64,000 nt of DNA from Vicinamibacterales bacterium (GTDB lineage: Bacteria; Acidobacteriota; Vicinamibacteria; Vicinamibacterales; UBA2999). The stretch lies in the NCBI GenBank assembly GCA_040081715.1, contig JBEBFY010000003.1, positions 6,524-70,523 on the forward strand. The letters run 5' to 3'. Both the position numbers and the translations under genes were made by a program. Numbering within the stretch: position 1 is the first letter of the stretch; every line of letters begins with the position of its first letter. Below the pieces are notes generated by a model. The model searched no databases. It worked only from the letters and a program-made list of their open reading frames with translations, and was not told the origin of the DNA. This document shows, piece after piece, positions 1-64,000 of the stretch.

Positions 1-2
1 GT

Positions 3-842
3 CACTCGGGGAGACGGGATCTGGCGGTGGTCCGTTCCCTCTGGCAGACGCTGATTGGGGCGGCCTCGGTGTATCTCGTGTTTCTGCTGTGCTGGGGGCT
101 GAACTACCAGCGGGAACCGCTGTCGGCCCGGCTGGAGCTGGCTGCAGCCGCCCCGGACTCGGCAGCGGTCCTGTCGCTCGGCCGCGACACCGTGAACCAT
201 GCCAATGCGCTTCGTGAGCAGGCGCACCAGGCGGGCTGGCCTGATGCCGCCGTGAACGATGCGCGGCTCCGTGCGTCAGCGGCCCATGTGCAGGCGATGC
301 TTGGCGGGCAGCGGTCTCAGGCAGCGCGCCTTAAGCCCACGCTGCTCCGGTGGCTCTTCCGCTGGGAGGGCGTGGACGCCATGACCAACCCCTTCGGGCT
401 GGATGTGCTCCGCAACCCGGATCTGTTGCCGTTCGAGCGGCCGTTCGTGGCGGCGCACGAGTGGGCGCATCTGGCAGGCTTTGCCAATGAAGCGGAGGCG
501 AACTTCATCGGCTGGCTCACCTGCTTGCACGGCGATGCGCGGTCGCAGTACAGCGGCTGGTTGTTCCTCTACTGGCAGGTGCGCGGTGAATTGCCGGCCG
601 GGGAGCGGGCGGCCCTGGCGCGGGCGCTGGCACCAGGGACGAAAGCGGACCTGGATGCGATTGCGGCCCGCCTCAGCAACGGCCTCGTGCCGGCGCTCCA
701 GCAGGCAGGCTGGGCGGCCTACGACCAGTACCTGAAGGCCAATCGCGTTGAGAGCGGGGTGCGGAGCTACGGCGAAGTGCTGGCGCTCGTACTGCGGACC
801 CGGTTCGACGACCGGTGGCGGCCTCGTCTCAGGGCGCGGTGA
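3..842 (+). CDS. DUF3810-like membrane metalloprotease-type protein (5' end probably outside the window)
   Basis: The frame is open from the window edge. It has a hydrophobic N-terminal segment (LIGAASVYLVFLLCWGLNYQ) and an HExxH-type motif (AHEWAHLAGF). GC3-rich codon usage. Confidence 0.6.
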   Translation, partial: HSGRRDLAVVRSLWQTLIGAASVYLVFLLCWGLNYQREPLSARLELAAAAPDSAAVLSLGRDTVNHANALREQAHQAGWPDAAVNDARLRASAAHVQAMLGGQRSQAARLKPTLLRWLFRWEGVDAMTNPFGLDVLRNPDLLPFERPFVAAHEWAHLAGFANEAEANFIGWLTCLHGDARSQYSGWLFLYWQVRGELPAGERAALARALAPGTKADLDAIAARLSNGLVPALQQAGWAAYDQYLKANRVESGVRSYGEVLALVLRTRFDDRWRPRLRAR

Positions 843-1854
843 CAGGGACGTCGACCAGGGACAGTCCAGCCGCTGCGATGGCGGCAAACGCCTCGGCTTC
901 GGTCGTCATCTCCTCGCCAGGTCTGGCCCTGTGGCGGAACGGCCGGAAGGCGTCCTCGGCGGTGCGGCGAGCCAGTTCCGGCGCGAGGTCGTGGCGGACG
1001 AAGAAAGCGTTGACGCCCGTCTGCTCGCAGAGGACCAGCCGGTATCCCTTCTCGCGTGCCACCTGCTCAAGGGCTGTCAGCGAGGCACCGAAGTACTCGA
1101 TGGGCCGCTCTGCTGGGACATCCGTAGCGGGGATGGTCACGGCGCGTGTCGGGCCGAAGTAGGCGTTGTACTCCAGCACGAGCACCCGGGCCGTGCACGC
1201 GTCGAGCGCCTTCATTAGCCAGTACTCGATGCTGTCCACGTCGATGGAGAGCAGGTCGATCTCCCCGGCGCACCCATGCTGACGCACCAGTGCGTTGATG
1301 TTGTCGGGCGTCACCATGGCCTGCACGACGGTGACACCGGGGTTGGTCCTGAGCTCGTGCCTGGCCATGCTCGCGGCGCGCTGGCTGGCGTCCACCATCA
1401 ACCCGCTCCAGCCCATGTCGTGCGCGAGCACGGCCGCGCTGCCGCCGGAACCGCCCGAGCCGATCTCGACGAACCGGCGCGTCTTCACACCGACCGCGTC
1501 CAGCAGCGCGAGGATGATGCCGTCTTCTTCATGCTGGGAGCGCAGCCGGAAGCGCTTGGCGTTGAGGGCCAGGGGCGCCGGAATGTCCGTGGGCAGATAC
1601 TGCGCCCGTACCAGCGAGGCGAGCTGCATGCGGAACGTCTGCCGGAAACGTTCATCCGCTTTCTGATTCGCGAGCACCTTGCCGACCTGCTTCTGCGCGG
1701 CGGCGACGTCCTCGAGCTTGGTCGCCACGCGTTGGGTCAGCGCCCGCAGCCCGGATACCTCCTCACGCAGCGCCCGCAACTCAGCCGATTCCTGCGCAAA
1801 CAAGCGGCGGCCGATGCGCGCGAGGAAGCCGCCTGGAGTGGGGGAGTCCGCCAT
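829..1854 (-). CDS. SAM-dependent methyltransferase (FkbM-like) with N-terminal coiled-coil
   Basis: Gly-rich SAM-binding stretch VEIGSGGSGGSAAVLAHDMGWSGLMVDAS. The N-terminus is heptad-like (ELRALREEVSGLRALTQRV). Confidence 0.55.
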   Translation of the reverse strand: MADSPTPGGFLARIGRRLFAQESAELRALREEVSGLRALTQRVATKLEDVAAAQKQVGKVLANQKADERFRQTFRMQLASLVRAQYLPTDIPAPLALNAKRFRLRSQHEEDGIILALLDAVGVKTRRFVEIGSGGSGGSAAVLAHDMGWSGLMVDASQRAASMARHELRTNPGVTVVQAMVTPDNINALVRQHGCAGEIDLLSIDVDSIEYWLMKALDACTARVLVLEYNAYFGPTRAVTIPATDVPAERPIEYFGASLTALEQVAREKGYRLVLCEQTGVNAFFVRHDLAPELARRTAEDAFRPFRHRARPGEEMTTEAEAFAAIAAAGLSLVDVPVTAP

Positions 1855-1860
1855 GAGAGG

Positions 1861-2910
1861 TCAGTGTACCGTGATGAGGCGGCCCGATGCCGCGCGTGTC
1901 AGTCGGTCGGCGAGGGCAGCCCCGAGCCGATCGTCCGGTGGAATGGCCGACGCGATGATGCGCGCCACGCCGGTGGCGTCCAGTTCGCGCAGGCACGCGT
2001 ACAGGCGTGCCGCCGCAGTGTCGAGGTCGCCCTCTGGCGCCAGTGTGGCGGTCACAGCACCCGCGCGCTGAAACGCGCCAGCCTCCTCCATGCTCACCAG
2101 GGCACCCACCGGTTCGCCTCGCTCGACGTCGGAGGCGACCTCGGCGAGCATGCGTGCCAGCCGCGACGCCGACGGCCCTGCGTACAGCGTGAGGGGCGCC
2201 TTCGGGGCGTAGTGCGTGTCGAGCTGTCCCGGAGATGCGGCCACGGGGTTCGATCCCGCCGGTGCGCCGGCTGCCAGATCCGGGATGAAGACCCGTAGCA
2301 TCTCGAAGGTCACGGCGCCCGGACGCAGGACGCGCGGCGGGGTGCTCGTCAGGTCCACCACCGTGGACTCCACGCCGACATCGGTGGGGCCGCCATCGAG
2401 GACGATGTCGATGCGGCCGTCGAGGTCACTGGTCACGTGTGCCGCGGTCGTGGGGCTCGGGCGGGAGAAGAGGTTGGCGCTCGGGGCGGCCACCGGCACG
2501 CCCGCGGCGGCAATCAGGGCGCGCGCCACCAGGTGGCGGGGCACGCGGACCGCCACAGTTGAACCGCCAGCGGTCACCACATCCGGGACCAGCGGCTTTC
2601 TGGGCAGCACGAGGGTCAGCGGACCCGGCCAGAACGCCTCGGCCAGGTGCCACGCGAGTGCCGGAATGTATTCCGCCACACGCGCAATCTCCGCCGCGTT
2701 GGCCACGTGGACGATCAGCGGGTCGTGGAACGGACGGTTCTTGGCGGTGAAGATGCGCCCCACCGCCGTGGCATCGAGGGCGTTGGCACCGAGGCCGTAG
2801 ACCGTCTCGGTGGGAAACGCCACGAGTCCGCCCTCGCGCAGGCATGCAGCCGCGCGGGCAATCACGTCAGGTTGTGGGGAACGGGGGTCGACCGGAAGGA
2901 TGAGGGTCAT
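1861..2910 (-). CDS. tsaC: L-threonylcarbamoyladenylate synthase, Sua5/YwlC long form
   Basis: YrdC-domain signature LVAFPTETVYGLGANALD and RIFTAKNRPFHDPLIVHV, plus a C-terminal Sua5-type extension. 349 aa. Confidence 0.8.
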   Translation of the reverse strand: MTLILPVDPRSPQPDVIARAAACLREGGLVAFPTETVYGLGANALDATAVGRIFTAKNRPFHDPLIVHVANAAEIARVAEYIPALAWHLAEAFWPGPLTLVLPRKPLVPDVVTAGGSTVAVRVPRHLVARALIAAAGVPVAAPSANLFSRPSPTTAAHVTSDLDGRIDIVLDGGPTDVGVESTVVDLTSTPPRVLRPGAVTFEMLRVFIPDLAAGAPAGSNPVAASPGQLDTHYAPKAPLTLYAGPSASRLARMLAEVASDVERGEPVGALVSMEEAGAFQRAGAVTATLAPEGDLDTAAARLYACLRELDATGVARIIASAIPPDDRLGAALADRLTRAASGRLITVH

Positions 2911-2957
2911 GAACGTAGGGGCGACGCCACCATCGTGGGCCGCCCCTACCGGAACGC

Positions 2958-3395
2958 CTACTTGACGATGTTGATCGCCTTGAGCGCCGCTGCATCAGCG
3001 GACAGATCCTCGGCCCCTGCCGGGAACTTGTTCGCCTTCAGCATGAAGGCCGTGATTTCGGCCGCCTGCGCACGGGTCAGGCTTCCGGGTGCGCTTGCGG
3101 GCATGGACGACTGAATCTTCTCGACCAGGTCGGCCACCGGGGTCTTGTCCCAGAAACCGAGGAAGTCGGCACCCGCCAGCGCCGGCGCGCCGCCGCCGCT
3201 CAGGTCGCCGCCGTGGCAGGCCGCGCACTGCTCGCCGTAGACCGTCTCGCCCTTCTTGGCCTGCGCGTCGGTGTAGACGCCGTCCTTCGAGGTCTTGGCC
3301 TGCTCGGCACGAACAGTCATCGTTGAACCCAGGAACGCCACGGCAAGAGCCGCCACCGTGCCAGTAAACGCTACGTGCTTCGCATAGAAACGCAT
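2958..3395 (-). CDS. periplasmic monoheme c-type cytochrome
   Basis: Signal peptide (MRFYAKHVAFTGTVAALAVAFLGS) and a single CAACH heme motif. GGAGGA Shine-Dalgarno 7 nt upstream of the ATG at 3395. The track ORF begins at 3428. Confidence 0.7.
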   Translation of the reverse strand: MRFYAKHVAFTGTVAALAVAFLGSTMTVRAEQAKTSKDGVYTDAQAKKGETVYGEQCAACHGGDLSGGGAPALAGADFLGFWDKTPVADLVEKIQSSMPASAPGSLTRAQAAEITAFMLKANKFPAGAEDLSADAAALKAINIVK

Positions 3396-3564
3396 TGAGT
3401 TCTCCTCCGCAGATCGAATAGTGCACAAATCCTACCACATGGATTCCGGTGTGTTTTCCTCATGATTTGACGTGAAAGTCGGTGCCCGCGCTTCACCGTT
3501 TCGATTAGGCGGTACAAATGACACACTGACCAGGAGGACACCAGCGTCGGGGGAGCGACAACGG

Positions 3565-4464
3565 ATGGCTGAGGTGGGGCGGGATCGGGCACAGCAACGG
3601 GCGCGGGAACGCATCGGGTTCATCGGCGTGGGCACAATGGGGAGCCCGGTGGTCGGGCACCTGCTGGACAAGGGGTACCCGGTGACGGTCTTTGCGCGGC
3701 GGGCGGAGGCGGCGGCCCCGCTGGTGGCCAGGGGCGCCCTCGCGGCCGCTTCACCCCGGGCGGTGGCGGAGGCCTCCGACGTGGTCTTCACGATGGTGAC
3801 GGCCACCTCCGACGTGGAGCAGGTGGTCTTCGGACCCGATGGCGTGGCGGCCGGCTTCAATCCGGGCGCGCTGCTGATCGACATGAGCACGATCGCGCCC
3901 GAGGCCACGCGGGGCTTCGCCACGCGGCTGGCGGATCAGGGCGTGGACCTGCTGGATGCGCCCGTCTCTGGCGGGCCGGAGGGCGCCAGCAAGGGTACCT
4001 TGTCGATCATGGTCGGCGGCGCCGAGCAGGCGCTGGAGCGGGCACGGCCGATCCTGGCCGCCTTCAGCACGTCCGTCTTCCACATGGGCCCCTCGGGTGC
4101 GGGGCAGGTGACGAAGGCGTGCCATCAGCTCCTGCTGCTCATTACGGCCGAAGGCGTCGCCGAGTCGCTGTCCCTGGCCGCGAAGGCGGGCGTCGATCCC
4201 GGCAAGGTGCGTGAGGTGATGTTGACGGCCATGGCGTCCAGTCGCGTCCTGGATCGATTCGGGGCGCTGATGGCAGCACGGACCTTTGCACCGGGGATTC
4301 CCGCGCGGATCTACAAGAAGGACCTCCAGATCGTGCGCGACCTCGCGGACGCAGTTGGCGCCGCCCTTCCTGCGGGAGACGTGGTGCGGGCCAACGTGGG
4401 CAAGGTGCTGGATGCCGGGCGGGGTGACGAGGACCTCTCCGTGCTGATTACGACGCTGGACTGA
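3565..4464 (+). CDS. NAD(P)-dependent oxidoreductase, 3-hydroxyisobutyrate/6-phosphogluconate dehydrogenase family
   Basis: Rossmann motif IGFIGVGTMGSPVVGHLL and family-typical DAPVSGGPEGA and KACHQLLL segments. The internal ATG at 3565 is chosen over the track start at 3472. Confidence 0.75.
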   Translation: MAEVGRDRAQQRARERIGFIGVGTMGSPVVGHLLDKGYPVTVFARRAEAAAPLVARGALAAASPRAVAEASDVVFTMVTATSDVEQVVFGPDGVAAGFNPGALLIDMSTIAPEATRGFATRLADQGVDLLDAPVSGGPEGASKGTLSIMVGGAEQALERARPILAAFSTSVFHMGPSGAGQVTKACHQLLLLITAEGVAESLSLAAKAGVDPGKVREVMLTAMASSRVLDRFGALMAARTFAPGIPARIYKKDLQIVRDLADAVGAALPAGDVVRANVGKVLDAGRGDEDLSVLITTLD

Positions 4465-4476
4465 GATCCGCGACCG

Positions 4477-5094
4477 ATGAGTGCGTTGCAGCCGGCGCTG
4501 CCCTTTGACGCGCTGCCCTGTGAGGCGACGCGCTTGGAGACGCTGCCCTCTGGGGCGCCGCCCATGCGGCCCGAGTCGATCCGCTTCATCCGGCATCACC
4601 GGGCGCGGCGGTATCTCATTCGCGTTGACCGCGACGGACGCGTCCGCGTGACGATTCCCCGTGGCGGGTCCCGCCGGGAAGCCGAAGCCTTTGCCCGCCG
4701 CAGCGAGCCCTGGATCGCCAGGCAACGCGCGCTGCGGTGCCAGGAGCCGGCGCTCCCGACCGACGAGGAACGGAGGCTCCGGCAGTTCGCGCACGCGACG
4801 CTCCCACAACGGCTGATGGCCCTGGCGGCTGCGCACGAACTGGTGGTATCGCGCATCACCATCCGCAACCCGAAGGCCCGCTGGGGTTCTTGCAGCCGCG
4901 ACGGGCACATCTGCCTGAGCTGGCGGCTGGTGCGCATGCCGGACTGGGTGTGCGACTACGTGCTCGTCCACGAGCTGATGCATCTGAAGCAGATGAACCA
5001 TTCGCCCGCCTACTGGGCGCTGGTGGCGGCCGCGTATCCCAACTACGACGAGGCGCGCCGGTGGCTGCGCGCCAACGGCCGCCACATCGGGTAG
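4477..5094 (+). CDS. YgjP/DUF45-type (M48-like) zinc metallohydrolase
   Basis: HExxH motif in VLVHELMHLKQMNHSPAYWALV. About 200 aa, typical of the family. Confidence 0.7.
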   Translation: MSALQPALPFDALPCEATRLETLPSGAPPMRPESIRFIRHHRARRYLIRVDRDGRVRVTIPRGGSRREAEAFARRSEPWIARQRALRCQEPALPTDEERRLRQFAHATLPQRLMALAAAHELVVSRITIRNPKARWGSCSRDGHICLSWRLVRMPDWVCDYVLVHELMHLKQMNHSPAYWALVAAAYPNYDEARRWLRANGRHIG

Positions 5095-5116
5095 CGGCCA
5101 GCGAGGACGGGCTGTT

Positions 5117-6148
5117 CTACCCGCCCCGTGTGTGCATTTCGAGGTGCGGGTCCCGGCGCAGCGAGTCCACCGGAATGACAGGGCGGTGGCCCGCCGCCAG
5201 CCTGTCCTCGGCACCGCGGTCCGTACGGGCCTGCCACACACCGCTGATCGCCGCCGCAATCGCCTCGTCCGAGGCGCCGCCGCGCAGCGGACCGCGCAGA
5301 TCCAGCCCCCGCGTGCCGTAGAGACACAGGAGCCACTGCCCGTCGGCCGTGAGCCGGCTCCGGTCGCACGAGGCGCAGAAGGGCTCGGTCGTCGAGGAGA
5401 TGATGCCGAACACGGTGCCGTCCGGCAGCCGGAAGCGGTCTGCCGGCGCCGAGGTCCGATCACCGACCGGGACGCCAGGCTCGCCAGACTCAATAGCGCC
5501 GTAGTGGCGGGAGAGCGTCTCCAGAATCTCGGCGCGGGACACCACGCGGTCGAGCGACCAGTGTGTGGCGCCGCCCACATCCATGTACTCGATGAACCGC
5601 ACCTCCGCGCCGAGCGGCCGCGCAAACTCGATGAGCGGCACCAGTTCGTCGTCGTTCACGCCGCGCATCACCACGGTGTCGAGCTTGAGGCCCGGAAAGA
5701 GCGGGGCGGCGGTGGCGATGCCTTCCAGCACCAGACCGAGATCCTGCGAGCGGGCGAGTGCCTCGAAACGATCCGCGTGGAGTGTGTCGAGGCTGACCGT
5801 CAGCCGGTGCAGGCCAGCCGCTTTCAGGGTCGTGGCCATGGGCGCCAGCAGGATCCCGTTGGTGGTCATCGCCAGATCGTGGAGGCCGGGCTTGGCGGAG
5901 AGCCGCGCGATGAGGCCCGTGAGGCCGCGCCGCAGGAGCGGTTCGCCACCCGTGAGCCGCACCTTGTCCGCACCCAGACTCAGGAAGATGTCGACGAGTC
6001 GATCAATCTCCTCGAACTGCAGGATGTCGGTGCGGGGGAGCCAGACGTAGTCCTGCTCCGGCATGCAATAGCTGCAGCGGAGGTTGCACCGGTCGGTGAC
6101 CGACAGGCGCAGGTTACGGAGCGGTCGCTGATGGCGGTCGAGGAGCAC
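5117..6148 (-). CDS. moaA: GTP 3',8-cyclase MoaA (radical SAM, molybdenum cofactor biosynthesis)
   Basis: N-terminal LRLSVTDRCNLRCSYCMP radical-SAM cluster motif. C-terminal CxxCxnC cluster (FCASCDRSRLTADGQWLLC) and terminal GG. Confidence 0.9.
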   Translation of the reverse strand: MLLDRHQRPLRNLRLSVTDRCNLRCSYCMPEQDYVWLPRTDILQFEEIDRLVDIFLSLGADKVRLTGGEPLLRRGLTGLIARLSAKPGLHDLAMTTNGILLAPMATTLKAAGLHRLTVSLDTLHADRFEALARSQDLGLVLEGIATAAPLFPGLKLDTVVMRGVNDDELVPLIEFARPLGAEVRFIEYMDVGGATHWSLDRVVSRAEILETLSRHYGAIESGEPGVPVGDRTSAPADRFRLPDGTVFGIISSTTEPFCASCDRSRLTADGQWLLCLYGTRGLDLRGPLRGGASDEAIAAAISGVWQARTDRGAEDRLAAGHRPVIPVDSLRRDPHLEMHTRGG

Positions 6149-6169
6149 GGTCCGCGGGCTCCACCCGGT

Positions 6170-6928
6170 CTACGGACAGGTCTCGGCGACCATGTCGATG
6201 GCCAGGACGTTCAGGCTCATGGCGGCGCCGTTCCGGATCAGGAGTCCCTTGGCCAGCATCTTGTGACCCTTGTGCGCATCCGGCTTCGGGTAGACATCGA
6301 GCAGCTTCACCCTCGCCGACCCGAGGGACCGTGTCTTGGCTGCTGCGGCGTCGGCGGCCGGGTCGTCCATGGTGCTCACCACAGGCTCGGTGGCATTCCC
6401 GATCACGTAGTCGCTGCCATCAGCCAGGAGGCACCCCAGCACCTCGACCATCGCACCGGTGGGCGCGGGCTGCGGGCCGTCCTTGCCGACGATGAGGATC
6501 GAGCTCAGCTCCGGCATGTCCATCGGCAGGTCTTTCGGCCCGGCCGGGAACCCGTTCATCATCAGCAGATACGACGTGATGTCGAGCTTCTCCTGGTCCG
6601 TGGCGATGAACACCTCGCCGGGCGGCATGCGGTTCTTGATTTTGCTGAACAGCCGCTCGACGGTGCGCGAGCCCCAGTTCCGGTTGAAGTGCGCGGCGAC
6701 GAGCGACGGTCCGTCGCCACCGGTCAGGTGCTCGTCGTGGCAGTGCGCGCAGCGGTTGTTGAAGACGTCACGTCCGCGGTTGGCTTGTGCCTCGGTATAG
6801 ACCCCCGTCCAGATCTTCGGCAGCTCGGACTGCGCGCGCGGCGCGGCCGACCACGAGAGGCCGAAGAGCACGGCCGCCGAGGCGGCGACCAGTACCGGCG
6901 AGCGACGCAAGGATGGAAACAGAGACAT
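6170..6928 (-). CDS. secreted c-type cytochrome domain protein
   Basis: Signal peptide and a CAHCH heme motif. The N-domain is paralogous to the cytochrome domains at 2958-3395 and 34797-36239. Confidence 0.7.
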   Translation of the reverse strand: MSLFPSLRRSPVLVAASAAVLFGLSWSAAPRAQSELPKIWTGVYTEAQANRGRDVFNNRCAHCHDEHLTGGDGPSLVAAHFNRNWGSRTVERLFSKIKNRMPPGEVFIATDQEKLDITSYLLMMNGFPAGPKDLPMDMPELSSILIVGKDGPQPAPTGAMVEVLGCLLADGSDYVIGNATEPVVSTMDDPAADAAAAKTRSLGSARVKLLDVYPKPDAHKGHKMLAKGLLIRNGAAMSLNVLAIDMVAETCP

Positions 6929-6949
6929 ATTTCTACGCTAGAGCATACC

Positions 6950-6955
6950 TATAAT
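6950..6955 (+). promoter_or_regulatory. candidate -10 box (TATAAT) for surE, implying a very short 5' UTR
   Basis: Perfect TATAAT in an AT-rich 34-nt divergent intergenic region, 10 nt upstream of the surE ATG at 6966. Confidence 0.3.
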
Positions 6956-6965
6956 TGATTTATTG

Positions 6966-7739
6966 ATGCGACGCATATTGGTCACCAACGATGACGGGGT
7001 GCACGCGCCGGGCATCGCGGCGCTGGCCGCGGCCCTGAGCGATCTCGGCGAGGTGACCGTTGTGGCACCTGCCCACGAAGCCAGTGCGGTAGGGCACGCG
7101 CTCACACTGGCCCGCCCGCTGCGCCTTGAGGAGATCCGGCCACACGTTTTCTGTGTTGATGGCACGCCGACCGACTGCGTGAACGTGGCCATCACGCATG
7201 TGCTCAAGGGCCCGCCGGACCTGATCGTCTCGGGCATCAACACCGGCTACAACATCGGTGATGACGTGACCTACTCGGGCACCGTGGCTGGTGCGCTCGA
7301 AGGGGCGCTCCTGGGTGTGCCCAGCATCGCCGTATCGGCCGAGCGGAAGCGGCGGTCGCCCCGTGAGGTGGAGTACGACTTTCCCCCGGCTGCGGCTGCG
7401 GCGCGACTCGTGGTGGAGGCCGTGTTCGATCGCGGCATGCCGAAGTTCATCCTTCTCAACATCAATGTGCCGTTCGGCGCCAATAAGGGCTTCAGGGTGA
7501 CGGTGCAGAGCAAGCGCAACCACATCACCGAGGTCAACGAGCGCCACGACCCGCGCGGCCGCCGGTACTTCTGGATCGAGGAAGGGCAGAACGAATATGA
7601 GCCGCATGACCAGTCCGATTACCAGGCTGTGCGCGACGGCTACATCTCGCTCACGCCCCTCCAGCCAGACCTGACAGCCTACGACGCGCTCGAGTACGTG
7701 AGAGGCCTACCACTAGCCGTCACCGAGCCCGTCGGGTAG
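6966..7739 (+). CDS. surE: 5'/3'-nucleotidase SurE
   Basis: N-terminal MRRILVTNDDGVHAPGI signature and GINTGYNIGDDVTYSGTVAGA. The track ORF starts 3 nt earlier at a TTG. Confidence 0.9.
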   Translation: MRRILVTNDDGVHAPGIAALAAALSDLGEVTVVAPAHEASAVGHALTLARPLRLEEIRPHVFCVDGTPTDCVNVAITHVLKGPPDLIVSGINTGYNIGDDVTYSGTVAGALEGALLGVPSIAVSAERKRRSPREVEYDFPPAAAAARLVVEAVFDRGMPKFILLNINVPFGANKGFRVTVQSKRNHITEVNERHDPRGRRYFWIEEGQNEYEPHDQSDYQAVRDGYISLTPLQPDLTAYDALEYVRGLPLAVTEPVG

Positions 7740-7764
7740 CGTGTGATAGGATCACGTTTCGCGT

Positions 7765-7841
7765 CGGGGCGTGGCTCAGCCTGGTAGAGCACTCGGTTCG
7801 GGACCGAGGGGTCGCTGGTTCGAATCCAGTCGCCCCGACCA
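7765..7841 (+). tRNA. tRNA-Pro (anticodon CGG), CCA encoded
   Basis: Hand-folded cloverleaf. Acceptor CGGGGCG/CGCCCCG, D arm GCTC/GAGC, anticodon arm CTCGG-TTCGGGA-CCGAG, T arm GCTGG-TTCGAAT-CCAGT. 77 nt. Confidence 0.9.
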
Positions 7842-7921
7842 ATTTCCTTCCCTGGTAGGACTGACTTATCCGGTCCACTGGGGCTCTCCGTAGTTCCGCC
7901 GGCATAGCCCGGGGGTGCCCC

Positions 7922-9280
7922 TTGCCTGACCAGCCCGCTGCTCCTGAGAAGCCGGCGCCCGCCGTCAAACCTGCCCCTCCGTCGGGGCTCGTTGCGGTTC
8001 CCACCCCTCTCGGTATTCGAAGCGTCGAGGCCGAGCTTGACCTGTTCATTCGACATGTCGATGCCTTGGCCGAGAGCCTACCCTTTTCAATGGCGATGAT
8101 CAGGGCCGCTCGTGTGAACGCGAGCCGGGAGGTTCTCAAGGCCGAGGAGGAGTTCGGCGAGAACGTCGAGGTCGTCGGTTCTGTGCGTACGGTGACGCTA
8201 AAACCTGAGGGGGTTGTGCCGTTCCAGAAGTGGAAGCGGCGAGGTGAACGATTTGCGCTGGCCGAAGAGTTGCTGCCGCGTAGCTATCTGGTGGCGTTGG
8301 TGGGGCAGTACGACGCGTTCCTGGGTGGACTCATTCGAGCCCTGTTCTTGCTTCGCCCGGACCTCCTGAACGCGTCGGAACGAAAGCTGTCGTATTCAGA
8401 GCTAATGGCATTCGGTAGCCTCGACGAGGCGCGGGACTCGCTGGTAGAGAAGGAGATCGAGTCGGTTCTTCGGGATAGCCACTCGAAGCAGTTCGACTGG
8501 CTTGAGGGCCGCTTCGGCGTCGAACTGCGAAAGGGTCTTTCGATTTGGCCGGAGTTCGTCGAAGTAACTGAACGGCGCAATCTGTTCGTCCATACCAGCG
8601 GCATCGTTTCTCGCCAGTACGTTGAGGTGTGCCGCAAGCATGGCGTTGCCTTGGGGGAGGCTCAGCAGGCCGGGGCGCAACTAGGTGTTACCCGGAAGTA
8701 TCTCCGGCGAGCGTACTCTGTCGTGCTCGAGCTGGGCATCAAGTTGGCCCATGTGCTCTGGAGGAAAGTGTCGCCGTCCCAGCTGTCGGCGGCCGACGAT
8801 CACCTGAACAAGGTGGCGTATGAACTCCTCGCTGAGCAACGGTTTCCGCTAGCAGCGTGCGTGCTGGACTTTGCCGCCGACGGCTTGAAGAAGCACGCAA
8901 ATTCGGAAGCCAGGCTGACGTACGTCGTGAACCGGGCACAGGCTCACAAGTGGATGGGTGATGAGCCGAGTGCAAACGCCATCCTCTCTAAGGAGGATTG
9001 GAGCGCCGTCAGCGAGAACTTCAAACTTGCTGAGAGAGTGCTGAGAGACGATTTTCCCGGCGCGATTGCATTGATGCGCACCATCGGCAAGGACGGCTCA
9101 GTAGGCCTCCTGCAATATAGGACATGGCCGCTTTTCAGAAAGCTTCGCGAGGATCAGGAGTTCCTATCGGCATTTGAGGAGATGTTTGGAGAGCCCCTCA
9201 ACCGGGTGACGACGGAGGCGGCGTTGGCTGAGCCTGAGACTGGACCCGAGCCCCTTGAGTCCACGGCCGTTGGAAGGTAG
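7922..9280 (+). CDS. hypothetical protein, candidate HEPN-domain (Rx4H) protein with helical C-terminal domain
   Basis: The only long ORF in a locally lower-GC stretch directly after tRNA-Pro. It has an Rx4H motif (TERRNLFVHTSG) in a predicted helical context, a low-complexity Pro/Ala N-terminus and a TPR-like C-terminal half. The start is uncertain (TTG 7922; the first ATG is at 8090). Confidence 0.45.
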   Translation: MPDQPAAPEKPAPAVKPAPPSGLVAVPTPLGIRSVEAELDLFIRHVDALAESLPFSMAMIRAARVNASREVLKAEEEFGENVEVVGSVRTVTLKPEGVVPFQKWKRRGERFALAEELLPRSYLVALVGQYDAFLGGLIRALFLLRPDLLNASERKLSYSELMAFGSLDEARDSLVEKEIESVLRDSHSKQFDWLEGRFGVELRKGLSIWPEFVEVTERRNLFVHTSGIVSRQYVEVCRKHGVALGEAQQAGAQLGVTRKYLRRAYSVVLELGIKLAHVLWRKVSPSQLSAADDHLNKVAYELLAEQRFPLAACVLDFAADGLKKHANSEARLTYVVNRAQAHKWMGDEPSANAILSKEDWSAVSENFKLAERVLRDDFPGAIALMRTIGKDGSVGLLQYRTWPLFRKLREDQEFLSAFEEMFGEPLNRVTTEAALAEPETGPEPLESTAVGR

Positions 9281-9308
9281 CGTGCCCCCCGGTCGCTCTT
9301 GCACTGGT

Positions 9309-9344
9309 CAGCGCGACGAGCGGTCGTCTAGCCAGCGTCCCGGC
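9309..9344. repeat. degenerate copy of the 3' end (including the stop codon) of the molybdoenzyme gene; left arm of a direct repeat
   Basis: cagcgcgaCGagcggtcgtcTagccag here versus cagcgcgaGTagcggtcgtcCagccag at 9932-9958. That is 24 of 27 identical, with weaker similarity for about 10 more nt. Confidence 0.7.
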
Positions 9345-9381
9345 TGGCAACGCTGCTAGGATTCACCCAAGAGAAGACATC

Positions 9382-9609
9382 ATGACGATCGCCTCAGCCG
9401 TCGTGCACAGCGACCCCGAGATTCTGGGCGGAGCGCCCGTCTTCGTCGGGACTCGCGTACCTTTCCGCAACCTTATCGACTACCTGGAGCGGAACCATAG
9501 CCTCGATGAGTTCCTGGACGCGTTTCCGAGCGTCTCCCGGGAGCAGGCCGTTGCCGCGCTTGAAGCAGCGCACGATGCGGTGACGGTTCATGCGCGTCCT
9601 GCTCGATGA
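9382..9609 (+). CDS. DUF433-family antitoxin-like protein
   Basis: DPEILGGAPVFVGTRVPFRNLIDYLERNHSLDEFLDAFPSVSREQAVAAL matches the DUF433 pattern. It overlaps the downstream gene by 20 nt. Confidence 0.8.
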   Translation: MTIASAVVHSDPEILGGAPVFVGTRVPFRNLIDYLERNHSLDEFLDAFPSVSREQAVAALEAAHDAVTVHARPAR

Positions 9610-9943
9610 GCAGCTCCCGCGTCAGCTTGCTGCGTTCCTGACAGGCTTCAATGTTCGGACCGTTCAGCAAGAGGGCTGGAGCGGGCTCAAGAACGGGGTG
9701 CTTCTGGGCCGCGCAGAAGACGCGGGATTCTCGGTCTTCTTGACCGGTGACCAAAACCTCGAGTTTCAGCAGAGCCTGAAGGGCCGGCGGCTGGCTGTCG
9801 TTGTGCTGGGCGCATCAAGCAACGCCCTTGAGGATCTATTGCCACTCGTCCCTGAGACGCTCGCGGTTCTGAGGACTGCTCAGCCCGGCGAGTGCGTTCG
9901 TGTGGGGCGTTCTGGTCGGACGCCTCCTTCTCAGCGCGAGTAG
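9590..9943 (+). CDS. DUF5615-family PIN-like (Mut7-C-like) toxin candidate
   Basis: MRVLLDEQLPRQLAAFL...FLTGDQNLEFQQ pattern of DUF5615. It is paired with DUF433 in the canonical antitoxin-toxin order. Confidence 0.75.
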   Translation: MRVLLDEQLPRQLAAFLTGFNVRTVQQEGWSGLKNGVLLGRAEDAGFSVFLTGDQNLEFQQSLKGRRLAVVVLGASSNALEDLLPLVPETLAVLRTAQPGECVRVGRSGRTPPSQRE

Positions 9944-10653
9944 CGGTCGTCCAGCCAGGGCTCGGCGGTGTCGGAATAGCCGCGCTTCTCCCAGAAACCG
10001 CGTTTCGGCAGGATCAGGAACTCGATCTTCCGGATCCACTTCGTGCCCTTCCACGCATAGAGCTTGGGCGTGATCATCCGGCACGGGCCGCCGTGCTCCA
10101 GGGGGAGCGGCGCACCTTCCCAGGTGTGGACCAGCAGGACGTCCTCTTCAATCGCTCGGGCCAGCGGCAGGTTCGTCGTATAGGGCTCGCGCGACATGCC
10201 GTCGTGGTCGTAGCCGGTGCAGAGCACGTGCGACACCGAGTCGGCCGGTACGACCAACTCGGCGAGCGTGCGGAAGCGCACGCCGTTCCAGCGGTTGTCG
10301 AGGCGGCTCCAGGTGGTCACGCAGTGGAAGTCGCTCACGTCGTCCACCTGCGGCAGGGACATGAAATCGTCCCAGGTCAGCGTGACCGGGTTGGCGACGG
10401 CGCCTCCGACCTCCAGCCGCCAGTCCGGCTTTGAGACGCGCGGTACATCGCCCAGGTCCAGCACAGGCCAGTTGGGCACGAGGTGCTGGCCCACGGGCGT
10501 CGTCGGCATGCCGTGGCGGTTCACCGGGCCGCTGCCCATCGGCCGCTGGCCGGAGGGCTGTGTGCTCACGCCGTTGCCGATCGCACGTTGGCGCTCGATG
10601 TAGCGGAGACGCTTGGCCACCAGCGAGTTCGGGTCGCGTGGCTCGTCGGCCAC
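9931..10653 (-). CDS. sulfite-oxidase-like molybdopterin-dependent oxidoreductase
   Basis: Family-typical segments DFHCVTTWSRLDNRWNGVRFRTL and GGPCRMITPKLYAWKGTKWI. Confidence 0.8.
   Translation of the reverse strand: MADEPRDPNSLVAKRLRYIERQRAIGNGVSTQPSGQRPMGSGPVNRHGMPTTPVGQHLVPNWPVLDLGDVPRVSKPDWRLEVGGAVANPVTLTWDDFMSLPQVDDVSDFHCVTTWSRLDNRWNGVRFRTLAELVVPADSVSHVLCTGYDHDGMSREPYTTNLPLARAIEEDVLLVHTWEGAPLPLEHGGPCRMITPKLYAWKGTKWIRKIEFLILPKRGFWEKRGYSDTAEPWLDDRYSR
9932..9966. repeat. right arm of the direct repeat (functional 3' end of the molybdoenzyme gene)
   Basis: See 9309-9344. The repeat starts exactly at the stop codon (tca on the + strand). Confidence 0.7.
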
Positions 10654-12021
10654 CTACTTCTTCCCAATCCGATAGAGCTTCGAGGCCGTGCGGATGAGGA
10701 GCGTGCCCTTCGCGATGGCTGGCGTGGCGAGCGTCATCTCGTCGAGGCCGTTGCGGCCCACGAGCTTGAACGCCGGGCCGGCATCCATGACGAACGTGTC
10801 GCCGTCCTCACTGAGCGCGAACACCTTGCCGTTGTACGCCCAGGGCGACGCGGTGAAACCGGTGGAATCCGCGCTGACGCGCTGCTTGCCGTAGACCTCC
10901 CGGCCGGTTGTGGCGTCGTTCGCGGCGAGAAACGCCGTGTCGTACAGCGTGTAGTAGGTGCCTCGGTACACGAGGGCCGATGGGTTGTAGGAGGCCAGTG
11001 TGCTGTTGGACCAGGCGACAAACGCATTCGAGGTCTCGCCGGCCTTGAGCGAGATGTCGCCGCTCGCGCCGGGTTTGACGGCATAGACCGGCTTTTGCGG
11101 ATCGTTCCGGTATCCCGAACTGAGGTAGAGCAGGCCGTTGGCCGCCACCGGCGTGGGGATGCTCAGCGTGGAGATGCCGCTCATCTCCCACAGCGGCGTG
11201 CCGTCCAGACCATAGGACCGGATCTTCTTCCAGCCGATGGTCACAATCTCGGTGCGGAGCGGGTTCGTCCAGATGAAGGGAGTGACCCAACTGCTGCCGG
11301 TTTCGCGGTCCGCCTTCCAGACCTCCTTGCCGGACTTCGCGTCGAGCGCGAGGAGGAACGACTGGTCCTCGTTGTCACTGACCAGGTAGATCCTGCCCCC
11401 GTGGAGGACGGGCGAGGCCGCCGCGCCCCAGCCCGAGCGCATGCGCGGGGCGGGCATCGGGCGCGACCACACGGACTTCCCCTTCGTGTCGAAGACGAAG
11501 AGGCCGGCGTTCGCAAAGTAGGCGTACACGCGCTCGCCGTCGGTGACTGGTGTTTCGGAGGCGAAGCTGTTCTTCAGGTGGAGGGGCTGCGCTGGTACGG
11601 CCGCGCCGACTTCACGCTGCCAGCGGATCTTGCCGCTCTTCAGGTCCACGTCCACAACGACCCAGCGCTGCGGTGGGGACGTCTTCGCGACCTCGCCCGC
11701 GCCGTAGACGCGCGCCTTCACCGGGGCGGGAGTCGTGGCGATGGCCGTGGTGAGGAACACATGGTCACCCCAGACCACGGGCGAACTCCAGCCGATCCCC
11801 GGGATGTCGGCCTTCCAGCGCACGTTCTCGGTGGCGCTCCACGTCTCCGGCAATCGGGGGTCATCCGCGGCAACGCCGGACGACTGCGGGCCGCGGAACT
11901 GGGGCCACTGCTGGTCGGCGGCATGAAGGGTAATGGCCGAGGCCAGAAGGAGGGCGGCCACGGAGGCATGGCTGGTGCGCATCCCCGTAGTGTACCGGGT
12001 GCGCGCCACGAAGGTGCTCAC
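10654..12021 (-). CDS. PQQ-like beta-propeller repeat protein (BamB-like fold), secreted
   Basis: Repeated W/G-rich blade motifs and a signal peptide (MRTSHASVAALLLASAITLHA). An alternative start at 11982 is likely. The stop abuts the downstream gene start (10653/10654). Confidence 0.7.
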   Translation of the reverse strand: MSTFVARTRYTTGMRTSHASVAALLLASAITLHAADQQWPQFRGPQSSGVAADDPRLPETWSATENVRWKADIPGIGWSSPVVWGDHVFLTTAIATTPAPVKARVYGAGEVAKTSPPQRWVVVDVDLKSGKIRWQREVGAAVPAQPLHLKNSFASETPVTDGERVYAYFANAGLFVFDTKGKSVWSRPMPAPRMRSGWGAAASPVLHGGRIYLVSDNEDQSFLLALDAKSGKEVWKADRETGSSWVTPFIWTNPLRTEIVTIGWKKIRSYGLDGTPLWEMSGISTLSIPTPVAANGLLYLSSGYRNDPQKPVYAVKPGASGDISLKAGETSNAFVAWSNSTLASYNPSALVYRGTYYTLYDTAFLAANDATTGREVYGKQRVSADSTGFTASPWAYNGKVFALSEDGDTFVMDAGPAFKLVGRNGLDEMTLATPAIAKGTLLIRTASKLYRIGKK

Positions 12022-12049
12022 TCGGCGGGTGACAGGTGGCCGCTTCCGG

Positions 12050-15000
12050 CTAGAAGGAGACGCGCAGCCCGAACTGCATCTGGCGCGGATCGCGCGCGCT
12101 GAAGATGCGGCCGAAGTTCGCGTTGCCGAACGTGCGGTTCGGCAGGTCGAAGTTGGCCCGGTTCAGCAGGTTGAAGATCTCCCAGCGGAACTCGACCTGG
12201 GGGCCGCTGCCGACGGGGAACGTCCGCGCGACGGAGAAGTCGATGTTCGCGAATCCCGGTCCAATCACGCTGTTGCGCGGCGCGTTGCCGAACGTGAAGG
12301 CGGTCGGTAGCGCGAAGACGCTCGTGTCGAACCACCGGTCCGGGGTCTGCTCGCCGCCAGACAGGTTCGGATTCCCGGCCTGATTCGGACGCTGGGCCGG
12401 GCCGGCGCCAATGTTGGCGCGATCCACGCTCAGATTGACGGTGAACGGTGCCCCCGACTGTGCGGTGACGACCGTGTTGAACCGCCAGTCGCCCGTCAGT
12501 GCGGCGGCAAGGCCGCTGCCGACGCCGGAGGTCATGAGCGTCCCGCTCGCCACGAACTGGTGCGTCCGGTTGAAGCTGGAGAGCGCCCACTCGCCGCCAT
12601 CGCCGAAGATGTTGCGGACGTTCTGGGGGAAGTTCGTTTCCGACTCGGTCGGCCCCGGGCTCGAGGCGTCGTCCTTCGAATGCGACCAGGTATAGGCCAG
12701 GTTGAAGGCGAAGCCGTTCGCCATGCGCCTCTCCGTCTTGGCCGTCACGCCGTGGTAGATGGACTTGCCGTCGAACCGGATGGCGCTGATGTTGCTCAGC
12801 TGCGGGATGGGGCGCCGCGCCTGAATCGAGCCAGGGCCGGGCTCCGGCACGTTGCGGATGGTGGCGTTGTCGGCCCCGAGCGTCCACGTGCCCATGTAGA
12901 ACACATCGGCCACCATGCTGTGACCGAGATCGCGCTGCAAGCCGCCGCTCCACGTCTGGCTGTACTCGACGTTGTAGGCGTAGTCCATGATTGTGCCGCC
13001 GACGGTGCCCGTGGCGGTGTTCGTCAGGATGTCGCGGGTCTGGAGCGTCGGGACCCGCACGTCGATCGGCACGTTCACCTGCTTGGTGTAGAAGAAAGGC
13101 AGGTTGCGGGCGAAGGCGGTCTGCACCGAGTAGGCCCACTGATTCAGGAAGATGCCGTAGCCGCCACGGACCACCGTCTTTCCGTCGTCGAGCGAGAGCG
13201 CGAACCCGGTCCGGGGCGCGAGGCGTACGGTGCTGGGGTCCATCAGTCCGTTTCCCCAGCCGGCCTCCTTCGACGTGACGCTCGGAATCGGCATCAGCGG
13301 CAGCAGGGCCTGAGCCGACGGGTGGATGGTGCCGGCCTCGTCGCTGGCGATCACGAACCGCTTCCCATCGAGATCAATTGAAGACAGCCGATTGTTCGCA
13401 TCGTACATGTGCTGGTTGAACTCGTAGCGCAACCCGAGGTTCACCGTCAGGTTCTCGCGCAGCCGCCAGTCGTCCTGCGCGTAGAGGTGAATCCACTTCG
13501 TCCGGCCATCCTCGTCGCCGCGGCCGATGCCTGAGGTCGCTGCCACGGGATAACCAAGGAGGAAGTCAGAAAGGGCGTTACCGCTGAACTGGCCCGTGTA
13601 CGTGAAGGCGCCGCGCGCGTTGTCGGGCTGTTCGGGCCGGAGCTGCAACTGGAAGTAGTAGGCGCCGAACTTCAGGCTGTGCTTCGCCCGCGCGATGCTG
13701 AAGTTCTCGTAGAGTTCGAAGTGCTGGTTGTTCCGGGCTACGAACGAGGTCGGGTCGCCCATGGCGTTAAAGAGGCCGCCAGTGGAGATTTGCGGATACC
13801 CGGTGTCCCGCGGGTCGCTCGTGACACCGAGCAAGCCCGTCTGGCCAGCGAAGTTCACGCCGCGGTTCACGCTGCCCTGGCCGCCCTTGACCGCCATCCA
13901 GCCGAAGCGGACCTCGTTCAGCAGCGCATTGCCGATGACGCGCGTATGGCTGACGACGAGGTTCTTCGTCTGGGTGTCCAGCGTGCGGCCGAAGCCCGGC
14001 ACGATCGACTCGCTGAGGACGCTGGTGCCGAAGGGCTGTGTTTCGTCCGCGCCGAACGTACTGAAGCGGGCGAAGAGCTGGTCGCTGTCGGTCAGCCGGT
14101 GGTCGAGCCGGAGACTGAACTGGTTGACCTCCTTGCTGAGTTCCTCCGCAGCGGCCAGGTTCTGGACGTTGCCACTCCCGGTGGGCATCGGGACCGCACG
14201 CAGCATCGCCGCGGCGATCGGGTCGATGCGGGAGGCCGGGATCTGATTGCCGGCAAAGGGCACGCAGCCGGTGGGCCTCGGGTCACAGATGGCGCCAAGG
14301 CCGCTGAAGTCGCCCGCGCGGAGCGCGGCTGATGGCACTGAGAAGGTCCGCGTCTGCGTCCGGTTCAGGCGCTGGGCCTCGTAGCTGCCGAAGAAAAACG
14401 TCCGGTTCCTGACGATCGGCCCGCCGAACGCACCGCCGAACTGGTTCTGCCGCAGCGGCGGGTTGTTCTGGCCCTTGGGGAGGAAGTAGTTGGTCGAGTC
14501 GAATGCGTCATCGCGGAAGAACTCGAAGAGGCTTCCCGTGAACTTGTTGGCGCCGGCCTTGGTTGCGACGTTGATGAGCGCCGAGGCCTTGCCGCCGAAC
14601 TCCGCCGGGTACTGCGACTTCTGAATCTTGAACTCCTGGACGGAGTCGATTGACGGGTTGATGACGAGGTTGTTGAACAGTTCGTCGGTGACTTTCGCGC
14701 CGTCGAGCAGGTAGATGTTGTGGCCGGAGCGCTGGCCGCCGACGTTGGGCAGGGGACCGGCCTGCTGGAGCGACTCGCCGCGCGTGCCGCCAGGAGGGAT
14801 GACCACGGCGTCGCTCAACTGGGCGAGGGCCATCAGGTTCCGGCCGTTGATCGGAATCTGCACGACCTCCCGGTTGCTGATGACGTCACTGATCTCCGCG
14901 GTCGTCGACTGGACGAGCGGCGCCACCGAAGCTGCCACCGTGACGGTCTCGCTGAGGCTTTCGATGTTCAGGGTGAAGTCGATGGTGACCTTGCCGCCAA

Positions 15001-15358
15001 TCTGCAGGGTGACTCCCTTGGCGGTGCTGGAGCTGAAGCCGCCGAGGCTGGCTGTGACCTCCCACTCGCCGACGCGCAGTTCGGGCAAAAGAAAGTGACC
15101 CACTCCATCGGTGACGCGGTCGAGGGTGGTGCCGCTCGCCTTGTGTGTGGCGGTGACGGTGACGCCCGGCAGGACGCCCCCTGAACTGTCCTTGACCACG
15201 CCGGAGACCTGTGCGGTGTTGGTTTGCGCAGCGGCGGACGAGGAGACCAGCAGGACCACCGCAAGCATTCGACGGATGACGAACGTGGGCATCGTGCTGA
15301 CGAGGGTACCGTCGGTCGGGCCGTGGGACGTGTAAGCGTCTTGTAAAACGCTGCGCAA
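12050..15358 (-). CDS. TonB-dependent receptor-like outer membrane protein with CarboxypepD_reg N-domain
   Basis: The N-terminal segment GVVKDSSGGVLPGVTVTATHKASGTT is a carboxypeptidase-regulatory-like fold. A plug-like region, a long beta-rich body and a terminal aromatic (LRVSF) follow. The probable start is at 15292 (MPTFVIRRMLAVVLLVSSSAAAQ). Confidence 0.8.
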   Translation of the reverse strand: MRSVLQDAYTSHGPTDGTLVSTMPTFVIRRMLAVVLLVSSSAAAQTNTAQVSGVVKDSSGGVLPGVTVTATHKASGTTLDRVTDGVGHFLLPELRVGEWEVTASLGGFSSSTAKGVTLQIGGKVTIDFTLNIESLSETVTVAASVAPLVQSTTAEISDVISNREVVQIPINGRNLMALAQLSDAVVIPPGGTRGESLQQAGPLPNVGGQRSGHNIYLLDGAKVTDELFNNLVINPSIDSVQEFKIQKSQYPAEFGGKASALINVATKAGANKFTGSLFEFFRDDAFDSTNYFLPKGQNNPPLRQNQFGGAFGGPIVRNRTFFFGSYEAQRLNRTQTRTFSVPSAALRAGDFSGLGAICDPRPTGCVPFAGNQIPASRIDPIAAAMLRAVPMPTGSGNVQNLAAAEELSKEVNQFSLRLDHRLTDSDQLFARFSTFGADETQPFGTSVLSESIVPGFGRTLDTQTKNLVVSHTRVIGNALLNEVRFGWMAVKGGQGSVNRGVNFAGQTGLLGVTSDPRDTGYPQISTGGLFNAMGDPTSFVARNNQHFELYENFSIARAKHSLKFGAYYFQLQLRPEQPDNARGAFTYTGQFSGNALSDFLLGYPVAATSGIGRGDEDGRTKWIHLYAQDDWRLRENLTVNLGLRYEFNQHMYDANNRLSSIDLDGKRFVIASDEAGTIHPSAQALLPLMPIPSVTSKEAGWGNGLMDPSTVRLAPRTGFALSLDDGKTVVRGGYGIFLNQWAYSVQTAFARNLPFFYTKQVNVPIDVRVPTLQTRDILTNTATGTVGGTIMDYAYNVEYSQTWSGGLQRDLGHSMVADVFYMGTWTLGADNATIRNVPEPGPGSIQARRPIPQLSNISAIRFDGKSIYHGVTAKTERRMANGFAFNLAYTWSHSKDDASSPGPTESETNFPQNVRNIFGDGGEWALSSFNRTHQFVASGTLMTSGVGSGLAAALTGDWRFNTVVTAQSGAPFTVNLSVDRANIGAGPAQRPNQAGNPNLSGGEQTPDRWFDTSVFALPTAFTFGNAPRNSVIGPGFANIDFSVARTFPVGSGPQVEFRWEIFNLLNRANFDLPNRTFGNANFGRIFSARDPRQMQFGLRVSF

Positions 15359-15376
15359 AAGGCCGCCGTAAAAGGG

Positions 15377-17065
15377 TCAGCCCGGCTCGGGATCGGGCGC
15401 CACCGGCAGGTGCAGGGTGAACGTGGACCCGCGGCCGGGTTCGCTTTCCACCGTGATCCGGCCCCCCATCAGCGTGGCCATGCTGCGTGCCAGCGCGAGG
15501 CCGAGACCCGTGCCGTGAATCTGGGCGGCCACAACAACGGGGCTTCGGTAGAACGGCTCGAAGATGCGGCCGCGGTCCGCGGGATCGATCCCGAGCCCCC
15601 GGTCCGTGACGGCCACCCGGACTTCGCGGGTTCCGGAGGGGTCTATGGCCGAAAAGGCATGCACGCCGATCCAGCGGGCGTTGCCGCTGTATTTGAGCGC
15701 ATTGGTCACGAGGTTTTCGACGCACTGGGTGAGGGCGGTCTGGTCTCCCAGTACCGGCGGGAGGTCCGACTCAACGACTCGTTCAATGGTGAATTGGCCC
15801 GCGTCCGCCAGCGTGACGGTGCTCGCGAGCGTGGCGTCGATCGCGTCGGTCACCGTAATCGGCTGCAGGGGGCGGCGCGTGCCCTTGCCCTGGCCCGCGA
15901 AGAGCAGGATGCGCTCGACGAGCGAGGCGAGCTGACGGACCTGTTGTCCGATCACCGTGCCGTACTCCGCCACGCGGGTCTGTTCGCGGACCACGCCACG
16001 GCTGATGTTGTCGGCCGCGGAGGCGATGACGGTTAGCGGCGTCCGCAGTTCATGCGAGACGGCTGCGACGAAGTCCATCTGCAGCGTCGCCAGCCGCTGC
16101 GCGCGGTGGCTCGCCACGACGAGCAGGGCGATGGAGGCCACCAGCAGGGCCAGGGCGCCGAGCGTTGCTACCAGATCCCGGCGCTGCGTGTTGGCGAGAA
16201 AGGCACCGAGCGCTCCACCACGGCGGTGGCGGACCACCAGGCGCCAATCCCCGGCGTCGCCGGAACCCTCGGGCAGGGCGAACCAGGTGATGGCGGCCGA
16301 GGGTACCTGCGCCTGTGGCGCCACGGTGTGGAACACCTCGAAGGGGCCACCCGACTGAGGGCTGGAGCGCCGGCCGAACACATTCAGGATGCCGTCGGCA
16401 TCAGGCGCCTGTGCCTGGCTGAAGCCGGCGTCGGAAGCCCAGAGTGCTGCTGGCTGGGCGGTGAAGACGGCGACCTCGTAGTCGAGGCCATCGGTGCCCG
16501 AGAAGTACCGCAGCGCGAGTGCCGGCAATACCGTCTCGCGGAGCACCGCGGGATCGATCGCCACGACCAGCCACCGGGGGACGTCGCTTCCCGCGATCGG
16601 CCGTGTCAGTGCCGGGAGCCCCGGGTGAAACATCCACGCTGTCGAGCCAGGACCGTCGAGCCGGAGTGCCAATGTGTCGTGCGGCACCAGCATGCCGCTG
16701 TCGGGGAGTACGCGCCGAGTCGTCGCCGGCTGGCCACCCCTGCCGGCCTCGTGCACGAACAGGCCCCGGACCAGGCCGGGGTACCGCGCGCTCCGCCGCC
16801 AGTCGGCGAGTCCTGCCGCGAGTGCCTCGGCGGACGCATCCCCTGGTGCGTGCAGATCCAGCGCGCGTGTGATGTCGGTGAAGTTGCGCTCGAAGTCCAC
16901 GTGCCAGTTGACCAGCGACATCTGCAGCGTGTCCGCCAGCCGCACGCCGGTAGCTTCGGTGATCTCACGGCTCGACCGGTACTGGAGAACGGCGAACGCG
17001 ATCAGGACGACCGTCGTGGCCACGACGGCGCCGGTCAGCAGTTGTCCCTGGGCTGGGGCCTTCAT
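15377..17065 (-). CDS. sensor histidine kinase (periplasmic-sensing)
   Basis: HisKA box VSHELRTPLT and HATPase G-boxes (TDRGLGI, GTGLGLALA). The N-terminal TM starts at MKAPAQGQLLTGAVVATTVVLIAF. Its ATG overlaps the response-regulator stop (ATGA at 17062-17065). Confidence 0.8.
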   Translation of the reverse strand: MKAPAQGQLLTGAVVATTVVLIAFAVLQYRSSREITEATGVRLADTLQMSLVNWHVDFERNFTDITRALDLHAPGDASAEALAAGLADWRRSARYPGLVRGLFVHEAGRGGQPATTRRVLPDSGMLVPHDTLALRLDGPGSTAWMFHPGLPALTRPIAGSDVPRWLVVAIDPAVLRETVLPALALRYFSGTDGLDYEVAVFTAQPAALWASDAGFSQAQAPDADGILNVFGRRSSPQSGGPFEVFHTVAPQAQVPSAAITWFALPEGSGDAGDWRLVVRHRRGGALGAFLANTQRRDLVATLGALALLVASIALLVVASHRAQRLATLQMDFVAAVSHELRTPLTVIASAADNISRGVVREQTRVAEYGTVIGQQVRQLASLVERILLFAGQGKGTRRPLQPITVTDAIDATLASTVTLADAGQFTIERVVESDLPPVLGDQTALTQCVENLVTNALKYSGNARWIGVHAFSAIDPSGTREVRVAVTDRGLGIDPADRGRIFEPFYRSPVVVAAQIHGTGLGLALARSMATLMGGRITVESEPGRGSTFTLHLPVAPDPEPG

Positions 17066-17757
17066 AAACCCTGCGGCCGGAACTTGTAGCCCAGCCCCTG
17101 CACGGTGACGAGGTACCGCGGCTGCCGCGGCTCCGGCTCCAGCTTCTGCCGGAGGCTGGCGACGTGGACGTCCACGGTGCGCGTGAACATCTTGCTGCTG
17201 TAGCCCCACACGTCCGTCAGCAGTTGCTCGCGGGTGAGCGTCGCCCCTGGATGTTCGAGAAAGTAGCGGAGCAACTGGAACTCGCGCGCCGAGAGTGGCA
17301 GCGACTTGCCATCCCGAATGACTTCAGTGCCCCGCAGGTCCACGCGGTTCGGGCCGATGTGCACGACCTCGGCTGAGGCCACCGCCCTGGCCGGCGCCCG
17401 GCGAAGGAGGGCCTCCACGCGGGCCATCAGTTCCTGCATATCGAAGGGCTTGGTGACGTAGTCGTCCGCGCCGATTTTGAGCCCGGCCACTTTGTCGGCG
17501 GTCTGGCCCTTCGCGGTGAGCATCAGGATGGGGGTGATGAGGCCGGCCGCCCGGATGTCCTCACAGACCCTGAGGCCGTTCAGTCCCGGCAGCATCACGT
17601 CCAGGATCACGAGGTCGAAGGGGAGCCGCGTGGCCTTTTCGAGGCCGTCCGGTCCGTCGGTCGCGTACTCAACCCCATATCCTTCCGAGCGTAGGCGGTC
17701 GCCCAGCGTCATCCGCAGCGCGGCTTCGTCTTCGACGAGGAGAATGTTGTCCTGCAT
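17062..17757 (-). CDS. OmpR/PhoB-family response regulator
   Basis: REC domain (ILLVEDE...LVILDVMLPG...LTAK) plus a winged-helix output domain (LSAREFQLLRYF...RTVDVHVASLRQKL). Confidence 0.9.
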   Translation of the reverse strand: MQDNILLVEDEAALRMTLGDRLRSEGYGVEYATDGPDGLEKATRLPFDLVILDVMLPGLNGLRVCEDIRAAGLITPILMLTAKGQTADKVAGLKIGADDYVTKPFDMQELMARVEALLRRAPARAVASAEVVHIGPNRVDLRGTEVIRDGKSLPLSAREFQLLRYFLEHPGATLTREQLLTDVWGYSSKMFTRTVDVHVASLRQKLEPEPRQPRYLVTVQGLGYKFRPQGL

Positions 17758-17775
17758 ACGGCTTCGTGCTCAGCC

Positions 17776-17804
17776 TTGACGGGATCCGGGGCCCCGGCTA
17801 CACT
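17776..17804 (+). promoter_or_regulatory. candidate sigma-70 promoter of the ilvB leader (TTGACG-17 nt-TACACT)
   Basis: The -35 box is at 17776-17781 and the -10 box at 17799-17804, with a 17-nt spacer. It lies in the divergent intergenic region. Confidence 0.4.
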
Positions 17805-17815
17805 GATCCGGTCAG

Positions 17816-17956
17816 ATGCCCCAGCAATTCCAGGCCATGAGTGCTCTTTCCGTCAACGGCGTCGCCGCCGGACGGAGACGTGTGCCCGCAGCCGGGATTG
17901 CCATTATCAGCATTATTAGCATTCCGGGCATCGGCAGCCCGGAATACGGTGGATGA
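17816..17956 (+). CDS. Ile-rich leader peptide of an ilvB transcription attenuator
   Basis: Translates as MPQQFQAMSALSVNGVAAGRRRVPAAGIAIISIISIPGIGSPEYGG*. There are 6 Ile in 9 codons, mostly the rare ATT codon. An alternative in-frame ATG is at 17837. The stop TGA (17954-17956) lies inside the antiterminator strand. Confidence 0.6.
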   Translation: MPQQFQAMSALSVNGVAAGRRRVPAAGIAIISIISIPGIGSPEYGG

Positions 17957-18007
17957 TGCAGGCATAGCCTGACGCCAAGGCAAGCAAGTTCCGAGGCCAT
18001 CATCCAC
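17949..18007 (+). promoter_or_regulatory. antiterminator helix of the ilvB attenuator
   Basis: GTGGATGATG (17949-17958) is perfectly complementary to CATCATCCAC (17998-18007). This pairing is mutually exclusive with the terminator stem. An upstream pause-type hairpin pairs ATTCCGGG (17921-17928) with CCCGGAAT (17938-17945). Confidence 0.6.
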
Positions 18008-18025
18008 ACGGGTGATGGCCTTTTT
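17995..18025 (+). terminator. intrinsic terminator in the ilvB 5' leader
   Basis: GGCCATCATCC-ACAC-GGGTGATGGCC (11 bp, one G-U) followed by TTTTT, 41 nt upstream of the ilvB ATG. Confidence 0.7.
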
Positions 18026-18066
18026 CATTGGTGCGGCCGATAGAAGTTCAGACGAGAGAGCGAATC

Positions 18067-19788
18067 ATGAAGCGAACTGGTGCACAGGCAATATGGGCGT
18101 CGTTGGAACAGGAAGGCGTGACCACCGTATTCGGCTACCCGGGTGGGGCGATTTTGCCGACCTATGACGCGCTGCCGGACTTCCCGTCCATCCGGCACAT
18201 CCTAGTGCGCCATGAGCAGGGCGCCACGCACATGGCCGACGGCTACGCACGCGCCGGTGGCCGCGTCGGCGTGGCCATTGCCACCTCCGGCCCCGGCGCC
18301 ACGAACATGGTCACCGGCATGGCGACGGCCATGATGGACTCGTCGCCGATTGTCTGCATCACCGGCCAGGTGGGATCGGCGCTCATCGGCACGGAGGCTT
18401 TTCAGGAGACGGACATCACGGGCGTTACCCTCCCCGTCACCAAGCACAACTACCTGGTGACGAAGGCCGAGGACATCGCTCCGACGCTGCGTGAAGCCTT
18501 CTACGTGGCGCGGACGGGCCGGCCAGGCCCGGTGCACGTGGACATCACCAAGGATGCGCAGCAGAACAGTTGCGAGTTCGAGTGGGGTGAGAGCGAGATC
18601 TCGCTGCCCGGCATCAAGACCCATCGCCCCGTTGCGGCCGAGTCGCTCCGGAAAGCCGTGGAGTTGATCAACAACGCCAAGTGCCCACTGATCTTCGCGG
18701 GCCACGGCGTGCTGCTCTCCGGGGCCGTCGATGTGCTGCGTGAGTTGGCCGAGCGGGGCAACATTCCGGTGGCGATGACACTGCTGGGCATCGGCGGATT
18801 TCCGGCCCAGCATCCGCTCAACCTCGGGATGATGGGCATGCACGGGGAGGCCTGGGTGAACCACGCCATTCAGGAGGCGGACCTCATCGTGGCGTGCGGC
18901 ATGCGGTTTGACGACCGCGTGACCGGCAATCTGAAGAACTACGCACCCAACTCGAAGAAGATCCACATCGACATCGACACGACAGAGTTCAACAAGAACG
19001 TCCGGGTGGACGTGGCGTTGGCCGGCGACCTGCGTCAGGTGCTCCTCCAACTCGTCCCGCACGTGAACCGCGTCCGGCACGAGGAGTGGCACGCGCGCAT
19101 CGACGTCAACAAAGGCCACGCCGCCGTGCGCGACATCACCAACCTGCCCGACGACGGTCACCTGTATGCCGCGCATGTGATCCACGACCTGTGGAAGGCC
19201 ACCGACGGCAAGTCCATCGTCTGCACCGACGTGGGCCAGCACCAGATGTGGGAGGCGCAGTACTACAAGCACAACGAGCCGCGGACACTGCTGACCTCCG
19301 GCGGCCTCGGTACGATGGGCTTTGCCCTGCCGGCGGCTATCGGCGCGAAGATGGCGTGCCCGGATGCCGACGTATGGGCCGTGGCCGGCGACGGCGGGTT
19401 CCAGATGACCATGCCCGAACTGGGCACCATGGCCCAGGAACACATCAAGGTCAACGTCGCCATCATCAACAACGGCTACCTCGGCATGGTGCGGCAATGG
19501 CAGCAGTTCTTCTATGAGAAGCGCTACACCGCCACGCCAATCCTCAGCCCGGACTTCGCGAAGGTCGCAGAGGCCTATGGACTGAAGGGCCAGACGGTCC
19601 GGCAGCGCAGCGAGGTGATTCCTGCGGCCCTGGCGGCGCGCGCGCACAGCAAGGGCGCGATCATCGACTTCCAGGTGGAGCAGGAGGATTCGGTGTACCC
19701 GATGGTGCCCACCGGTGCGGCATTGCACGAGATGATCACGCGCGGCGGCGTGGCCAACCCGATCGTGGAAACCAGCGCCAGCGTCTGA
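18067..19788 (+). CDS. ilvB: acetolactate synthase (acetohydroxyacid synthase) large subunit, biosynthetic type
   Basis: N-terminal GAQAIWASLEQEGVTTVFGYPGGAILP and TPP motif GDGGFQMTMPELGT...NNGYLGMVRQWQ. The ATG at 18067 is chosen over the track start at 18028. No ilvN follows it. Confidence 0.9.
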   Translation: MKRTGAQAIWASLEQEGVTTVFGYPGGAILPTYDALPDFPSIRHILVRHEQGATHMADGYARAGGRVGVAIATSGPGATNMVTGMATAMMDSSPIVCITGQVGSALIGTEAFQETDITGVTLPVTKHNYLVTKAEDIAPTLREAFYVARTGRPGPVHVDITKDAQQNSCEFEWGESEISLPGIKTHRPVAAESLRKAVELINNAKCPLIFAGHGVLLSGAVDVLRELAERGNIPVAMTLLGIGGFPAQHPLNLGMMGMHGEAWVNHAIQEADLIVACGMRFDDRVTGNLKNYAPNSKKIHIDIDTTEFNKNVRVDVALAGDLRQVLLQLVPHVNRVRHEEWHARIDVNKGHAAVRDITNLPDDGHLYAAHVIHDLWKATDGKSIVCTDVGQHQMWEAQYYKHNEPRTLLTSGGLGTMGFALPAAIGAKMACPDADVWAVAGDGGFQMTMPELGTMAQEHIKVNVAIINNGYLGMVRQWQQFFYEKRYTATPILSPDFAKVAEAYGLKGQTVRQRSEVIPAALAARAHSKGAIIDFQVEQEDSVYPMVPTGAALHEMITRGGVANPIVETSASV

Positions 19789-19802
19789 GTCGGCGGCCGG
19801 GG

Positions 19803-21983
19803 TCAGTAGTTCAGCAACGCCTTGGCCGCGGCCACAACCTTGGCCGTGGTCGGCAGGTGGGCCTCTTCCAGCTCCGTGGCGAATGGCACCGGTGTGTTGG
19901 CCGCGGCCACAAGCTGCACGGGCGCGTCGAGGTCGCTGAACGACGCGCGGACGATCTCGGTGACGATGGTGGTGCCGAAGCTGCCCGTGCGCGGCGCCTC
20001 GCAGGTGACGAGCACACGGTTGGTCTTCTTCACCGACGCGGCGATGGTCTCGATATCGAGCGGCAGCACGGTGCGCAGGTCGATGACCTCGGCGGCGATG
20101 CCCTCCTTCGCCAGTTCCATGGCGGCCTCGGCGGCGCGGATCGTCTGTGAGCCAAACGACACGATGGTGAGGTCCTTGCCCTCGCGGATCACGCGGGCCT
20201 TGCCGATCGGCACCACGTAGTCCTCCTCGGGCACGGGCAGGTTGAGCCCCTCGGGAAGCCGCTCCGGCTTGATGCGGTAGTAGTTCTTGTACTCGAGAAA
20301 GAGCACCGGGTTGCCGTCGCGCACGGCGGCCTTGAGCAGCCCCTTGGCGTCAAAGGCCGTGATGGGCGCCACGATCTTCAGCCCCGGCGTGGAGGCGAAC
20401 CAGGACTCGGGGTTGACCGAGTGGTAGATCGAGGTGTTGGTCGCCCAGCCGGACGGGAAGCGCAGGACGATCCCGACGGGGCCCATCTCCCGGACGTTCT
20501 GGGTGGCTGCGTAGTTGACGATCATCTTGAAGGCTTCCGACGCGAAGTCGGCGTACTGGAACTCGACGATTGGCGTCAGCCCGGCCAGTTGTGCGCCGAG
20601 CGCGATGCCGACATAGCCGGCTTCCGCAATCGGGGAGTCGATGATGCGGCGCTGACGGAACGGGGCGTCCTTCTTGTCCCACGACTCGGCCCAGTCGATG
20701 CCGTCGTAGCGCTTCGAGAAGCCCTCGCTGATTTTGAAGGCGCCGTTGCTGACGCCGATGTCCTCACCGATCATGAAGACGTTCGGGTCTCGGTCCAGTT
20801 CTTCCTGGAGCCCCTCGCGAATCGCCTGGTGATAGGTGATCGACTTGCCCGTGCCCGTGGGCACAACGAGCGGGTTGGCGTGGACGGGCGCGGGCGCGAA
20901 CACCTGCGACTCGATGTCGATGGCCACCGGCCTCGGGCTCTCTTCCGTCTTGAGAGCGGCAGCCAGCACTTCGGCCGTCACGCGGGAGTCGATGTCGCCC
21001 AGCTCGCTCTCCGAGGCCACGCGGGCCTTGAGGAGGCGGTCGCGGAAAGTGACGATCGGGTCCTTGGCCTTCCAGGCATTGAGCTGCTCGGCGGGCACGT
21101 AGGACGTGAAGGGGTCGGCCAGCGAGTGACCGTCCATGCGCATCGTGGCGGCTTCGATGATGGTGACGCCGCCGGTCTCGCGTCCCCGGGCCACGGCCTT
21201 CGACACCGTATCAAAGACGGTGACGACATTGGTGCCGTCGATCCAGTAGCCCTCGGTCTGCTTGCCGTAGCCGAGCGCGCGCAGCGTGAGCGTCGGGGCG
21301 GAATACTCAAGCCGGTTCGGCGTGCCGAACGCCCACTGGTTGTTCTCGATGACGAGCACCAGGGGAATCCGCATCACCGCGGCGATGTTGAGCGCCTCGT
21401 GCACGTCGCCTGTGCTGGTCGTGCCGTCACCGACGAAGGCCAGCGCCACGGAGTCTCTGCCCTGATACTGCTCGCCGAAGGCGCACCCCGCCCCAAGGGG
21501 AATCAGCGTGCCGAGATGGCTGATGAGGCCCACCACCTTCGAGGCCTTGTGGCCCATGTGGAGGCTGCCGTCCCAGCCACCGGAGAGCCCGTCCATCCGG
21601 CCGCAGGCCTGGGCGATGACACGCGAGGGCGGCACGCCGCGCACGAGGAAGGCTCCAAGGTCGCGGATGGCGAGCGTGGCCCAGTCGCCTGGCTGCAGCG
21701 CCGCGGTGGCGCCCACGGCCGTGGCCTCGTTGCCGGTGCAGGGCAGGTGCTTGCCGAGGGCGATGCCCTTGCGCGACATCTTGACGATCTCAAGATCGGT
21801 CGCCCGCGTGAGAGCCATGTAGTAGTAAAGGCGGAGGAGCTGGTCCTTCGAGTACCCGTCGAGGACGGGTGCCGGCACCCACGAGAGGCCGGAAGAAGAG
21901 ACGTGGAGCGACTTCTGGTCGAGGTCGCGCGTGACGTCAGTCTGTTCGAGTTCCTGGTAGATGCCGGCCAAGGAGCTAATCAT
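19803..21983 (-). CDS. 2-oxoacid dehydrogenase E1 component, fused alpha/beta subunits (TPP-dependent)
   Basis: The N-terminal half is E1-alpha-like (GDGTTSTGDVHEALNIAAV). The C-terminal half is E1-beta/transketolase-like (IGEDIGVSNGAFKISEG, IIDSPIAEAG). 726 aa. Confidence 0.8.
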   Translation of the reverse strand: MISSLAGIYQELEQTDVTRDLDQKSLHVSSSGLSWVPAPVLDGYSKDQLLRLYYYMALTRATDLEIVKMSRKGIALGKHLPCTGNEATAVGATAALQPGDWATLAIRDLGAFLVRGVPPSRVIAQACGRMDGLSGGWDGSLHMGHKASKVVGLISHLGTLIPLGAGCAFGEQYQGRDSVALAFVGDGTTSTGDVHEALNIAAVMRIPLVLVIENNQWAFGTPNRLEYSAPTLTLRALGYGKQTEGYWIDGTNVVTVFDTVSKAVARGRETGGVTIIEAATMRMDGHSLADPFTSYVPAEQLNAWKAKDPIVTFRDRLLKARVASESELGDIDSRVTAEVLAAALKTEESPRPVAIDIESQVFAPAPVHANPLVVPTGTGKSITYHQAIREGLQEELDRDPNVFMIGEDIGVSNGAFKISEGFSKRYDGIDWAESWDKKDAPFRQRRIIDSPIAEAGYVGIALGAQLAGLTPIVEFQYADFASEAFKMIVNYAATQNVREMGPVGIVLRFPSGWATNTSIYHSVNPESWFASTPGLKIVAPITAFDAKGLLKAAVRDGNPVLFLEYKNYYRIKPERLPEGLNLPVPEEDYVVPIGKARVIREGKDLTIVSFGSQTIRAAEAAMELAKEGIAAEVIDLRTVLPLDIETIAASVKKTNRVLVTCEAPRTGSFGTTIVTEIVRASFSDLDAPVQLVAAANTPVPFATELEEAHLPTTAKVVAAAKALLNY

Positions 21984-22046
21984 GTGGGTGTCCGGGAGGG
22001 TGCGGGGACCCCGAGTGGGTCGCCCTGATTATGGAAACATAATAGA

Positions 22047-22907
22047 TCAGCTCGGGCCCGGCGACTCCTCTTCAGGCGGCAGCGTGGCGAAGAAGCGGTA
22101 CAGGAGCCACGCGTCGAGCGCACCGACGACCACCATCACCAGATAGGCCGCGTTGGTGGCGGTGATCCGCATCTCGCCCAGCAGGCGCGACAGGCCGAAG
22201 GCCACGACCCACGCATCGAAACTCATGCAGACGCGGCGGAAGGTCTCCGGCCGGATGCGCTGAATCAGGAACGAGCCGATGGGCACGCCGATGAGGATGC
22301 TGGGCAGGATGACCGGGATCAGCCGGAAGCTCGCCTCGTTGTGCAGGCCGGCATAGAGATACGCCACCGCCGTCAGGGACGACTCTGCCAGCCGGATCAC
22401 ACCCAGCGCGGCGCGGAAGTTCCGCTTGGTCAGGCCCTGGTTGCTGAGCATCACGGCCAGCGGCGGCCCCGAGATGGTGGTGACGGAATAGAGCACGCCG
22501 AGACCGACGCCGAAGACGCCGCCGACGGCCCGTTCCGATTTGATCGGGCGCCGGAAGCCAGCCGCCTGGACCAGGATGAGCGGGAGCAGCACGATGTAGG
22601 TGATGAGTTTCAGTGGAGACGGGTTGACCTGGGCGACCAGTGCCGTGCCCGCGATAACGCCGGGCACGAGGCCGAGGACGATGGGCAGCACCCGGCGCCA
22701 GACCTGTGGCAGGGCGTCACGATTCACCCACAGGACGTAACTGTTGAGCACGACCTCGATGAGGACGAGGGCGGGATTGAGGACCCGGTTGGCGAGAAAG
22801 AGCAGGGCTAACGGGACGGTGATCGAGGAGAACCCGTACCCGAGCGCACCGTTGACGATCGCGGCCCCGAGGGTGATGGCTGCCAGTGGCAGAAGGTAGT
22901 CGTCCAT
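22047..22907 (-). CDS. TauE/SafE (TSUP, DUF81) family anion permease
   Basis: About 8 predicted TM segments and an N-terminal segment AITLGAAIVNGALGYGFSSITVPLALLFL typical of TSUP. AGGA Shine-Dalgarno upstream of the ATG. Confidence 0.8.
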   Translation of the reverse strand: MDDYLLPLAAITLGAAIVNGALGYGFSSITVPLALLFLANRVLNPALVLIEVVLNSYVLWVNRDALPQVWRRVLPIVLGLVPGVIAGTALVAQVNPSPLKLITYIVLLPLILVQAAGFRRPIKSERAVGGVFGVGLGVLYSVTTISGPPLAVMLSNQGLTKRNFRAALGVIRLAESSLTAVAYLYAGLHNEASFRLIPVILPSILIGVPIGSFLIQRIRPETFRRVCMSFDAWVVAFGLSRLLGEMRITATNAAYLVMVVVGALDAWLLYRFFATLPPEEESPGPS

Positions 22908-22922
22908 GCGTCAGTCCTGTTG

Positions 22923-22960
22923 AAAACACAAAAGCCCGGGCGGTGGTGACCGCTCCGGGC
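22923..22960 (-). terminator. intrinsic terminator in the 5' leader of the TSUP permease gene
   Basis: On the minus strand: GCCCGG(A)GCGGT-CACC-ACCGCCCGGGC (11 bp, one bulge) followed by TTTTGTGTTTT. It ends about 15 nt before the permease ATG. Confidence 0.7.
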
Positions 22961-22991
22961 TCGAATCCTGGTGGTGCGCTGCGCGCTGGAA

Positions 22992-23069
22992 CTAGGCAGG
23001 CACGTGGGGACGGCTCGGAGGCGGACCGAGAAGGGAACAACAACACGCCTGACACGCCGTCGCGAACAT
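22992..23069 (-). CDS. Cys-rich leader peptide (25 aa) of the TSUP permease attenuator
   Basis: Translates as MFATACQACCCSLLGPPPSRPHVPA*. It has four TGT codons, three of them consecutive (23045-23037), and TGT looks rare in this GC-rich genome. It lies between a candidate promoter and the terminator. Confidence 0.6.
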   Translation of the reverse strand: MFATACQACCCSLLGPPPSRPHVPA

Positions 23070-23079
23070 GAGTGGAACG

Positions 23080-23109
23080 GTTGTACCCGACCGGATTCGG
23101 GATTGTCAA
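23080..23109 (-). promoter_or_regulatory. candidate sigma-70 promoter (TTGACA-18 nt-TACAAC) for the minus-strand Cys leader
   Basis: Perfect -35 at 23109-23104 and -10 at 23085-23080 on the minus strand. The leader ATG is only 10 nt past the -10, so the mRNA would be near-leaderless. Confidence 0.4.
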
Positions 23110-23167
23110 CGCGTCGGGCCAGCTGGCTGGCCCGGCCGGCATGGGACCGCGCCGCGTCCCCGGTGTG

Positions 23168-23197
23168 TGGACGCTCCCAATCGGGAAGTGCTAAAGT
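23168..23197 (+). promoter_or_regulatory. candidate promoter (TGGACG-18 nt-TAAAGT) for the plus-strand Cys leader
   Basis: Weaker match. The -10 (23192-23197) lies 12 nt upstream of the leader ATG at 23210. Confidence 0.25.
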
Positions 23198-23209
23198 GCT
23201 GATCAGTCC

Positions 23210-23287
23210 ATGGTTCCGGCTACCTGCCCGTGCGCGTGTTGTTGTTGCATGAGGCCCTCTTCGGGGGCCCGCGGCAGAAGTCTGTAG
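23210..23287 (+). CDS. Cys-rich leader peptide (25 aa) of the cysDN attenuator
   Basis: Translates as MVPATCPCACCCCMRPSSGARGRSL*. Six Cys fall within eight codons (23225-23248), including TGT TGT TGT TGC. A terminator follows 55 nt later. Confidence 0.6.
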   Translation: MVPATCPCACCCCMRPSSGARGRSL

Positions 23288-23341
23288 GTCCGGACGTTCG
23301 GACGGGAAACGCGCACTGAACCACGCGCAACAGATCTGAGG

Positions 23342-23372
23342 CCCGGGACCCATCGGTCCCGGGTTTTTTTTT
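23342..23372 (+). terminator. intrinsic terminator in the cysD 5' leader
   Basis: CCCGGGACC-CATC-GGTCCCGGG (9 bp perfect) followed by nine T residues. It ends 14 nt before the cysD ATG. Confidence 0.8.
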
Positions 23373-23386
23373 GCTGACAGCCGACT

Positions 23387-24337
23387 ATGCCTACTGCACA
23401 ATCCGTCGCCGGTCCGGCCTCAGGCGCCACGCCCCAGCCGCGGCTCGACCATCTGCGCCGCCTTGAGGCGGAGAGCATCCACATCCTCCGAGAGGTGGTG
23501 GCCGAGTTCGAGCGGCCGGTGATGATGTACTCGGTCGGGAAGGACTCGTCGGTGATGCTGCGCCTGGCCCAGAAGGCGTTCCACCCGGCGCCCATTCCGT
23601 TCCCGCTGCTGCACATCGACACGACGTACAAGTTCAAGGAGATGATCGAGTTCCGCGACCGCATGGCCGCCGAGGTCGGGGCGAAGCTCATCGTTCACAT
23701 CAACAAAGAAGCCATCGCCGACGGGACGCAGCCCTTCAAGGTGGGCACGCAGCGCTGCTGCCAGTTGCTCAAGACCACGGGCCTTCTCGACGCCCTGGCT
23801 GAAGGGCAGTTTGACGCGGCGTTCGGCGGTGCCCGCCGCGACGAGGAACGGTCCCGCGCCAAGGAGCGGGTGTTTTCGCTGCGCGACACGCACGGCCAGT
23901 GGGACCCGAAGCGGCAGCGGCCGGAACTTTGGAGCCTGCTGAACAGCCGGCTGAATCCAGGGGAGAGCATCCGCGTGTTTCCGCTGTCCAACTGGACCGA
24001 GATCGACATCTGGCAGTACATCCATGCCGAGAACATCCCCGTGGTGCCGCTCTACTTTGCGAAGGAGCGGGAGGCCCTCGTGCGTGGCGACTCGATTCTC
24101 GTCAGGGAGCAGTCGTTCGTGCCCATGCTGCCCAGCGAGAAGACACAGATGGTCAAGTGCCGGATGCGGTCGCTCGGGTGCTCGCCCTGCACGGGTGCCA
24201 TCCGGTCCGACGCCACGACGGTGCCGATGATCATCGAAGAGCTGGTGGCGGCGCGGAACTCCGAACGGCAGCTCCGGATCATTGACCACGACCAGGACGG
24301 GTCCATGGAAGTGAAGAAGCGCGAGGGCTACTTCTAG
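23387..24337 (+). CDS. cysD: sulfate adenylyltransferase subunit 2 (CysD)
   Basis: [36 protein letters not shown] (PAPS-reductase-like fold) and C-terminal [18 protein letters not shown]. Confidence 0.9.
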
Positions 24338-25641
24338 TGCCGGGACTCCTCCGCATCTGTACCGCTGGCAGCGTCGACGACGGCAAGAGCACGCTCATCG
24401 GGCGGCTGCTGCACGACTCGCGGTCCGTCTACGAGGACCAGATCTCCTCGGTGCAGAAGGCCTCGAAGAACCGGGTGGCCGGTCCGATCGACTTTTCGCT
24501 GTTCACCGACGGCCTGAAGGCGGAGCGGGAGCAGGGCATCACGATCGACGTGGCGTACCGGTACTTCGCCACGGCGCATCGCAAGTTCATTCTGGCCGAC
24601 ACGCCGGGCCACGAGCAGTACACGCGCAACATGGCCACCGGGGCGTCGACCGCGGACCTGGCCATCCTGCTGGTGGACGCCAGGCAGGGCGTCAAGGATC
24701 AGTCGCGCCGGCATGCCCGGATCGCGCGCCTGCTCGGGATCACGCACTTCGTGGTGGCCGTCAACAAGATGGACCTCGTGGGGTTCGACAAGGCCATCTA
24801 CGACGGCATCTGCGCGGAGTTCGCCGAGATCCTCAAGGGGTCCTCGTTTCATGCCATCCCGATGAGTGCTCTCGAGGGCGACAACGTCATCGCGCTCAGC
24901 GAGCGGACGCCCTGGTTTACCGGACCGAGTCTGCTGGAGCACCTGGAGACCGTCGAAGTCGATACGGATGTGACGGCGAAGCCCTTCCGGTTTCCGGTGC
25001 AGATCGTGCTGCGGCCTCACCAGGACTTTCGCGGCTACGCCGGGCAGATTCAGTCCGGCATCGTGCACCGCGGGGATGAGGTGACGGTGTGGCCGTCCGG
25101 CCGGTCCACGGCCGTCAAGCGCATCGTGACCTACGACGGCGACGTGGAGACGGCGTTTGCCCCGATGTCGGTCACGCTCGTCCTCGAGGACGAAATCGAC
25201 ATCAGCCGTGGCGACACGCTCGTGGCCGGTCCCGTGCAGGTGGGGCAGCGCTTCCAGGCCGACATCGTGTGGATGGACGAGCGGCCGCTCGACCCCACCC
25301 GCATGTATGTCCTCAAGCACTCCACCCGCGTGGTGACGGCCGAGATCGACCGCCCGTTCGAGCTGAACGCGATCCATTCCGCGGTGGTCCGCACGTCGCG
25401 GCCCATCATCTTCGACAGCTACACGGACAACCGTGCCACGGGCAGCTTCATCCTGATCGACCCGGCCACCAATTTCACCTGCGGTGCCGGGATGATCGGT
25501 CTGCCGACCGAGGACGACCGCGCCAGTCGCGCGAACGAAGGTGCCGCAGAGCGCCTGGCCAGAATTGCCCGGGCGGCCGCTACCGATGCGGAGGCCGTGG
25601 CCGCGGTGCGGGCGGCACTCGAGGACATCATCAAGTACTGA
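24337..25641 (+). CDS. cysN: sulfate adenylyltransferase subunit 1 (CysN GTPase), no CysC fusion
   Basis: GTPase boxes GSVDDGKSTLIGRLL, DTPGHEQY and NKMDL. The GTG start overlaps the cysD stop (TAGTG). 434 aa, so no APS-kinase domain. Confidence 0.9.
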   Translation: MPGLLRICTAGSVDDGKSTLIGRLLHDSRSVYEDQISSVQKASKNRVAGPIDFSLFTDGLKAEREQGITIDVAYRYFATAHRKFILADTPGHEQYTRNMATGASTADLAILLVDARQGVKDQSRRHARIARLLGITHFVVAVNKMDLVGFDKAIYDGICAEFAEILKGSSFHAIPMSALEGDNVIALSERTPWFTGPSLLEHLETVEVDTDVTAKPFRFPVQIVLRPHQDFRGYAGQIQSGIVHRGDEVTVWPSGRSTAVKRIVTYDGDVETAFAPMSVTLVLEDEIDISRGDTLVAGPVQVGQRFQADIVWMDERPLDPTRMYVLKHSTRVVTAEIDRPFELNAIHSAVVRTSRPIIFDSYTDNRATGSFILIDPATNFTCGAGMIGLPTEDDRASRANEGAAERLARIARAAATDAEAVAAVRAALEDIIKY

Positions 25642-25662
25642 CGCCCCGGGAGGGGTGGGCCC

Positions 25663-28005
25663 ATGGCCTCTATCGCCCTCGACATCACCGGCATGACGTG
25701 CGCGGCCTGCCAGGCCAACGTGCAGCGCGCGCTGGCCCGGCAGCCGGGCGTGACCGATGCGTCGGTCAACCTCATGACCGGCGTGGCCACCGTCGACTGC
25801 GACCCGGCGACCGTGGCTCCCGCCACGCTCATCGAGGCGGTTGAGGCCATCGGCTACGGTGCCGCGGTCCCACCGGCTGAGCAGACCGCGATCGAGGCCG
25901 AGGTGCGGCGCGAGGGGCGGCAGCAGGATGAAGCCAGGGCACTGCTGCGACGGGCGGTGGTCAGCGTGACGCTCGGTGGGTTCGCCATGGTGGTCTCGAT
26001 GCCGCTGATGGTGCCGGCCACTGCACACGAGGGCCACGCCGCGGCGGATCCCTTCATGCGCTGGGCGATGCAGGCGTTGACGCCGGCGCTGCGGGCCATG
26101 CTGCCGGCGCTCTACGACGCGCCCAGGGAAGCGTTGCTCGCGACGCTGCTGCTGACGACACTGGTGGTCGTGCTCTGGGCGGGCCGGGATTTCTACGTGC
26201 ACGGCATGCGCGCGCTGGTGCACCGTGTGCCCGACATGAACTCGCTGGTGGCCGTTGGTACGGGCGCGGCGTTCCTCTATTCGCTCGTGGCCACCATCTG
26301 GCCGCAGATGCTCCTCAGCCGTGGCGTCATGCCTGACGTGTACTACGAGGCCGTCATCATCATCATCGCGCTGGTGCTGACAGGCCGGGCGCTGGAAGCC
26401 CGCGCGCGCGGACGCACTGCCCAGGCACTGCGCGGGCTCGTGGCGATGCAGCCGGCCAGGGCGCGACTGGTACGCGACGGCCGCGAAGAGGATGTCCCGC
26501 TGGAGCGCGTGCGCACGGGGGATGTGATCCGGGTGCGCCCAGGAGAGCGGGTGCCAGTGGACGGCGTCGTAACGGAGGGGTCCGCGGCGATGGACGAGTC
26601 GCTGCTGACCGGGGAGTCGATGCCGGTCACGCGCACGACGGGCGACACGGTGATCGGCGGCACGATCGCGGGTGGCGGGTCGCTCGTGGTCACGGCGACA
26701 GCCGTCGGCGGCAACAGCGTGCTGGCGCAGATCGTCCGGCTGATGCGCGACGCGCAGGGGTCGCGTGCGCCCATCCAGCACCTGGCGGACCGCGTCAGCG
26801 CCATCTTCGTGCCGGCCGTGATGGCCGCTGCGCTCCTGACCTTCATGGCCTGGCTGGCATTCGGGGGCACGGGTGTGCTGATGCAGGCGGCCGCGGCCGC
26901 CGTCTCCGTGCTCATCATCGCGTGCCCGTGCGCCATGGGGCTGGCCGTGCCCACCGCCGTCATGGTGGCCACGGGCCGTGGGGCGGCGCGCGGCATTCTG
27001 ATCAAGGGCGGCCAGGCGCTGCAGCGGGCCGGGGAAGTCACGACGGTCGTGCTTGACAAGACTGGCACGCTGACCGAGGGCCGGCCGGACGTGGTGGAGA
27101 CATGGGTCGGGCCGGGGGTGGATCCGGACGCCGTCCTGGGCGCCATTGCCGCGGTCGAACGGCTCTCGGAGCACCCGCTGGCGGGGGCCATAGTGCGTGG
27201 CGTGGCTGCTTCCCCTGCGACCGTGCCTGTCGAGGCGTTTGTCAGCGAGCCGGGCGGAGGCGTGTCGGCTCGCGTGGGAGGCCGGCGTGTCGTGGTTGGG
27301 AGCGCAGACTACGTGCGGTGGATGGGGATTGAGACGGCGGATGTGGATCTGGAAGCCGCACGACTGAGCCAGGGGGGCCGGACGGTGGTCGTGGGAGCAA
27401 TGGAGGCGAAGCCGGACGGACGGTGGGCCCTGGCGGCCTTCGCAATCGCGGACCGCCTGCGTCCGACATCACGGGAGGCGGTTGCCGCCCTGACGAGGCT
27501 GGGGCTCGAGGTCGTGATGCTGTCGGGTGACACGCAGATGACGGCTGAGGCGGTGGCCCGCGAGGCCGGCATCACCAGGGTCATCGCCGGTGTGCGGCCG
27601 GACGGCAAGGTGGCTGAGGTGCGACGGTTGCAGGAGGCTGGGGCCGTGGTCGCGATGGTGGGTGACGGCGTGAACGACGCGCCGGCCCTGGCCCAGGCCG
27701 ATGTGGGAATCGCCATGGCCAGCGGGTCCGATGTGGCGGTCGATGCGGCCGACATTGCCCTCATTCGGGGAGACCTGACTGGCGTCGTGGCGGCGATGCG
27801 ACTCTCGCGCCAGACCATGCGCACGATGCGCCAGAACCTGTTCTGGGCATTCGCGTACAACGTGGTCGGCATCCCCGTCGCGGCCGGGGTGCTCTATCCT
27901 GCGTTCGGGCTGCTGCTGAGTCCGATTCTTGCCAGCGCCGCCATGGCTGTCAGTTCGGTCAGCGTGGTCACCAACAGTCTCCGGCTTCGCCGGATGACGC
28001 TCTGA
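25663..28005 (+). CDS. copA: P1B-type heavy-metal (Cu+) translocating ATPase
   Basis: N-terminal HMA domain GMTCAACQANVQRAL, CPC motif (IIACPCAMGLAVP), DKTGTLT phosphorylation site, GDGVNDAP hinge, and YN...P and M..SS TM motifs of Cu+ pumps. Confidence 0.9.
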   Translation: MASIALDITGMTCAACQANVQRALARQPGVTDASVNLMTGVATVDCDPATVAPATLIEAVEAIGYGAAVPPAEQTAIEAEVRREGRQQDEARALLRRAVVSVTLGGFAMVVSMPLMVPATAHEGHAAADPFMRWAMQALTPALRAMLPALYDAPREALLATLLLTTLVVVLWAGRDFYVHGMRALVHRVPDMNSLVAVGTGAAFLYSLVATIWPQMLLSRGVMPDVYYEAVIIIIALVLTGRALEARARGRTAQALRGLVAMQPARARLVRDGREEDVPLERVRTGDVIRVRPGERVPVDGVVTEGSAAMDESLLTGESMPVTRTTGDTVIGGTIAGGGSLVVTATAVGGNSVLAQIVRLMRDAQGSRAPIQHLADRVSAIFVPAVMAAALLTFMAWLAFGGTGVLMQAAAAAVSVLIIACPCAMGLAVPTAVMVATGRGAARGILIKGGQALQRAGEVTTVVLDKTGTLTEGRPDVVETWVGPGVDPDAVLGAIAAVERLSEHPLAGAIVRGVAASPATVPVEAFVSEPGGGVSARVGGRRVVVGSADYVRWMGIETADVDLEAARLSQGGRTVVVGAMEAKPDGRWALAAFAIADRLRPTSREAVAALTRLGLEVVMLSGDTQMTAEAVAREAGITRVIAGVRPDGKVAEVRRLQEAGAVVAMVGDGVNDAPALAQADVGIAMASGSDVAVDAADIALIRGDLTGVVAAMRLSRQTMRTMRQNLFWAFAYNVVGIPVAAGVLYPAFGLLLSPILASAAMAVSSVSVVTNSLRLRRMTL

Positions 28006-28054
28006 CGGAACTGGCACCGAGTCGCCTGGCGTAGGGCGAGTCTGCCCCGAGCCG

Positions 28055-30358
28055 CTAATAGCGGAAGAGCCGGTTGATCTTGACGATGACGGCGCGGTTC
28101 TGCAGTTCCGGGAACCCCGGCGTCAACGTGTCGCGCTGGTCGTTGTAGACCACGAACAGTTCGCTGCCGGGCTGGTACTCCCATCGGAACCGGACGTTGG
28201 CCGACAGCGTGTTCGTGCCCGAGTTGTACTGGATGAGGGCGCTGGTGAACATGAGGGGCGTGACGGTGGCCGTCACGCGCGTGCCGACGACGGTCGTCGT
28301 GAAGGATCCTTCCTGCAGGTCCACCCAGTTGATCGAGGCGGTTGGCTCCACCGAGAGGTGCGCGGACATCTCGGTCCGGCCGCGGCTGATGCCAAGCGTG
28401 GTGCGCCGTCCTGAGTAGAACGAGCCTCGTTCGAGACTCAGGCTGCCGGAGACCGGGCGTTGCTGGCCGAAGGTGTAGGCCATGCGGGCGAAGCCGAAAT
28501 CGTAGGCGGCCACCGGCAGCGTGACGCTGCTGGAGATCCGGAACGGCCTGGGAAGAAACTCATAATTCGACGTGCCACTGACGCTGAGCCGGTCGCCGGT
28601 CTGCAGGTCCGCCGCGAACTCGGTGTCCGCCGTGCGGGTTTCGAGGCGGCCCCGTGAGTTCTCGATGTAGTTGACGGAGCTGGTCCAGAAGTACTTGCGC
28701 ACGCGCGTGGCCGTCTTCGGGCGGGGGCTGAAGCGGAACTGGCCGTAGGTCTTCCGCATATCCGGCCGACGGACGAAGCCGACGTCGGGCACGAAGTTCG
28801 CCCCGATATAGAGATGCTCGGCCTGCACACCGTACCGGTCCGAGGCGTAGTCGAGCTGGGTGCGATAGCTCTGGTCGCTGCCGCCTGCGCCGTCAATGTC
28901 GGTGCGGGCCCAGTACGAGTAGAGATTGAAGTCGGTGAAGAAGCTCAGCGAGCTGTCCACGGTGTAGAGCGTGTTGCCCGCCGCCCGCGTGTCGCCGCGC
29001 GATCGGCGGGTCACCATGGCGCCGGCGTTGCTGCGGCGCAGGAAGTCGCGGCGGACGCGCGCGACCGCGAAGTTGGTGGCCCGGGCGCCGCCCTGCGGGT
29101 CGTCGGCGGTCTGAATGTCGATGAAGCCGAGCGTGTACTGCCCGACGCGGCCCGTCAGCCGGCCGCCGCCGCGAATTGGCACGGCCCGGCCCTGCGCCAG
29201 GCCGATCCGGCGGCTGTAGAACAGCACTGGCGCATCGCCACCGCCGGCACCGCTGCCACCCGCCGCAATGCCCCCGATAGAGAAGGTGCCCTGATTCTCG
29301 AGGAAGAACTCGCGCTTCTCAGGGAAGAACAGGTTGAAGCGGGTCAGGTTGACCTGCGCGTCGTCGGCCTCGACCTGGGCGAAGTCCGTGTTGACCGTGA
29401 AGTCGGCGGACATCGACGGCGAGAGGGCGTACTTCACGTCGAGGCCCGCGGCGGCGTCGCCCTCGTTGTTCACGCGGGTGGCACGGTCGGTGGTCAGGCT
29501 TGCCGTGGCGAACGGCTTCACGTCGAGGTTGAGACCGGAGGGCGGCACCTCGAGGCCCACGAGCGTCGCCGCCCGCGACATCATGGCCACTGCCCCGGCG
29601 CCCCGCGCTGGCGGCATGGGGATGATGAAGGAGATCTCGTTCTTCCGGCGATTGGCGCGCATTGCCACCAGACCCCACACCTGCTCGCGCCCGGGCTGGG
29701 AGCGGATCGACTTGAAGGGGATGGCCATTTCCACCACCCAGCCGCCTTCAAACCGGCCGGTCTTGAAGCTCCAGATCGGGTTGGGGTCGTTCGAGACCGC
29801 CCGGTCGTTCGAGGACTGCCCATCCATCCGTCCGCCGATTGGCGAGACCGTGAAGAAGTTGCCGGTCCGGCGGTCGTGGACGGAGTCGAAGGACACGGCC
29901 ACGTATTCGTTCTGCGCGATGGCCAGGTTGTCGCGGCGTAGTTCGTTGGCGACCATCTGATCGAGGTGCTCCTCCCAGCAGCGGAAGGTCGCGTAGATAT
30001 TCTGGCCGTCGAAGAGAATCCACAGTTCGGTCTTCTGGGACGCCGGCGCGCCAGGGACCGGGTCGACCTGGTAGAAGGTGTCGATCGGCGGCGTGGCGGC
30101 GTAGATGGGTTCGTCGAGCCGGCCGTCGAGCTTGATCGGCGATGACGTGCGCACGGCACGGATCGTCGCCCGTCCCTCGGCGTCCCTGTTGATGACGGCC
30201 GGAGCCGTCGGGGCAGGGGGGCCGTCCCAGGTGGACTGGGCGGCAACGAGGGAGGGCACGAGCAGAAGCACGGCTGCGGCGAAGGCGCGATTCACGCAGA
30301 ACACCGTACCACGAGTGCCGCGGGTCGCTGACTGTCGCCCCGTGGTACCGCCGGCCAT
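28055..30358 (-). CDS. DUF5916/carbohydrate-binding-family-9-like secreted protein (paralog A)
   Basis: It has a signal peptide. Its beta-rich architecture aligns along its whole length with the protein at 44191-46413 (shared FDxxxDRxxGxxF, TDFAQVExDxxQxNLTRF and FFPEKRxFFLEN blocks). Confidence 0.7.
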   Translation of the reverse strand: MAGGTTGRQSATRGTRGTVFCVNRAFAAAVLLLVPSLVAAQSTWDGPPAPTAPAVINRDAEGRATIRAVRTSSPIKLDGRLDEPIYAATPPIDTFYQVDPVPGAPASQKTELWILFDGQNIYATFRCWEEHLDQMVANELRRDNLAIAQNEYVAVSFDSVHDRRTGNFFTVSPIGGRMDGQSSNDRAVSNDPNPIWSFKTGRFEGGWVVEMAIPFKSIRSQPGREQVWGLVAMRANRRKNEISFIIPMPPARGAGAVAMMSRAATLVGLEVPPSGLNLDVKPFATASLTTDRATRVNNEGDAAAGLDVKYALSPSMSADFTVNTDFAQVEADDAQVNLTRFNLFFPEKREFFLENQGTFSIGGIAAGGSGAGGGDAPVLFYSRRIGLAQGRAVPIRGGGRLTGRVGQYTLGFIDIQTADDPQGGARATNFAVARVRRDFLRRSNAGAMVTRRSRGDTRAAGNTLYTVDSSLSFFTDFNLYSYWARTDIDGAGGSDQSYRTQLDYASDRYGVQAEHLYIGANFVPDVGFVRRPDMRKTYGQFRFSPRPKTATRVRKYFWTSSVNYIENSRGRLETRTADTEFAADLQTGDRLSVSGTSNYEFLPRPFRISSSVTLPVAAYDFGFARMAYTFGQQRPVSGSLSLERGSFYSGRRTTLGISRGRTEMSAHLSVEPTASINWVDLQEGSFTTTVVGTRVTATVTPLMFTSALIQYNSGTNTLSANVRFRWEYQPGSELFVVYNDQRDTLTPGFPELQNRAVIVKINRLFRY

Positions 30359-30613
30359 ATGCGCCCGGGCAACGCTGAGCTACTTGCTCATGCACATCGG
30401 CCTCTGGTTCGAGGCACTGGAATCCGCCTTCAGTGTTGATGGCGGCACGCCGCTCTCCTTCCTCGCGGAGGTGCCCCGGCTCTCGGTCGAGTACGTCCCG
30501 CGCGATCCCAACTGGTCGCTCGCCTCGCCGGATATCTCGGCACAGCCGTCAGGGGAACGACATAGGCCTGGCCGCGGCGCTGGGTCTGCGCCGCTGATGC
30601 CCGGATGACGCCA

Positions 30614-31060
30614 TCAGCGCCGGGGTTCCAACTGCTGGAAGGTGATGGTGAGGACGACGGACGGCAGCGTCACTACGTGAAAGGGCGCGGTGATGACCTG
30701 CGCGAGGATGGCGTCCGCCTCTGGCCGATGCTCCACGAACTGCACGACGGCCCGATCGCCCTCTATCGTCACCCGGGTAATCTCCACTCGAAACCCCGCG
30801 GTCGGACGACTCCCGAGAAATACACCTACGGCCACCGAGCGCGAGAAGTCCACTTGCGGAGCGGGTTCCGAGCTATGCGCAGACCAGAGCGCCCGCCATT
30901 CCTCCACCGCTCGGACCGTCACCTGCCGGAATTCGCTGACGCCGCTGTCGGTCCCCTCCGCTACGGTCCTCGCCGCCAGATCCGGAAGGACGACCGGCTG
31001 CGGTGCCGCAAGGACCACCAGGGACAAGAGACCAATTCCTGCGTCAATCAGTAGCTGCAT
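30614..31060 (-). CDS. PrcB-like (protease complex subunit PrcB C-terminal domain) protein
   Basis: Signal/anchor N-terminus, then the pattern VDFSRSVAVGVFLGSRPTAGFRVEITRV...VVQFVE typical of PrcB_C. It is divergent from the S8 peptidase gene. Confidence 0.55.
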   Translation of the reverse strand: MQLLIDAGIGLLSLVVLAAPQPVVLPDLAARTVAEGTDSGVSEFRQVTVRAVEEWRALWSAHSSEPAPQVDFSRSVAVGVFLGSRPTAGFRVEITRVTIEGDRAVVQFVEHRPEADAILAQVITAPFHVVTLPSVVLTITFQQLEPRR

Positions 31061-31209
31061 CTGCCTCCCCCTGCGTCACTTCCCGCCCTTTCACCGTTCG
31101 GCCGGATGACTGCTAGTATCGGGCAGGGCGAGGGTTGACACCAGCGCATTCAGCGCCGACTAACGTAGGCACTGCCCCACGGGCCCACTGAATTCGGAGA
31201 GGACGTCAC

Positions 31210-33180
31210 ATGAGGAAGTTTCTAATCACCCTAGTCGGTGCCTTACTGGTGGCCGCCGCAGTCGGGCCGTATGTTCAGGCTCAGCGGCCGGGTAATGCCA
31301 TCGCCATCATGCAGGCCGTGGCGGACGGGCGCGCGAGCGCGAGCGAAGTGCTGATCCAGTTCCGTCCGGGTACCAACGCCTCGGATCAGCGCGACGCGCG
31401 CGGACTGGTGAACGCGCAGCGGAAGGAACTGCTGCGCGGCGGTCCGGATGGCGAGGTCGAGCTGGCAGAGCTGCCCTTCGGCGTGCCGCTGGGAAACGCG
31501 ATCGCGCTCCTCGCGCAGCACCCGAGGGTCGCGTTTGCGGAGCCGAACTGGATCTATCAGCATGAGGCGACGTCGAACGATCCGTATTTCACGGACGGCT
31601 CGCTTTGGGGCATGTACGGCCCCAGCCCTGCCCCGGCCCCGAACAACGCCTTTGGAAGCCGGGCGGCCGAAGCGTGGGCCGCCGGCTACACGGGCAGCAA
31701 TACCGTCGTCGTCGGCGTGATCGACGAAGGCATCAACTGGGCCCACGAGGATCTCGCGGCAAACATCTGGACGAACCCCGGTGAGACAGTCGATGGCATA
31801 GACAACGACGGCAACGGTTACGTGGACGATATTCGGGGCTGGGACTTCGTCAACAACGACAACAGCGTGTACGACGGCAACAGCTCACAGCTGAGTATTG
31901 ACGCGCACGGCACGCATGTCTCGGGAACGATCGGCGGCCAGGGTGGTAACGGGAAGGGTGTCGCGGGTGTGAACTGGAACGTCAAGATCATCTCAGCGAA
32001 GTTCCTCGGCACCAGCGGTGGGACCACGGCCAACGCCGTCAAGGCTGTGGACTATCTCACCAACCTCAAGACGCGGCACAACTTGAATCTGGTTGCGACG
32101 AGCAACTCCTGGGGCGGCGGCGGCTTTTCGCAGGCGCTGCTCGACGCCATCGAGCGGGCCGCGGATCAGAACATCCTCTTCATCGCGGCGGCCGGCAATT
32201 CGAGTTCGAACAACGACTCCACCGCCAGCTACCCCTCGAACTACGACACGACGGGCGGAACATCGCTGAATTACGACGCGGTGATTGCGGTCGCAGCGCT
32301 CGGCGGAAGCGGCACACTGGCGTCCTTCTCGAGTTACGGGGCCACCAAGGTGGACCTTGCAGCACCAGGCGTCGGCATCTACTCCTCGACGCCGGGGAAC
32401 CAGTACAGTTCCTACAGCGGGACGTCGATGGCGACACCGCACGTCACCGGCGCGGCGGCGCTTTACAGGTCAGTCAATCCCTCGGCGACTGCCGCACAGA
32501 TCAGGAGCGCCATTCTCGCCACGGTGACGCCGACCGCTGCCCTCAGCGGTATGGTCGCAACAGGTGGCCGGCTGAACGTCTGCGGTTTGCTCGGGGTGGC
32601 GGGGTGCACGCCTCCTCCTGTCGTTGCCCCCCCCACAAACCTTCTGGTCACCGGCGTGACTGGCCTTGCGGTCAGTCTCTCCTGGAACGCTTCTTCGGGC
32701 GCGGATTCCTATAACGTGCTGAGGTCGACGACGTCGGGTGGTCCCTACACGCTCGTGGCGCCCGGCGTTGTGGCGACTTCGTCCGTCGATACAGTCCCGG
32801 CTGCTGGGACGTACTACTACGTCGTGCAGGCCGTCGACGGCATTAATACCAGCGCATCCTCGAATCAGGTGTCGGCCTCGCCGGGGGTTCAGGTTCCCGC
32901 CGCACCGAGCAACCTGACCGTGACTGTGCCAAAGGGCAAGAAACAACTCTCGCTGTCGTGGCCGGTGTCGTCAGGCGCAACGAGTTACAGCATCTACCGA
33001 TGCGTTGGGACCTGCGGGACGGCCACCGTGCCACCGTTTTCAGCGCTCGGCAGCGTCACCGCCACGAGCGTCACGGTCACGGGGCTGCAGAGCGGTGTCC
33101 GGCACTACTTCTACGTGAGGGCGGTGAACGCGGCTGGCGCCGGCGCCCCGTCTCCCATCAAGTCTGGAACGCCGCGGTAA
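31210..33180 (+). CDS. secreted S8 (subtilisin-family) serine peptidase with two C-terminal fibronectin-III-like domains
   Basis: Catalytic triad contexts VVGVIDEGI (Asp), HGTHVSGTIGG (His) and GTSMATPHVTGAAAL (Ser). There is an I9-like propeptide. Two repeats of about 90 aa contain YNVLRSTTSGGPY and YSIYRC. Confidence 0.85.
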   Translation: MRKFLITLVGALLVAAAVGPYVQAQRPGNAIAIMQAVADGRASASEVLIQFRPGTNASDQRDARGLVNAQRKELLRGGPDGEVELAELPFGVPLGNAIALLAQHPRVAFAEPNWIYQHEATSNDPYFTDGSLWGMYGPSPAPAPNNAFGSRAAEAWAAGYTGSNTVVVGVIDEGINWAHEDLAANIWTNPGETVDGIDNDGNGYVDDIRGWDFVNNDNSVYDGNSSQLSIDAHGTHVSGTIGGQGGNGKGVAGVNWNVKIISAKFLGTSGGTTANAVKAVDYLTNLKTRHNLNLVATSNSWGGGGFSQALLDAIERAADQNILFIAAAGNSSSNNDSTASYPSNYDTTGGTSLNYDAVIAVAALGGSGTLASFSSYGATKVDLAAPGVGIYSSTPGNQYSSYSGTSMATPHVTGAAALYRSVNPSATAAQIRSAILATVTPTAALSGMVATGGRLNVCGLLGVAGCTPPPVVAPPTNLLVTGVTGLAVSLSWNASSGADSYNVLRSTTSGGPYTLVAPGVVATSSVDTVPAAGTYYYVVQAVDGINTSASSNQVSASPGVQVPAAPSNLTVTVPKGKKQLSLSWPVSSGATSYSIYRCVGTCGTATVPPFSALGSVTATSVTVTGLQSGVRHYFYVRAVNAAGAGAPSPIKSGTPR

Positions 33181-33195
33181 GCAGTGGCCGATCTC

Positions 33196-33237
33196 AGGCA
33201 CCGCAACCCCGCCCAGGCGTGCGGGGTTGCGGTGCCT
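33196..33237. terminator. 17-bp perfect stem-loop downstream of the S8 peptidase gene (no U-tract)
   Basis: AGGCACCGCAACCCCGC-8 nt-GCGGGGTTGCGGTGCCT, 16 nt after the stop codon. Confidence 0.5.
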
Positions 33238-33329
33238 GATTCCAGTCCGGCAAGCGCGGCGTGCCGTCTCACGCAGCGCCGGTTCCCAGAAGCACGAGTG
33301 TGGATGATGCGCGGCGGCCATACGAGAGA

Positions 33330-33625
33330 TCAGCGGCGGCTGGTGCTGGTGCTCGCCGCGTGCGCATCGCAGACCCCGACGGCTCCCACGGGGCCGGTCG
33401 GCAGTCCGCCGATGACGCCGGAATAGGTGAGCCTGAGCCCCGCCGGCGACTGACCGGAGGCGAGGTCCCACGCATACGGCAGCACGCCACCGGTGGCCGT
33501 GAGCGCCGCGGTGTAGTTCGAGCCGGTGGTGCGTCTGGCAGCGTGGCCGTGGTGATCGCGGGAGGCGCGGCGCTCCCCTTTTCGATCGTGAAGCGGAAAC
33601 CTTCTAATATTCCCCTAATCGTCAT
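33330..33625 (-). pseudogene. frameshifted fragment encoding a bacterial Ig-like (putative Ig / He_PIG-type) repeat
   Basis: Frame 1 gives MTIRGILEGFRFTIEKGSAAPPAITTATLPDA. After a shift near 33520, a second frame gives TTGSNYTAALTATGGVLPYAWDLASGQSPAGLRLTYSGVIGGLPTGP, which is the classic repeat consensus. There is no signal peptide and the C-terminus is truncated. Confidence 0.5.
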
Positions 33626-33910
33626 CGATGACTTAGGTCGTCCGAACTCGCCCCGCCAGCTTCGTGGACATCATGTCGACCTCCAATGGGTCGGCATCCT
33701 AGCTCTCCACTAAAGCCTGGGAACTCCAGAAGGTGGGTTCCATGAAAGCTCGGAGAGCTGCGCCTGTACGGCGACACGTGCGACCGGGTCGGATTCCGGG
33801 TGTACGGAGTGTCGGCATCACCAATGGCGCATCTGTGCGAGGCGGACGAGCGCACGTCGGTGGCCGGACCGCCGCAACGCCGCGCCCGCGCCCGCCGTTG
33901 CGTGCGGCGG

Positions 33911-34693
33911 CTACGCACTCGGTAGCACGATGGCCGCTTGCACGGGCACGTCACGGGCGTCGCCGGGGTAGTAGACGCGCTCCAGCAGCAGCCCGGACGC
34001 CGGTGCCGTGAGCTGTGCCGGGAGGGGAGAGTCCGAGGTCAGCAGGTCCGCCGCGCGCTCCGCCGTCAGCCGGCCCTTGCCCACCTCGACGAGGATGCCC
34101 ACCAGGCGCCGCACCAACTTCCAGATGAAGTGGGAGCCCTCGACGTGCACCAGGATGAGGTCCCCGTCCTCGTAGACATCCAGCGCGTCGAGTTGCACGG
34201 TAGTGGACTTCTCATCCGGGTCATCATCGGAAAAGCTCCGGAAGTCGTGAAACCCGATAAAGCGGGCCGCCGCCTGCTGCATGGCCGTCAGGTCGAGCGG
34301 CTCCTTCACCCACCAGACGACCTGCTTTGAGAACGCGGTCCTCCTCCGGGCGATCTGGTAGATGTAGCTTCTCGCCACTGCGTCGTGCCGCGCGTGGAAG
34401 CGGTGCGGAACGGCTTCCACAGCGAGGAGCACAATGTCAGAGGGCAGGGCCTCGTTCACGCGATCCTTCAGCGTGGATGGTGACAGGGTGGTCCGGATCT
34501 CGAGGTGCGCCACCTGGCGCAGGGCGTGCACGCCGGCATCGGTTCGACCTGAGCCGTACAGCTCGAATCCGTGGGCGCCGGTAGCCTCTCCGATGGCCCG
34601 CTCGATGTCGCCAGCCACGGTGCGGGCATTCTTCTGGATCTGCCAGCCGCTGTAGCGGGTGCCGTTGTACTCGATCGTCAGCTTGAAACGCAT
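33911..34693 (-). CDS. truA: tRNA pseudouridine(38-40) synthase TruA
   Basis: MRFKLTIEYNGTRYSGWQIQ start and catalytic Asp context GSGRTDAGVHALRQV. The ATG at 34693 is chosen over the track start at 34921. Confidence 0.85.
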   Translation of the reverse strand: MRFKLTIEYNGTRYSGWQIQKNARTVAGDIERAIGEATGAHGFELYGSGRTDAGVHALRQVAHLEIRTTLSPSTLKDRVNEALPSDIVLLAVEAVPHRFHARHDAVARSYIYQIARRRTAFSKQVVWWVKEPLDLTAMQQAAARFIGFHDFRSFSDDDPDEKSTTVQLDALDVYEDGDLILVHVEGSHFIWKLVRRLVGILVEVGKGRLTAERAADLLTSDSPLPAQLTAPASGLLLERVYYPGDARDVPVQAAIVLPSA

Positions 34694-34796
34694 GCTGCGG
34701 TTATCAAACCACACGAGGCCCTTGGGAGGCGCCTGGAGACGCGAGGGCGAGCGGGAGCTGCGCTTGGGACGCGGCTCTTCGGTATACTCCCGGGCC

Positions 34797-36239
34797 ATGC
34801 AGAAGATGCTGCTCTCGATCGCCGGATTGGCTGCGTGCGCGACCGTCGCGATGCTGCTCTTCCTGGCTCCGGCGTTGCAGGCCAGGCAGGCCCCTCCGTG
34901 GGACGGCGCCTTTTCGGCCAATCAGATCAAGCGTGGCGAGGCGCTATACACAGGCAATTGCCTTGCCTGCCACAGCAAGGACCTGGCTGGCGGCGACCGC
35001 GCGCCGGCGCTGGCCGGCCCGGCCTTCAAGGGACGCTGGGGCACAAAGCCGTTGGCGGAGTTGCTCGACTACACGCAGATCCAGATGCCGTTGACGAGTC
35101 CCGGCGGGCTCACCCGGCATCAGAACGCCGACATCCTGGCGTTCATGCTCGCCAGAAACGGCGCCTCGGCCGGGACGAAGGACCTCTGGTTCGACGGGCC
35201 CGAAGGCGGTTCCGCGCCAGCCAGGCGCACGCCCGACTACATGAAGGTGGCCACGCCATCCAACCGGAAGGGCGAGGCCTTCTATTCGGAAGCTCAGGCC
35301 AGGCGGGGGAAGCTGGCCTTCAATCGCAACTGTGCGTTCTGCCACACCGTGGACCCACGCACCTCGACACCGGCCGACCTGCTGCAGGCGCTGCCGAGCA
35401 CGTTCGGCGGGCACTTCCTCGAACGGGTGGTTGACGGGAAGATGGTCTACCCGAACGTGCTGATGGTCTACAGCAAGCTGCTCTCGATGCCGGCGTTCAA
35501 CGTGAAGGGCATCTCGGAACAGCAGCGCGTCGATATCACATCGTACATTCTTCAGGCCAACGGGTACCCGTCAGGTCCTGACGAGATTCCCGTGGACGTG
35601 GACGCCATGCGCGTAATGTCCCTCAACGAGCCTGGCTTCGAGCGCATCTTCAACGGCAAGGACTTCACGGGCTGGAACTTCAACCTCGGGCCGAACTGCC
35701 GCGCGGCTCCAGACGGGTGCGGACGGACCGAACCGGGCGACGTGCTGCGCGCGGAGAAGGGCGCCCTCGTCTGTGAATGCCACGTGCACGGCATCTTCTA
35801 CACGGACAAGAAGTACAAGGACTTCACGTTGCGGTTCGACTTCATGTTCGAGAAGCCCTTCGAACTGGCGCCGGACGATGACGAAGAACTGTTCAGCGGC
35901 GGTGGGGGGTATCTCATTTTCTCGGACATCGGCGCGCCCGGTTATCCGAAGAGCATCGAGGTTGAGGGCCGGTACCGCGACCTCGGCGACTACTACGCCA
36001 TCGGCGGACCCGGCAAGGTCGGCACGGTGGACCTTGCGGCCAAGCGCCGCGTGATGCGCCCGCTGGGGCAGTGGAATCACTTCGAGATCGTGGCCAGAGG
36101 CGGCACGGTGGTGACGTCCCTGAACGGCACGGCGATCTCGAAGATCGACAAGCATGACTACACGGCCGCCGGCAACATCGCCATCCAGAGCCAGGGCCGG
36201 AAGATGGCCTACCGCAACATGCGAATCAAGGCGGAGTAG
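34797..36239 (+). CDS. secreted diheme c-type cytochrome fused to a DUF1080 (3-keto-disaccharide-hydrolase-like) domain
   Basis: Signal peptide and two heme motifs (CLACH, CAFCH). The C-terminal segment FNGKDFTGWNF...NGTAISK is typical of DUF1080. Confidence 0.75.
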   Translation: MQKMLLSIAGLAACATVAMLLFLAPALQARQAPPWDGAFSANQIKRGEALYTGNCLACHSKDLAGGDRAPALAGPAFKGRWGTKPLAELLDYTQIQMPLTSPGGLTRHQNADILAFMLARNGASAGTKDLWFDGPEGGSAPARRTPDYMKVATPSNRKGEAFYSEAQARRGKLAFNRNCAFCHTVDPRTSTPADLLQALPSTFGGHFLERVVDGKMVYPNVLMVYSKLLSMPAFNVKGISEQQRVDITSYILQANGYPSGPDEIPVDVDAMRVMSLNEPGFERIFNGKDFTGWNFNLGPNCRAAPDGCGRTEPGDVLRAEKGALVCECHVHGIFYTDKKYKDFTLRFDFMFEKPFELAPDDDEELFSGGGGYLIFSDIGAPGYPKSIEVEGRYRDLGDYYAIGGPGKVGTVDLAAKRRVMRPLGQWNHFEIVARGGTVVTSLNGTAISKIDKHDYTAAGNIAIQSQGRKMAYRNMRIKAE

Positions 36240-36276
36240 CAGAGGCAGAGAGCGGGGCCGGATGCCGGGTCCTGGG

Positions 36277-39027
36277 CTATCGGCCGCGCATTCGCTCCAG
36301 CACCGCGCCGAGGGCCTTCAGTTCTTCGCCGTAGGTGGCCCAGTCGCCGTTGCGCTGGGCGTCGGTGGCCCGGTCGTAGTGCGTCTTCGCGTCGGCCGCA
36401 AGCGACCCGATAGTGCTAGCGGCATCCGGCGCGGCCTGCGTGCCGGACTGCAGCCCACTGCTGGCGGATTGCTCCGCGCTGGTCATCCCCGCGCCTGTCC
36501 TCTGCGTGCCAGCCCGCTGCGCGCCGGCCCCCGACCCGAACAGCTTGGCGAGCGCGACGTCGAGCGTTTCCTCCATCACGATCTGGTTGCCGTGCGCCAC
36601 AAGCACGCGGCGCAGTTCGGGAATGCGCCCCCCCTGGCCACGCAGGTAGAGTGGCCGCACGTAGATCAGCGACTCCTCGATGGGGATCACCATCAGCGTG
36701 CCCCAGATCACCTGCGAGCCCTGCTGGTTCCAGAGCGTGATCTGCGGCGAGATGGTCTGGTCCTGGTTCATCCGGGCCACGACCTGCCTGGGGCCGAAGA
36801 CCACCTTCTGTTTGGGGAACTGGAAAACCCGCAGCGTACCGTAGTGCTCGCCGTCGCTGCGCGCCACCAGCCACGCGGCCAGGTTGTCCTTGCGGCGCGG
36901 CGTGTACGGAAGCATCTGGATGAACTCGGCGTGCGGCTCGCCAGGCAGCTTCATGATCGTGTAGTACGGCGACATGGGCGCGGCGTCCCTCGAGTCCTCA
37001 GTGGAGGGCACCTCCCACTGGTCCTCCCGGTTGTAGAAGACAGCCGGCTGCGTCATGTGGTACGTGGCGAAAATGGAGGCCTGCACCGCAAAGATGTCCT
37101 CGGGATATCGCACGTGCGACCGCAGCGCCGCGGGCATCTCCGACAGGGCCTTGAACGTGCCGGGGAACGCCTTCGCGTAGGTGGCCGCAATCGGATCCTT
37201 CGCGTCGGCCAGGTACATCGTCGTCGTGCCGTCGTAGGCGTCGATGGTGACCTTCACGGCGTTCCGGATGTAGTTCAGATTGCGGCCGGCGGGCGTCGAG
37301 TAGGGATACCGGGAGGTGGTGGTGTAGGCGTCATAGATCCACACGAGCCGTCCGTCGGCGAGGACGAGGTACGGGTCGCTGTCGAAGCTGAGGAAGGGCG
37401 CCAGGAGCCGGACGCGGTCGCGGATGTTCCGGTTGATGAGGATCTTGCTGGTGGCCGTGATGTCGTTGCTGAGCAGGATCTGGTACGACCCGAAGCGCAG
37501 CGCGAAGAGGAGCTTCCGCCACAGCGTGTTGACGGGGATGCCGCCTGTGCCGGCGTACTGGGTAAAGACGTTCTCGTCCCCTTTCGGGTAGTGGAATTCC
37601 TTCGTCTGGCTCGGCGCGATCACGTAGTCGTTGGAGAGCTGCCCGAAGTAGATGCTGGGCTCGGTCACCGTGAGGCCGCCGCTGACCTCCGGCGGCAGGT
37701 TCCGGATGAAGAGTACCGGCAGACCCTCCTGGGTGACCTGGTTGACGGGTCCGAGTGTGAGTCCGTAGCCGTGCGTGAAGGTCAGGTGTTCGTTGACCCA
37801 CGTCTTATTGGGCAGCGCCTCCGAGTTGAGTTCCCGCGCGGAGAGCATCACCTGACGGGAGACGCCGTCGATCATGTAGCGGTCGTTATCGACCGTAACG
37901 AAGTCGTAGTAGGTGCGGATCTCCTGGATCTGGCCGAAGGTGTCGAGCAGCGGCGCGTGGTCCCAGAGGCGGACGTTGTCGAGCGTGGCGCGGTTGGCGG
38001 CCACGTGCGCGGGCGTCAGGTCCACGTCGCCGGACAGATCCCGCGTTTCGAGGGTGTCGATGGCGTAGGCGCGGCGCGTGGCGTCGATGTTGTGCTGGAT
38101 GTAGGGCTCTTCGCGCACCTGTTCGTTGGGCGCCACGAAGAACCGCTGCAGGAACGAGCTGTAGAGTTCGCCACCGACCGATGTCAAGGCCACCAGCGCC
38201 ACCCCGGCCACGATTGGCCACGTGCTGGCCGAGAAGGCGGCGTAGCTACAGAGGAGTGCGGCGACAAACGCTGCCCCGGTCACCACCAGCGCGGCCGTCA
38301 TCCGGCCATGCACGTCCGCGTAGGCCGCGCCGTGGATGAGGTCGTGCGGCGCGAGCAGGTAGTCCGCGCGTCCCAGCCACGAGCCAAAGGCGAAGAGCAG
38401 CAGGAACACGGCAGCGAGCACTGCGAGGTGGCGTCGCGGCGCGGCTGACACCGCTACGCGGGCGGGGAATCCGCTCGTGAGGCTGCCCGACACCAGATAG
38501 AGCGCGCCCGAGCTCAGTGCCGCCAGAATCACCAGGCCCTGGCCGATGCCACGGATGAACTGGAGAAAGGGCATCGAGAAGACGTAGAACGCCACGTCGT
38601 GCCCGAGGATCGGGTCCGCCTGGCCGAAGGGCACCTGGTTCCGCCAGGTGAGCCAGGTCATCCACTCGGACGACGCGGCCAGGCCGACGAGCACAGAGAG
38701 CACGGCCGTCACGTTGACGGCGATCGACCGCAGTTGCCGCTTCCCGGGCAGGCGGATCGGCGTCCCTTCCCGCGTCGTGAAGATCGGCAGGCCCTCCCCG
38801 ATGGAGTTGAGCGCCACCAGCACATTGGGAAGCAGGAAGGCCAGGGCCACCACAGTGACCACGACGAAGAGCCGCGCCTGGGCGCCGATCATCGTGAGGA
38901 ACACGCCCTGGAAGCCGACCTCCTGGTACCACCAGTAGTCCGTGATGTAGCTGAGGAGCGAGGGGCCGGCCACGAAGAGCAGCAGGGCCAGGATGGCGAC
39001 GGTGGCAGTCAGGCGGATGCGGGTCAT
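36277..39027 (-). CDS. UPF0182-family large membrane protein
   Basis: N-terminal YITDYWWYQEVGF motif, about 7 TM segments and a large extracytoplasmic domain. Its ATG overlaps the stop of the upstream WYL regulator gene (ATGA at 39024-39027). Confidence 0.8.
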   Translation of the reverse strand: MTRIRLTATVAILALLLFVAGPSLLSYITDYWWYQEVGFQGVFLTMIGAQARLFVVVTVVALAFLLPNVLVALNSIGEGLPIFTTREGTPIRLPGKRQLRSIAVNVTAVLSVLVGLAASSEWMTWLTWRNQVPFGQADPILGHDVAFYVFSMPFLQFIRGIGQGLVILAALSSGALYLVSGSLTSGFPARVAVSAAPRRHLAVLAAVFLLLFAFGSWLGRADYLLAPHDLIHGAAYADVHGRMTAALVVTGAAFVAALLCSYAAFSASTWPIVAGVALVALTSVGGELYSSFLQRFFVAPNEQVREEPYIQHNIDATRRAYAIDTLETRDLSGDVDLTPAHVAANRATLDNVRLWDHAPLLDTFGQIQEIRTYYDFVTVDNDRYMIDGVSRQVMLSARELNSEALPNKTWVNEHLTFTHGYGLTLGPVNQVTQEGLPVLFIRNLPPEVSGGLTVTEPSIYFGQLSNDYVIAPSQTKEFHYPKGDENVFTQYAGTGGIPVNTLWRKLLFALRFGSYQILLSNDITATSKILINRNIRDRVRLLAPFLSFDSDPYLVLADGRLVWIYDAYTTTSRYPYSTPAGRNLNYIRNAVKVTIDAYDGTTTMYLADAKDPIAATYAKAFPGTFKALSEMPAALRSHVRYPEDIFAVQASIFATYHMTQPAVFYNREDQWEVPSTEDSRDAAPMSPYYTIMKLPGEPHAEFIQMLPYTPRRKDNLAAWLVARSDGEHYGTLRVFQFPKQKVVFGPRQVVARMNQDQTISPQITLWNQQGSQVIWGTLMVIPIEESLIYVRPLYLRGQGGRIPELRRVLVAHGNQIVMEETLDVALAKLFGSGAGAQRAGTQRTGAGMTSAEQSASSGLQSGTQAAPDAASTIGSLAADAKTHYDRATDAQRNGDWATYGEELKALGAVLERMRGR

Positions 39028-40013
39028 GCGTACGCTCCGTAGAGGTTCCGGGCGGTGGTGAGGTCCGCCGCAATGTCCGAGGCGAGTGATGCAGGGCTCT
39101 CCACGTGCACGAAGGGACCCCAGCTCAGAATCCAGCTGCGCAACGCCCAGTCGTCGCACACATGGAGCGTAAGCGCCACGCCGCCGTCCGGCAGATCACG
39201 CAATTCCTGGGACTGGTGCCAGACGCGGGCCCGCACGTAGGGCGCCACGCTGGCCTGAAAGCGGAGCGCGACGGGCCTGGCCGGCCCTGTATTGACGCCG
39301 AGCGAGTTGCCGAACACGTCCTCGGGCACCTGCCGCTCGGGCGTGAAGGTCTGTTTCTCCAACGTCACCGTGCGGATGCGGTCCACGGCAAACGTGCGCA
39401 CGTCGTTGTAGGCCGGGACAAACGCCAGCAGGTACATCCCGCCGTGGGCGAAGGCGAGGCGGTAGGGGTGCAGCACGTAGTCCTTCTCGCGCCCGCTCGA
39501 GACCGAGTCGTACCGCATCGTCGTGACGCGGAAATAGAGCGTGGCCTCGAGCAGCCGGGCGACGACATCCGCCGTGGAGGCCTCCGTGCCCACTCGCGGT
39601 CCGGGCTTGGCCACGAGTACCGTGGGCAGACGGTCGAGAAACTGTCGCATCCGTGGCGACAGCGCGCCTTCGAGCCGGGCAAATGCCAGGCCCAGATCGC
39701 GCTGGAACGGCGAACCCGCCACCGCTTCGAGCAGGTTCCGACTGAGATAGAGCGCGCAGAGTTCCGCAAGGGTGAAGCCGGTGTCGAGGCTCTTGAAGGC
39801 CTGGCCTTCCAGCCGCCAGCGTACGCGGTCGGTGTCGTCCTTGAAGTCGAACAGCGGAAAGCCCGCTTCCTGCAGCGCGGCCAGGTCACGGCGGATGGTG
39901 CGTGTGGTGACGTCGAGGTCCGATGCCAGCCCGTCGATGGTGGCCCCATGCCGCGACGACTCCAGGGCATGAAGAAGACGCCACTGGCGGATGACTTCCT
40001 GATTGCGGGGCAC
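39024..40013 (-). CDS. HTH-WYL-domain transcriptional regulator
   Basis: N-terminal HTH (ATIDGLASDLDVTTRTIRRDLAALQEAG) and a WYL-type domain (VLHPYRLAFAHGGMYLLAFVPAYNDVRTFAVDRIRTV). A GTG start at 40013 is proposed; the track ORF extends to 40286. Confidence 0.7.
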   Translation of the reverse strand: MPRNQEVIRQWRLLHALESSRHGATIDGLASDLDVTTRTIRRDLAALQEAGFPLFDFKDDTDRVRWRLEGQAFKSLDTGFTLAELCALYLSRNLLEAVAGSPFQRDLGLAFARLEGALSPRMRQFLDRLPTVLVAKPGPRVGTEASTADVVARLLEATLYFRVTTMRYDSVSSGREKDYVLHPYRLAFAHGGMYLLAFVPAYNDVRTFAVDRIRTVTLEKQTFTPERQVPEDVFGNSLGVNTGPARPVALRFQASVAPYVRARVWHQSQELRDLPDGGVALTLHVCDDWALRSWILSWGPFVHVESPASLASDIAADLTTARNLYGAYA

Positions 40014-40055
40014 GAGGTCGATGGTACAAGTGGGACCACGGGGGCGCAATCGAAC

Positions 40056-40460
40056 ATGGCAGGCGAGGGCGGTCAGGCGGAAGTCAGGCTCGACGTGTGG
40101 CTGGATGTCACGTGCCTGTTCAAAACGCGGTCGGAGGCCAAGCGCGCCTGCGACGGTGGCAAGGTGGAACTCAACGGTGAGCGACCCAAGTCGCACCGGC
40201 TGGTGCGTGTGGGTGACGAGTTGCGGATTTCGCGTCCGCTGGGCCGGAAGCAGATGGTGCGGGTGCTGGCCGTGGCCGAGTCGCACATGAAGAAGGCCGA
40301 GGCGCGGGCCCTCTACGAGGACCTGTCGCCGAAGCCGACGGCGGCGGAGGTGGAGATGCGGCGGATGGATCGAGTCTATCAGGCGGCCGCCGCGGCGGCC
40401 GGAACCGACCGCCGCAAGCGGCGCGAACAGCGGGAGCGAAAGGAGCGGGGCGGGCTCTGA
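40056..40460 (+). CDS. S4-domain RNA-binding protein (Hsp15-like)
   Basis: RLDVWLDVTCLFKTRSEAKRACDGGKVELNGERPK S4 motif and a basic C-terminal tail. Only the last 134 codons of the 451-aa track ORF look real. Confidence 0.7.
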   Translation: MAGEGGQAEVRLDVWLDVTCLFKTRSEAKRACDGGKVELNGERPKSHRLVRVGDELRISRPLGRKQMVRVLAVAESHMKKAEARALYEDLSPKPTAAEVEMRRMDRVYQAAAAAAGTDRRKRREQRERKERGGL

Positions 40461-40476
40461 GCGCCCGCCCGCTTCC

Positions 40477-41493
40477 CTACATCTTGACGTCGACCTTGCC
40501 TTTGCTGCGCAAGGTCTTGACGAGCGCCAGGGTGAGTTCCTGCCGCTTCTGGTTCTTGAGGAACGCTTCGAGCTGCGGCTTCACCGCGTCGAGCGTCATC
40601 GTGGTGGCGGCCTTCTTCTCAGCCAGCTTGATGATGTGGAAGCCGAAGGGCGTTTCCACCAGGTCGCTCACGTCGCCGGGCTTGGCCAGCGCGAAGGCGG
40701 CGCGCTCGAACTCGCCGACCATCTGGCCCTGGCCGAAGAAGCCGAGGTCGCCGCCCTGCGGGGCGTTGCTCGGGTCCTGGGAGTTCTTCTTCGCCAGTTC
40801 GGCGAAGTCGCCTCCACCCTTGATCTGCTTCAGGATGCCGGCCGCCTTCGTTTTCGCGGCTTCCTTGGTCTTGGCGTCCGCCTCGGCGGCCACGGTAATG
40901 AGAATGTGGCTGGCGCGGATCTGCTCGGGCTGCTTGAACTGCTCCGGGTTCTTGTCGAAGAACTCCTTCAGGTCCTTGTCCTCGACCTTGACCTTCGTTT
41001 CGACCTCGGTCTCCATCATCTTGGCCATCTGCATCTCGATGCGGGTCTGGTCCTTGAGCTGGTCCATGGTCATCTTCTGTTCCGCCAGAGCCTTCGTGAA
41101 GGCCTCGGGCGAACCGAAGTGGCCCTTGAGCGAATCGATCCGGGAGTTCAGTTCGGCGTCGGGGATGGTGATGTTCCGCTTCTTGGCTTCCTGTGTGAGC
41201 AGCTTGTAGCCGATCATCTGATCCAGCACGTCCCGGTACACCGCGTCGCGCTTGTCGGCGGGCACTTCACCGCCGGCGTTCTGCTGGATGCCCTGCAGGG
41301 CTGTTTCGAACTCGGCCTTGGTCACCGTCTCGCCGTTGACGTCCGCCAGCAGGTCGGGAAGCTGGGCGGGGACGGGCTTGGGCGGATCCGGCGCGGCCTC
41401 GACAGCCGGCGTGGCTGCCGCTTCGGTGGACTTCGCCTTCGAGCAGGCCGACACGGCCGCCAGACACATCAACAGCACGATCACTCGCTTCAC
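40477..41493 (-). CDS. parvulin-type peptidyl-prolyl isomerase lipoprotein (SurA/PrsA-like)
   Basis: Lipobox LAAVSAC and PPIC domain ASHILI...GGDLGFFGQGQMVGEFERAAF. The GTG start has a GGGAG Shine-Dalgarno. Confidence 0.8.
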   Translation of the reverse strand: MKRVIVLLMCLAAVSACSKAKSTEAAATPAVEAAPDPPKPVPAQLPDLLADVNGETVTKAEFETALQGIQQNAGGEVPADKRDAVYRDVLDQMIGYKLLTQEAKKRNITIPDAELNSRIDSLKGHFGSPEAFTKALAEQKMTMDQLKDQTRIEMQMAKMMETEVETKVKVEDKDLKEFFDKNPEQFKQPEQIRASHILITVAAEADAKTKEAAKTKAAGILKQIKGGGDFAELAKKNSQDPSNAPQGGDLGFFGQGQMVGEFERAAFALAKPGDVSDLVETPFGFHIIKLAEKKAATTMTLDAVKPQLEAFLKNQKRQELTLALVKTLRSKGKVDVKM

Positions 41494-41695
41494 TCGCAAC
41501 TCCCTTGTTGAACCGGATGACAGATCCAGGTGAGCCCCGACGAGACCGTGGGGGGCCACGTCAGTCTATGCGGAGGGATCGGGACGGTCAAACCTCAGAC
41601 GGGGTGCGGTATACTCCCATTTCGTGCCCGGACATTCCCTAATCGTCCGGGGCGTCACCGCCGGGTGAGTCCCACCGGCGGGTGGTTTCCAGCAA

Positions 41696-41771
41696 GGCCA
41701 GGTAGCTCAGTCGGTAGAGCACGTGACTGAAAATCACGGTGTCGGGGGTTCAATTCCCTCCCTGGCCACCA
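41696..41771 (+). tRNA. tRNA-Phe (anticodon GAA), CCA encoded
   Basis: Hand-folded cloverleaf. Acceptor GGCCAGG/CCTGGCC, anticodon arm CGTGA-CTGAAAA-TCACG, T arm GGGGG-TTCAATT-CCCTC. 76 nt. Confidence 0.9.
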
Positions 41772-41802
41772 CTTCCAGCCGACAGGGCTTCCGTCACTCC
41801 CG

Positions 41803-44103
41803 CTAAAACTCCAGCCGCATCTGCACGCCCACCGTCCTGGGCGCGGCGATGCCCGTGCCTGAGAACAGCCCGGCAAAGTTGATGATGTTCAGCCGGTTGG
41901 TCAGGTTGCGCACATCGGCCTGCAAGGTGAGCCGGGTACTGCCCCGGTGGGCAAGCGTGGCGCCGAACGCCGCATCCAGCGACCACGTCGGGCGCACACG
42001 TCCTTCGGCCAGATTCACGCGGCTGACAATGGGCTCGCCGTATCGCTCCTCGGCTTCGTCCAGGTCGTCATCCGCCTCGACGGGAAGTCCGCTATTCACC
42101 GCGAGGCCGCCGGCGGCCCACGCGCGGGTGCCGAGCGTCGTCTGCAGCCGCAGCCGCAGGGTGTGGCGCTGGTCTTGTGTCAGCGGGAAGACACCCTGCT
42201 CGAGTGCGTCCAGTTCTTCCTCGCCCAGAAAGAGTCCACCTGTCACTGGGCCTTCTCCTGTGCCGCGCATCAGGGTGTAGCCCAGCGTGGCGGAGAGGCG
42301 CTTCCACCGAGGCACGTCGAGCGTGGTCTCAAGCCCGCGCACGTGCGCAGAATGGAAGGTAATGGGAATGCTGATGCCGGTGTTCAGCAGCACGTCATCG
42401 TCCGCGAAGTGGTCCATGCGGCGGTCGAAGACGACGCCCTCGACACGCCAGCGCTCGCCGACCGTCCGGGCGAGCCCCGCTTCCAGGAAGTGGCCGCGCG
42501 ACGGCAGCACGGGCAGGCGTGTGATCTGCTCGGCCAGCACGGTGACCTGTGGCGACGACGCGATCAGCAGGTGCTCGAACGCCGGTGTCTGGAACGCACG
42601 GTCGTAGGACGCGCGCAGCACCAGGCCGCGGCCAGGCCAGGACCAGGCACCACTCACGCGCGGGCTCAGAGCGCGGTCGGAGACGACAAGTGCATACGTA
42701 TCGAATCGCAGGCCGGCGTTCAGCGTGAAGCGTTCACCGCGGATCTGGTCCTGCATGAAGACCGCGGCTTCGTGCCCGGACCGGCGTTCCGCGAAGCCAA
42801 ACGCGAGGGGCGTGCCTGCGGGCAGGTGATCCTCATCGGTCACCGTGTAGTCGAACGCTTCGCGGACGGCGGTCACGCTGACATCGCCGCCCATCTTCCA
42901 CTCGTGCCGTCCGCGCTGGCCGGTCACGGTGGCCTTGGCATAGGACTCGCGGAACCCACGGTCCTCCCGGAGGTTGACAGGCGTCGAGGCGGCATTCGAG
43001 GTCAGGCCAGCCGAGTGGGACCGCTGCATGGCGCGGACATCGAACAGGAGCGGCGTGTTAAAGACCCTCCGGTAGGAGCCCTGCAACATGGTTTCGTCGT
43101 TGGCGCGCGACTGCCGCTGGCCGGTCGCCTCCTGCTGTGGCTCGTTGGGCACGAGGAAGCTGGCGCGCCCGCGACGAACGATGACGCCGAGCCGGTCTGC
43201 CGTCGTGAGGTCGCCTTCGGCATGAACACTCAGCCGTCCACTCGACCCGCGGTTGGTGAGGTTCTCTTCAACGGGGGGATCGAGGTACCGGTCCGTCCGG
43301 GCGCCACTCCCGGTGACGGTCAGGATGCCCCGGCTCCAGGCGTAGGTGCCGCCGCCCGCCAGGCCGCCGCTGGCAAAGCTGCCCGCGGACCCTTCGAACG
43401 ACCCGTGGAAGCCACGCAGGGTGTCCCCGGACGTATCGATTTCGATCACGCCGCCGAGCTTGCGGCCGTACTCGGCCGGGTACCCGCCCGTGAGGATGGT
43501 GACGGCGTGCAGGTCGGACAGATCCATCGACGGGGCGAAGGCCGGCGATCGGTTATCGGTCAGCGGCAGTCCGTCCACGACGAACTGCGTCTGCACTTCC
43601 GAGCCGCGCGGATGCAGCGTGCCGTTGGATTCGAGCAGCCACCCGGGCTCGTTGGCCACCAGATCCGGCATCGTGCGGCCCGGCAGCGAGAAGGAACGCG
43701 TGGCCAGCCGCTCGGCTCCGATGCGGCGCTGGCTGCCGGTCTGCCGCGGGGCGGCCAGCGTCGAGACCGCGTCCACCGTGACCTGGGCCTGCACAGCCGC
43801 CGCGCCCAGCACCAACTGAAACTCCGTGGGCAGGGCCGAGCGGACCTCCGCAAACCCCGTGGCCCGTCCGGAGGCCGCGTCGGTGACGGTGATCCGGTAC
43901 GTGCCGAAGGGAAGACGGCGAGCCACGGCCACACCCCGGGCGTCGGTTTCGACCAGCGCGTGCACCTGCGCGGCGTCGCCCGCTACGTCGACCACTGTGC
44001 GTACCGGCAGGCCCGCGAGGTCTCGGACGGTGATCCGCAATTCACCGGACAGAGCCGGGGCGAACTGCAGCAACAGGAGCGCGACGGGCAGAAAGGACGT
44101 CAT
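41803..44103 (-). CDS. TonB-dependent receptor with CarboxypepD_reg-like N-domain
   Basis: Signal peptide, a GELRITVRDLAGLPV carboxypeptidase-regulatory-like start, plug motifs (DGLPLTDN), a beta-barrel body and a terminal Phe (MRLEF). Confidence 0.8.
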   Translation of the reverse strand: MTSFLPVALLLLQFAPALSGELRITVRDLAGLPVRTVVDVAGDAAQVHALVETDARGVAVARRLPFGTYRITVTDAASGRATGFAEVRSALPTEFQLVLGAAAVQAQVTVDAVSTLAAPRQTGSQRRIGAERLATRSFSLPGRTMPDLVANEPGWLLESNGTLHPRGSEVQTQFVVDGLPLTDNRSPAFAPSMDLSDLHAVTILTGGYPAEYGRKLGGVIEIDTSGDTLRGFHGSFEGSAGSFASGGLAGGGTYAWSRGILTVTGSGARTDRYLDPPVEENLTNRGSSGRLSVHAEGDLTTADRLGVIVRRGRASFLVPNEPQQEATGQRQSRANDETMLQGSYRRVFNTPLLFDVRAMQRSHSAGLTSNAASTPVNLREDRGFRESYAKATVTGQRGRHEWKMGGDVSVTAVREAFDYTVTDEDHLPAGTPLAFGFAERRSGHEAAVFMQDQIRGERFTLNAGLRFDTYALVVSDRALSPRVSGAWSWPGRGLVLRASYDRAFQTPAFEHLLIASSPQVTVLAEQITRLPVLPSRGHFLEAGLARTVGERWRVEGVVFDRRMDHFADDDVLLNTGISIPITFHSAHVRGLETTLDVPRWKRLSATLGYTLMRGTGEGPVTGGLFLGEEELDALEQGVFPLTQDQRHTLRLRLQTTLGTRAWAAGGLAVNSGLPVEADDDLDEAEERYGEPIVSRVNLAEGRVRPTWSLDAAFGATLAHRGSTRLTLQADVRNLTNRLNIINFAGLFSGTGIAAPRTVGVQMRLEF

Positions 44104-44190
44104 TCCGTCGGGTCAGTGTACCGTACCAGCGCGCCGCACGACGGATTGCTCCAACGCCGAGCAGGAGGGGGCTGGTAGGATCGCCCCCGT

Positions 44191-46413
44191 ATGCCCACCC
44201 CGGTGCTCGGTCGTTTTGTCCATCTTGTGTTCGTCGTCGGTACTGTGGCCGCCGTGCCGGCTTTCGCGCAGCCGGCCAGCCAGAATGATCCGATGGCTCT
44301 GGCCGCCACGCCGAGGCCGGTGGCGTCGGCCGCGCGTGTCGCGGGTGCGGTGGTGGTTGATGGCGCGCTCGATGAAGCGGCGTGGCAGGCCGCCAAGCCG
44401 ATGACCGGCTTCGTGCAGGCCGAGCCCCTCCAGGGCCAGGCGGCCAGCGAGGCCACCGACGTGCGGGTGCTCTTCGATGACGAGGCGGTCTATATCGGAG
44501 CGTGGCTGACGGATGCCAACCCCTCCGAGATTGTGACCACCAGCGAGCGGCGCGATTCCTTCCTGGGCGACCAGGATTCCTTCCAGGTGGTGTTCGACAC
44601 CTTCCGCGACCGCCAGAACGGGTTTGTCTTCGGTACCAACGCCTCGGGTGTCCAGTTCGACGCGCAGGTCCGCAACCAGGTGACCAACGCGAGCTGGGAC
44701 GGCAGTTGGGAGGTGCGCACGCGCCGCACCGAGACGGGCTGGACGGTGGAGTTCCGGATTCCGCTGCGCACGCTGCGCTACGGGCCCTCGCCTCAGACAT
44801 GGGGCATGAACTTCTCGCGGCTGATCCAGCGGCGGCGCGAGCGCACCTTCTGGGCGCCGCTGCCGCGGCAGTTTGACCTGCAGCGGCTGTCGTCGGCGGG
44901 CGAACTGCGAGGGTTGACGCTCAAGACCCCGCGCAACCTGAAGGTACTGCCCTACGTGGTCGGGTCGGCGGATCGGACGTTCGCGACGAAGGCGCCCACC
45001 CTGACTAACGGGGAGTGGGGCGTGGACGCGAAGGTGGGCCTCACCGCAGGCCTGAACGTGGACCTGACCTACAACACAGACTTCGCGCAAGTGGAAGTCG
45101 ACAACCAGCAGATCAATCTCACGCGGTTCAATGTCCGCTTCCCGGAGAAGCGCCCGTTTTTCCTGGAGAACTCCGGGCTCTTCAACGTGGGCGCGTCGGC
45201 AAGTGGCGCCTTCTCAACCGGCGACCTGGATCTGTTCTTCAGCCGCCGCATCGGCCTGGACGACAGCGGCAACCTTGTGCCGATCATCGGTGGTGGCCGG
45301 CTGAGCGGCAAGACCAACGGCTACAACGTGGGCTTCCTGAACATGCAGACCGACGCGCTGGGCGTGAAGCCGGGCAACAACTTCACCGTAGCCCGCGTGA
45401 GCCGCGACCTGCGCAAGCGGTCCGGTATCGGCGGCATCTTCATCAACCGGACGGCCACTGGCGACAACGCCAGGGACGGCGACTGGAACCGGACGTGGGG
45501 GCTCGACGGCCGCCTCGGCGCAGGGGAGAAGTTCACGGTCGGGGCGTTCGCCGCGCGCACGGAGACGCCGGGCCTGACGGGGCGCGAGCACGCCTGGAAT
45601 ACGACGTCCGAGTACAACGACGGCAAGACTCTATTGAGGTTCGACTACGGGATCGTCGGCGAGGATTTCAATCCGGAGGTGGGCTACCTGCAGAACACCT
45701 TCGGGTATCGCCGGTGGTACGCGCGTGTCGAGGAAACGATGCGCCAGCAGAGGATCCGAGACTGGGGTTTCCGGGAGTTTCTGCCGCACATCAACTACAC
45801 CCGGTACGAATACCTGGACACCGGCGAACTGCAGAATGCCGAGCTGCACATCGACAACCACTGGGACTGGGAGAACGGCAACTTCATCAGCACGGGCATC
45901 AACGGCACCTGGGAGGGCCTGCGGCAGCCGTTCCAGGTCTTTCCGGGTGTTGTCGTGCCCGCGGGTGATGTCGGCGGATTTCGGCTGACGCTGCGCGAGA
46001 ACACGGACCGGCGGAAGCCGTTCTTCGCGCGCCATCAGTGGGATGTCGGCCGATTCCTGACGGGCAACCAGAACAGCCACCAACTGCAGACCATCATCCG
46101 GCAGGGGGGCACCTTGGTGTTCGACCTGGCGTGGACCCACCGCCGCATCGACCTGCCGCAGGGGGACTTCCGCACCAACCTCGGGAGCCTCCGGGCCACC
46201 TATAACTTCTCGCCCTCAGTGTTCGTGCAGAGCCTCGTGCAGTACAACGACACGACCCAGCGCTGGTCTACGAATCTGCGTTTCCACTGGTTAGAGACGG
46301 CGGGGACGGGGCTCTTCGTCGTCTACAACGACACCGAGAGCCTGCAGGGGCTTGGCCCCGTGAACCGGGCGTTCATCGTGAAGTACGTCAAGCAGTTCGA
46401 CCTGCTGCGATAG
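44191..46413 (+). CDS. DUF5916/carbohydrate-binding-family-9-like secreted protein (paralog B)
   Basis: Full-length similarity to 28055-30358. It is divergent from the TonB-dependent receptor gene. Confidence 0.7.
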   Translation: MPTPVLGRFVHLVFVVGTVAAVPAFAQPASQNDPMALAATPRPVASAARVAGAVVVDGALDEAAWQAAKPMTGFVQAEPLQGQAASEATDVRVLFDDEAVYIGAWLTDANPSEIVTTSERRDSFLGDQDSFQVVFDTFRDRQNGFVFGTNASGVQFDAQVRNQVTNASWDGSWEVRTRRTETGWTVEFRIPLRTLRYGPSPQTWGMNFSRLIQRRRERTFWAPLPRQFDLQRLSSAGELRGLTLKTPRNLKVLPYVVGSADRTFATKAPTLTNGEWGVDAKVGLTAGLNVDLTYNTDFAQVEVDNQQINLTRFNVRFPEKRPFFLENSGLFNVGASASGAFSTGDLDLFFSRRIGLDDSGNLVPIIGGGRLSGKTNGYNVGFLNMQTDALGVKPGNNFTVARVSRDLRKRSGIGGIFINRTATGDNARDGDWNRTWGLDGRLGAGEKFTVGAFAARTETPGLTGREHAWNTTSEYNDGKTLLRFDYGIVGEDFNPEVGYLQNTFGYRRWYARVEETMRQQRIRDWGFREFLPHINYTRYEYLDTGELQNAELHIDNHWDWENGNFISTGINGTWEGLRQPFQVFPGVVVPAGDVGGFRLTLRENTDRRKPFFARHQWDVGRFLTGNQNSHQLQTIIRQGGTLVFDLAWTHRRIDLPQGDFRTNLGSLRATYNFSPSVFVQSLVQYNDTTQRWSTNLRFHWLETAGTGLFVVYNDTESLQGLGPVNRAFIVKYVKQFDLLR

Positions 46414-46498
46414 CCCTCTCGCAATAGCCCCGGTGTTCCGGGTCGCCCTGCCGACTGGGCGGATCGCCCCTCGATTGACGGCCCGTGGATGAGATGGG

Positions 46499-46711
46499 CT
46501 AGTCGTCCGACGGCATGTCGCCGATCGCACCGAACATGAAGATGATGGTGCCTGTCACGCCGAGGGCGATGCCGGCCGGCAGCATCACGAGTGTCACGCC
46601 GAAGCCGAGCCCGATCAGGGCGATGACCAGCCCGAGCAGCATGATGAACGACCGCAGGACGCCGTGCTCGGCTGCTTCGATCCAGTGGGCGAGAGAATGG
46701 TGGGTGCGCAT
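46499..46711 (-). CDS. small two-TM membrane protein
   Basis: About 70 aa starting at MRTHHSLAHWIEAAEHG, followed by two hydrophobic helices. A GGAGG Shine-Dalgarno lies 7 nt upstream and a sigma-54 promoter match about 34 nt upstream. Confidence 0.55.
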   Translation of the reverse strand: MRTHHSLAHWIEAAEHGVLRSFIMLLGLVIALIGLGFGVTLVMLPAGIALGVTGTIIFMFGAIGDMPSDD

Positions 46712-46744
46712 GATGAAGCCTCCTGTGGCCTGTCCCAGGTGAGA

Positions 46745-46759
46745 GCAAGCTCGATGCCA
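46745..46759 (-). promoter_or_regulatory. sigma-54 promoter match TGGCAT-N5-TTGC
   Basis: Minus-strand TGGCATCGAGCTTGC(T). The GG and GC are spaced as in the -24/-12 consensus. It lies 34 nt upstream of the ATG at 46711. Confidence 0.6.
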
Positions 46760-46915
46760 CATCGGAACCCGCTGGACTTTCAAGGAAGACACCATGGATT
46801 CCGCCTTCCGCCGGGGCCTGGCCGCGGAATAATTCTGGTCCATGGGGATCTATTGACCGGTGATAGGTCTGGCACGGTGGCCATGATCCGTGGCCGAGCG
46901 GGGAGATCGGCAGCC

Positions 46916-47428
46916 TCAGGATGCCGGTGCTGGCACCGGAGCACGCAGGGGCAGGGTCGCTTCAACGGCCTCTTTCGCCTTGCCCACGGTGAGGACCGGA
47001 CACGGTGCGGACCGCACGACCTGTTCGGCCACGCTGCCCATGAGCAGGTGCGCAATTCCCGTGCGGCCGTGCGTGCCCATGACGATCAGATCGGTCCCAC
47101 ATTCCTCCGCGAGTTCGTGAATCGCGGCAGCTGGCCGGCCAGGCCGCACGTGAACCATGGCGGTCACGCCGAGACGCTCAAAGGCGCCGGCCATGGCGTC
47201 GAGGCGATGCCGCGCACTCACCGAAAGGCCTTCGAGCAGGGCCCGCCGATCGGGGCGCTCCGTGTCCCCCTCCCAGGCGCCGAGCGCAAAGGGATCCTCC
47301 ACGACGTGCAACAGATCCACCCGGGCGCCGAACCGGGTACCGAAGGTCGTGGCGTAGCCCACCGCCCTGTCGGACTGTGGACTGAAGTCCACGGGAACGA
47401 GAATCCTGGTGACCGCAGTCGTCGTCAT
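46916..47428 (-). CDS. universal stress protein (UspA family)
   Basis: RILVPVDFSPQSDRAVGYA start and C-terminal GTHGRTGIAHLLMGSVAEQVVRSAPCPVLTV motif. Confidence 0.85.
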   Translation of the reverse strand: MTTTAVTRILVPVDFSPQSDRAVGYATTFGTRFGARVDLLHVVEDPFALGAWEGDTERPDRRALLEGLSVSARHRLDAMAGAFERLGVTAMVHVRPGRPAAAIHELAEECGTDLIVMGTHGRTGIAHLLMGSVAEQVVRSAPCPVLTVGKAKEAVEATLPLRAPVPAPAS

Positions 47429-47485
47429 ACGCGCTCCTCAGCCTTCGGCATACGGACCTGGGCACCACTCGCCCCAAGAGACAGA

Positions 47486-47500
47486 GCGAAGCGCGTGCCA
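47486..47500 (-). promoter_or_regulatory. sigma-54 promoter match TGGCAC-N5-TCGC
   Basis: Minus-strand TGGCACGCGCTTCGC(T), 58 nt upstream of the Usp ATG. It is 14 of 15 identical to the element at 52221-52235. Confidence 0.55.
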
Positions 47501-47567
47501 AGGGCCAAGGCCCGCACGGCAGGTGCATCCTGACATGACAGCCCCGTGAGGCCGAAGAAGTGCGCCC

Positions 47568-48965
47568 TCATCCCCGAGGCGCTTCATCGGCCGGCAGTGA
47601 CACGGTGGCGGTCGTGCCACCAGACGGTGGGCATACGACCGTGAGGGTGCCGCCGTGCATCTCGACCGAGCGCTTCGCGATGGCCAGTCCCAGGCCTCCG
47701 CCGCGCGACTTTGTGGTGAAGAACGGCTCGAAGACCCGTTCGCGGACATCCTCGGGGATGCCGGGCCCGGTGTCGGCGACGGCGATGCGCACCCACGACG
47801 CATCGGCGGTGATGGTTGCCGTCAGCGAGCCCCGCCCCCCCATGGCCTGGGCGGCGTTGATGAACAGGTTCGAGAACACCGCCCGAAGCATCACGCGGTC
47901 AGCGTGGAGGGCCACCTGGCCTCCGGCGATGCGGCAGGCGATGCCCGCCCCGGCCGGATCCCGGAGCAGAAGGACCTGTGCCTCCTCAACCAGCGCGCGC
48001 ACGTCGAGCAATTGCATCTGCGGGGGCCGTGGGCGGGCGAATAGCAGCAGGTCCGAGATCAGGTCGTTCAGTGCATCGGCGCGTTCGATGATTTCGTGCA
48101 TCACCGCCGCCTCCGGGTCGCCAGCCGGCCGGCGGCTCATCAGGACCTGCAGGGCGGCCTTGATCCCAGCCAGGGGGTTCTTGACCTCGTGCGCCACCAT
48201 GGCGGCGAGTTGTCCCACGCGGGCCAGGGCTTCCTGGTTTCGCAGGCGCTCCTCGCCGAGCTTGCGCTCCGTGATATCGCTTCTGATAGCGATGTACTGG
48301 TAGGGCCTGCCACGCGCATCGAGAAACGGGACGATCGTGGTGTCAACCCAGTAGTGGGCGCCGTCCTTGGCCTTGTTCCGGATTTCGCCGTGCCAGATCT
48401 GCCCACGGCCGATCGTCTGCCAGAGCTCCTTCATGAAGGTCTTGGAGTGCAGCCCAGAATTGATCAGGCGATGGTCCTGCCCGATGAGTTCCTCGCGGGA
48501 ATACTGGGAGATCTGGCAGAACTTGTCGTTCACGAACGTGATCCGGCCGGCCACGTCGGTGGTTGCCACGATGGCCGCCTCGTCGAGGGCGTGTCGCAGC
48601 TCTTCCAGCCGCGCCACCTGGGTCGCGGAATGCGCCTCGCTCCGCTTCAGGCGCACCAGCAGGCCCGCGCTGAGCCAGAAGAGCAGCACCGCCAGTGGCT
48701 GGTTGACGAAGGCGGATGGTGGAGGCATGGCCGTTATCCGAATGGCCGTATCGGCCAGGACGAGTACCGTGCTGGCGCCGGCAGCCACGACGGGATAGCG
48801 CAGGGAATTGATGCCGAGCCCGAGCAGAATCACCAGGATGTAGGCGACCCCCACGTTGTAGTCCAGGGGGAGGCGCACATCGATGAGGAAGATCAGCGTC
48901 GCGAGTGCGGCGCCGACGGCCACCAGCGTCCGGCTGGTGGCGGAGAGTCGGGCGGACGTGGGCAT
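47568..48965 (-). CDS. membrane-anchored PAS-domain sensor histidine kinase (NtrB-like)
   Basis: N-terminal multi-TM region, a PAS domain (GRITFVNDKFCQISQYSREELIGQDHRLINSG), HisKA AHEVKNPLAGI and HATPase DTGPGIP...GGGLGLAI. Confidence 0.85.
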   Translation of the reverse strand: MPTSARLSATSRTLVAVGAALATLIFLIDVRLPLDYNVGVAYILVILLGLGINSLRYPVVAAGASTVLVLADTAIRITAMPPPSAFVNQPLAVLLFWLSAGLLVRLKRSEAHSATQVARLEELRHALDEAAIVATTDVAGRITFVNDKFCQISQYSREELIGQDHRLINSGLHSKTFMKELWQTIGRGQIWHGEIRNKAKDGAHYWVDTTIVPFLDARGRPYQYIAIRSDITERKLGEERLRNQEALARVGQLAAMVAHEVKNPLAGIKAALQVLMSRRPAGDPEAAVMHEIIERADALNDLISDLLLFARPRPPQMQLLDVRALVEEAQVLLLRDPAGAGIACRIAGGQVALHADRVMLRAVFSNLFINAAQAMGGRGSLTATITADASWVRIAVADTGPGIPEDVRERVFEPFFTTKSRGGGLGLAIAKRSVEMHGGTLTVVCPPSGGTTATVSLPADEAPRG

Positions 48966-49118
48966 CGGAATCTCTTATAACCGGAAAACGGAGCACTCAT
49001 GACCAGCGGACGGGCGCGGAACTTGCTGTGCACTGTAGAAACCCCCGCAATTGAGGAGCCGAGCGTGAAATCTTCCACGTCCGTCGCGGATAAGTTCGCG
49101 CCGCCGTACTATGGGGCC

Positions 49119-50483
49119 ATGGCGAATGCCACGGTACTGGTTGTCGATGACGAAGCGTTGGTCCGCTGGTCGCTGCGCGAACGGCTGCTGCGGGATCGTT
49201 TCAACGTGCTCGAAGCCGGCACGGCCGCGTCGGCGCTGGAACAGGTCGGCGAGGCGGTGGACCTTATCCTGCTGGACTACCGGCTCCCGGACTCGGACGG
49301 ACTGGTGGTGCTGAGGAAGGTCAAGGAGCTCTACCCCGACACGCTCGTCATTCTGATGACCGCCCATTCCACGGTCGAGAACGCCGTGGAGGCGATGAAG
49401 CTGGGGGCCTTCCACTACATCAACAAGCCGTTCAACGTGGACGAGGTGGCCCTGCTGGTCGAGAAGGCGCTCGAAACCAGCCATCTGCGCCGGGAGGTGA
49501 AGGCGCTCCGAAGCTCAGCCGGGCGGGAATTCAGCTTCGATGCGATCGTGGGCACGTCCCCGAGCATGGAGGCCATCAAGGCGCTGCTGCGCCGCGTGGC
49601 GGTGAGCCCGGCCTCGACGGTGCTGCTGACGGGCGAGACGGGCACGGGCAAGGATCTTGTGGCCAAGTCCATTCACTACAACAGTGATCGGGCGACCCGG
49701 GCCTTCGTCAACATCACCTGCTCGGCGCTGCCAGAACACCTTCTCGAAAGTGAGTTGTTCGGCCACGAGCGCGGGGCGTTCACCGATGCCCGGACGCAGA
49801 AGCGGGGCCTGTTCGAAATAGCCGATGGCGGCACGGTGTTCCTCGACGAAATCGGCGAGATGACGCCGGCGCTCCAGGCCAAGCTCCTGCGCTTTCTGGA
49901 GGAGAAGACGTTCAAGCGCGTCGGCGGGCTGCAGGACATCCGCGTGGACGTGCGCGTGATTGCCGCCACGCACCGCGACCTCGATCAGGGCGTTAAGGAG
50001 GGCAGGTTCCGCGAGGACCTCTTCTACCGGCTCCAGGTGATGCCCATCCACCTGCCGTCGCTGCGGGAGCGCAAGGGGGACGTGCCGCTGCTGGCCAACT
50101 ACTACGTGGACACCTATAACCGCGAGTTCAAGAAGCACGTGAAGGGCATCACGCCGGAGACCATGCCGCTGCTCGAGAGTTACGGGTGGCCCGGCAATAT
50201 CCGTGAGCTGCGCAACGCCGTCGAGCGGGCGATGCTGTTGACCGAACGCGACTGGCTCAGGCCCGAGGACTTCACCACGCTCACGCGATCCGTCGGTGCG
50301 CCCTCCCGGTTCCAGCTCCCTCCCGACGGCATCAACCTGGAGGATGTGGAGCGGCAACTGCTCGTGCAGGCGCTGGAGCGATCCAACGGCAATCAGACGC
50401 ATGCGGGGCAGATGCTGGGGATCAACCGCGATCAGGTGCGCTATCGCATCGAGAAGTTCGGCCTCCAGATTTCTCAGAAATAA
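49119..50483 (+). CDS. sigma-54-dependent response regulator (NtrC family enhancer-binding protein)
   Basis: REC domain (VLVVDDE...LILLDYRLPDSDG), AAA+ domain (GETGTGKD; ESELFGHERGAFTDA, a GAFTGA-type loop) and a C-terminal Fis-type HTH (NQTHAGQMLGINRDQVRYRIEKF). Confidence 0.9.
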   Translation: MANATVLVVDDEALVRWSLRERLLRDRFNVLEAGTAASALEQVGEAVDLILLDYRLPDSDGLVVLRKVKELYPDTLVILMTAHSTVENAVEAMKLGAFHYINKPFNVDEVALLVEKALETSHLRREVKALRSSAGREFSFDAIVGTSPSMEAIKALLRRVAVSPASTVLLTGETGTGKDLVAKSIHYNSDRATRAFVNITCSALPEHLLESELFGHERGAFTDARTQKRGLFEIADGGTVFLDEIGEMTPALQAKLLRFLEEKTFKRVGGLQDIRVDVRVIAATHRDLDQGVKEGRFREDLFYRLQVMPIHLPSLRERKGDVPLLANYYVDTYNREFKKHVKGITPETMPLLESYGWPGNIRELRNAVERAMLLTERDWLRPEDFTTLTRSVGAPSRFQLPPDGINLEDVERQLLVQALERSNGNQTHAGQMLGINRDQVRYRIEKFGLQISQK

Positions 50484-50531
50484 CCCTCGCCGATCGCGGA
50501 ATCCTCGCCGGCTCTGCCGTCGCCTCTCTCA

Positions 50532-50553
50532 GGCCGCCCGCACACGGGCGGCC
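50532..50553 (+). terminator. stem-loop after the activator gene (9 bp, no U-tract)
   Basis: GGCCGCCCG-ACAC-type loop-CGGGCGGCC, located between the activator stop and the Hsp20 promoter. Confidence 0.4.
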
Positions 50554-50572
50554 GAATCCACCGTGTTCTGTT

Positions 50573-50587
50573 CGGCATCCTTGTTGC
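50573..50587 (+). promoter_or_regulatory. sigma-54 promoter match CGGCAT-N5-TTGC
   Basis: CGGCATCCTTGTTGC(G) with correct GG-N10-GC spacing, 31 nt upstream of the Hsp20 ATG. GAGGAGG Shine-Dalgarno downstream. Confidence 0.55.
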
Positions 50588-50617
50588 GTGTTCACAGGGC
50601 GATTGAGGAGGTGCCCC

Positions 50618-51121
50618 ATGAGAGAGGCGCAGGATCTGATGGTTGTCGAACCCGGTTCCCTCATGCACCGGATGTTCAGGGACTTTGATCGGTTCTTCGA
50701 ACACCGTCGTGGTTTCCCGTTTGTCCGTCCTGGCAAGGGGTTCGGCGAGTTCCCGTGGTCGCCGGACCTCGAGCTGGCCGAGCGCGAGCATCGTCTCCAT
50801 GTGAAGGTCGATCTGCCGGGTCTGAAGAAGGAGGAGATCTCGGTTGAGTTGGACGACGGCATGCTGACGATCTCGGGTGAGCGGACGCACGAGGTGGAGA
50901 AGGAGAGGTCGGCGTGGACGCGCTCCGAGCGGACCTACGGCGCGTTCAGCCGGTCGATTCCCGTGCCGGACGGCGTCAAGGGCGCGGATGTGCAGGCAAC
51001 CTTCACTGACGGCGTGCTGGAGGTGACGGTGCCGCTCCCTGAGAAGCGGGACACGGGCGGGTCGAAGATCGCCATCGGGGAAGGCAGTGCCGGCGCTGGC
51101 GCCGCGAAATCGGCCGCCTGA
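50618..51121 (+). CDS. Hsp20/alpha-crystallin family small heat-shock protein
   Basis: Alpha-crystallin domain (HRLHVKVDLPGLKKEEISVELDDGMLTISGER...FSRSIPVPDGV...ATFTDGVLEVTVP). Confidence 0.9.
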   Translation: MREAQDLMVVEPGSLMHRMFRDFDRFFEHRRGFPFVRPGKGFGEFPWSPDLELAEREHRLHVKVDLPGLKKEEISVELDDGMLTISGERTHEVEKERSAWTRSERTYGAFSRSIPVPDGVKGADVQATFTDGVLEVTVPLPEKRDTGGSKIAIGEGSAGAGAAKSAA

Positions 51122-51136
51122 ACCCACCCGATGGTC

Positions 51137-51168
51137 CTGGGGCCGGCGATGCCAGTCGCCGGCCCCAG
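51137..51168. terminator. 13-bp perfect stem-loop between the convergent Hsp20 and DHOD-like genes
   Basis: CTGGGGCCGGCGA-TGCCAG-TCGCCGGCCCCAG. Confidence 0.55.
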
Positions 51169-51202
51169 ATGTGTACGGGGCGCGGCGGGCATGTGACCGG
51201 AC

Positions 51203-52192
51203 TCAGCGCCAGCTTCGCAGGGTCTGCAGGTAGGTGGCGCGCTCGAAGGCCAACGGATCGTCCATGCGGACCAGGCTGGCGCGTCCGCGGGCGTCCTCCA
51301 GACGTGCGACCGCGTGCTCCTCCATCCAGCGGGCGAGACCCGCCCGCATCGTAGCGACATAGCCGGGTCCGTGCCTGAGCAGGGCCGACACCAACTGCAC
51401 GACGTCCGCACCGGCCAGCAACGCCTTGATGCCGTCGTCCGGCGTTGCCACGCCGCCTGTGAGCGCCAGTTGCGCCTTGGTGCGCCCGAACAATGCCGCC
51501 ACCCACCGGAGCCGTAGCAGCAGTTCCTGGCTGGTGGACAGATCCACATGGACGACCGGCGTGGCCGTGGCGATATCGATGTCCGTCTGGTAGACGCGGT
51601 TAAAGAGCACCAGCGCTCCGGCGCCCGCGTCGCTGAGCCGGTTGGCCATGTTGGCGAAGGCGGTGAAGAAGGGCGTCACTTTGACGGCGATCGGAATCGT
51701 CAGCAGGCGCCTGGCGTCGCGGACCATCCGCACCCACTCGTCCTCCACAACGGCACTTGACAGTTTCGGGTCGGCTACTAGTTGATACAGGTTCAGCTCC
51801 AGGGCGTCTGCTCCTGCCCGTTCGACATCCCTGGCAAATGTCAGCCACGACTCGGCCGTGCCCCCGTTGAGCGAGGCGATCACGGGAATTCCGAGGGCGC
51901 GCTTGGCCTCCGCGACGTGCGCCAGATACGCGTCCGGCGTGGCGGCGAAGGCCTTGGAGGTCGGGTAGTGCGTGAGCGTGGCGGCGAAGCGGGGGTCGTG
52001 CGGATCCATGTGGCCAACGCGGCGCTCGCGGGCGTCGGCCACCTGTTCCTCGAACAGGGAGTGCAGCACCACGGCCGCGCAGCCCGCGTCCTCCAGTTGC
52101 CTCAGCGTGTCGATCCGCTGGGAGAGGGGCGATGCACCCGCGATGAACGGGTGGGGGAGCGGGAGTCCCAGATACGTGGTCGTCGTGTTCAT
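51203..52192 (-). CDS. dihydroorotate dehydrogenase-like (class 1 DHOD fold) protein
   Basis: TYLGLPLPHPFIAGASPLS start and TIM-barrel flavoenzyme pattern (IASLNG, VKVTPFF, LTGGVATPDDGIKALLAGADVVQLVSALL). Confidence 0.75.
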   Translation of the reverse strand: MNTTTTYLGLPLPHPFIAGASPLSQRIDTLRQLEDAGCAAVVLHSLFEEQVADARERRVGHMDPHDPRFAATLTHYPTSKAFAATPDAYLAHVAEAKRALGIPVIASLNGGTAESWLTFARDVERAGADALELNLYQLVADPKLSSAVVEDEWVRMVRDARRLLTIPIAVKVTPFFTAFANMANRLSDAGAGALVLFNRVYQTDIDIATATPVVHVDLSTSQELLLRLRWVAALFGRTKAQLALTGGVATPDDGIKALLAGADVVQLVSALLRHGPGYVATMRAGLARWMEEHAVARLEDARGRASLVRMDDPLAFERATYLQTLRSWR

Positions 52193-52220
52193 GCGTGCGT
52201 CTCCGTTCCCCTACCGCGTC

Positions 52221-52235
52221 GCGAAGCCCGTGCCA
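52221..52235 (-). promoter_or_regulatory. sigma-54 promoter match TGGCAC-N5-TCGC
   Basis: Minus-strand TGGCACGGGCTTCGC(G), 29 nt upstream of the DHOD-like ATG. Confidence 0.55.
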
Positions 52236-52374
52236 CAGCTCGTGGGGCGTGACCGGCACGCCGTCCACGTGGACGATAGCCCGGCAGCATGGATTTTTCA
52301 TCTCGGTTGTCGGATATTCCCCGTCACCCGGCAGGATCACGCCTGTAGCGCGAGCCACCCACGCCGAAGGAGAA

Positions 52375-52389
52375 TGGCAACGCGCTTGC
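52375..52389 (+). promoter_or_regulatory. sigma-54 promoter match TGGCAA-N5-TTGC
   Basis: TGGCAACGCGCTTGC(G), 27 nt upstream of the tandem-Usp ATG at 52416, with a GGAGG Shine-Dalgarno in between. This is the first gene of the cytochrome cluster strand. Confidence 0.6.
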
Positions 52390-52415
52390 GACACTGACCG
52401 GATGGAGGCCTCTCG

Positions 52416-53312
52416 ATGACCGCGATGCAACGTGTGCTCTGTCCCGTGGATTTCTCGGAGGGCTGCCGTCACGGAATTGACGTCGCCGTGGCGCTCGCGC
52501 GTGGCGCCGGCGGCCGTCTGACCGCCCTTCATGTACTGCAACCGGTTCCGGCGATGGTGCCGTTCACGGATCCGCTCTCGCTCCCGCCGGGGCTGTGGAC
52601 GCCTGAGGACATCGAATCGGTGCGCAAGGACGTCCTGACGTTCGTCGCCGGAGAGGGGGCCGGTAGCGGCGTGCCAGTGGAGGCGCTGTGCGTGGAGGGC
52701 AATCCGGCCCGCGAGATTCTGCGGAGCGCCGGCGAGCTGCCCGCCGATCTGATCGTGATGGGGACGCACGGCCGGTCCGGCTTCAAGCGGTTGCTGCTTG
52801 GCTCCGTGACAGAGAAAGTGCTCCGGCACGCGACGTGTCCCGTGCTGAGCGTGCCGCCCCGCGCGCCGGACGCCATGCCCTTCGGCACCAAGGTGTTCTC
52901 GAACATCGTTGCGGCCGTGGACTTCTCGGATAGTTCCCAGGCCGGGCTGAAGATTGCGGCGGCGCTCGCCCGCCAGCACGGGGCGACGCTTACGGCGGTG
53001 CACATCGTCGAGCCGGTGCCCACCTACGCGGACTCGGGCATTCCCGGGCTGGACGCCGACATTGAACGCGAGGCGGCGCACGGGTATCTCAAGGGTCTGC
53101 TCGAACGGGTGGCACCAGGGCTGGCGGTGCGCGAAGTGGTGATGATCGGCCACGCAGGCACTGGCGTCCTGCAGGTGGCCGAGAGTCAGCACGCGGACCT
53201 GATCGTGGCCGGCGTGCACGGCCGGAACGCGATGGACCTGATGTTCTTCGGTTCGACCACGAACCGGCTCGTGCGCGAGGCCGCCTGTCCGGTGCTGACA
53301 GTCAGGGGATGA
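52416..53312 (+). CDS. tandem-domain universal stress protein
   Basis: Two Usp domains, each ending in a GxHGRxG...GS(V/T)(T/N)...V...A.CPVL(S/T)V motif. Confidence 0.85.
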   Translation: MTAMQRVLCPVDFSEGCRHGIDVAVALARGAGGRLTALHVLQPVPAMVPFTDPLSLPPGLWTPEDIESVRKDVLTFVAGEGAGSGVPVEALCVEGNPAREILRSAGELPADLIVMGTHGRSGFKRLLLGSVTEKVLRHATCPVLSVPPRAPDAMPFGTKVFSNIVAAVDFSDSSQAGLKIAAALARQHGATLTAVHIVEPVPTYADSGIPGLDADIEREAAHGYLKGLLERVAPGLAVREVVMIGHAGTGVLQVAESQHADLIVAGVHGRNAMDLMFFGSTTNRLVREAACPVLTVRG

Positions 53313-53452
53313 GGCGTGCCTCAGAATGGACCATGGGGACCGTGAGGTGGATTTATTATGAACGGAAATGCCGCCTGCCTTGCCATACTAGGGACCGCCT
53401 ACTCGTGGTGATGGGGTGGAGACAGACCGAGCGGAGTGCAGGGAGGCTGCAG

Positions 53453-54262
53453 ATGCGAGTGCGGGTTGTGATGATTCTGGCGGTGGCGTTGGTGGGGCTG
53501 ATGGCACCTGCCGCGATGGCGCAGTCGAGTAAGTGCGCTGATTGCCACTTTGCCAATCCTGATGCGCCACGCCGTGGCCACTTGAGCGACTGGGACCGGT
53601 CGGCACACGGCCGCCAGAACATCGGCTGCGAGCGGTGCCACGGGGGCAATGCCACGAGCTTCGAGAAGCTGGTGGCCCACAAGGGCATCATCGGATCCGG
53701 CGATCGCAAGAGTGCGGTGCACCGCGCCAACCTCCCGACGACCTGCGGCACTTGCCATGCGGGCCAGTTGATGGAGTTCCAGAAGTCGAAGCACTTTCAA
53801 CTCCTGAAGGCCGACGACAAGCGGGGCCCGACCTGCGCGACCTGCCATGAGGACGTGGGCGACACGCTGCTGTCGCCGAAGTCGCTGGAGGCCCAGTGCA
53901 ACTCCTGCCACGGACCCGGCAAGACGGCACCGCGGCCCGAGCGCGCGAAGAACGCGAGGGCGATGCTGGAAAGTGTGCGTGAAGCCAGGAACCTGCTGAA
54001 GCAGGGGCGTGACCTCATCAAGCAGGTCAAAGACCCACAGCGCAAGGCGCGGCTGACGCAGGAAGCCGAGATGGTGGCGCTGGAGTTGAAGTTCGCGGTT
54101 GAAGCCGGCCACTCGTTTGTCTACGACGGACTGGAGCAGCGCGTGTCGCGGGCCCGGACGAAGCTGACGGCTCTGTTTGACGGGTTGACCAACCCGGGTG
54201 CGGCGGCGAAGCCGGTCAAGGGCGTGCCCCCCCTGCCGGGCAGCACGCAGGCGCGCCGGTAG
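53453..54262 (+). CDS. periplasmic pentaheme c-type cytochrome with helical C-terminal tail
   Basis: Signal peptide MRVRVVMILAVALVGLMAPAAMA and five CxxCH motifs (CADCH, CERCH, CGTCH, CATCH, CNSCH). GGGAGG Shine-Dalgarno before the ATG at 53453. Confidence 0.8.
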   Translation: MRVRVVMILAVALVGLMAPAAMAQSSKCADCHFANPDAPRRGHLSDWDRSAHGRQNIGCERCHGGNATSFEKLVAHKGIIGSGDRKSAVHRANLPTTCGTCHAGQLMEFQKSKHFQLLKADDKRGPTCATCHEDVGDTLLSPKSLEAQCNSCHGPGKTAPRPERAKNARAMLESVREARNLLKQGRDLIKQVKDPQRKARLTQEAEMVALELKFAVEAGHSFVYDGLEQRVSRARTKLTALFDGLTNPGAAAKPVKGVPPLPGSTQARR

Positions 54263-54301
54263 GACGGTCCTGGGGTGCAGGTTGACCGCGGGAGGTGTGC
54301 G

Positions 54302-54712
54302 ATGTGCTCGCGGATTGTGAAGGTGTTCGCGGCCGGGTGTCTGTGCGTGGTCGTGGCCATGCCGTCATCCGGCCAGACTCCCGCTTTGAAGGCGCTAATG
54401 CGGGAGAAGCTGTCGCACTCGCAGCAGTTGCTGGATGCCGTGGTGACCAGCCGCTGGGTGCAGCTGGAAGCGCATGCGGTGGCGCTCCGGAAGTTGACCG
54501 GGCGGCCTGCCTGGATGGTGCTGCAGTCGCCTGAATACGCGCGGCAGACCGCGATATTCACCCGCGCGCTGGATGATCTGGTCGAGGCGGCCCGCCGCAA
54601 GGATCTTGAAGCCACGCCGGTTGCCTACACCGCCATGACGATGAGTTGCGTCCAGTGCCACCGCCAGGTGGCCCGCATGCGGATGGCCGACTCTCCGGCT
54701 TCCACCCGCTGA
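54302..54712 (+). CDS. class II (cytochrome c'-like, four-helix-bundle type) c-type cytochrome
   Basis: Signal peptide, a helical body and a single CxxCH near the C-terminus (MSCVQCHRQV), as in class II cytochromes c. GGAGG Shine-Dalgarno. Confidence 0.6.
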   Translation: MCSRIVKVFAAGCLCVVVAMPSSGQTPALKALMREKLSHSQQLLDAVVTSRWVQLEAHAVALRKLTGRPAWMVLQSPEYARQTAIFTRALDDLVEAARRKDLEATPVAYTAMTMSCVQCHRQVARMRMADSPASTR

Positions 54713-54812
54713 CAGGGCCGCGCCATCGCCTGACAACTGCCTCGCGGGCGGCCATTCCGGCCACGCCCCGGTATGGTCTCCGGCTTGCATTGCACTCCTC
54801 GCAGGAGGGGCG

Positions 54813-55037
54813 ATGCGGATTGTGCGATATCTCAAGTCGGCGCCGGGGCGCATCGCGCGCGGGTTCCTGGGGCTGGGACTCATCGGGGTCGGTGCTCGAA
54901 ACCAGACCGCGACAGGCCTGTTCCTGCTGATGCTGGGGCTGGTGCCGCTGTGCACCGCGATCGCCAATATCTGCCTCCTGGAAGACCTGCTGGCCGCCTG
55001 GGGCAATCGCCGGGACCGCGCGCACCAGCGCACATAG
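54813..55037 (+). CDS. DUF2892 (YgaP-like) small membrane protein
   Basis: GRIARGFLGLGLIGVG...GLVPLCTAIANICLL two-helix pattern typical of DUF2892. Confidence 0.6.
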   Translation: MRIVRYLKSAPGRIARGFLGLGLIGVGARNQTATGLFLLMLGLVPLCTAIANICLLEDLLAAWGNRRDRAHQRT

Positions 55038-55046
55038 GAGGACGTC

Positions 55047-55790
55047 ATGTTCGAGTCCATTAGCGAAGGACATTGCGCAATACCGCACGGAGACTCCGTG
55101 CCGCTGCTGCTGTCGTCCCTCCTGCACGGTGCCGGTTTGGCCGCAGTCATCCTGGTGCCGCTGTTGCTGGCGAACGGTCAGGTGCCCACGTTGCCATCGA
55201 TGATGGCGTTTGTCGCGCGAGAGCCCGCGGCACCACCACCACCGCCGCCGCCGGCGGCTCCAGCCTCCGCGGCAAAGGACGCTGCGGTCCGGCCGACGCC
55301 GTCCTCCAATCCCAGTGCGGCGCCTCTTGAGGCTCCTGCGGAGATCACGCCTGAGCCCGCGCGGGCTGGGTCTGACGACGGCGTGGAGGGCGGTGTGGCA
55401 GGTGGCGTGCTTGGCGGCGTAGTCGGTGGAATCCCGACGGCAGCACCGGCGCCACCACCGCCACCACCGGCGCCGGCACCGGTGGTGCCACGGGCACCGA
55501 TTCGGGTGGGTGGCGAGCTGCAGGTGCCCGCGCTTCTGAAGCGCGTCGGACCTGACTACCCGGAACTGGCTGTACGGGCGCAGGTCGAAGGCGTCGTCAT
55601 TCTCGAGGCGGTTGTCGGCGAGAGCGGGCGCGTGGAGGATGTCCGGGTCCTGCGTTCGATCCCACTGCTCGACAACGCCGCCAAGGCGGCCGTGCGGCAA
55701 TGGGAGTACTCGCCGCTGCTCCTGAACGGCAAGGCGGAGCGATTCATCGTGACGGTGACCGTCAGCTTCCAATTGAAACGGCAGAGTTGA
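55047..55790 (+). CDS. TonB-family energy transducer
   Basis: N-terminal TM, a Pro-rich spacer (PPPPPPPAAP... PPPPPPAPAP) and a C-terminal TonB domain (PDYPELAVRAQVEGVVILEAVVGESGRVEDVRVLRS...AAKAAVRQWEYSP). Confidence 0.85.
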   Translation: MFESISEGHCAIPHGDSVPLLLSSLLHGAGLAAVILVPLLLANGQVPTLPSMMAFVAREPAAPPPPPPPAAPASAAKDAAVRPTPSSNPSAAPLEAPAEITPEPARAGSDDGVEGGVAGGVLGGVVGGIPTAAPAPPPPPPAPAPVVPRAPIRVGGELQVPALLKRVGPDYPELAVRAQVEGVVILEAVVGESGRVEDVRVLRSIPLLDNAAKAAVRQWEYSPLLLNGKAERFIVTVTVSFQLKRQS

Positions 55791-55907
55791 TGTGGGGCTC
55801 CAGACAACGAATGGTCTGCGGGATAGTTCGTGGGCGCGGGAGTTCCTTCGAGTCTGTCCTTATATGCCAGGCGACGTTCCGAAGATAATGACGGGGTGGG
55901 AGGGTAC

Positions 55908-56240
55908 ATGGTTCGAGTGATGGGGATGCTGGCGGTTGTGGGTTGCGTGCTGCTGCCCGGAGTTGCGCGGGCGGAGACGCCTGCCGAGAAGGGTGCCACG
56001 GTGTACGGAGCCCAGAAGTGCGGGATGTGTCACTCCGTGGCCGGCAAGGGCAATCCGAAGGGAGTGCTCGACGGCGTGGGCAAGAAGCTGAAGGCCGATG
56101 AGATCAGGGAGTGGATCGTAGATGCGCCGGCCATGATGGCGAAGGCGAAGGCCACCCGCAAGCCGGCGATGAAGGCCTACGCGAATCTCTCGAAAGGTGA
56201 CCTCGAGGCGCTGGTGGTCTACCTGCAGAGCCTGAAGTAG
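55908..56240 (+). CDS. small class I monoheme c-type cytochrome
   Basis: Signal peptide, a CGMCH motif and a distal Met region (KPAMKAY). About 110 aa. Confidence 0.75.
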   Translation: MVRVMGMLAVVGCVLLPGVARAETPAEKGATVYGAQKCGMCHSVAGKGNPKGVLDGVGKKLKADEIREWIVDAPAMMAKAKATRKPAMKAYANLSKGDLEALVVYLQSLK

Positions 56241-56267
56241 GCGGCCCGGGTTCCCGGGGGATCGTCC

Positions 56268-57629
56268 GTGCGCTCGTTCCTGCAGGCGTTTGTCAGAAAT
56301 GGTCTATCCCTCGTGGGGACCGCGATCGCGACGGCGATGGCGGCGCTCTTTGTCGCACTGGCCCTGCTCGACCTCGCGGGGTATCTCACCAACCCCTATC
56401 TCGGCCTGCTGCTTTTTGTGGCCATCCCGACGGTGTTCGTTGCCGGGCTGCTGCTGATCCCGCTCGGCCTCTGGCGCGAGCGGCGTCGGCGCGCCCGGAC
56501 GCCCGAAGCGGCGACGGGCGAGTGGCCCGTGTTCGACCTCCGCATCGCGCGCCAGCGCGCGATCGCCGTGGCAGTGCTGACCCTGACGGTGGTCAATCTC
56601 GTGATTGTGTCGATGGCGGCGTACGGGGGCGTGCACTACATGGAGACGCGGGAGTTCTGCGGCCAGGTGTGCCACGAGACGATGGAGCCGCAGTATGTGG
56701 CGCATCAGACCGGCCCGCACTCCCGCGTCGCGTGCGTGTCGTGTCACGTCGGGTCGGGTGCGGGGGCGGTCGCACGGTCCAAGTTCAAGGGGCTGCGGCA
56801 GTTGGTGCTTGTAGCGACGGACCGGGCACCTCGGCCTGTGGCCCCGCCGCTGCAGGTCATGCGGCCCGCAGTGGAGACGTGCGAACAGTGCCACTGGCCG
56901 GAGAAGTTTCACGGCGACAGACAGAAAGTTGTGCGCGAGTACGGCGACGACCAGGCGAGCACCGAGACGGGGACCACGCTGACGCTGCACCTCGGCGGCG
57001 GCAGCGCCGTACTCGGCATCGGCACCGGCATCCACTGGCACATGAACCTTGACAATGTCGTCGAATTTGTCGCCACCGACTCCACCCGGCAGTCGATTCC
57101 CTATGTGCGGTTGACCAACCGGGAGGGCCGCGTGAAGGAGTACGTGGCGGAAGGGGCGGACCGGACGACTCTTGCGGCACAGCCCATGCATCGGATGGAC
57201 TGCGTGGACTGCCACAACCGTCCCGCGCATGCCTTCAGCCCCTCGCCGGCACGAGCGGTCAACGAGGCGATGGCTCAGGGGCGGGTGCCGCGTGACCTTC
57301 CGTTCGCCCGCCGTGAGGTGCTGGCAGCAGTGAGCGACGGGTACCCCTCGCGCGATTCGGCGCGCGCGGGCATCGCGCGAAGGCTTGAGGGGATCTACCG
57401 GGCGCAGGGCATCAGCGCCGACCGCACGGCTCGTCTGGTGGCTGGGGCGCAGGACGTGTATGCCCGCAACGTGTTCCCGGCCATGCGAGTGAGTTGGGGC
57501 ACGTATCCGAACAACATTGGCCATATGGATGCGCCGGGGTGCTTCCGTTGCCACGACGATAGCCACAAGGCGGGGGACGGCAGCGTCCTCACACAGGACT
57601 GCGAAACCTGCCACACGGCGCCACAGTAA
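56268..57629 (+). CDS. membrane-anchored NapC/NirT-like multiheme cytochrome c (candidate quinol dehydrogenase)
   Basis: About 3 N-terminal TM helices, then a NapC-like EFCGQVCHETM (a CX3CH variant) plus five CxxCH motifs (CVSCH, CEQCH, CVDCH, CFRCH, CETCH). Confidence 0.7.
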   Translation: MRSFLQAFVRNGLSLVGTAIATAMAALFVALALLDLAGYLTNPYLGLLLFVAIPTVFVAGLLLIPLGLWRERRRRARTPEAATGEWPVFDLRIARQRAIAVAVLTLTVVNLVIVSMAAYGGVHYMETREFCGQVCHETMEPQYVAHQTGPHSRVACVSCHVGSGAGAVARSKFKGLRQLVLVATDRAPRPVAPPLQVMRPAVETCEQCHWPEKFHGDRQKVVREYGDDQASTETGTTLTLHLGGGSAVLGIGTGIHWHMNLDNVVEFVATDSTRQSIPYVRLTNREGRVKEYVAEGADRTTLAAQPMHRMDCVDCHNRPAHAFSPSPARAVNEAMAQGRVPRDLPFARREVLAAVSDGYPSRDSARAGIARRLEGIYRAQGISADRTARLVAGAQDVYARNVFPAMRVSWGTYPNNIGHMDAPGCFRCHDDSHKAGDGSVLTQDCETCHTAPQ

Positions 57630-57639
57630 CGAGGAGACC

Positions 57640-58629
57640 ATGGGGAATCACAAATCGAGTCACCAATCCAGCAACGCGGCGGCGCGCGCGTACTGGCCCG
57701 CGATCCTGGTGGTCGCGCTGGGCGTGACATGGGCCGGCACCGTGATGCTCGCCGCCGCCCCGGCCCGGCCGCGCCAGGTGAGCGCGACGCCTGCAGCGAC
57801 TGCACCCGCGGCCGCGCAGGGGGCCTATGCGGGGCAGGCCGCGTGCCTGGGTTGCCACGCCGAAATGGACTACAAAGGGACGCTGCACGGGCTCGCGTCG
57901 CGTCCGCGCACGCCGGCGGCGACGCACGGCTGCGAAAGCTGCCATGGGCCGGGGCAGGCCCACGCCGAGTCCGGCGAGGCGTCACTGATCCGCAACCCGA
58001 AGAAGCAGACGCCGCAGCAGGCGAGCGAGGCCTGCGTGAGCTGCCACAACCGCGGCACGCACGCGCTGTGGACCGGCAGCCAGCATGACCAGCGCAACGT
58101 CGGCTGCATCACGTGTCACAGCGTGCACACCCCAAAGGGGCCCGCGCAGCTCAAGGCGGCGAGCCAGAAGGAACTGTGCGCGACGTGCCACCGGCCGGTG
58201 ACCAACAAGCAGCACCGGTTCAGCCACATGCCCGTGCGCGAAGGCAAGCTGGAGTGTTCCTCCTGCCACAACACGCACGGCTCCACCAACCAGTCGCTGC
58301 TCAAGACCGGCACCACCGTGGATGAGTCCTGCACCAGCTGCCACGCGGAGAAACGCGGGCCGTACCTCTGGGAGCATGCGCCGGTGGCCAATGCCTGCGT
58401 CACCTGCCATGACCCGCATGGGTCCAACAATGAACGGATGCTGGCGGCGAAGGTGCCCTTCCTGTGCCAGCGGTGCCACGTGACGTCGCGCCATCCGCCA
58501 ACCGTGTACGACGGCTTCGTGCGGAACAACTCGACCAACGCCAACAAGATCATCGGCCGAGGCTGCGTCGTGTGCCACTCGCAGATTCACGGGTCGAATG
58601 CCCCGTCGGGCAAGTCGTTCCTGCGCTAG
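57640..58629 (+). CDS. DmsE/MtrA-family periplasmic decaheme c-type cytochrome
   Basis: Ten CxxCH motifs in 329 aa, at the spacing typical of MtrA/DmsE/PioA/MtoA. The C-terminal CVVCHSQIHGSNAPSGKSFLR matches the family ending. GAGGAG Shine-Dalgarno. Confidence 0.85.
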   Translation: MGNHKSSHQSSNAAARAYWPAILVVALGVTWAGTVMLAAAPARPRQVSATPAATAPAAAQGAYAGQAACLGCHAEMDYKGTLHGLASRPRTPAATHGCESCHGPGQAHAESGEASLIRNPKKQTPQQASEACVSCHNRGTHALWTGSQHDQRNVGCITCHSVHTPKGPAQLKAASQKELCATCHRPVTNKQHRFSHMPVREGKLECSSCHNTHGSTNQSLLKTGTTVDESCTSCHAEKRGPYLWEHAPVANACVTCHDPHGSNNERMLAAKVPFLCQRCHVTSRHPPTVYDGFVRNNSTNANKIIGRGCVVCHSQIHGSNAPSGKSFLR

Positions 58630-58637
58630 GGGAGATC

Positions 58638-60938
58638 ATGCGAACCACAGTTGTGATAGCGGCAGCAGCAGTTACGATCGTCCTGAGCGGGCAGGCACTG
58701 GCGCAGACGCCAGCTGCCAGCGAGGCCAGAAGCCGGGCGGTCACCGGCGTCGTCGACGTCGGTGCCCGCGGGACCTCGGGCTCCGGCGACGAGGCCCGTT
58801 ATGAGCGGTACAGGGATCTGCGCACGGGGGTCTTCTCGCACCTGGTGTTCGGCTCGGCGGACGAGTCGCGGATCTGGTCGGCGGGCGCCGAGAATGTCGG
58901 GTACCGCAACCAGGAATACGTGTTCCGCTACGCCGGCGGTCCGGTCACGCTGAAGGGCGGTTTCGATTCGACGCCTCTCAACTACAGCTACCTGACGTCC
59001 ACGCCGTGGCGCATGGACTCCCCTGGTGTCTTCTCGCTCGACGCGGCCGCCCGCGGGCAGGTGCAGGGCCGGGTGCCGGGTGTCGTGGGCGTGCCGTCGT
59101 CGGTCGCCCAGTTGTCGACGCCTTCGATCTTCCGAGGACTGGCCAATCCCTTTGACCTGCGGTCCCGGCGCGACACGGCGTCGGCGTCCGTGGCGGTGGA
59201 CGCGACCAGGGCGCTCGGCTGGTCGCTGGCGTTCACGTCCACGGGCAAGACCGGCAGCCAGCCCTACGGGGCCTCCTTCGCCTTCAACAACGCCAACGAG
59301 TTGCCCCTGCCGATCGACCATCGCACCAACGATGTGTCGGCGGGCCTGGAGTACACGCGCGAGCAGGGCATGGTGCGTCTGGGCTGGCAGGCCTCGTGGT
59401 TCACCAACGCGATCCAGGAGCTCATCTGGGACAACCCGCTCCGCCAGACGGATACCACGCCCTTCGATGCCAGTGGATACAGCAACGGCAACGGACCGGC
59501 GCGCGGCCGTCTGGCCATGGCGCCCAGCAACCACATGGCGGCCGTCAACGTTACCGGCCTCTACAAGATGCCGGGCCGCACCACGGTCAATGGTGTTTTT
59601 GCCTTCACCACCATGGGGCAGAACGACACGCTCATCCCCTGGACGATCAATAACGCGATTGCCAACCCGTCGGTGTACGGCACCTATCCCGGACTGGCCA
59701 GCCTGCCCCGGCCCACGGCCGAGGCCAAGGTGCACGGCGTCAACGGCATGGTGAACGTGACCTCGCGGCCGAACCGCGTATTCAGCCTGACCACCCGGTA
59801 CCGCTTCAACGACCACCGCAATCTCACGCCGGCTTTCGATGCCCGGCAGTACGTGCGTTTCGACGCTGCGCCGTACTCCGGCGGGTCGTTCAGCCAGAAC
59901 TTCAACATCCGGCAGAACACTTTCGACACGACGGCCGCCTTCAACTTGCGCCCGTCATCAACCCTCCGCGTCGGCTACACCTTCGACGACTTCGACCGCA
60001 CGGGCCGCTCCTTCAGCGACATGCGCGACCATATCGTGCGGGCCTCGTTCGACCAGATGGGCAACCAGTGGGTGACCGTGCGGCTGTCAGCGGACCACAC
60101 GACCCGTGAGGGATTCGGGTTTTCCGAAGCGTCGCTGGAAGACGGCGGACTGCAGCCGGGTGTGCGGTTCTACGATGAGTCCGACCGGAACCGGAATCGC
60201 GGCACGGCCCTCGTGGTGCTGACGCCTGCCTCGTTTATGGACGTGACCTTCACCGCGACGGCCGGCAAGGACATCTACAAGGGCGAGGGGCACGAGTTCG
60301 GGCTGCTGAACAACACGAACCGGTCACTGAACGTCGGCCTGAACGTGAGCCCGGGTGAGCACGCATCCTTCGGGTTCAGCATCGGCCGCGAGATGTTCAA
60401 CTCCCTGCAGCGGTCGCGGAACGCGAACCCGCCCGGAACCGACTACGGCAGCTGGACGGATCCGAACCGGACCTGGGACCTGACGAACGACGAACAGGTC
60501 AACATCGTGGATGTGTATGTGGATCTGGCCAAGCTGTTCCGCGCGTTCGACCTGCGGGCGGACTACCTCTACAGCGACTCCGACAACGGATTCGTCCACA
60601 GTGGTCCACGCGTGGTGGCACTTTCCACCAACGCCGCACTGACACCCGGCGACAGCCGGCCCTGCACGGCGGGGCTCACGTCCTGCTTCGAGGCGTTGCC
60701 GAACGTGACCAATGCCTGGCACCGGGTCACCCTCGACGGGACGCGGTACTTCACCGAGAAGGTCGGCATCGGCGTCAGCTACTGGTACGAGCGGTTCGAC
60801 GTGACCGACTTCGCGCGGGTGGATCTGGCCGGGACGGCACTCCCGCGTATCGACTATCTGGGCGAGATCAACACGGGCTATGGCAACCGGCCGTACCGGG
60901 GCAGTTCGATCTTCACCCGTCTGCTGTATCGTTTCTAA
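58638..60938 (+). CDS. MtrB/PioB-family decaheme-associated outer-membrane beta-barrel protein
   Basis: It follows the decaheme gene after an 8-nt gap. It has a signal peptide (AAAVTIVLSGQALA), N-terminal YERYRDLRTGVF and VGYRNQEY motifs seen in MtrB/PioB, alternating beta-strand patterning over about 740 aa, and a terminal LLYRF. Confidence 0.8.
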   Translation: MRTTVVIAAAAVTIVLSGQALAQTPAASEARSRAVTGVVDVGARGTSGSGDEARYERYRDLRTGVFSHLVFGSADESRIWSAGAENVGYRNQEYVFRYAGGPVTLKGGFDSTPLNYSYLTSTPWRMDSPGVFSLDAAARGQVQGRVPGVVGVPSSVAQLSTPSIFRGLANPFDLRSRRDTASASVAVDATRALGWSLAFTSTGKTGSQPYGASFAFNNANELPLPIDHRTNDVSAGLEYTREQGMVRLGWQASWFTNAIQELIWDNPLRQTDTTPFDASGYSNGNGPARGRLAMAPSNHMAAVNVTGLYKMPGRTTVNGVFAFTTMGQNDTLIPWTINNAIANPSVYGTYPGLASLPRPTAEAKVHGVNGMVNVTSRPNRVFSLTTRYRFNDHRNLTPAFDARQYVRFDAAPYSGGSFSQNFNIRQNTFDTTAAFNLRPSSTLRVGYTFDDFDRTGRSFSDMRDHIVRASFDQMGNQWVTVRLSADHTTREGFGFSEASLEDGGLQPGVRFYDESDRNRNRGTALVVLTPASFMDVTFTATAGKDIYKGEGHEFGLLNNTNRSLNVGLNVSPGEHASFGFSIGREMFNSLQRSRNANPPGTDYGSWTDPNRTWDLTNDEQVNIVDVYVDLAKLFRAFDLRADYLYSDSDNGFVHSGPRVVALSTNAALTPGDSRPCTAGLTSCFEALPNVTNAWHRVTLDGTRYFTEKVGIGVSYWYERFDVTDFARVDLAGTALPRIDYLGEINTGYGNRPYRGSSIFTRLLYRF

Positions 60939-60940
60939 GC

Positions 60941-61396
60941 GTGGCCGACCCGACTGAACCCGATTCGCACGCCGGCGATCGGCGCAGGTTCCTGGATGCC
61001 GTGCTGACATTCGGGTTCGTCTCGACGGCCGTGGCGGTGGCGTACCCGGTGGCCCGCTACATGGTTCCACCGGCCAGCGAGGAGCCCTCGACGGTCAGCG
61101 CGGTGGCGGCCAAGGACGCCGCCATGCCGCCCAACAGCGGCGTCGTCTTCAAGTTCGGCAACAAGCCAGGCATCCTGGTGCGAGACCACGCCGGCGACCT
61201 GCACGCCTTCGACGCCGTCTGCCCGCACCTCGGCTGCACCGTTCAATACCGCCCGGAGACGTCGGATATCTGGTGCGCCTGTCACAATGCGGTGTTCGAC
61301 GTGGGCGGCAACATTGTCTCGGGCCCGCCGCCTCGCCCGCTGGAACGTCTCACGGTGAACGTGAGCGGCGAGGACCTGGTGGTCAGCCGTGGCTAG
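60941..61396 (+). CDS. Rieske [2Fe-2S] subunit of a cytochrome bc-type complex
   Basis: Twin-arginine signal ([10 protein letters not shown]) and Rieske boxes CPHLGC and CACHNAVF. It starts 2 nt after the barrel gene stop. Confidence 0.85.
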
Positions 61397-62513
61397 CCAC
61401 GGCGCCGGGCCGCAGCGGCCGGAAGGGGAGGGCACATCCTCCGGACTCTACGGCTGGCTGGATGAGCGGCTGGACCTGACCGCTATCAGGACATTCGCCG
61501 CCGAGAAGACCGTGCCCGTGCACAAGCGGGAGTTCTGGTACTGCCTCGGCGGTATCACACTGTTCCTGTTTGCCGTGCAGGTGGCCACCGGCATCCTGCT
61601 GATTCTGTACTACCGGCCCAGTGCCGAGGAAGCTTACGAGAGCGTCCAGTTCATCGTGACGCAGGTGGAGTTCGGCTGGCTCATCCGCAACGTCCACGGC
61701 TGGTCCGCCAACCTCCTGATCGGATCGGCGTTCCTCCACATGTTCAGCGTGTGGCTGCTGACGTCCTACCGGAGGCCCCGGGAGATTACCTGGGTCAGCG
61801 GCGCCATCCTGCTGTTTTTGATGATGGCCTTCGGGTTCAGCGGGTACCTGCTCCCGTGGAACGAGCTGGCCCTGTTTGCCACCAAGGTGGGGACCGGCAT
61901 TGTCGGCGCGGTGCCTCTGATTGGCCCGTTCGCCATGCGGGTACTGCGCGGCGGTGACGAAGTGACCGGTGCCACGCTTTCGCGCTTCTATGGGTTCCAC
62001 GTGGCGGTGCTGCCCGCCGTGACCACGCTCCTCTTAGGCCTCCACGTCCTGCTCGTGCAGCGGCAGGGCATGAGCGTGCCCATTGACGTGGAGCAGGCGG
62101 AGCGCGCCGGGTCGCCGCCGAAGAGCCGGCCGTTCTTCCCGGACTTCTTCCTGCGCGACCTCGTGCTCTGGTACGTGGCCATTGCCATCATCGCGGCATT
62201 GGCCGCGTTCCTCCCGTGGGAGTTGGGGAAGAAGGCGGACCCGTTTGCGCCCGTGCCGCCGGGCATTCGGCCTGAGTGGTACTTCGTGGCCATGTTTCAC
62301 ACGCTCAAGCTGATCCCCGGGCACGTCCTCGGCATCGAGGGCGAGGTGCTCGGGATTCTTGGCTTTGGCGTGTTGGCGCTGATCCTCATCGCCATACCGT
62401 TTCTCGATCGGCGGGCCTCGCGTGGCGAGCGGAACCCGATCTTCACGGCGATGGCCTGGCTGGGCATCGCCTACCTGGTGGTGTTCACCATCGTGGGATA
62501 CCTGGCGGAATGA
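61389..62513 (+). CDS. cytochrome b (b6-like N-domain fused to subunit-IV-like C-domain)
   Basis: Heme-ligand His pairs ([19 protein letters not shown]; [21 protein letters not shown]) and the Qo-site motif PEWYF. The GTG start overlaps the Rieske gene stop. Confidence 0.85.
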
Positions 62514-63823
62514 GACCCCCCTGGCTGATCGCGATCTGGGTCGCCGGTGTGCTGGCGTTGGCCGGCACCGGCGGACGCGTGGCGCACCTGGCGGCGCAGC
62601 CGGCTGGCCAGCCTTCCGGACGGGTGGCGAGTGGACCGAACGGGTGCGTGACGTGTCACAGCGCGGAGCGCGAGGCATCCCTCTCGGCTCCGGTCGCGGC
62701 GCACAGGGCTGATGTCCACGGGCAGCGAGGGATCGGCTGCGTGGAGTGCCACGGCGGCGATGCCACGACCGCGGACAAGGTAAAGGCCATGTCGGCCGCG
62801 GCCGGCTTCAAGGGGAAGCTCACGGGCCAGGCGCAGGTGCTGGCGTGCGCGCGGTGCCACAGCGACGCGGCGTATATGCGGACCTTCTCGCCCAAACAGC
62901 GGGTGGACCAGGCGGTCGAGTACGCCGCGAGCGCGCACGGTCGGCGGCTCGCGGAGGGAGACACCCGCGTGGCGACCTGCGCGAGTTGCCACGGGGCGCA
63001 TGGTGTCAGGTCCGCATCGGACGCGCAGTCGCCGGTGTACGCCACCAACGTGGCCGGCACTTGCGGTTCGTGCCACAGCGACGCTCGGCGGATGACGAGG
63101 CACGACGGCACAGCGCATCCCACCGCGGCCGTGGCGGACTACACGTCCAGCGTGCACTTCGACGCCCTGTCGAGACGTCGCGATCTCTCGGCACCTACCT
63201 GCAACGATTGCCATGGCAACCACGGAGCCGCGCCGCCCGGCGTGGACGCGGTCAGCAACGTCTGTGGAACCTGTCACGCTGTGTTTGCCGCCCGTTTCGA
63301 CACCAGCCCTCACAAGCCGGTGTTTGAGAAGGCCTGCGTCGATTGCCACGGCAACCACGCAGTGGTCCGGCCAACCGAAGCGCTCATGGGCACCGGCGCC
63401 GGTGCGATCTGCGTGACCTGTCACGCCGAGAAGGACGACCCGGGTTTCAGGGGGGCCGCCGCCATGCGGGCGTCAATCGACCGCCTCTCCGGCCACATCG
63501 CGAAGGCGGCTGGCGTTGTCGAGCAGGCGAGAAACGCGGGGATGGAAGTCGGCGACCAGGACCTGGCCCTCGGGAAGGCTCGCGATCAGCTGATGCTGGC
63601 GCGCACCGATGTTCATACCTTTGACCCGAAGAAGGTGGAGGGTGTGACCGCCGACGGCGACAAGGTCGCAGCCGAGGCCGAAGCCGGCGGCCGCCGTGCC
63701 CTCGAGGAGCTCAGCTTCAGGCGCCGCGGTCTCACGGCATCGCTGGTGCTGATCCTGGCCGTCGTCGGAGCACTGACGCTGAAAATCCGCCAGATCGACC
63801 AGCGCAGGTCAGCCGCGCAATAA
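62510..63823 (+). CDS. membrane-anchored nonaheme c-type cytochrome (replaces cytochrome c1/f in the bc-type complex)
   Basis: Nine CxxCH motifs, an N-terminal signal/anchor and a C-terminal TM ([17 protein letters not shown]). Its ATG overlaps the cytochrome b stop (ATGA at 62510-62513). Confidence 0.8.
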
Positions 63824-63840
63824 GGGCGGCTCGGCCGGCC

Positions 63841-63999
63841 TCAGTTCCTCGACTTGTGCGAGGACTCAGTAAGCACAAGGCCCGATCCGATGCCCATCGG
63901 CAGCTTGATCCGGTCGCCCAGCGAACTCAAATTGAAGCCCTCGCGCACCTTCCCCTTCACGGTCACGCGGGCGGTCTTGCGCGGCACGCCCTTGTCCGA
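63841..63999 (-). CDS. 3' end of an unidentified gene (start lies outside the window)
   Basis: Strongly GC3-biased open frame ...SDKGVPRKTARVTVKGKVREGFNLSSLGDRIKLPMGIGSGLVLTESSHKSRN*. It is too short to appear in the ORF track. Confidence 0.4.
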   Translation of the reverse strand, partial: SDKGVPRKTARVTVKGKVREGFNLSSLGDRIKLPMGIGSGLVLTESSHKSRN

Positions 64000-64000
64000 G

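Follow-up and report, generated by a model that had tools for sequence, protein, structure and literature searches.

A four-gene ImcH and porin-cytochrome core within a probable respiratory island of a Vicinamibacterales bacterium

The cluster analysed here is related to the well-studied Mtr, Mto, and Pio systems. MtoAB and PioAB are two-component conduits without a surface cytochrome, and the mtoD-cymA-mtoA-mtoB cluster encodes a small monohaem cytochrome c, a quinone-reactive cytochrome of the NapC superfamily, a decahaem cytochrome, and a barrel. Mtr has, in addition, a surface cytochrome of the MtrC/OmcA type. In the ext cluster of Geobacter, genes for a Rieske protein and a cytochrome b lie beside the porin-cytochrome genes (PMC5877670). 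Homologues of PioA and PioB (PMC10654088) and of ImcH (PMC6295460) have already been reported from Acidobacteria, and a 2026 survey of MAGs described clusters in which a small decahaem cytochrome and a porin of 25-36 strands are accompanied by petB/petC and by cytochromes that resemble ImcH or NapC (PMC13264449). Our cluster resembles MtoAB/PioAB in the composition of its conduit, the mto cluster in its gene content, and ext in its Rieske/cytochrome b genes, but it differs from Mtr in that the window has no counterpart of the surface cytochrome. The initial annotation did not recognise this combination as a described system. However, PGAP and IMG already name the proteins MtrB/PioB and DmsE family, and the ext cluster is a precedent. 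Because MtrAB/PioAB and ImcH homologues from Acidobacteria and the MAG clusters of 2026 have been reported, the cluster appears from its sequence to belong to a known kind of system rather than to a new one, as a genuine and fairly common Mtr/Mto/Pio-related variant with a different inner-membrane partner.

The host is a MAG of the Vicinamibacterales (Acidobacteriota), a soil-type acidobacterium, which fits the early impression that the surroundings are not proteobacterial. We analysed a stretch of 64 kb (the window), in which twelve genes, all on the plus strand, occupy positions 52416-63823. Coordinates and gene calls were verified: an independent gene caller gave identical products on an identical 14.6-kb public contig (298, 269, 136, 74, 247, 110, 453, 329, 766, 151, 374, and 437 aa, in order). 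The spacing between genes had been given as 0-140 nt; the upper end stands, but the lower end is −8 nt. The cluster contains 32 in-frame haem motifs, as first estimated (five in the pentahaem cytochrome, one each in the c'-like protein and the monohaem c, six in the ImcH-type protein, ten in the decahaem, and nine in the nonahaem). This concentration is not due to chance, as a six-frame scan of the window found five stop-free segments with at least two CxxCH motifs and four of the five lie within the 11.4-kb cluster. The cluster terminates within the window, as the gene 3' of the nonahaem gene is encoded by the minus strand.

The cluster encodes a predicted haem wire through the outer membrane, related to the Mtr/Mto/Pio systems of metal respiration. 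The 329-aa decahaem protein (57640..58629) passes the DmsE-family model TIGR03508 (254.8 bits, cut-off 192.2) and matches MtrA from end to end (PDB 6R2Q_A, E = 4.8e-64), with all 10 CxxCH motifs in register. The 766-aa barrel (58638..60938) passes Pfam MtrB_PioB (PF11854; 243 bits, cut-off 23) but not the NCBIfam MtrB/PioB model (189.9 bits, cut-off 240.05), and a PDB search with its sequence gave no match. Its AlphaFold2 model (pLDDT 77, pTM 0.70) has 26 long strands, within the 26-28 that were expected, and the best Foldseek hit in the PDB is MtrB (6R2Q_B, E = 1.2e-31, TM 0.71/0.83). The runners-up are TonB-dependent receptors, with TM scores of at most 0.38 (query-normalised) or 0.46 (target-normalised). 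Also, the barrel ends in the terminal aromatic of outer-membrane proteins (...LLYRF). Because the profile HMMs, the PDB sequence match, and the predicted fold agree, we assign the two proteins to an MtrAB/PioAB-type porin-cytochrome module, as the initial annotation did. In the 20 genome loci with the barrel, the decahaem gene adjoins it, except in two contig-end fragments that hold the barrel gene only (L002 and L016). The annotation was also right about two absences: outside the cluster the window has a single multihaem ORF, at 34.6 kb, whose product is a dihaem fusion protein rather than an MtrC/OmcA-type cytochrome, and there is no PioC-type HiPIP among the twelve genes.

Immediately upstream of the pair lies the gene for a predicted inner-membrane hexahaem quinol:cytochrome c oxidoreductase (56268..57629, 453 aa), which was initially described as NapC/NirT-like and taken for a CymA/NapC-type partner. 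A family search finds a NapC/NirT N-terminal region in this protein, and its sole PDB match is NrfH, over residues 109-209 (the third transmembrane segment and the first haems). However, it has three transmembrane segments (residues 11-42, 40-70, and 96-122), a CX3CH motif at 131, and CxxCH motifs at 156, 205, 312, 425, and 445. This layout is nearly superimposable on that of Geobacter ImcH (GSU3259), with motifs at 132/156/205/311/428/448(/486) and transmembrane helices at 13-35/45-67/100-122, and on the six-haem ImcH homologues of 450-468 aa from Acidobacteria (PMC6295460, Table S3). Residues E126, K172, and Q178 correspond to E127, K173, and Q179 of ImcH and are kept in 113, 119, and 118 of 119 aligned sequences; Q179 is the unusual ligand of haem 1 in ImcH. 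The counterpart of ImcH Y188 is not conserved. Because of the three helices, the CX3CH and five CxxCH motifs at ImcH spacing, and the signature residues, the protein is better termed ImcH-type, a classification by layout and residues rather than by direct alignment to GSU3259. On these features it is not of the CymA/NapC type.

Downstream of the barrel are a b6f/PetC-like Rieske [2Fe-2S] subunit with an N-terminal transmembrane anchor (60941..61396; Pfam Rieske 48.7 bits, CPHLGC and CACH motifs, and 70-72 bits with NCBIfam PetC models, under cut-off) and a cytochrome b in which a b6-type N-terminal part is fused to a subunit-IV-like C-terminal part (61389..62513). The latter matches Pfam Cytochrome_B (174 bits) and Cytochrom_B_C and has HX13H, HX14H, and PEWY motifs; it scores below cut-off with the NCBIfam models for cytochrome b6 (249.5 bits, cut-off 325) and Geobacter ExtP (215 bits, cut-off 290). 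The last gene (62510..63823), which overlaps the cytochrome b stop by 4 nt, encodes a membrane-anchored nonahaem cytochrome c with an N-terminal signal/transmembrane segment, a long helical stalk (helices at 311-436 in an AlphaFold2 model with pLDDT 82.7), and a C-terminal transmembrane segment (406-430). All nine CxxCH motifs are invariant in a 40-sequence alignment, and homologues with 53% (L015) and 41% (L001) identity are also found downstream of Rieske/cytochrome b genes. The nonahaem is presumably the c-type subunit of the Rieske/cytochrome b complex. As first pointed out, two predicted quinone-pool modules thereby flank the decahaem-barrel pair. A class-I monohaem c together with a Rieske/cytochrome b complex could likewise serve in an uptake chain.

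The 5' part of the cluster begins with a tandem universal stress protein (52416..53312; two Pfam Usp domains, 225 bits) and a periplasmic pentahaem cytochrome c of 269 aa (53453..54262), which has five CxxCH motifs; its N-terminus is hydrophobic and bears a signal peptide, and its C-terminal tail is helical. The pentahaem is 85% identical to its counterpart in the closest relative (L001) and is distantly paralogous to the nonahaem (tblastn matches at 24-26% identity land on nonahaem genes). Next come a small monohaem cytochrome c'-like protein with a C-terminal CVQCH (54302..54712, with its start taken from the independent gene call), which is a weak match to Pfam Cytochrom_C_2 (21.3 bits, cut-off 26.5) and has a similar gene upstream of one related operon (L026); a YgaP-like/DUF2892 small membrane protein (54813..55037; PF11127, 31.6 bits) that is kept in L001; and a TonB-family protein (55047..55790; Pfam TonB_C, 69.8 bits). 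TonB_C genes also occur near mtrAB in L001, L026, and a JGI contig (3300047160).

From these family identities, the predicted fold, and the gene order and its conservation, we infer how the proteins may associate, with which partners, how the cluster may be regulated, and in which direction electrons may flow. The cluster is probably a respiratory island around a four-gene core, in which electrons would pass from ImcH to periplasmic cytochromes and on to the decahaem-barrel wire, with export favoured. Beside its first haem, ImcH would pass electrons to the menaquinone pool or take them from it; the soluble monohaem c (55908..56240; class I, Pfam Cytochrom_C 42.5 bits), the pentahaem, and perhaps the c'-like protein would ferry them through the periplasm; and the decahaem, threaded in the barrel, would pass them over the outer membrane to a surface-exposed terminal haem. 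As the conduit lacks a surface cytochrome like MtrC, its composition is like that of MtoAB/PioAB and its reactivity should be best with soluble or colloidal partners, such as chelated iron, manganese species, humics, or shuttles. The Rieske/cytochrome b complex and the nonahaem would probably form another connection with the quinone pool, here and in a few relatives.

The initial annotation treated all twelve genes as one system, and the survey of gene neighbourhoods bears this out for the core but not for the whole. The order cytochrome c, ImcH-like, decahaem, MtrB_PioB recurs in four of four ImcH-anchored loci on long contigs, each with a cytochrome c of 108-111 aa directly upstream of the ImcH-like gene, and likewise in L008, L009, and L015. 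In contrast, Rieske/cytochrome b genes lie within 10 kb in only 3 of 21 barrel-anchored loci (18 have none nearby, and 17 have no ImcH nearby), and none were found within 7 kb of the four ImcH-anchored operons. The relatives of the barrel are mostly encoded in orphan mtrAB pairs whose surroundings hold no partner genes, and the full layout occurs elsewhere only in L001. Thus, the conserved unit appears to be just the monohaem c, ImcH-like, decahaem, and barrel genes. It is quite possible, if somewhat less than an even bet, that only this core takes part in extracellular electron transfer and that the Rieske/cytochrome b/nonahaem genes encode a general complex-III-type enzyme; similarly, the Usp, DUF2892, TonB, pentahaem, and c'-like genes might well be neighbours by lineage-specific synteny rather than components of a single machine. 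The nonahaem family is far larger than the barrel family (at least 7327 proteins at E ≤ 1e-8, as compared with at least 908 at the different threshold of E ≤ 1e-10, in searches that each scored up to 8000 candidates), so the Rieske/cytochrome b complex may have a general respiratory role and only happen to lie next to the pair here. Also, gaps of 100-140 nt precede the pentahaem, DUF2892, and monohaem c genes. However, the Rieske start codon is 2 nt past the barrel stop, and all gaps from the ImcH-type gene to the nonahaem gene are −8 to +10 nt. L015 and L023, which represent two phyla, both have Rieske/cytochrome b genes close to mtrAB, as do MAG clusters (PMC13264449), the Geobacter ext cluster retains such genes (PMC5877670), and a Gemmatimonadaceae MAG combines mtrAB with Rieske/cytochrome b, CbcL-like, and ImcH-like genes. 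L001 keeps the Rieske, cytochrome b, and multihaem c genes and has no ImcH gene, as though the two modules were interchangeable, and in L015 a Usp gene lies 3' of the nonahaem gene.

As for the direction of electron flow, we lean modestly toward export, by which a heterotroph would respire extracellularly under low oxygen, with uptake behind it and a small remainder for bidirectional flow or some other use. Geobacter ImcH takes electrons from menaquinol and hands them to periplasmic cytochromes (10.1101/2023.05.03.539133), and a 2018 survey found ImcH in Fe(III) reducers only (PMC6295460); ImcH has been tied to quinol oxidation only. Carbon fixation is absent from most MAGs that carry such porin-cytochrome complexes (PMC13264449). 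In the remainder of the window the gene content resembles that of an ordinary heterotroph, with no hints of autotrophy. Described Vicinamibacteraceae are known as heterotrophs. A point against export is that the characterised systems with only MtrAB-type components (MtoAB and PioAB) oxidise Fe(II) (PMC5566968, PMC10654088) and, like them, the window has no surface cytochrome. It is less likely, but a real possibility, that the cluster instead takes up electrons from extracellular Fe(II), Mn(II), reduced humics, or a cathode and passes them from the decahaem via the monohaem c to a terminal oxidase, while a side branch could run uphill to the quinone pool by way of either the nonahaem and Rieske/cytochrome b or ImcH. 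A bc-type complex beside an outer-membrane iron oxidase would recall the uphill branch of Acidithiobacillus (PMC5566968), the mto-like gene content would fit, and a multicopper oxidase adjoins one related operon (L025). The decahaem is equally near to both families in its core (41% identity to a representative of the R. palustris PioA cluster and 40% to S. baltica MtrA). However, the monohaem c has no similarity to solved MtoD-like proteins at E ≤ 1, and the regulatory and Usp genes described here suit a response to starvation or hypoxia slightly better than they suit lithotrophy. We consider it very unlikely that the pair works like DmsEF and passes electrons not directly to metals or shuttles but to a surface terminal reductase encoded elsewhere, for instance a molybdoenzyme that acts on DMSO or iodate. 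The best curated family of the decahaem does bear the DmsE name, and a paralogous pair in Shewanella serves extracellular reduction of DMSO and iodate (PMC9732548), but neither the cluster nor any of the surveyed cytochrome c-ImcH-MtrAB operons contains a molybdopterin gene, of the DmsAB type or any other. In L022, molybdoenzymes of the aldehyde/xanthine dehydrogenase type are encoded near orphan pairs, but they belong to cytoplasmic types and their genes are several positions off.

Expression of the cluster appears to depend on sigma-54. A PAS-domain histidine kinase (47568..48965, minus strand; Pfam PAS, HisKA, and HATPase_c) and an NtrC-type response regulator (48999..50483, plus strand; Response_reg, Sigma54_activat, and HTH_8, with NCBIfam AtoC/NtrC-like scores under the equivalog cut-offs) are the candidate sensor and activator, and the pair is syntenic in L001. 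A promoter-like −24/−12 element of the sigma-54 type (TGGCAACGCGCTTGCG, 52375..52390, plus strand) ends 25 nt upstream of the usp start and is kept in L001 as TGGCAGTGCGATTGCG within an otherwise diverged intergenic region. The pattern matches 32 times across the window (27 expected), so a single element is not significant alone; among 8 related operons, 3 have such a site in the 150 nt that precede them, where 0.16 would be expected. We propose that the kinase and regulator switch the cluster on, together with the universal stress protein, through this promoter. PAS kinases and sigma-54 response regulators also adjoin the cytochrome c-imcH-mtrAB operons of JGI 3300056388, L025, and L026, and Usp genes, like the activators and kinases, recur next to related operons. 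This association suggests a response to limitation of energy or oxygen.

The run of multihaem genes that the initial annotation described was confirmed by gene calls, intergenic gaps, and motif counts. Twelve genes on the + strand (52416-63823) are spaced by -8 to 140 nt and carry 32 haem motifs in frame. In order, they encode a tandem Usp protein (52416-53312), a pentahaem cytochrome (53453-54262, 269 aa), a c'-like monohaem protein (136 aa), a YgaP-like/DUF2892 membrane protein (74 aa), a TonB-family protein (247 aa), a class-I cytochrome c (55908-56240, 110 aa), a membrane cytochrome that we assign to the ImcH type (56268-57629, 453 aa), a decahaem cytochrome (57640-58629, 329 aa), a barrel (58638-60938, 766 aa), a Rieske protein (60941-61396), a cytochrome b (61389-62513), and a nonahaem cytochrome (62510-63823, 437 aa). 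The first gene 3' of the cluster is on the opposite strand. An independent gene caller gave the identical product set for a public contig with identical sequence (Logan SRR29156678, 14.6 kb). The whole window has five stop-free segments with at least two CxxCH motifs, and four of these are inside the cluster.

The membrane cytochrome is MEQ1896460.1 in GenBank (from a Vicinamibacterales MAG, on a 205-kb contig), and the 20 genome loci with relatives of the barrel are nearly all from Acidobacteriota/Vicinamibacterales MAGs. The remaining genes of the window have ordinary heterotroph functions. Because the GC content of 0.65-0.69 (65-69%) is flat over the cluster and its flanks, there is no compositional signal of a horizontal-transfer island. 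(The sole other haem protein of the window is a 526-aa protein at 34659-36239, in which two class-I cytochrome c domains are joined to a 3-keto-disaccharide hydrolase domain of the DUF1080 type.) Also, the window encodes large CBM9/DUF5916 proteins twice (28055-30358 and 44191-46413), and two other MAGs (L022 2164-4407 and L028 1783-4023) have them a few genes 5' of orphan mtrAB pairs, which is probably lineage synteny.

The outer-membrane pair was correctly identified as an MtrAB-type module. The decahaem scores above the cut-off of the DmsE-family model TIGR03508 (254.8 bits, cut-off 192.2, model positions 1-258 of 258), and all ten of its CxxCH motifs are in register with MtrA from the solved Shewanella Mtr complex (6R2Q chain A, residues 42-327, E 4.8e-64). 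(Our PDB copy names this chain 'Cystathionine beta-synthase'. Its sequence, with ten CxxCH in 333 aa, is that of a decahaem, so filtering by name would miss the MtrA chain.) The decahaem and barrel genes are separated by 8 nt, and the pair is adjacent in related loci as well. We rejected a DmsEFAB-type system because a DmsAB-like gene is absent from the cluster. The barrel passes the Pfam model PF11854 (MtrB_PioB; 243.2 bits, cut-off 23, profile positions 33-628 of 635) and misses the stricter NCBIfam model TIGR03509 (189.9 vs. 240.05 bits); despite this score, close homologues are named as MtrB/PioB family in public records. A sequence search of the PDB with the barrel gave no match at E <= 0.01. 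In an AlphaFold2 model (47 homologues, pLDDT 77, pTM 0.70), the barrel has 26 strands of at least 8 residues, as expected from the 26-28 strands that had been predicted, and the top Foldseek match for this single-chain, haem-free model is, by a wide margin, MtrB (6R2Q chain B, E 1.2e-31, TM 0.71/0.83). The barrel did not turn out to be an unrelated outer-membrane protein without room for a cytochrome, and the MtrAB-type reading therefore stands.

The next Foldseek matches are TonB-dependent receptors (TM 0.26-0.38 when normalised by the query and at most 0.46 when normalised by the target). The adjacent TonB gene had raised the idea that the barrel is such a receptor, which we rejected because it has no Plug domain and because these values (at most 0.38/0.46) compare poorly to 0.71/0.83 for MtrB. 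MtrB-type barrels are without a plug and have no known TonB box. TonB_C proteins are encoded in or beside cytochrome clusters at several loci (the window, L001 7527-8618, and L026 1706-2425), with no ExbBD near these genes, and in the window the TonB_C gene is preceded by the gene for the DUF2892/YgaP-like membrane protein (54813-55790 for the two together). Another Vicinamibacterales MAG has three decahaem and barrel pairs in tandem (L010 5036-15785), whose barrels are 22%, 51%, and 31% identical to the barrel of the window.

Over the ten-haem core, the decahaem is 40% identical to MtrA of S. baltica and 41% identical to the representative of the Rhodopseudomonas PioA cluster. In a neighbour-joining tree of 87 representatives, which was built without bootstrap and has long, star-like branches, it belongs to a separate clade of unnamed metagenomic proteins. 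This places it apart from MtrA and from PioA; MtoA, the third reference point that had been suggested, is absent from the tree. Among the twenty representatives that we looked up by name, there was no entry from Sideroxydans or Gallionella, and the only labels returned were PioA (Rhodopseudomonas), Methylomirabilis, Eiseniibacteriota, and Magnetococcales. The family as a whole comprises 523 clusters of 50%-identity representatives at E <= 1e-30.

The initial annotation took the inner-membrane partner to be of the NapC/NirT (CymA) type, but by its membrane and haem layout and its signature residues, the protein is of the ImcH type. It has three N-terminal hydrophobic helices (11-42, 40-70, and 96-122), a CX3CH motif at 131 that directly follows the third helix, and CxxCH motifs at 156, 205, 312, 425, and 445. 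Members of the ImcH family have three N-terminal transmembrane helices, an atypical CX3CH beside the third, and then five to nine CxxCH (PMC6295460). The spacing of the five motifs after CX3CH is nearly identical to that in Geobacter ImcH (GSU3259), which has motifs at 132/156/205/311/428/448/486 and helices at 13-35, 45-67, and 100-122 (Shi and colleagues, PMC6295460, Table S3). The window's protein differs from GSU3259 in having six haems instead of seven, as the C-terminal haem is missing, and in being encoded directly 5' of mtrAB. The same haem is missing in homologues from Anaeromyxobacter and several Acidobacteria, and Table S3 includes six-haem homologues of 450-468 aa from these two groups (PMC6295460). 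One of them is from the same MAG as our locus L007, while our set of ImcH-like proteins and Table S3 have no accession in common.

A biochemical study of ImcH reported that E127, K173, Q179 (an unusual ligand of haem 1), and Y188 are conserved. If positions are shifted by -1, as the motifs consistently are, rather than taken from an alignment to GSU3259, then the first three correspond to E126, K172, and Q178, which are kept in 113/119, 119/119, and 118/119 of the aligned sequences, respectively. The equivalent of Y188 is not conserved in these 119 sequences. [quoted passage not shown] A protein of the CymA/NapC/NirT type, with a single transmembrane segment, four haems, and about 190 aa, is ruled out by the length of 453 aa, the three transmembrane segments, the six haem motifs, and the score against the tetrahaem NapC/NirT model TIGR02161 (17.3 bits, cut-off 310.6). 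The match to NapC/NirT that does exist (28.8 bits) is confined to the N-terminal region.

We surveyed gene order in related genomes, as had been suggested, and found that a core of four genes recurs but that the twelve genes are not a conserved unit. All four of the loci that were anchored on ImcH homologues (59-62% identity, on long contigs) share one block with short gaps, which encodes a cytochrome c of 108-111 aa, the ImcH-like protein, a decahaem of 327-340 aa, and an MtrB_PioB barrel. The ImcH-decahaem-barrel block is also present in L008, L009, and L015, where it follows an 11-haem cytochrome and a b561-type membrane protein (CbcL-like). Tandem Usp proteins, sigma-54 response regulators, PAS kinases, and TonB_C proteins are recurrent around the c-ImcH-mtrAB operons, and a c'-like protein and a multicopper oxidase were found once each. 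Among the 21 barrel-anchored loci with at least 5 kb of flank, an ImcH-like gene is beside the pair in four and Rieske/cytochrome b genes are within 10 kb in three; the majority are orphan mtrAB pairs amid unrelated genes. Finally, the closest relative (L001, 73% barrel identity) shares the layout from the kinase through the multihaem cytochrome c after cytochrome b, and it lacks the ImcH gene. Because the block recurs at the ImcH loci, most barrel loci are orphans, and L001 is without ImcH, we conclude that the twelve genes are a composite that is specific to the lineage and built around the core of four. The inner-membrane side looks modular, with parts that are perhaps interchangeable.

Three of the related loci have other genes of note. 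An acidobacterial locus (L015 4738-20871) has four different quinone-pool modules around mtrAB: a CbcL-like module with a multihaem cytochrome (11 haems in its L008 and L009 counterparts) and a b561-type protein; an ImcH-like module; a multihaem cytochrome with 4Fe-4S and NrfD proteins (NrfCD/ACIII-like); and a Rieske/cytochrome b/nonahaem module that is followed by Usp. This mix of modules is repeated in another phylum, at a locus from a Gemmatimonadaceae MAG (L023 549-14396): besides mtrAB, there are genes for a Rieske protein, a cytochrome b-c fusion, and a pair of large CbcL-like proteins, with an ImcH-like gene on the other strand. At L025 (11825-14167), a c-ImcH-MtrAB operon is directly followed, on the opposite strand, by genes for a multicopper oxidase with three domains and for a tandem Usp; the oxidase may be relevant to metal oxidation.

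The last three genes of the window's cluster form a second possible link to the quinone pool. CPHLGC and CACH motifs are present in the Rieske protein, which is above the Pfam Rieske cut-off. The cytochrome b has HX13H at 103, HX14H at 204 (a b6-like spacing), and PEWY at 295, and is above the Pfam Cytochrome_B cut-off; its best NCBIfam models, cytochrome b6 and Geobacter ExtP, are both below their cut-offs (for ExtP, 215 bits vs. 290). The module does not include a canonical monohaem subunit of the c1 or f type. Instead, the third gene, whose start overlaps the stop codon of cytochrome b by 4 nt, encodes the nonahaem, which starts with a signal or anchor segment and, at its C-terminus, has a transmembrane helix that is reached via three long, confidently modelled helices (AF2 pLDDT 82.7). 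All nine haem motifs are invariant in 40 homologues. We considered whether the nonahaem is an MtrA-like wire, but its likeness to MtrA-type decahaems is a weak similarity in sequence (73 bits to TIGR03508, E 3e-5 to 6R2Q_A), and a Foldseek comparison of the model to the PDB gave nothing significant (best E 0.15). The nonahaem and the pentahaem look like paralogues (tblastn cross-matches, 24-26%). Each of them ends with an extended helical stretch that contains a conserved His-x-Phe (among nonahaem family members, H369 is invariant), and the pentahaem is without the nonahaem's membrane anchor.

As the nonahaem family is very abundant (at least 7327 matches at E <= 1e-8), the Rieske/cytochrome b/nonahaem complex may have a general role in the respiration of these bacteria. 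On the other hand, its adjacency to mtrAB seems to be more than coincidence because the Rieske gene begins 2 nt after the barrel's stop codon, because similar arrangements recur in L015, L023, and published MAG clusters, and because the Geobacter ext cluster is a precedent. We still think it unlikely that the Rieske/cytochrome b pair and its stalked, membrane-anchored nonahaem are a dedicated partner of MtrAB that is interchangeable with ImcH. If they are, then a proton-motive Q-cycle would be coupled directly to extracellular electron transfer (EET), or reversed for electron uptake, in a bacterial order that is among the most abundant in soil. To our knowledge, such an arrangement of a Q-cycle and a conduit has not been demonstrated for any characterised EET pathway.

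Although the initial annotation did not recognise this combination as a described system, it is a variant architecture of a known kind. Like MtoAB-MtoD-CymA/ImoA, which is for Fe(II) oxidation in Sideroxydans lithotrophicus ES-1, the cluster has a decahaem and an MtrB/PioB-type barrel without a surface cytochrome, and also a small monohaem cytochrome c and a quinone-reactive inner-membrane cytochrome of the NapC superfamily. It differs in its ImcH-type partner (three transmembrane helices and six haems, as opposed to the single-helix, tetrahaem CymA/ImoA), in the extra Rieske/cytochrome b/nonahaem module, and in its host, a heterotroph-type acidobacterium. (Among solved structures, the monohaem cytochrome c has weak class-I matches only, none of them to an MtoD-like protein.) PioABC, for phototrophic Fe(II) oxidation in Rhodopseudomonas palustris TIE-1, has a homologous decahaem (41% over the ten-haem core) and a barrel of the same MtrB/PioB family. 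In contrast to PioABC, and as had been noted, no HiPIP (PioC) is present among the twelve products; also, the decahaem is in a different clade of the neighbour-joining tree and, at 329 aa, lacks the long N-terminal extension of the Rhodopseudomonas proteins (491-548 aa). With Shewanella MtrCAB-CymA, for Fe(III)/Mn(IV) reduction, the cluster shares the haem-for-haem alignment to MtrA and a 26-strand barrel model that superposes on MtrB (6R2Q), but the identities are 40% to MtrA and about 16% to MtrB, and neither CymA nor MtrC/OmcA is encoded in the cluster. The absence of MtrC/OmcA had been noted as well: the best score in the cluster against TIGR03507 is 24 bits vs. 209, and apart from the dihaem protein at 34.6 kb, there is no further multihaem ORF in the 64-kb window. 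Finally, Geobacter extHIJKLMNOPQS also places a porin-cytochrome (PCC) conduit beside multihaem cytochromes, a Rieske protein (ExtO), and a cytochrome b (ExtP) (PMC5877670), but its porin is of the ExtI type (about 45 kDa) rather than the MtrB type, the window's cytochrome b misses the ExtP cut-off (215 bits vs. 290), and the window has no rhodanese and no selenoprotein cytochrome.

Such clusters were already glimpsed in a survey of karst MAGs, whose 'Group 2' clusters have a small decahaem beside a porin of 25-36 strands; six of the eight have an ImcH- or NapC/NirT-like inner-membrane cytochrome, and several have petB/petC (PMC13264449, 2026). Judged by this survey-level description, Group 2 is likely the same clade as the window's system. 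In the same survey, 21 of the 36 PCC-bearing MAGs, all groups together, are Gammaproteobacteria or Acidobacteriota. More broadly, Acidobacteriia include carriers of MtrCAB (PMC8805035), a Holophaga genome was reported in 2020 to encode an MtrB-like porin-cytochrome (PMC7399161), PioA/PioB homologues are widespread in Acidobacteria (PMC10654088), and the known ImcH homologues include 19 entries from Acidobacteria (PMC6295460). We found no literature that names Vicinamibacterales with Mto/Mtr genes. A 2018 survey stated that mtrAB/mtoAB were not found next to imcH (PMC6295460); operons of the window's type contradict this because they put imcH directly 5' of mtrAB.

In its composition, the cluster can join the quinone pool to the cell surface. 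We propose that the pool would be linked via ImcH and/or via Rieske/cytochrome b and the nonahaem, that soluble periplasmic cytochromes would carry electrons across the periplasm, and that the electrons would cross the outer membrane through MtrA inside MtrB. Since the window encodes no MtrC-type protein, contact at the cell surface would fall to the terminal haem of the decahaem, as in MtoAB and PioAB.

We lean toward electron export because ImcH has no known role other than that of a menaquinol oxidase serving high-potential acceptors (PMC6295460; 10.1101/2023.05.03.539133), because the lineage and the window look heterotrophic, and because the regulatory genes that accompany the cluster suggest that energy or oxygen is limiting; the karst MAG survey took the same view (PMC13264449). 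Electron uptake is somewhat less probable, though a serious contender: the characterised two-component conduits are from Fe(II) oxidisers (PMC5566968, PMC10654088), a class-I cytochrome c and a complex of the bc type would be at home in an oxidative chain, and there is a multicopper oxidase beside one related operon (L025).

The Vicinamibacterales (Acidobacteria subgroup 6), which are among the commonest bacteria in soil and sediment, are regarded as aerobic and heterotrophic. If a conserved, sigma-54-regulated c-ImcH-MtrAB operon is present in many of them, then an overlooked and large fraction of soil bacteria could exchange electrons with iron, manganese, and humics when oxygen runs out. 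The four-gene unit (cytochrome c, ImcH, MtrA, and MtrB) is a concrete target for metagenomes and metatranscriptomes, and the adjacency of Rieske/cytochrome b and the nonahaem gives a testable idea about how much energy these bacteria can conserve from extracellular respiration. The novelty is in the variant architecture in an understudied, abundant lineage, not in a new kind of system: current models are not overturned but are extended to a new lineage and a new combination of partners.

As to regulation, there is a -24/-12 element, TGGCAACGCGCTTGCG, whose end is 25 nt 5' of the start codon of usp, and it is kept in L001 inside a spacer that has otherwise diverged. Three of eight related operons have similar sites in the 150 nt before them (vs. 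0.16 expected), and a PAS kinase and an NtrC-type activator have their genes 2-5 kb upstream of the cluster. In scans for sigma-70 promoters and terminators, sites were no more frequent than in shuffled sequence. Divergent from usp, on the - strand (51203-52192), is a gene for a 329-aa 'dihydroorotate dehydrogenase-like protein' (NCBIfam NF005741, 383 bits, above the cut-off). This gene has its own sigma-54-like -24/-12 site, TGGCACGGGCTTCGCG (52220-52235), and it recurs near mtrAB in L001, L008, L011, and one JGI contig.

Follow-up and report, generated by a model that had tools for sequence, protein, structure and literature searches.

In this study, we asked whether a Rieske/cytochrome b complex and an outer-membrane electron conduit that are encoded side by side in a soil-dwelling Vicinamibacterales bacterium (Acidobacteriota) also work together. 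To our knowledge, the way in which such conduits are connected to the quinone pool, and the energy conserved at that connection, are open for most organisms beyond Shewanella and Geobacter. In the stretch of DNA analyzed here (64 kb of contig JBEBFY010000003.1; "the window"), the genes for a Rieske protein, a cytochrome b, and a nonaheme cytochrome (together, the triad) directly follow those for an MtrAB-type conduit, and a preliminary description of the sequence had proposed that the complex feeds this conduit or is fed by it. We put the probability that the two exchange electrons, in either direction, at roughly 50%. The genes concerned are the following:

53453..54262, plus strand: pentahaem paralogue of the nonaheme protein, with which it aligns at E 2e-12
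54302..54712, plus strand: cytochrome c'-like protein, upstream, with short gaps
54813..55037, plus strand: YgaP-like small membrane protein, upstream, with short gaps
55047..55790, plus strand: TonB, upstream, with short gaps
55908..56240, plus strand: class I monohaem cytochrome c, 110 aa, in an MtoD-like position (Pfam Cytochrom_C, 3e-10)
56268..57629, plus strand: NapC/NirT-family inner-membrane multihaem cytochrome, 453 aa (Pfam Cytochrom_NNT, 1.2e-6)
57640..58629, plus strand: MtrA/DmsE-family decaheme cytochrome, 329 aa, ten CxxCH motifs (NCBIfam TIGR03508, 8.8e-76)
58638..60938, plus strand: MtrB/PioB-family outer-membrane beta-barrel, 766 aa (Pfam PF11854, MtrB_PioB, 7.8e-72)
60941..61396, plus strand: Rieske 2Fe-2S subunit, 151 aa (Pfam PF00355, 7.2e-13; match to the PetC transmembrane anchor)
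61389..62513, plus strand: cytochrome b, 374 aa, with a b6-like N-half fused to a subunit-IV-like C-half (Pfam Cytochrome_B, 3e-51; Cytochrom_B_C/PetD, 2.9e-11)
62510..63823, plus strand: nonaheme c-type cytochrome, 437 aa, nine CxxCH motifs, at the gene position of cytochrome c1/f (AlphaFold2 mean pLDDT 85)

From 53453 to 63823, these genes are packed with intergenic gaps of at most ~120 nt, and the last three junctions measure +2, −8, and −4 nt. The barrel gene closes with TAA at 60936-60938, and the Rieske GTG at 60941, which is the sole start 5' of the twin-arginine motif RRRF and has no Shine-Dalgarno sequence, lies 2 nt past that stop. The Rieske TAG (61394-61396) and the cytochrome b GTG at 61389 overlap by 8 nt, and the cytochrome b TGA is overlapped by the nonaheme ATG at 62510 (ATGA). 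The 2-nt spacing and both overlaps had been reported in the preliminary description, and independent gene calls on the same DNA (L084) return identical boundaries with the same 2-nt gap. In a scan that is weak for this phylum, terminator-like matches are at the chance level (5 versus 5.2 expected) with none of them between genes, and no promoter-like σ70 site separates the genes; this includes the interval from 60938 to 60941, where a terminator or promoter had been named as grounds for abandoning the proposal. Termination of MtrB would be coupled to translation of the Rieske gene, and what stands of the "direct genetic fusion" to the conduit is such translational coupling within one operon, the genes themselves being separate. 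The operon is uniform in GC and GC3, so that there is no sign of recent import, and a recent horizontal insertion of the MtrAB module is unsupported. Upstream of the operon lie a PAS kinase/σ54 regulator pair and a Usp gene. As for a promoter suited to the adjacent σ54-dependent regulator, the consensus scan gave 32 matches versus 27 expected, and the one plausible site, at 52375-52390 before the Usp gene, is not significant.

The identity of the conduit is clear from both of its components. The decaheme scores 254.8 bits against TIGR03508, above the cut-off of 192.2 bits, and matches chain A of PDB 6r2q over its full length (4.8e-64), and the barrel family profile matches chain B of the same structure over residues 79-718 (9.1e-45). 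With the decaheme gene directly upstream of the barrel gene at an 8-nt gap, this is a conduit of the MtrAB/PioAB/MtoAB kind. No MtrC-type extracellular cytochrome is found among the cluster genes, where the OmcA/MtrC model TIGR03507 gives weak partial matches, so the cluster is not an MtrCAB system of the Shewanella type. The NapC-like protein has three N-terminal transmembrane helices and five CxxCH motifs plus a conserved first CX3CH, that is, six haem motifs, and is predicted to be ImcH-like in topology; ImcH of Geobacter combines a NapC/NirT-like domain with about three transmembrane helices and about seven haems. The triad would thus form the distal end of an operon with a full Mto/Mtr-type module consisting of monohaem cytochrome c, NapC/ImcH-like quinol dehydrogenase, MtrA, and MtrB.

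The preliminary description had characterized the cytochrome b as a b6/subunit-IV fusion with both histidine pairs and a PEWY motif, and our analysis agrees. The haem ligands H103/H117 and H204/H219 (Hx13H and Hx14H) have b6-type spacing, the Qo motif PEWY lies at residues 295-298 and is found in 74 of 81 relatives, and three hydrophobic helices follow helix D as a subunit-IV-like tail. NCBIfam models for cytochrome b6 (3e-74) and subunit IV (1e-8) both match, and among PDB sequences, cytochrome b6 chains score best (1q90_B, 5.7e-63). The Rieske protein carries a twin-arginine signal (DRRRFLD), one transmembrane anchor (hydrophobic segment 17-35), and the two cluster motifs (box I, CPHLGC; box II, CACHNAVF), with the cluster ligands and two disulfide cysteines present; it matches the NCBIfam b6f iron-sulfur subunit at 3.4e-20, under the curated cut-off. 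Judged by the cluster ligands, the four histidine ligands on helices B and D, and PEWY, the two proteins are assigned to the Rieske/cytochrome b (bc1/b6f) superfamily. They are not part of a cytochrome b6f complex proper, as the cytochrome b is fused in one 374-aa chain and the c-type subunit has no similarity to cytochrome f. The gene overlaps and the contiguity of the triad support the view that the three predicted subunits form one quinol:cytochrome c oxidoreductase.

In this predicted complex, the place of cytochrome c1/f is taken by the nine-haem cytochrome. The protein consists of an N-terminal signal peptide, a haem domain (~41-310), and three long helices (311-436) that include the C-terminal anchor; the transmembrane segment at 408-426 and the nine CxxCH motifs match what had been described. 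It has more than 7,000 homologues, and all nine motifs are invariant in an alignment of 90 of them. A Foldseek search of the AlphaFold2 model against the PDB returned no fold relative at E ≤ 1e-3, and our literature search found nothing specific on a nonaheme Rieske partner or on Mtr systems of Vicinamibacteria. The conserved nine-haem replacement of cytochrome c1/f would represent an uncharacterized subunit type without a solved structural relative. One could imagine that it is not a wire but a multihaem enzyme, akin to NrfA, ONR, or HAO, that sits on the Rieske/cytochrome b complex, as has been proposed for anammox complexes, and turns over soluble nitrogen or sulfur compounds: its best fold matches are Kuenenia HAO (E 0.06), TvNiR, and NrfA, it weakly matches Pfam Cytochrom_C552 (E 0.005), and hexa- or octahaem subunits are present in the anammox complexes (PMC12954380). 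However, none of these fold or sequence matches is significant, a profile search of PDB sequences yields only NrfB/NrfA fragments, each of the nine motifs in the 90-homologue alignment is a standard CxxCH and a CxxCK-type catalytic site is absent, no NAD(P) oxidoreductase subunit is encoded in the operon or among its annotated neighbours, and the operon neighbours are electron-transfer proteins and not nitrogen- or sulfur-cycle enzymes. We consider a catalytic role highly improbable.

The preliminary description had made conserved adjacency a test of its proposal. We examined 80 loci from related genomes, chosen by nonaheme similarity and biased to Acidobacteriota, and the triad is contiguous in essentially all complete ones. 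Three close relatives (L081, L082, and L083; nonaheme ~79% identical) have identical gene order and boundaries, including the 2-nt MtrB/Rieske junction, and the MtrB stop and the Rieske start overlap in another Vicinamibacterales group, with an MtrB of only ~31% identity. More broadly, an MtrA-like decaheme and an MtrB-family barrel lie within 10 kb of the triad in 35 of 59 informative loci, a count that includes a divergent Blastocatellia barrel identified as an MtrB homologue by profile comparison (hhalign 98.1%, E 1e-13, 607 columns). The pair is on the same strand upstream of the triad in 28 of these 59 loci, and immediately upstream, within 500 nt, in 19. By chance, one MtrB gene would fall within 10 kb in ~0.4% of cases in a genome of ~5 Mb. 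The association spans two acidobacterial classes, Binatia, and NC10, with NC10 and Chloracidobacterium-labelled MAG loci among the relatives found, and the triad-adjacent MtrBs fall into at least nine sequence clusters in convergent, divergent, and inverted arrangements, which is not the pattern expected of a fixed accident.

Adjacency is thus conserved in relatives, yet several counts weaken the case for an exclusive link. No MtrB-family gene is found within 10 kb of the triad in 24 informative loci, and some of these (e.g., L002, L012, and L031) have the monohaem cytochrome c directly with the Rieske, cytochrome b, and nonaheme genes; in related loci, this monohaem protein recurs upstream of the triad as well as of the NapC-MtrA-MtrB module. 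In the reciprocal sample, only 5 of 80 MtrB-selected metagenome loci contain the triad, and a Rieske gene comes next after MtrB in only 2 of 49 with enough downstream DNA. By comparison, the gene immediately preceding MtrA is NapC-like in roughly half of these MtrB-selected loci, and the monohaem c-NapC-MtrA-MtrB set is a free-standing module in many metagenome loci. MtrAB therefore appears to have its own, more constant partner at the quinone pool: the NapC/ImcH-like cytochrome, encoded in the same operon here, is its more constant inner-membrane neighbour, a point that the preliminary description had left unweighed. Given the 24 loci without MtrAB and the invariant haem motifs, the triad looks like a general complex III, and it is probably that of the lineage rather than a dedicated driver of the conduit; in Vicinamibacteria, Blastocatellia, NC10, and relatives, a complex of this type probably serves as the usual complex III. 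With the haem motifs invariant in the 90 aligned homologues, it is likewise unlikely that the long haem chain arose as an MtrA-specific adaptation.

These observations lend some weight to the view that the two systems are neighbours and not partners, in which a housekeeping complex III passes electrons via monohaem cytochrome c to terminal oxidases, the NapC/ImcH-like protein alone links the quinone pool to MtrAB, and co-location reflects shared regulation of respiratory or haem-rich genes. The free-standing conduit modules, the 75 of 80 MtrB-selected loci without a triad, the triads that occur with monohaem c alone, and the invariant haem motifs are all in keeping with it. What it leaves poorly explained is the recurrence of the pairing with at least nine MtrB clusters, in several orientations and across the four lineages above, as well as the stop/start junction by which, in two separate lineages, synthesis of the Rieske protein would depend on translation of MtrB. 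In addition, a NapC-like gene is missing from the surrounding 10 kb of several MtrAB pairs linked to the triad (e.g., L021, L028, L034, L035, L057, and L062). We regard mere neighbourhood as possible but doubtful, and our data suggest a functional link that is not exclusive: the triad and MtrAB would draw on one common periplasmic electron pool.

In our preferred reading, electron exchange between the two, the triad would be a menaquinol-oxidizing Rieske/cytochrome b complex of the fused b6-like type with a membrane-anchored nine-haem cytochrome instead of c1/f, and the nine-haem subunit, alone or together with the monohaem cytochrome c, would relay electrons from the Rieske centre to MtrA. 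MtrA-type haems are usually low in potential, and with anything but a strongly oxidizing final acceptor this step may run uphill. Under oxygen limitation, Q-cycle-coupled menaquinol oxidation could be discharged on fairly high-potential acceptors outside the cell (e.g., Mn(IV), chelated Fe(III), humics, or partner cells), and the NapC-like protein would provide a parallel, uncoupled route for lower-potential acceptors. We infer physical contact between the nonaheme protein and MtrA in this scheme. A stronger version, in which the nine-haem subunit bridges the Rieske centre of the Qo site to MtrA and so provides abundant soil Acidobacteriota with an unbroken haem wire that connects menaquinone pool and cell surface and works in both directions, seems unlikely to us, and we know of no organism in which a trans-envelope supercomplex of complex III and a conduit has been demonstrated. 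If true, such a bridge would couple extracellular respiration to a proton-translocating Q cycle, or allow electrons derived from minerals or cathodes to be pumped uphill.

As to direction, we infer outward over inward flow at about 60:40. ImcH-like and CbcL-like partners are known in outward electron transfer of Geobacter, and hints in this direction come from a Blastocatellia locus (L063) that additionally encodes ImcH-like and CbcL-like proteins along with a regulator of the Crp/Fnr type, and from the PAS kinase/σ54 pair and Usp gene upstream in the window. The pattern of PioAB or MtoAB without MtrC, on the other hand, is typical of Fe(II) oxidizers, and electrons from extracellular Fe(II) or a cathode-like donor might enter by MtoAB/PioAB-like uptake, pass through monohaem cytochrome c and the nonaheme protein, and reduce menaquinone by a Rieske/cytochrome b complex reversed by the proton motive force, with a branch to an oxidase. 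By motif comparison, box II of the Rieske protein has neither the Ser nor the Tyr hydrogen-bond donor, for which established Rieske chemistry predicts a low midpoint potential; this would make the uphill step smaller, although a low-potential Rieske centre is equally expected in ordinary menaquinol oxidation. The set of monohaem c, NapC/NirT-type cytochrome, decaheme, and barrel without MtrC mirrors mtoABD-cymA of Sideroxydans (PMC5566968, PMC10654088), and in Acidithiobacillus, uphill flow is served by a bc1 operon of its own (PMC10654088). Against this, there are no carbon-fixation or other lithotrophy genes in the 64-kb window, the ImcH-like and CbcL-like partners of related clusters point outward, and most carriers of similar clusters were judged heterotrophic in a MAG survey (PMC13264449). 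We therefore think inward flow improbable.

The pairing of a Rieske/cytochrome b complex and nonaheme cytochrome with MtrAB recurs across Acidobacteriota, and it has precedents in the ext cluster of Geobacter and in that 2026 survey (PMC13264449). In karst MAGs, the survey describes group 2 porin-cytochrome clusters with petB/petC, in which a small decaheme lies beside a 25- to 36-strand porin, often with an ImcH- or NapC/NirT-like cytochrome, and several MAGs have cytochrome b and Rieske genes. By description, these are almost certainly the same cluster type as ours, but the paper gives the co-occurrence in one sentence and reports no nonaheme subunit, translational coupling, or Acidobacteriota distribution. 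The extHIJKLMNOPQS cluster of Geobacter sulfurreducens, proposed to link inner membrane and periplasm, encodes the Rieske protein ExtO, the cytochrome b ExtP, the 10- and 12-haem cytochromes ExtN/ExtM, and the porin-like ExtI (PMC5877670), and thus likewise combines genes for a Rieske protein, large multihaem cytochromes, and a cytochrome b of the b6-like type with a neighbouring gene for a porin-like outer-membrane protein. The window's cytochrome b matches the ExtP model at 9.3e-64 but with 215 bits stays below the 290-bit cut-off; ExtP comprises the four-helix N-half only (205 positions), whereas ours is fused. ExtI is phosphate-porin-like and our barrel belongs to the MtrB family, no architectural homology is seen between the multihaem partners (the ExtM model only weakly matches the pentahaem protein), and the rhodanese and selenoprotein genes of ext are absent here, so the locus is not a member of the Geobacter Ext (Cbc5) type.

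Two further systems each share part of this architecture. MtoAB-MtoD-CymA of Sideroxydans/Gallionella and PioAB of Rhodopseudomonas combine a decaheme and an MtrB/PioB barrel with a monohaem c and a NapC/NirT-family cytochrome in the absence of MtrC (PMC5566968, PMC10654088), but their bc1 genes lie elsewhere in the genome, and CymA is tetrahaem, whereas our NapC-like protein has three transmembrane helices and six haem motifs including CX3CH. The anammox complexes of Kuenenia (Kustd1480-85 and Kuste4569-74) join a b6-like cytochrome b and a part resembling subunit IV to a cytochrome c with six or eight haems that replaces cytochrome f (PMC12954380). In contrast to our fused cytochrome b with a nine-haem partner and adjacent MtrAB, they have split b6/SUIV, carry an NAD(P) oxidoreductase subunit, and reside in the anammoxosome membrane with no outer-membrane conduit.

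Vicinamibacteria and Blastocatellia, which carry these clusters, are among the commonest soil bacteria and are usually taken as plain aerobic heterotrophs. If the link works, estimates of who drives the redox cycling of Fe, Mn, and humics in soil would have to be revised. A Q-cycle complex hard-wired to MtrAB would yield more energy from respiring minerals or humics, and the same complex run in reverse would let electrons from Fe(II) travel uphill by a defined route.

A minor point concerns the cytochrome b itself, which resembles the Chlorobi/NC10/Acidobacteria clade of Kao and Hunte (2014) in its PEWY motif and in the low to mid-minus potential predicted for its Rieske partner (PMC4122944). 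According to that study, the CxGG motif for haem ci occurs only in split cytochromes b, namely, in Firmicutes, cyanobacteria/chloroplasts, and the APWY clade (PMC4122944), whereas the window's cytochrome b is fused and has YCLGG. Its Cys52 aligns with b6 Cys35 of 1q90_B, and Tyr stands at this position in 71 of 81 relatives. As the cysteine is restricted to the window's own lineage, we do not claim a haem-ci-containing complex; the YCLGG motif is confined to 5 of the 81 sequences, all from that narrow lineage.

The Rieske, cytochrome b and nonaheme cytochrome genes (the triad) lie directly downstream of an MtrAB-type pair, the decaheme MtrA and the outer-membrane barrel MtrB, and the best-supported reading is that the triad complex and MtrAB share a periplasmic electron pool. 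All coordinates of the preliminary description were borne out by the ORF map and the raw sequence, and an independent gene caller set identical boundaries on the same DNA (L084):

58638..60938, + strand: barrel gene, 766 aa, stop TAA; MtrB_PioB 7.8e-72 (Pfam/NCBIfam)
60941 (start GTG), + strand: Rieske gene, 151 aa, 2 bases after the barrel stop
61389 (start GTG), + strand: cytochrome b gene, 374 aa, 8-nt overlap with the Rieske stop
62510..63823, + strand: nonaheme gene, 437 aa, ATG start within ATGA, nine CxxCH motifs

Upstream of the Rieske twin-arginine motif, GTG 60941 is the sole start codon, and it lacks a preceding Shine-Dalgarno sequence. Pfam/NCBIfam models assigned the Rieske domain, both cytochrome b domains (N-terminal and C-terminal/PetD), cytochrome b6, subunit IV, a DmsE/MtrA-family decaheme (254.8 bits, exceeding the cut-off), a NapC/NirT-family cytochrome and a class I monohaem c; the decaheme and the barrel profile matched chains A (4.8e-64) and B (9.1e-45), respectively, of PDB 6r2q, the Shewanella baltica MtrCAB structure. 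From 53453 to 63823, all genes lie on the + strand with gaps of at most ~120 nt, in the order pentahaem paralogue, cytochrome c'-like, YgaP-like, TonB, monohaem c, NapC-like, MtrA, MtrB, Rieske, cytochrome b and nonaheme. GC3 is even along this run, no promoter-like site was found in it, and its terminator-like matches occur at the chance rate, every one intragenic. The YgaP-like small membrane protein and TonB (54813-55790) sit amid the cytochrome genes with 9-nt spacing, and in the NapC/ImcH-like protein haem motif 1 (56655-56672, FCGQVCH) is CX3CH, not CXXCH, a form kept in 26/26 homologues examined. Upstream, a divergent gene pair encodes a PAS histidine kinase and a sigma-54-dependent response regulator (47568-50483), and a Usp gene heads the + strand run; 26 nt in front of the Usp gene is a -24/-12-like element (TGGCAACGCGCTTGCG, 52375-52390), a kind of match that shows no enrichment over chance across the window.

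The N-terminal half of cytochrome b finds its best match in cytochrome b6 (1q90_B, 5.7e-63), its haem ligands H103/H117 (Hx13H) and H204/H219 (Hx14H) have b6-type spacing, PEWY stands at residues 295-298, and helix D is followed by three hydrophobic, subunit IV-like helices. In the alignment, Cys52 (61542-61544, motif WYCLGG) coincides exactly with cytochrome b6 Cys35, the haem-ci attachment site; only the window and the relatives nearest to it (L081-L083) have this cysteine, and other family members carry Tyr (WYY[LFM]GG). In the Rieske protein, a Tat motif and a single anchor accompany the two cluster-binding boxes and the two disulfide cysteines. The boxes (61220-61300) read CPHLGC and CACHNAVF, the latter being CACHNGxY in relatives; box II lacks Ser family-wide and Tyr in the window's lineage, the same narrow lineage that carries Cys52, where box I Thr is changed to Pro and box II Tyr to Phe. 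By established Rieske chemistry, the missing Ser and Tyr hydrogen-bond donors of box II predict a low midpoint potential, which fits a menaquinol oxidase; the Tyr-to-Phe change removes the last donor known to raise that potential. This prediction agrees with the "low to mid-minus" potential predicted for the Chlorobi/NC10/Acidobacteria clade (PMC4122944), a study that reports only split cytochromes b carrying CxGG, whereas the window protein with WYCLGG is fused. The Rieske changes and Cys52 suggest that the complex may have been re-tuned in the lineage with translational coupling to MtrB.

In the nonaheme protein, a signal peptide precedes a haem domain at ~41-310 and three long helices at 311-436 (AlphaFold2 pLDDT 85); the membrane anchor lies in the third helix. 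The protein's nine haem motifs are invariant across 90 homologues, it has no significant PDB relative by structure or sequence, and its family is large (>7000 matches). The soluble pentahaem cytochrome at 53453-54262 is a shortened paralogue (E 2e-12 over haems 1-5) with a similar helical tail, without the membrane anchor, and could act as a periplasmic or extracellular partner. In four retrieved loci (L048, L051, L054 and L064), the first triad is accompanied, at a distance of a few kb, by another, divergent set of Rieske, cytochrome b and multihaem genes (~30-35% identical).

Nonaheme similarity retrieved 80 genome loci (10-kb flanks), chiefly from Vicinamibacterales and Blastocatellia/Pyrinomonadaceae and also from NC10, Binatia, Gemmatimonadota and KSB1. 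Essentially every complete locus has the triad as an unbroken block, ordered Rieske-cytochrome b-nonaheme or nonaheme-Rieske-cytochrome b. An iterated HMM found MtrB homologues near it in Vicinamibacterales-type loci; in Blastocatellia, an MtrA-like decaheme on one side and Rieske on the other flank a 700-750-aa protein without a Pfam match, which profile-profile comparison identified as a distant MtrB homologue (hhalign 98.1%, E 1e-13, 607 columns). Standard MtrB models would miss this outer-membrane family of remote MtrB/PioB homologues (5901-8141 in the Blastocatellia MAG locus L063, and 17 other loci), so that Mtr-type conduits are probably under-counted in Blastocatellia. Counting both barrel types, a decaheme and a barrel lie within 10 kb of the triad in 35 loci (28 upstream on the same strand, 19 within 500 nt) and are absent from 24 whose upstream DNA spans 5 kb or more. 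The closest relatives (nonaheme ~79% identical) keep the full order from monohaem c through NapC, MtrA, MtrB, Rieske and cytochrome b to nonaheme as well as the 2-nt junction; in a second Vicinamibacterales group (MtrB ~31% identical) the Rieske start lies at most ~40 nt from the MtrB stop, and in two loci (L023 and L025) the genes overlap (ATGGTGA). Triad-adjacent MtrBs form at least nine clusters at 50% distance. The L063 cluster (3781-18385), which is much larger, encodes a Crp/Fnr-type regulator, the MtrA-like decaheme, the divergent barrel, the triad, three further multihaem cytochromes, a CbcL-like fusion (multihaem plus Ni_hydr_CYTB) and an ImcH/NapC-like protein, and thus three different quinone-pool modules within one locus.

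Seen from the MtrB side, the picture differs: among 80 metagenome loci retrieved by MtrB similarity (41-60% identity) the triad occurs in five, and Rieske comes next in two of the 49 whose downstream DNA spans 1.5 kb or more. This asymmetry arises in part from contigs with two to four tandem MtrAB pairs, such as L127 (1-12295), L128, L146 and L150, which have no Rieske/cytochrome b genes near those pairs. About half of the MtrB-selected loci place a NapC-like gene next to MtrA, often with monohaem c upstream. The triad probably serves these lineages as their general complex III, and NapC-MtrA-MtrB, with or without monohaem c, is a self-contained, often multi-copy module; that triad and MtrAB are neighbours only is a serious alternative. 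The two have been joined repeatedly, and in the window's lineage the module stands directly upstream of the triad and is translationally coupled to it. The preliminary description of the genes and junctions is confirmed, and the earlier proposal that the bc-type complex feeds the conduit or is fed by it finds partial support: the adjacency recurs, but the tie is not exclusive (5/80).

With a shared electron pool, the Rieske/cytochrome b complex would oxidise menaquinol and the nine-haem subunit, possibly via monohaem c, would pass electrons to MtrA within MtrB and on to an extracellular acceptor, the NapC-like protein offering a parallel route; nonaheme-MtrA contact we infer from synteny. Inward, Mto-like flow is a serious rival: MtrC is absent, monohaem c and a NapC-type protein are present, and the Rieske centre is predicted to have a low potential. 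Outward flow is favoured because additional genes in related clusters encode CbcL-like and ImcH-like proteins and a regulator of the Crp/Fnr type, the upstream context of the operon is of a stress and redox-sensing type, no lithoautotrophy genes lie nearby, and most carriers of such clusters were considered heterotrophs (PMC13264449).

Neither the components nor the general idea is new. Anammox bacteria pair Rieske/cytochrome b with multihaem partners (PMC12954380); the Geobacter ext cluster sets Rieske, cytochrome b and multihaem genes beside a porin-like gene (PMC5877670), and the window cytochrome b matches the ExtP model with a score under the cut-off. A 2026 MAG survey mentions porin-cytochrome clusters in which a small decaheme accompanies a 25-36-strand porin and an ImcH/NapC-like gene, and notes petB/petC in those of several MAGs, very probably the cluster type of the window, in one sentence (PMC13264449). 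Surveys covering MtrCAB or EET quinol dehydrogenases make no mention of Rieske or cytochrome b, and we found no description in the literature of a nonaheme replacement of c1/f, of the breadth of the triad-MtrAB association across Acidobacteriota or of MtrB-Rieske translational coupling. The main value of these data is a concrete, testable hypothesis on how very abundant soil bacteria might carry out extracellular electron transfer that conserves energy or runs in reverse. Elsewhere in the window, and unrelated to the triad, the gene at 34659-36239 encodes a fusion of a dihaem cytochrome c with a DUF1080-type domain (3-keto-disaccharide hydrolase).
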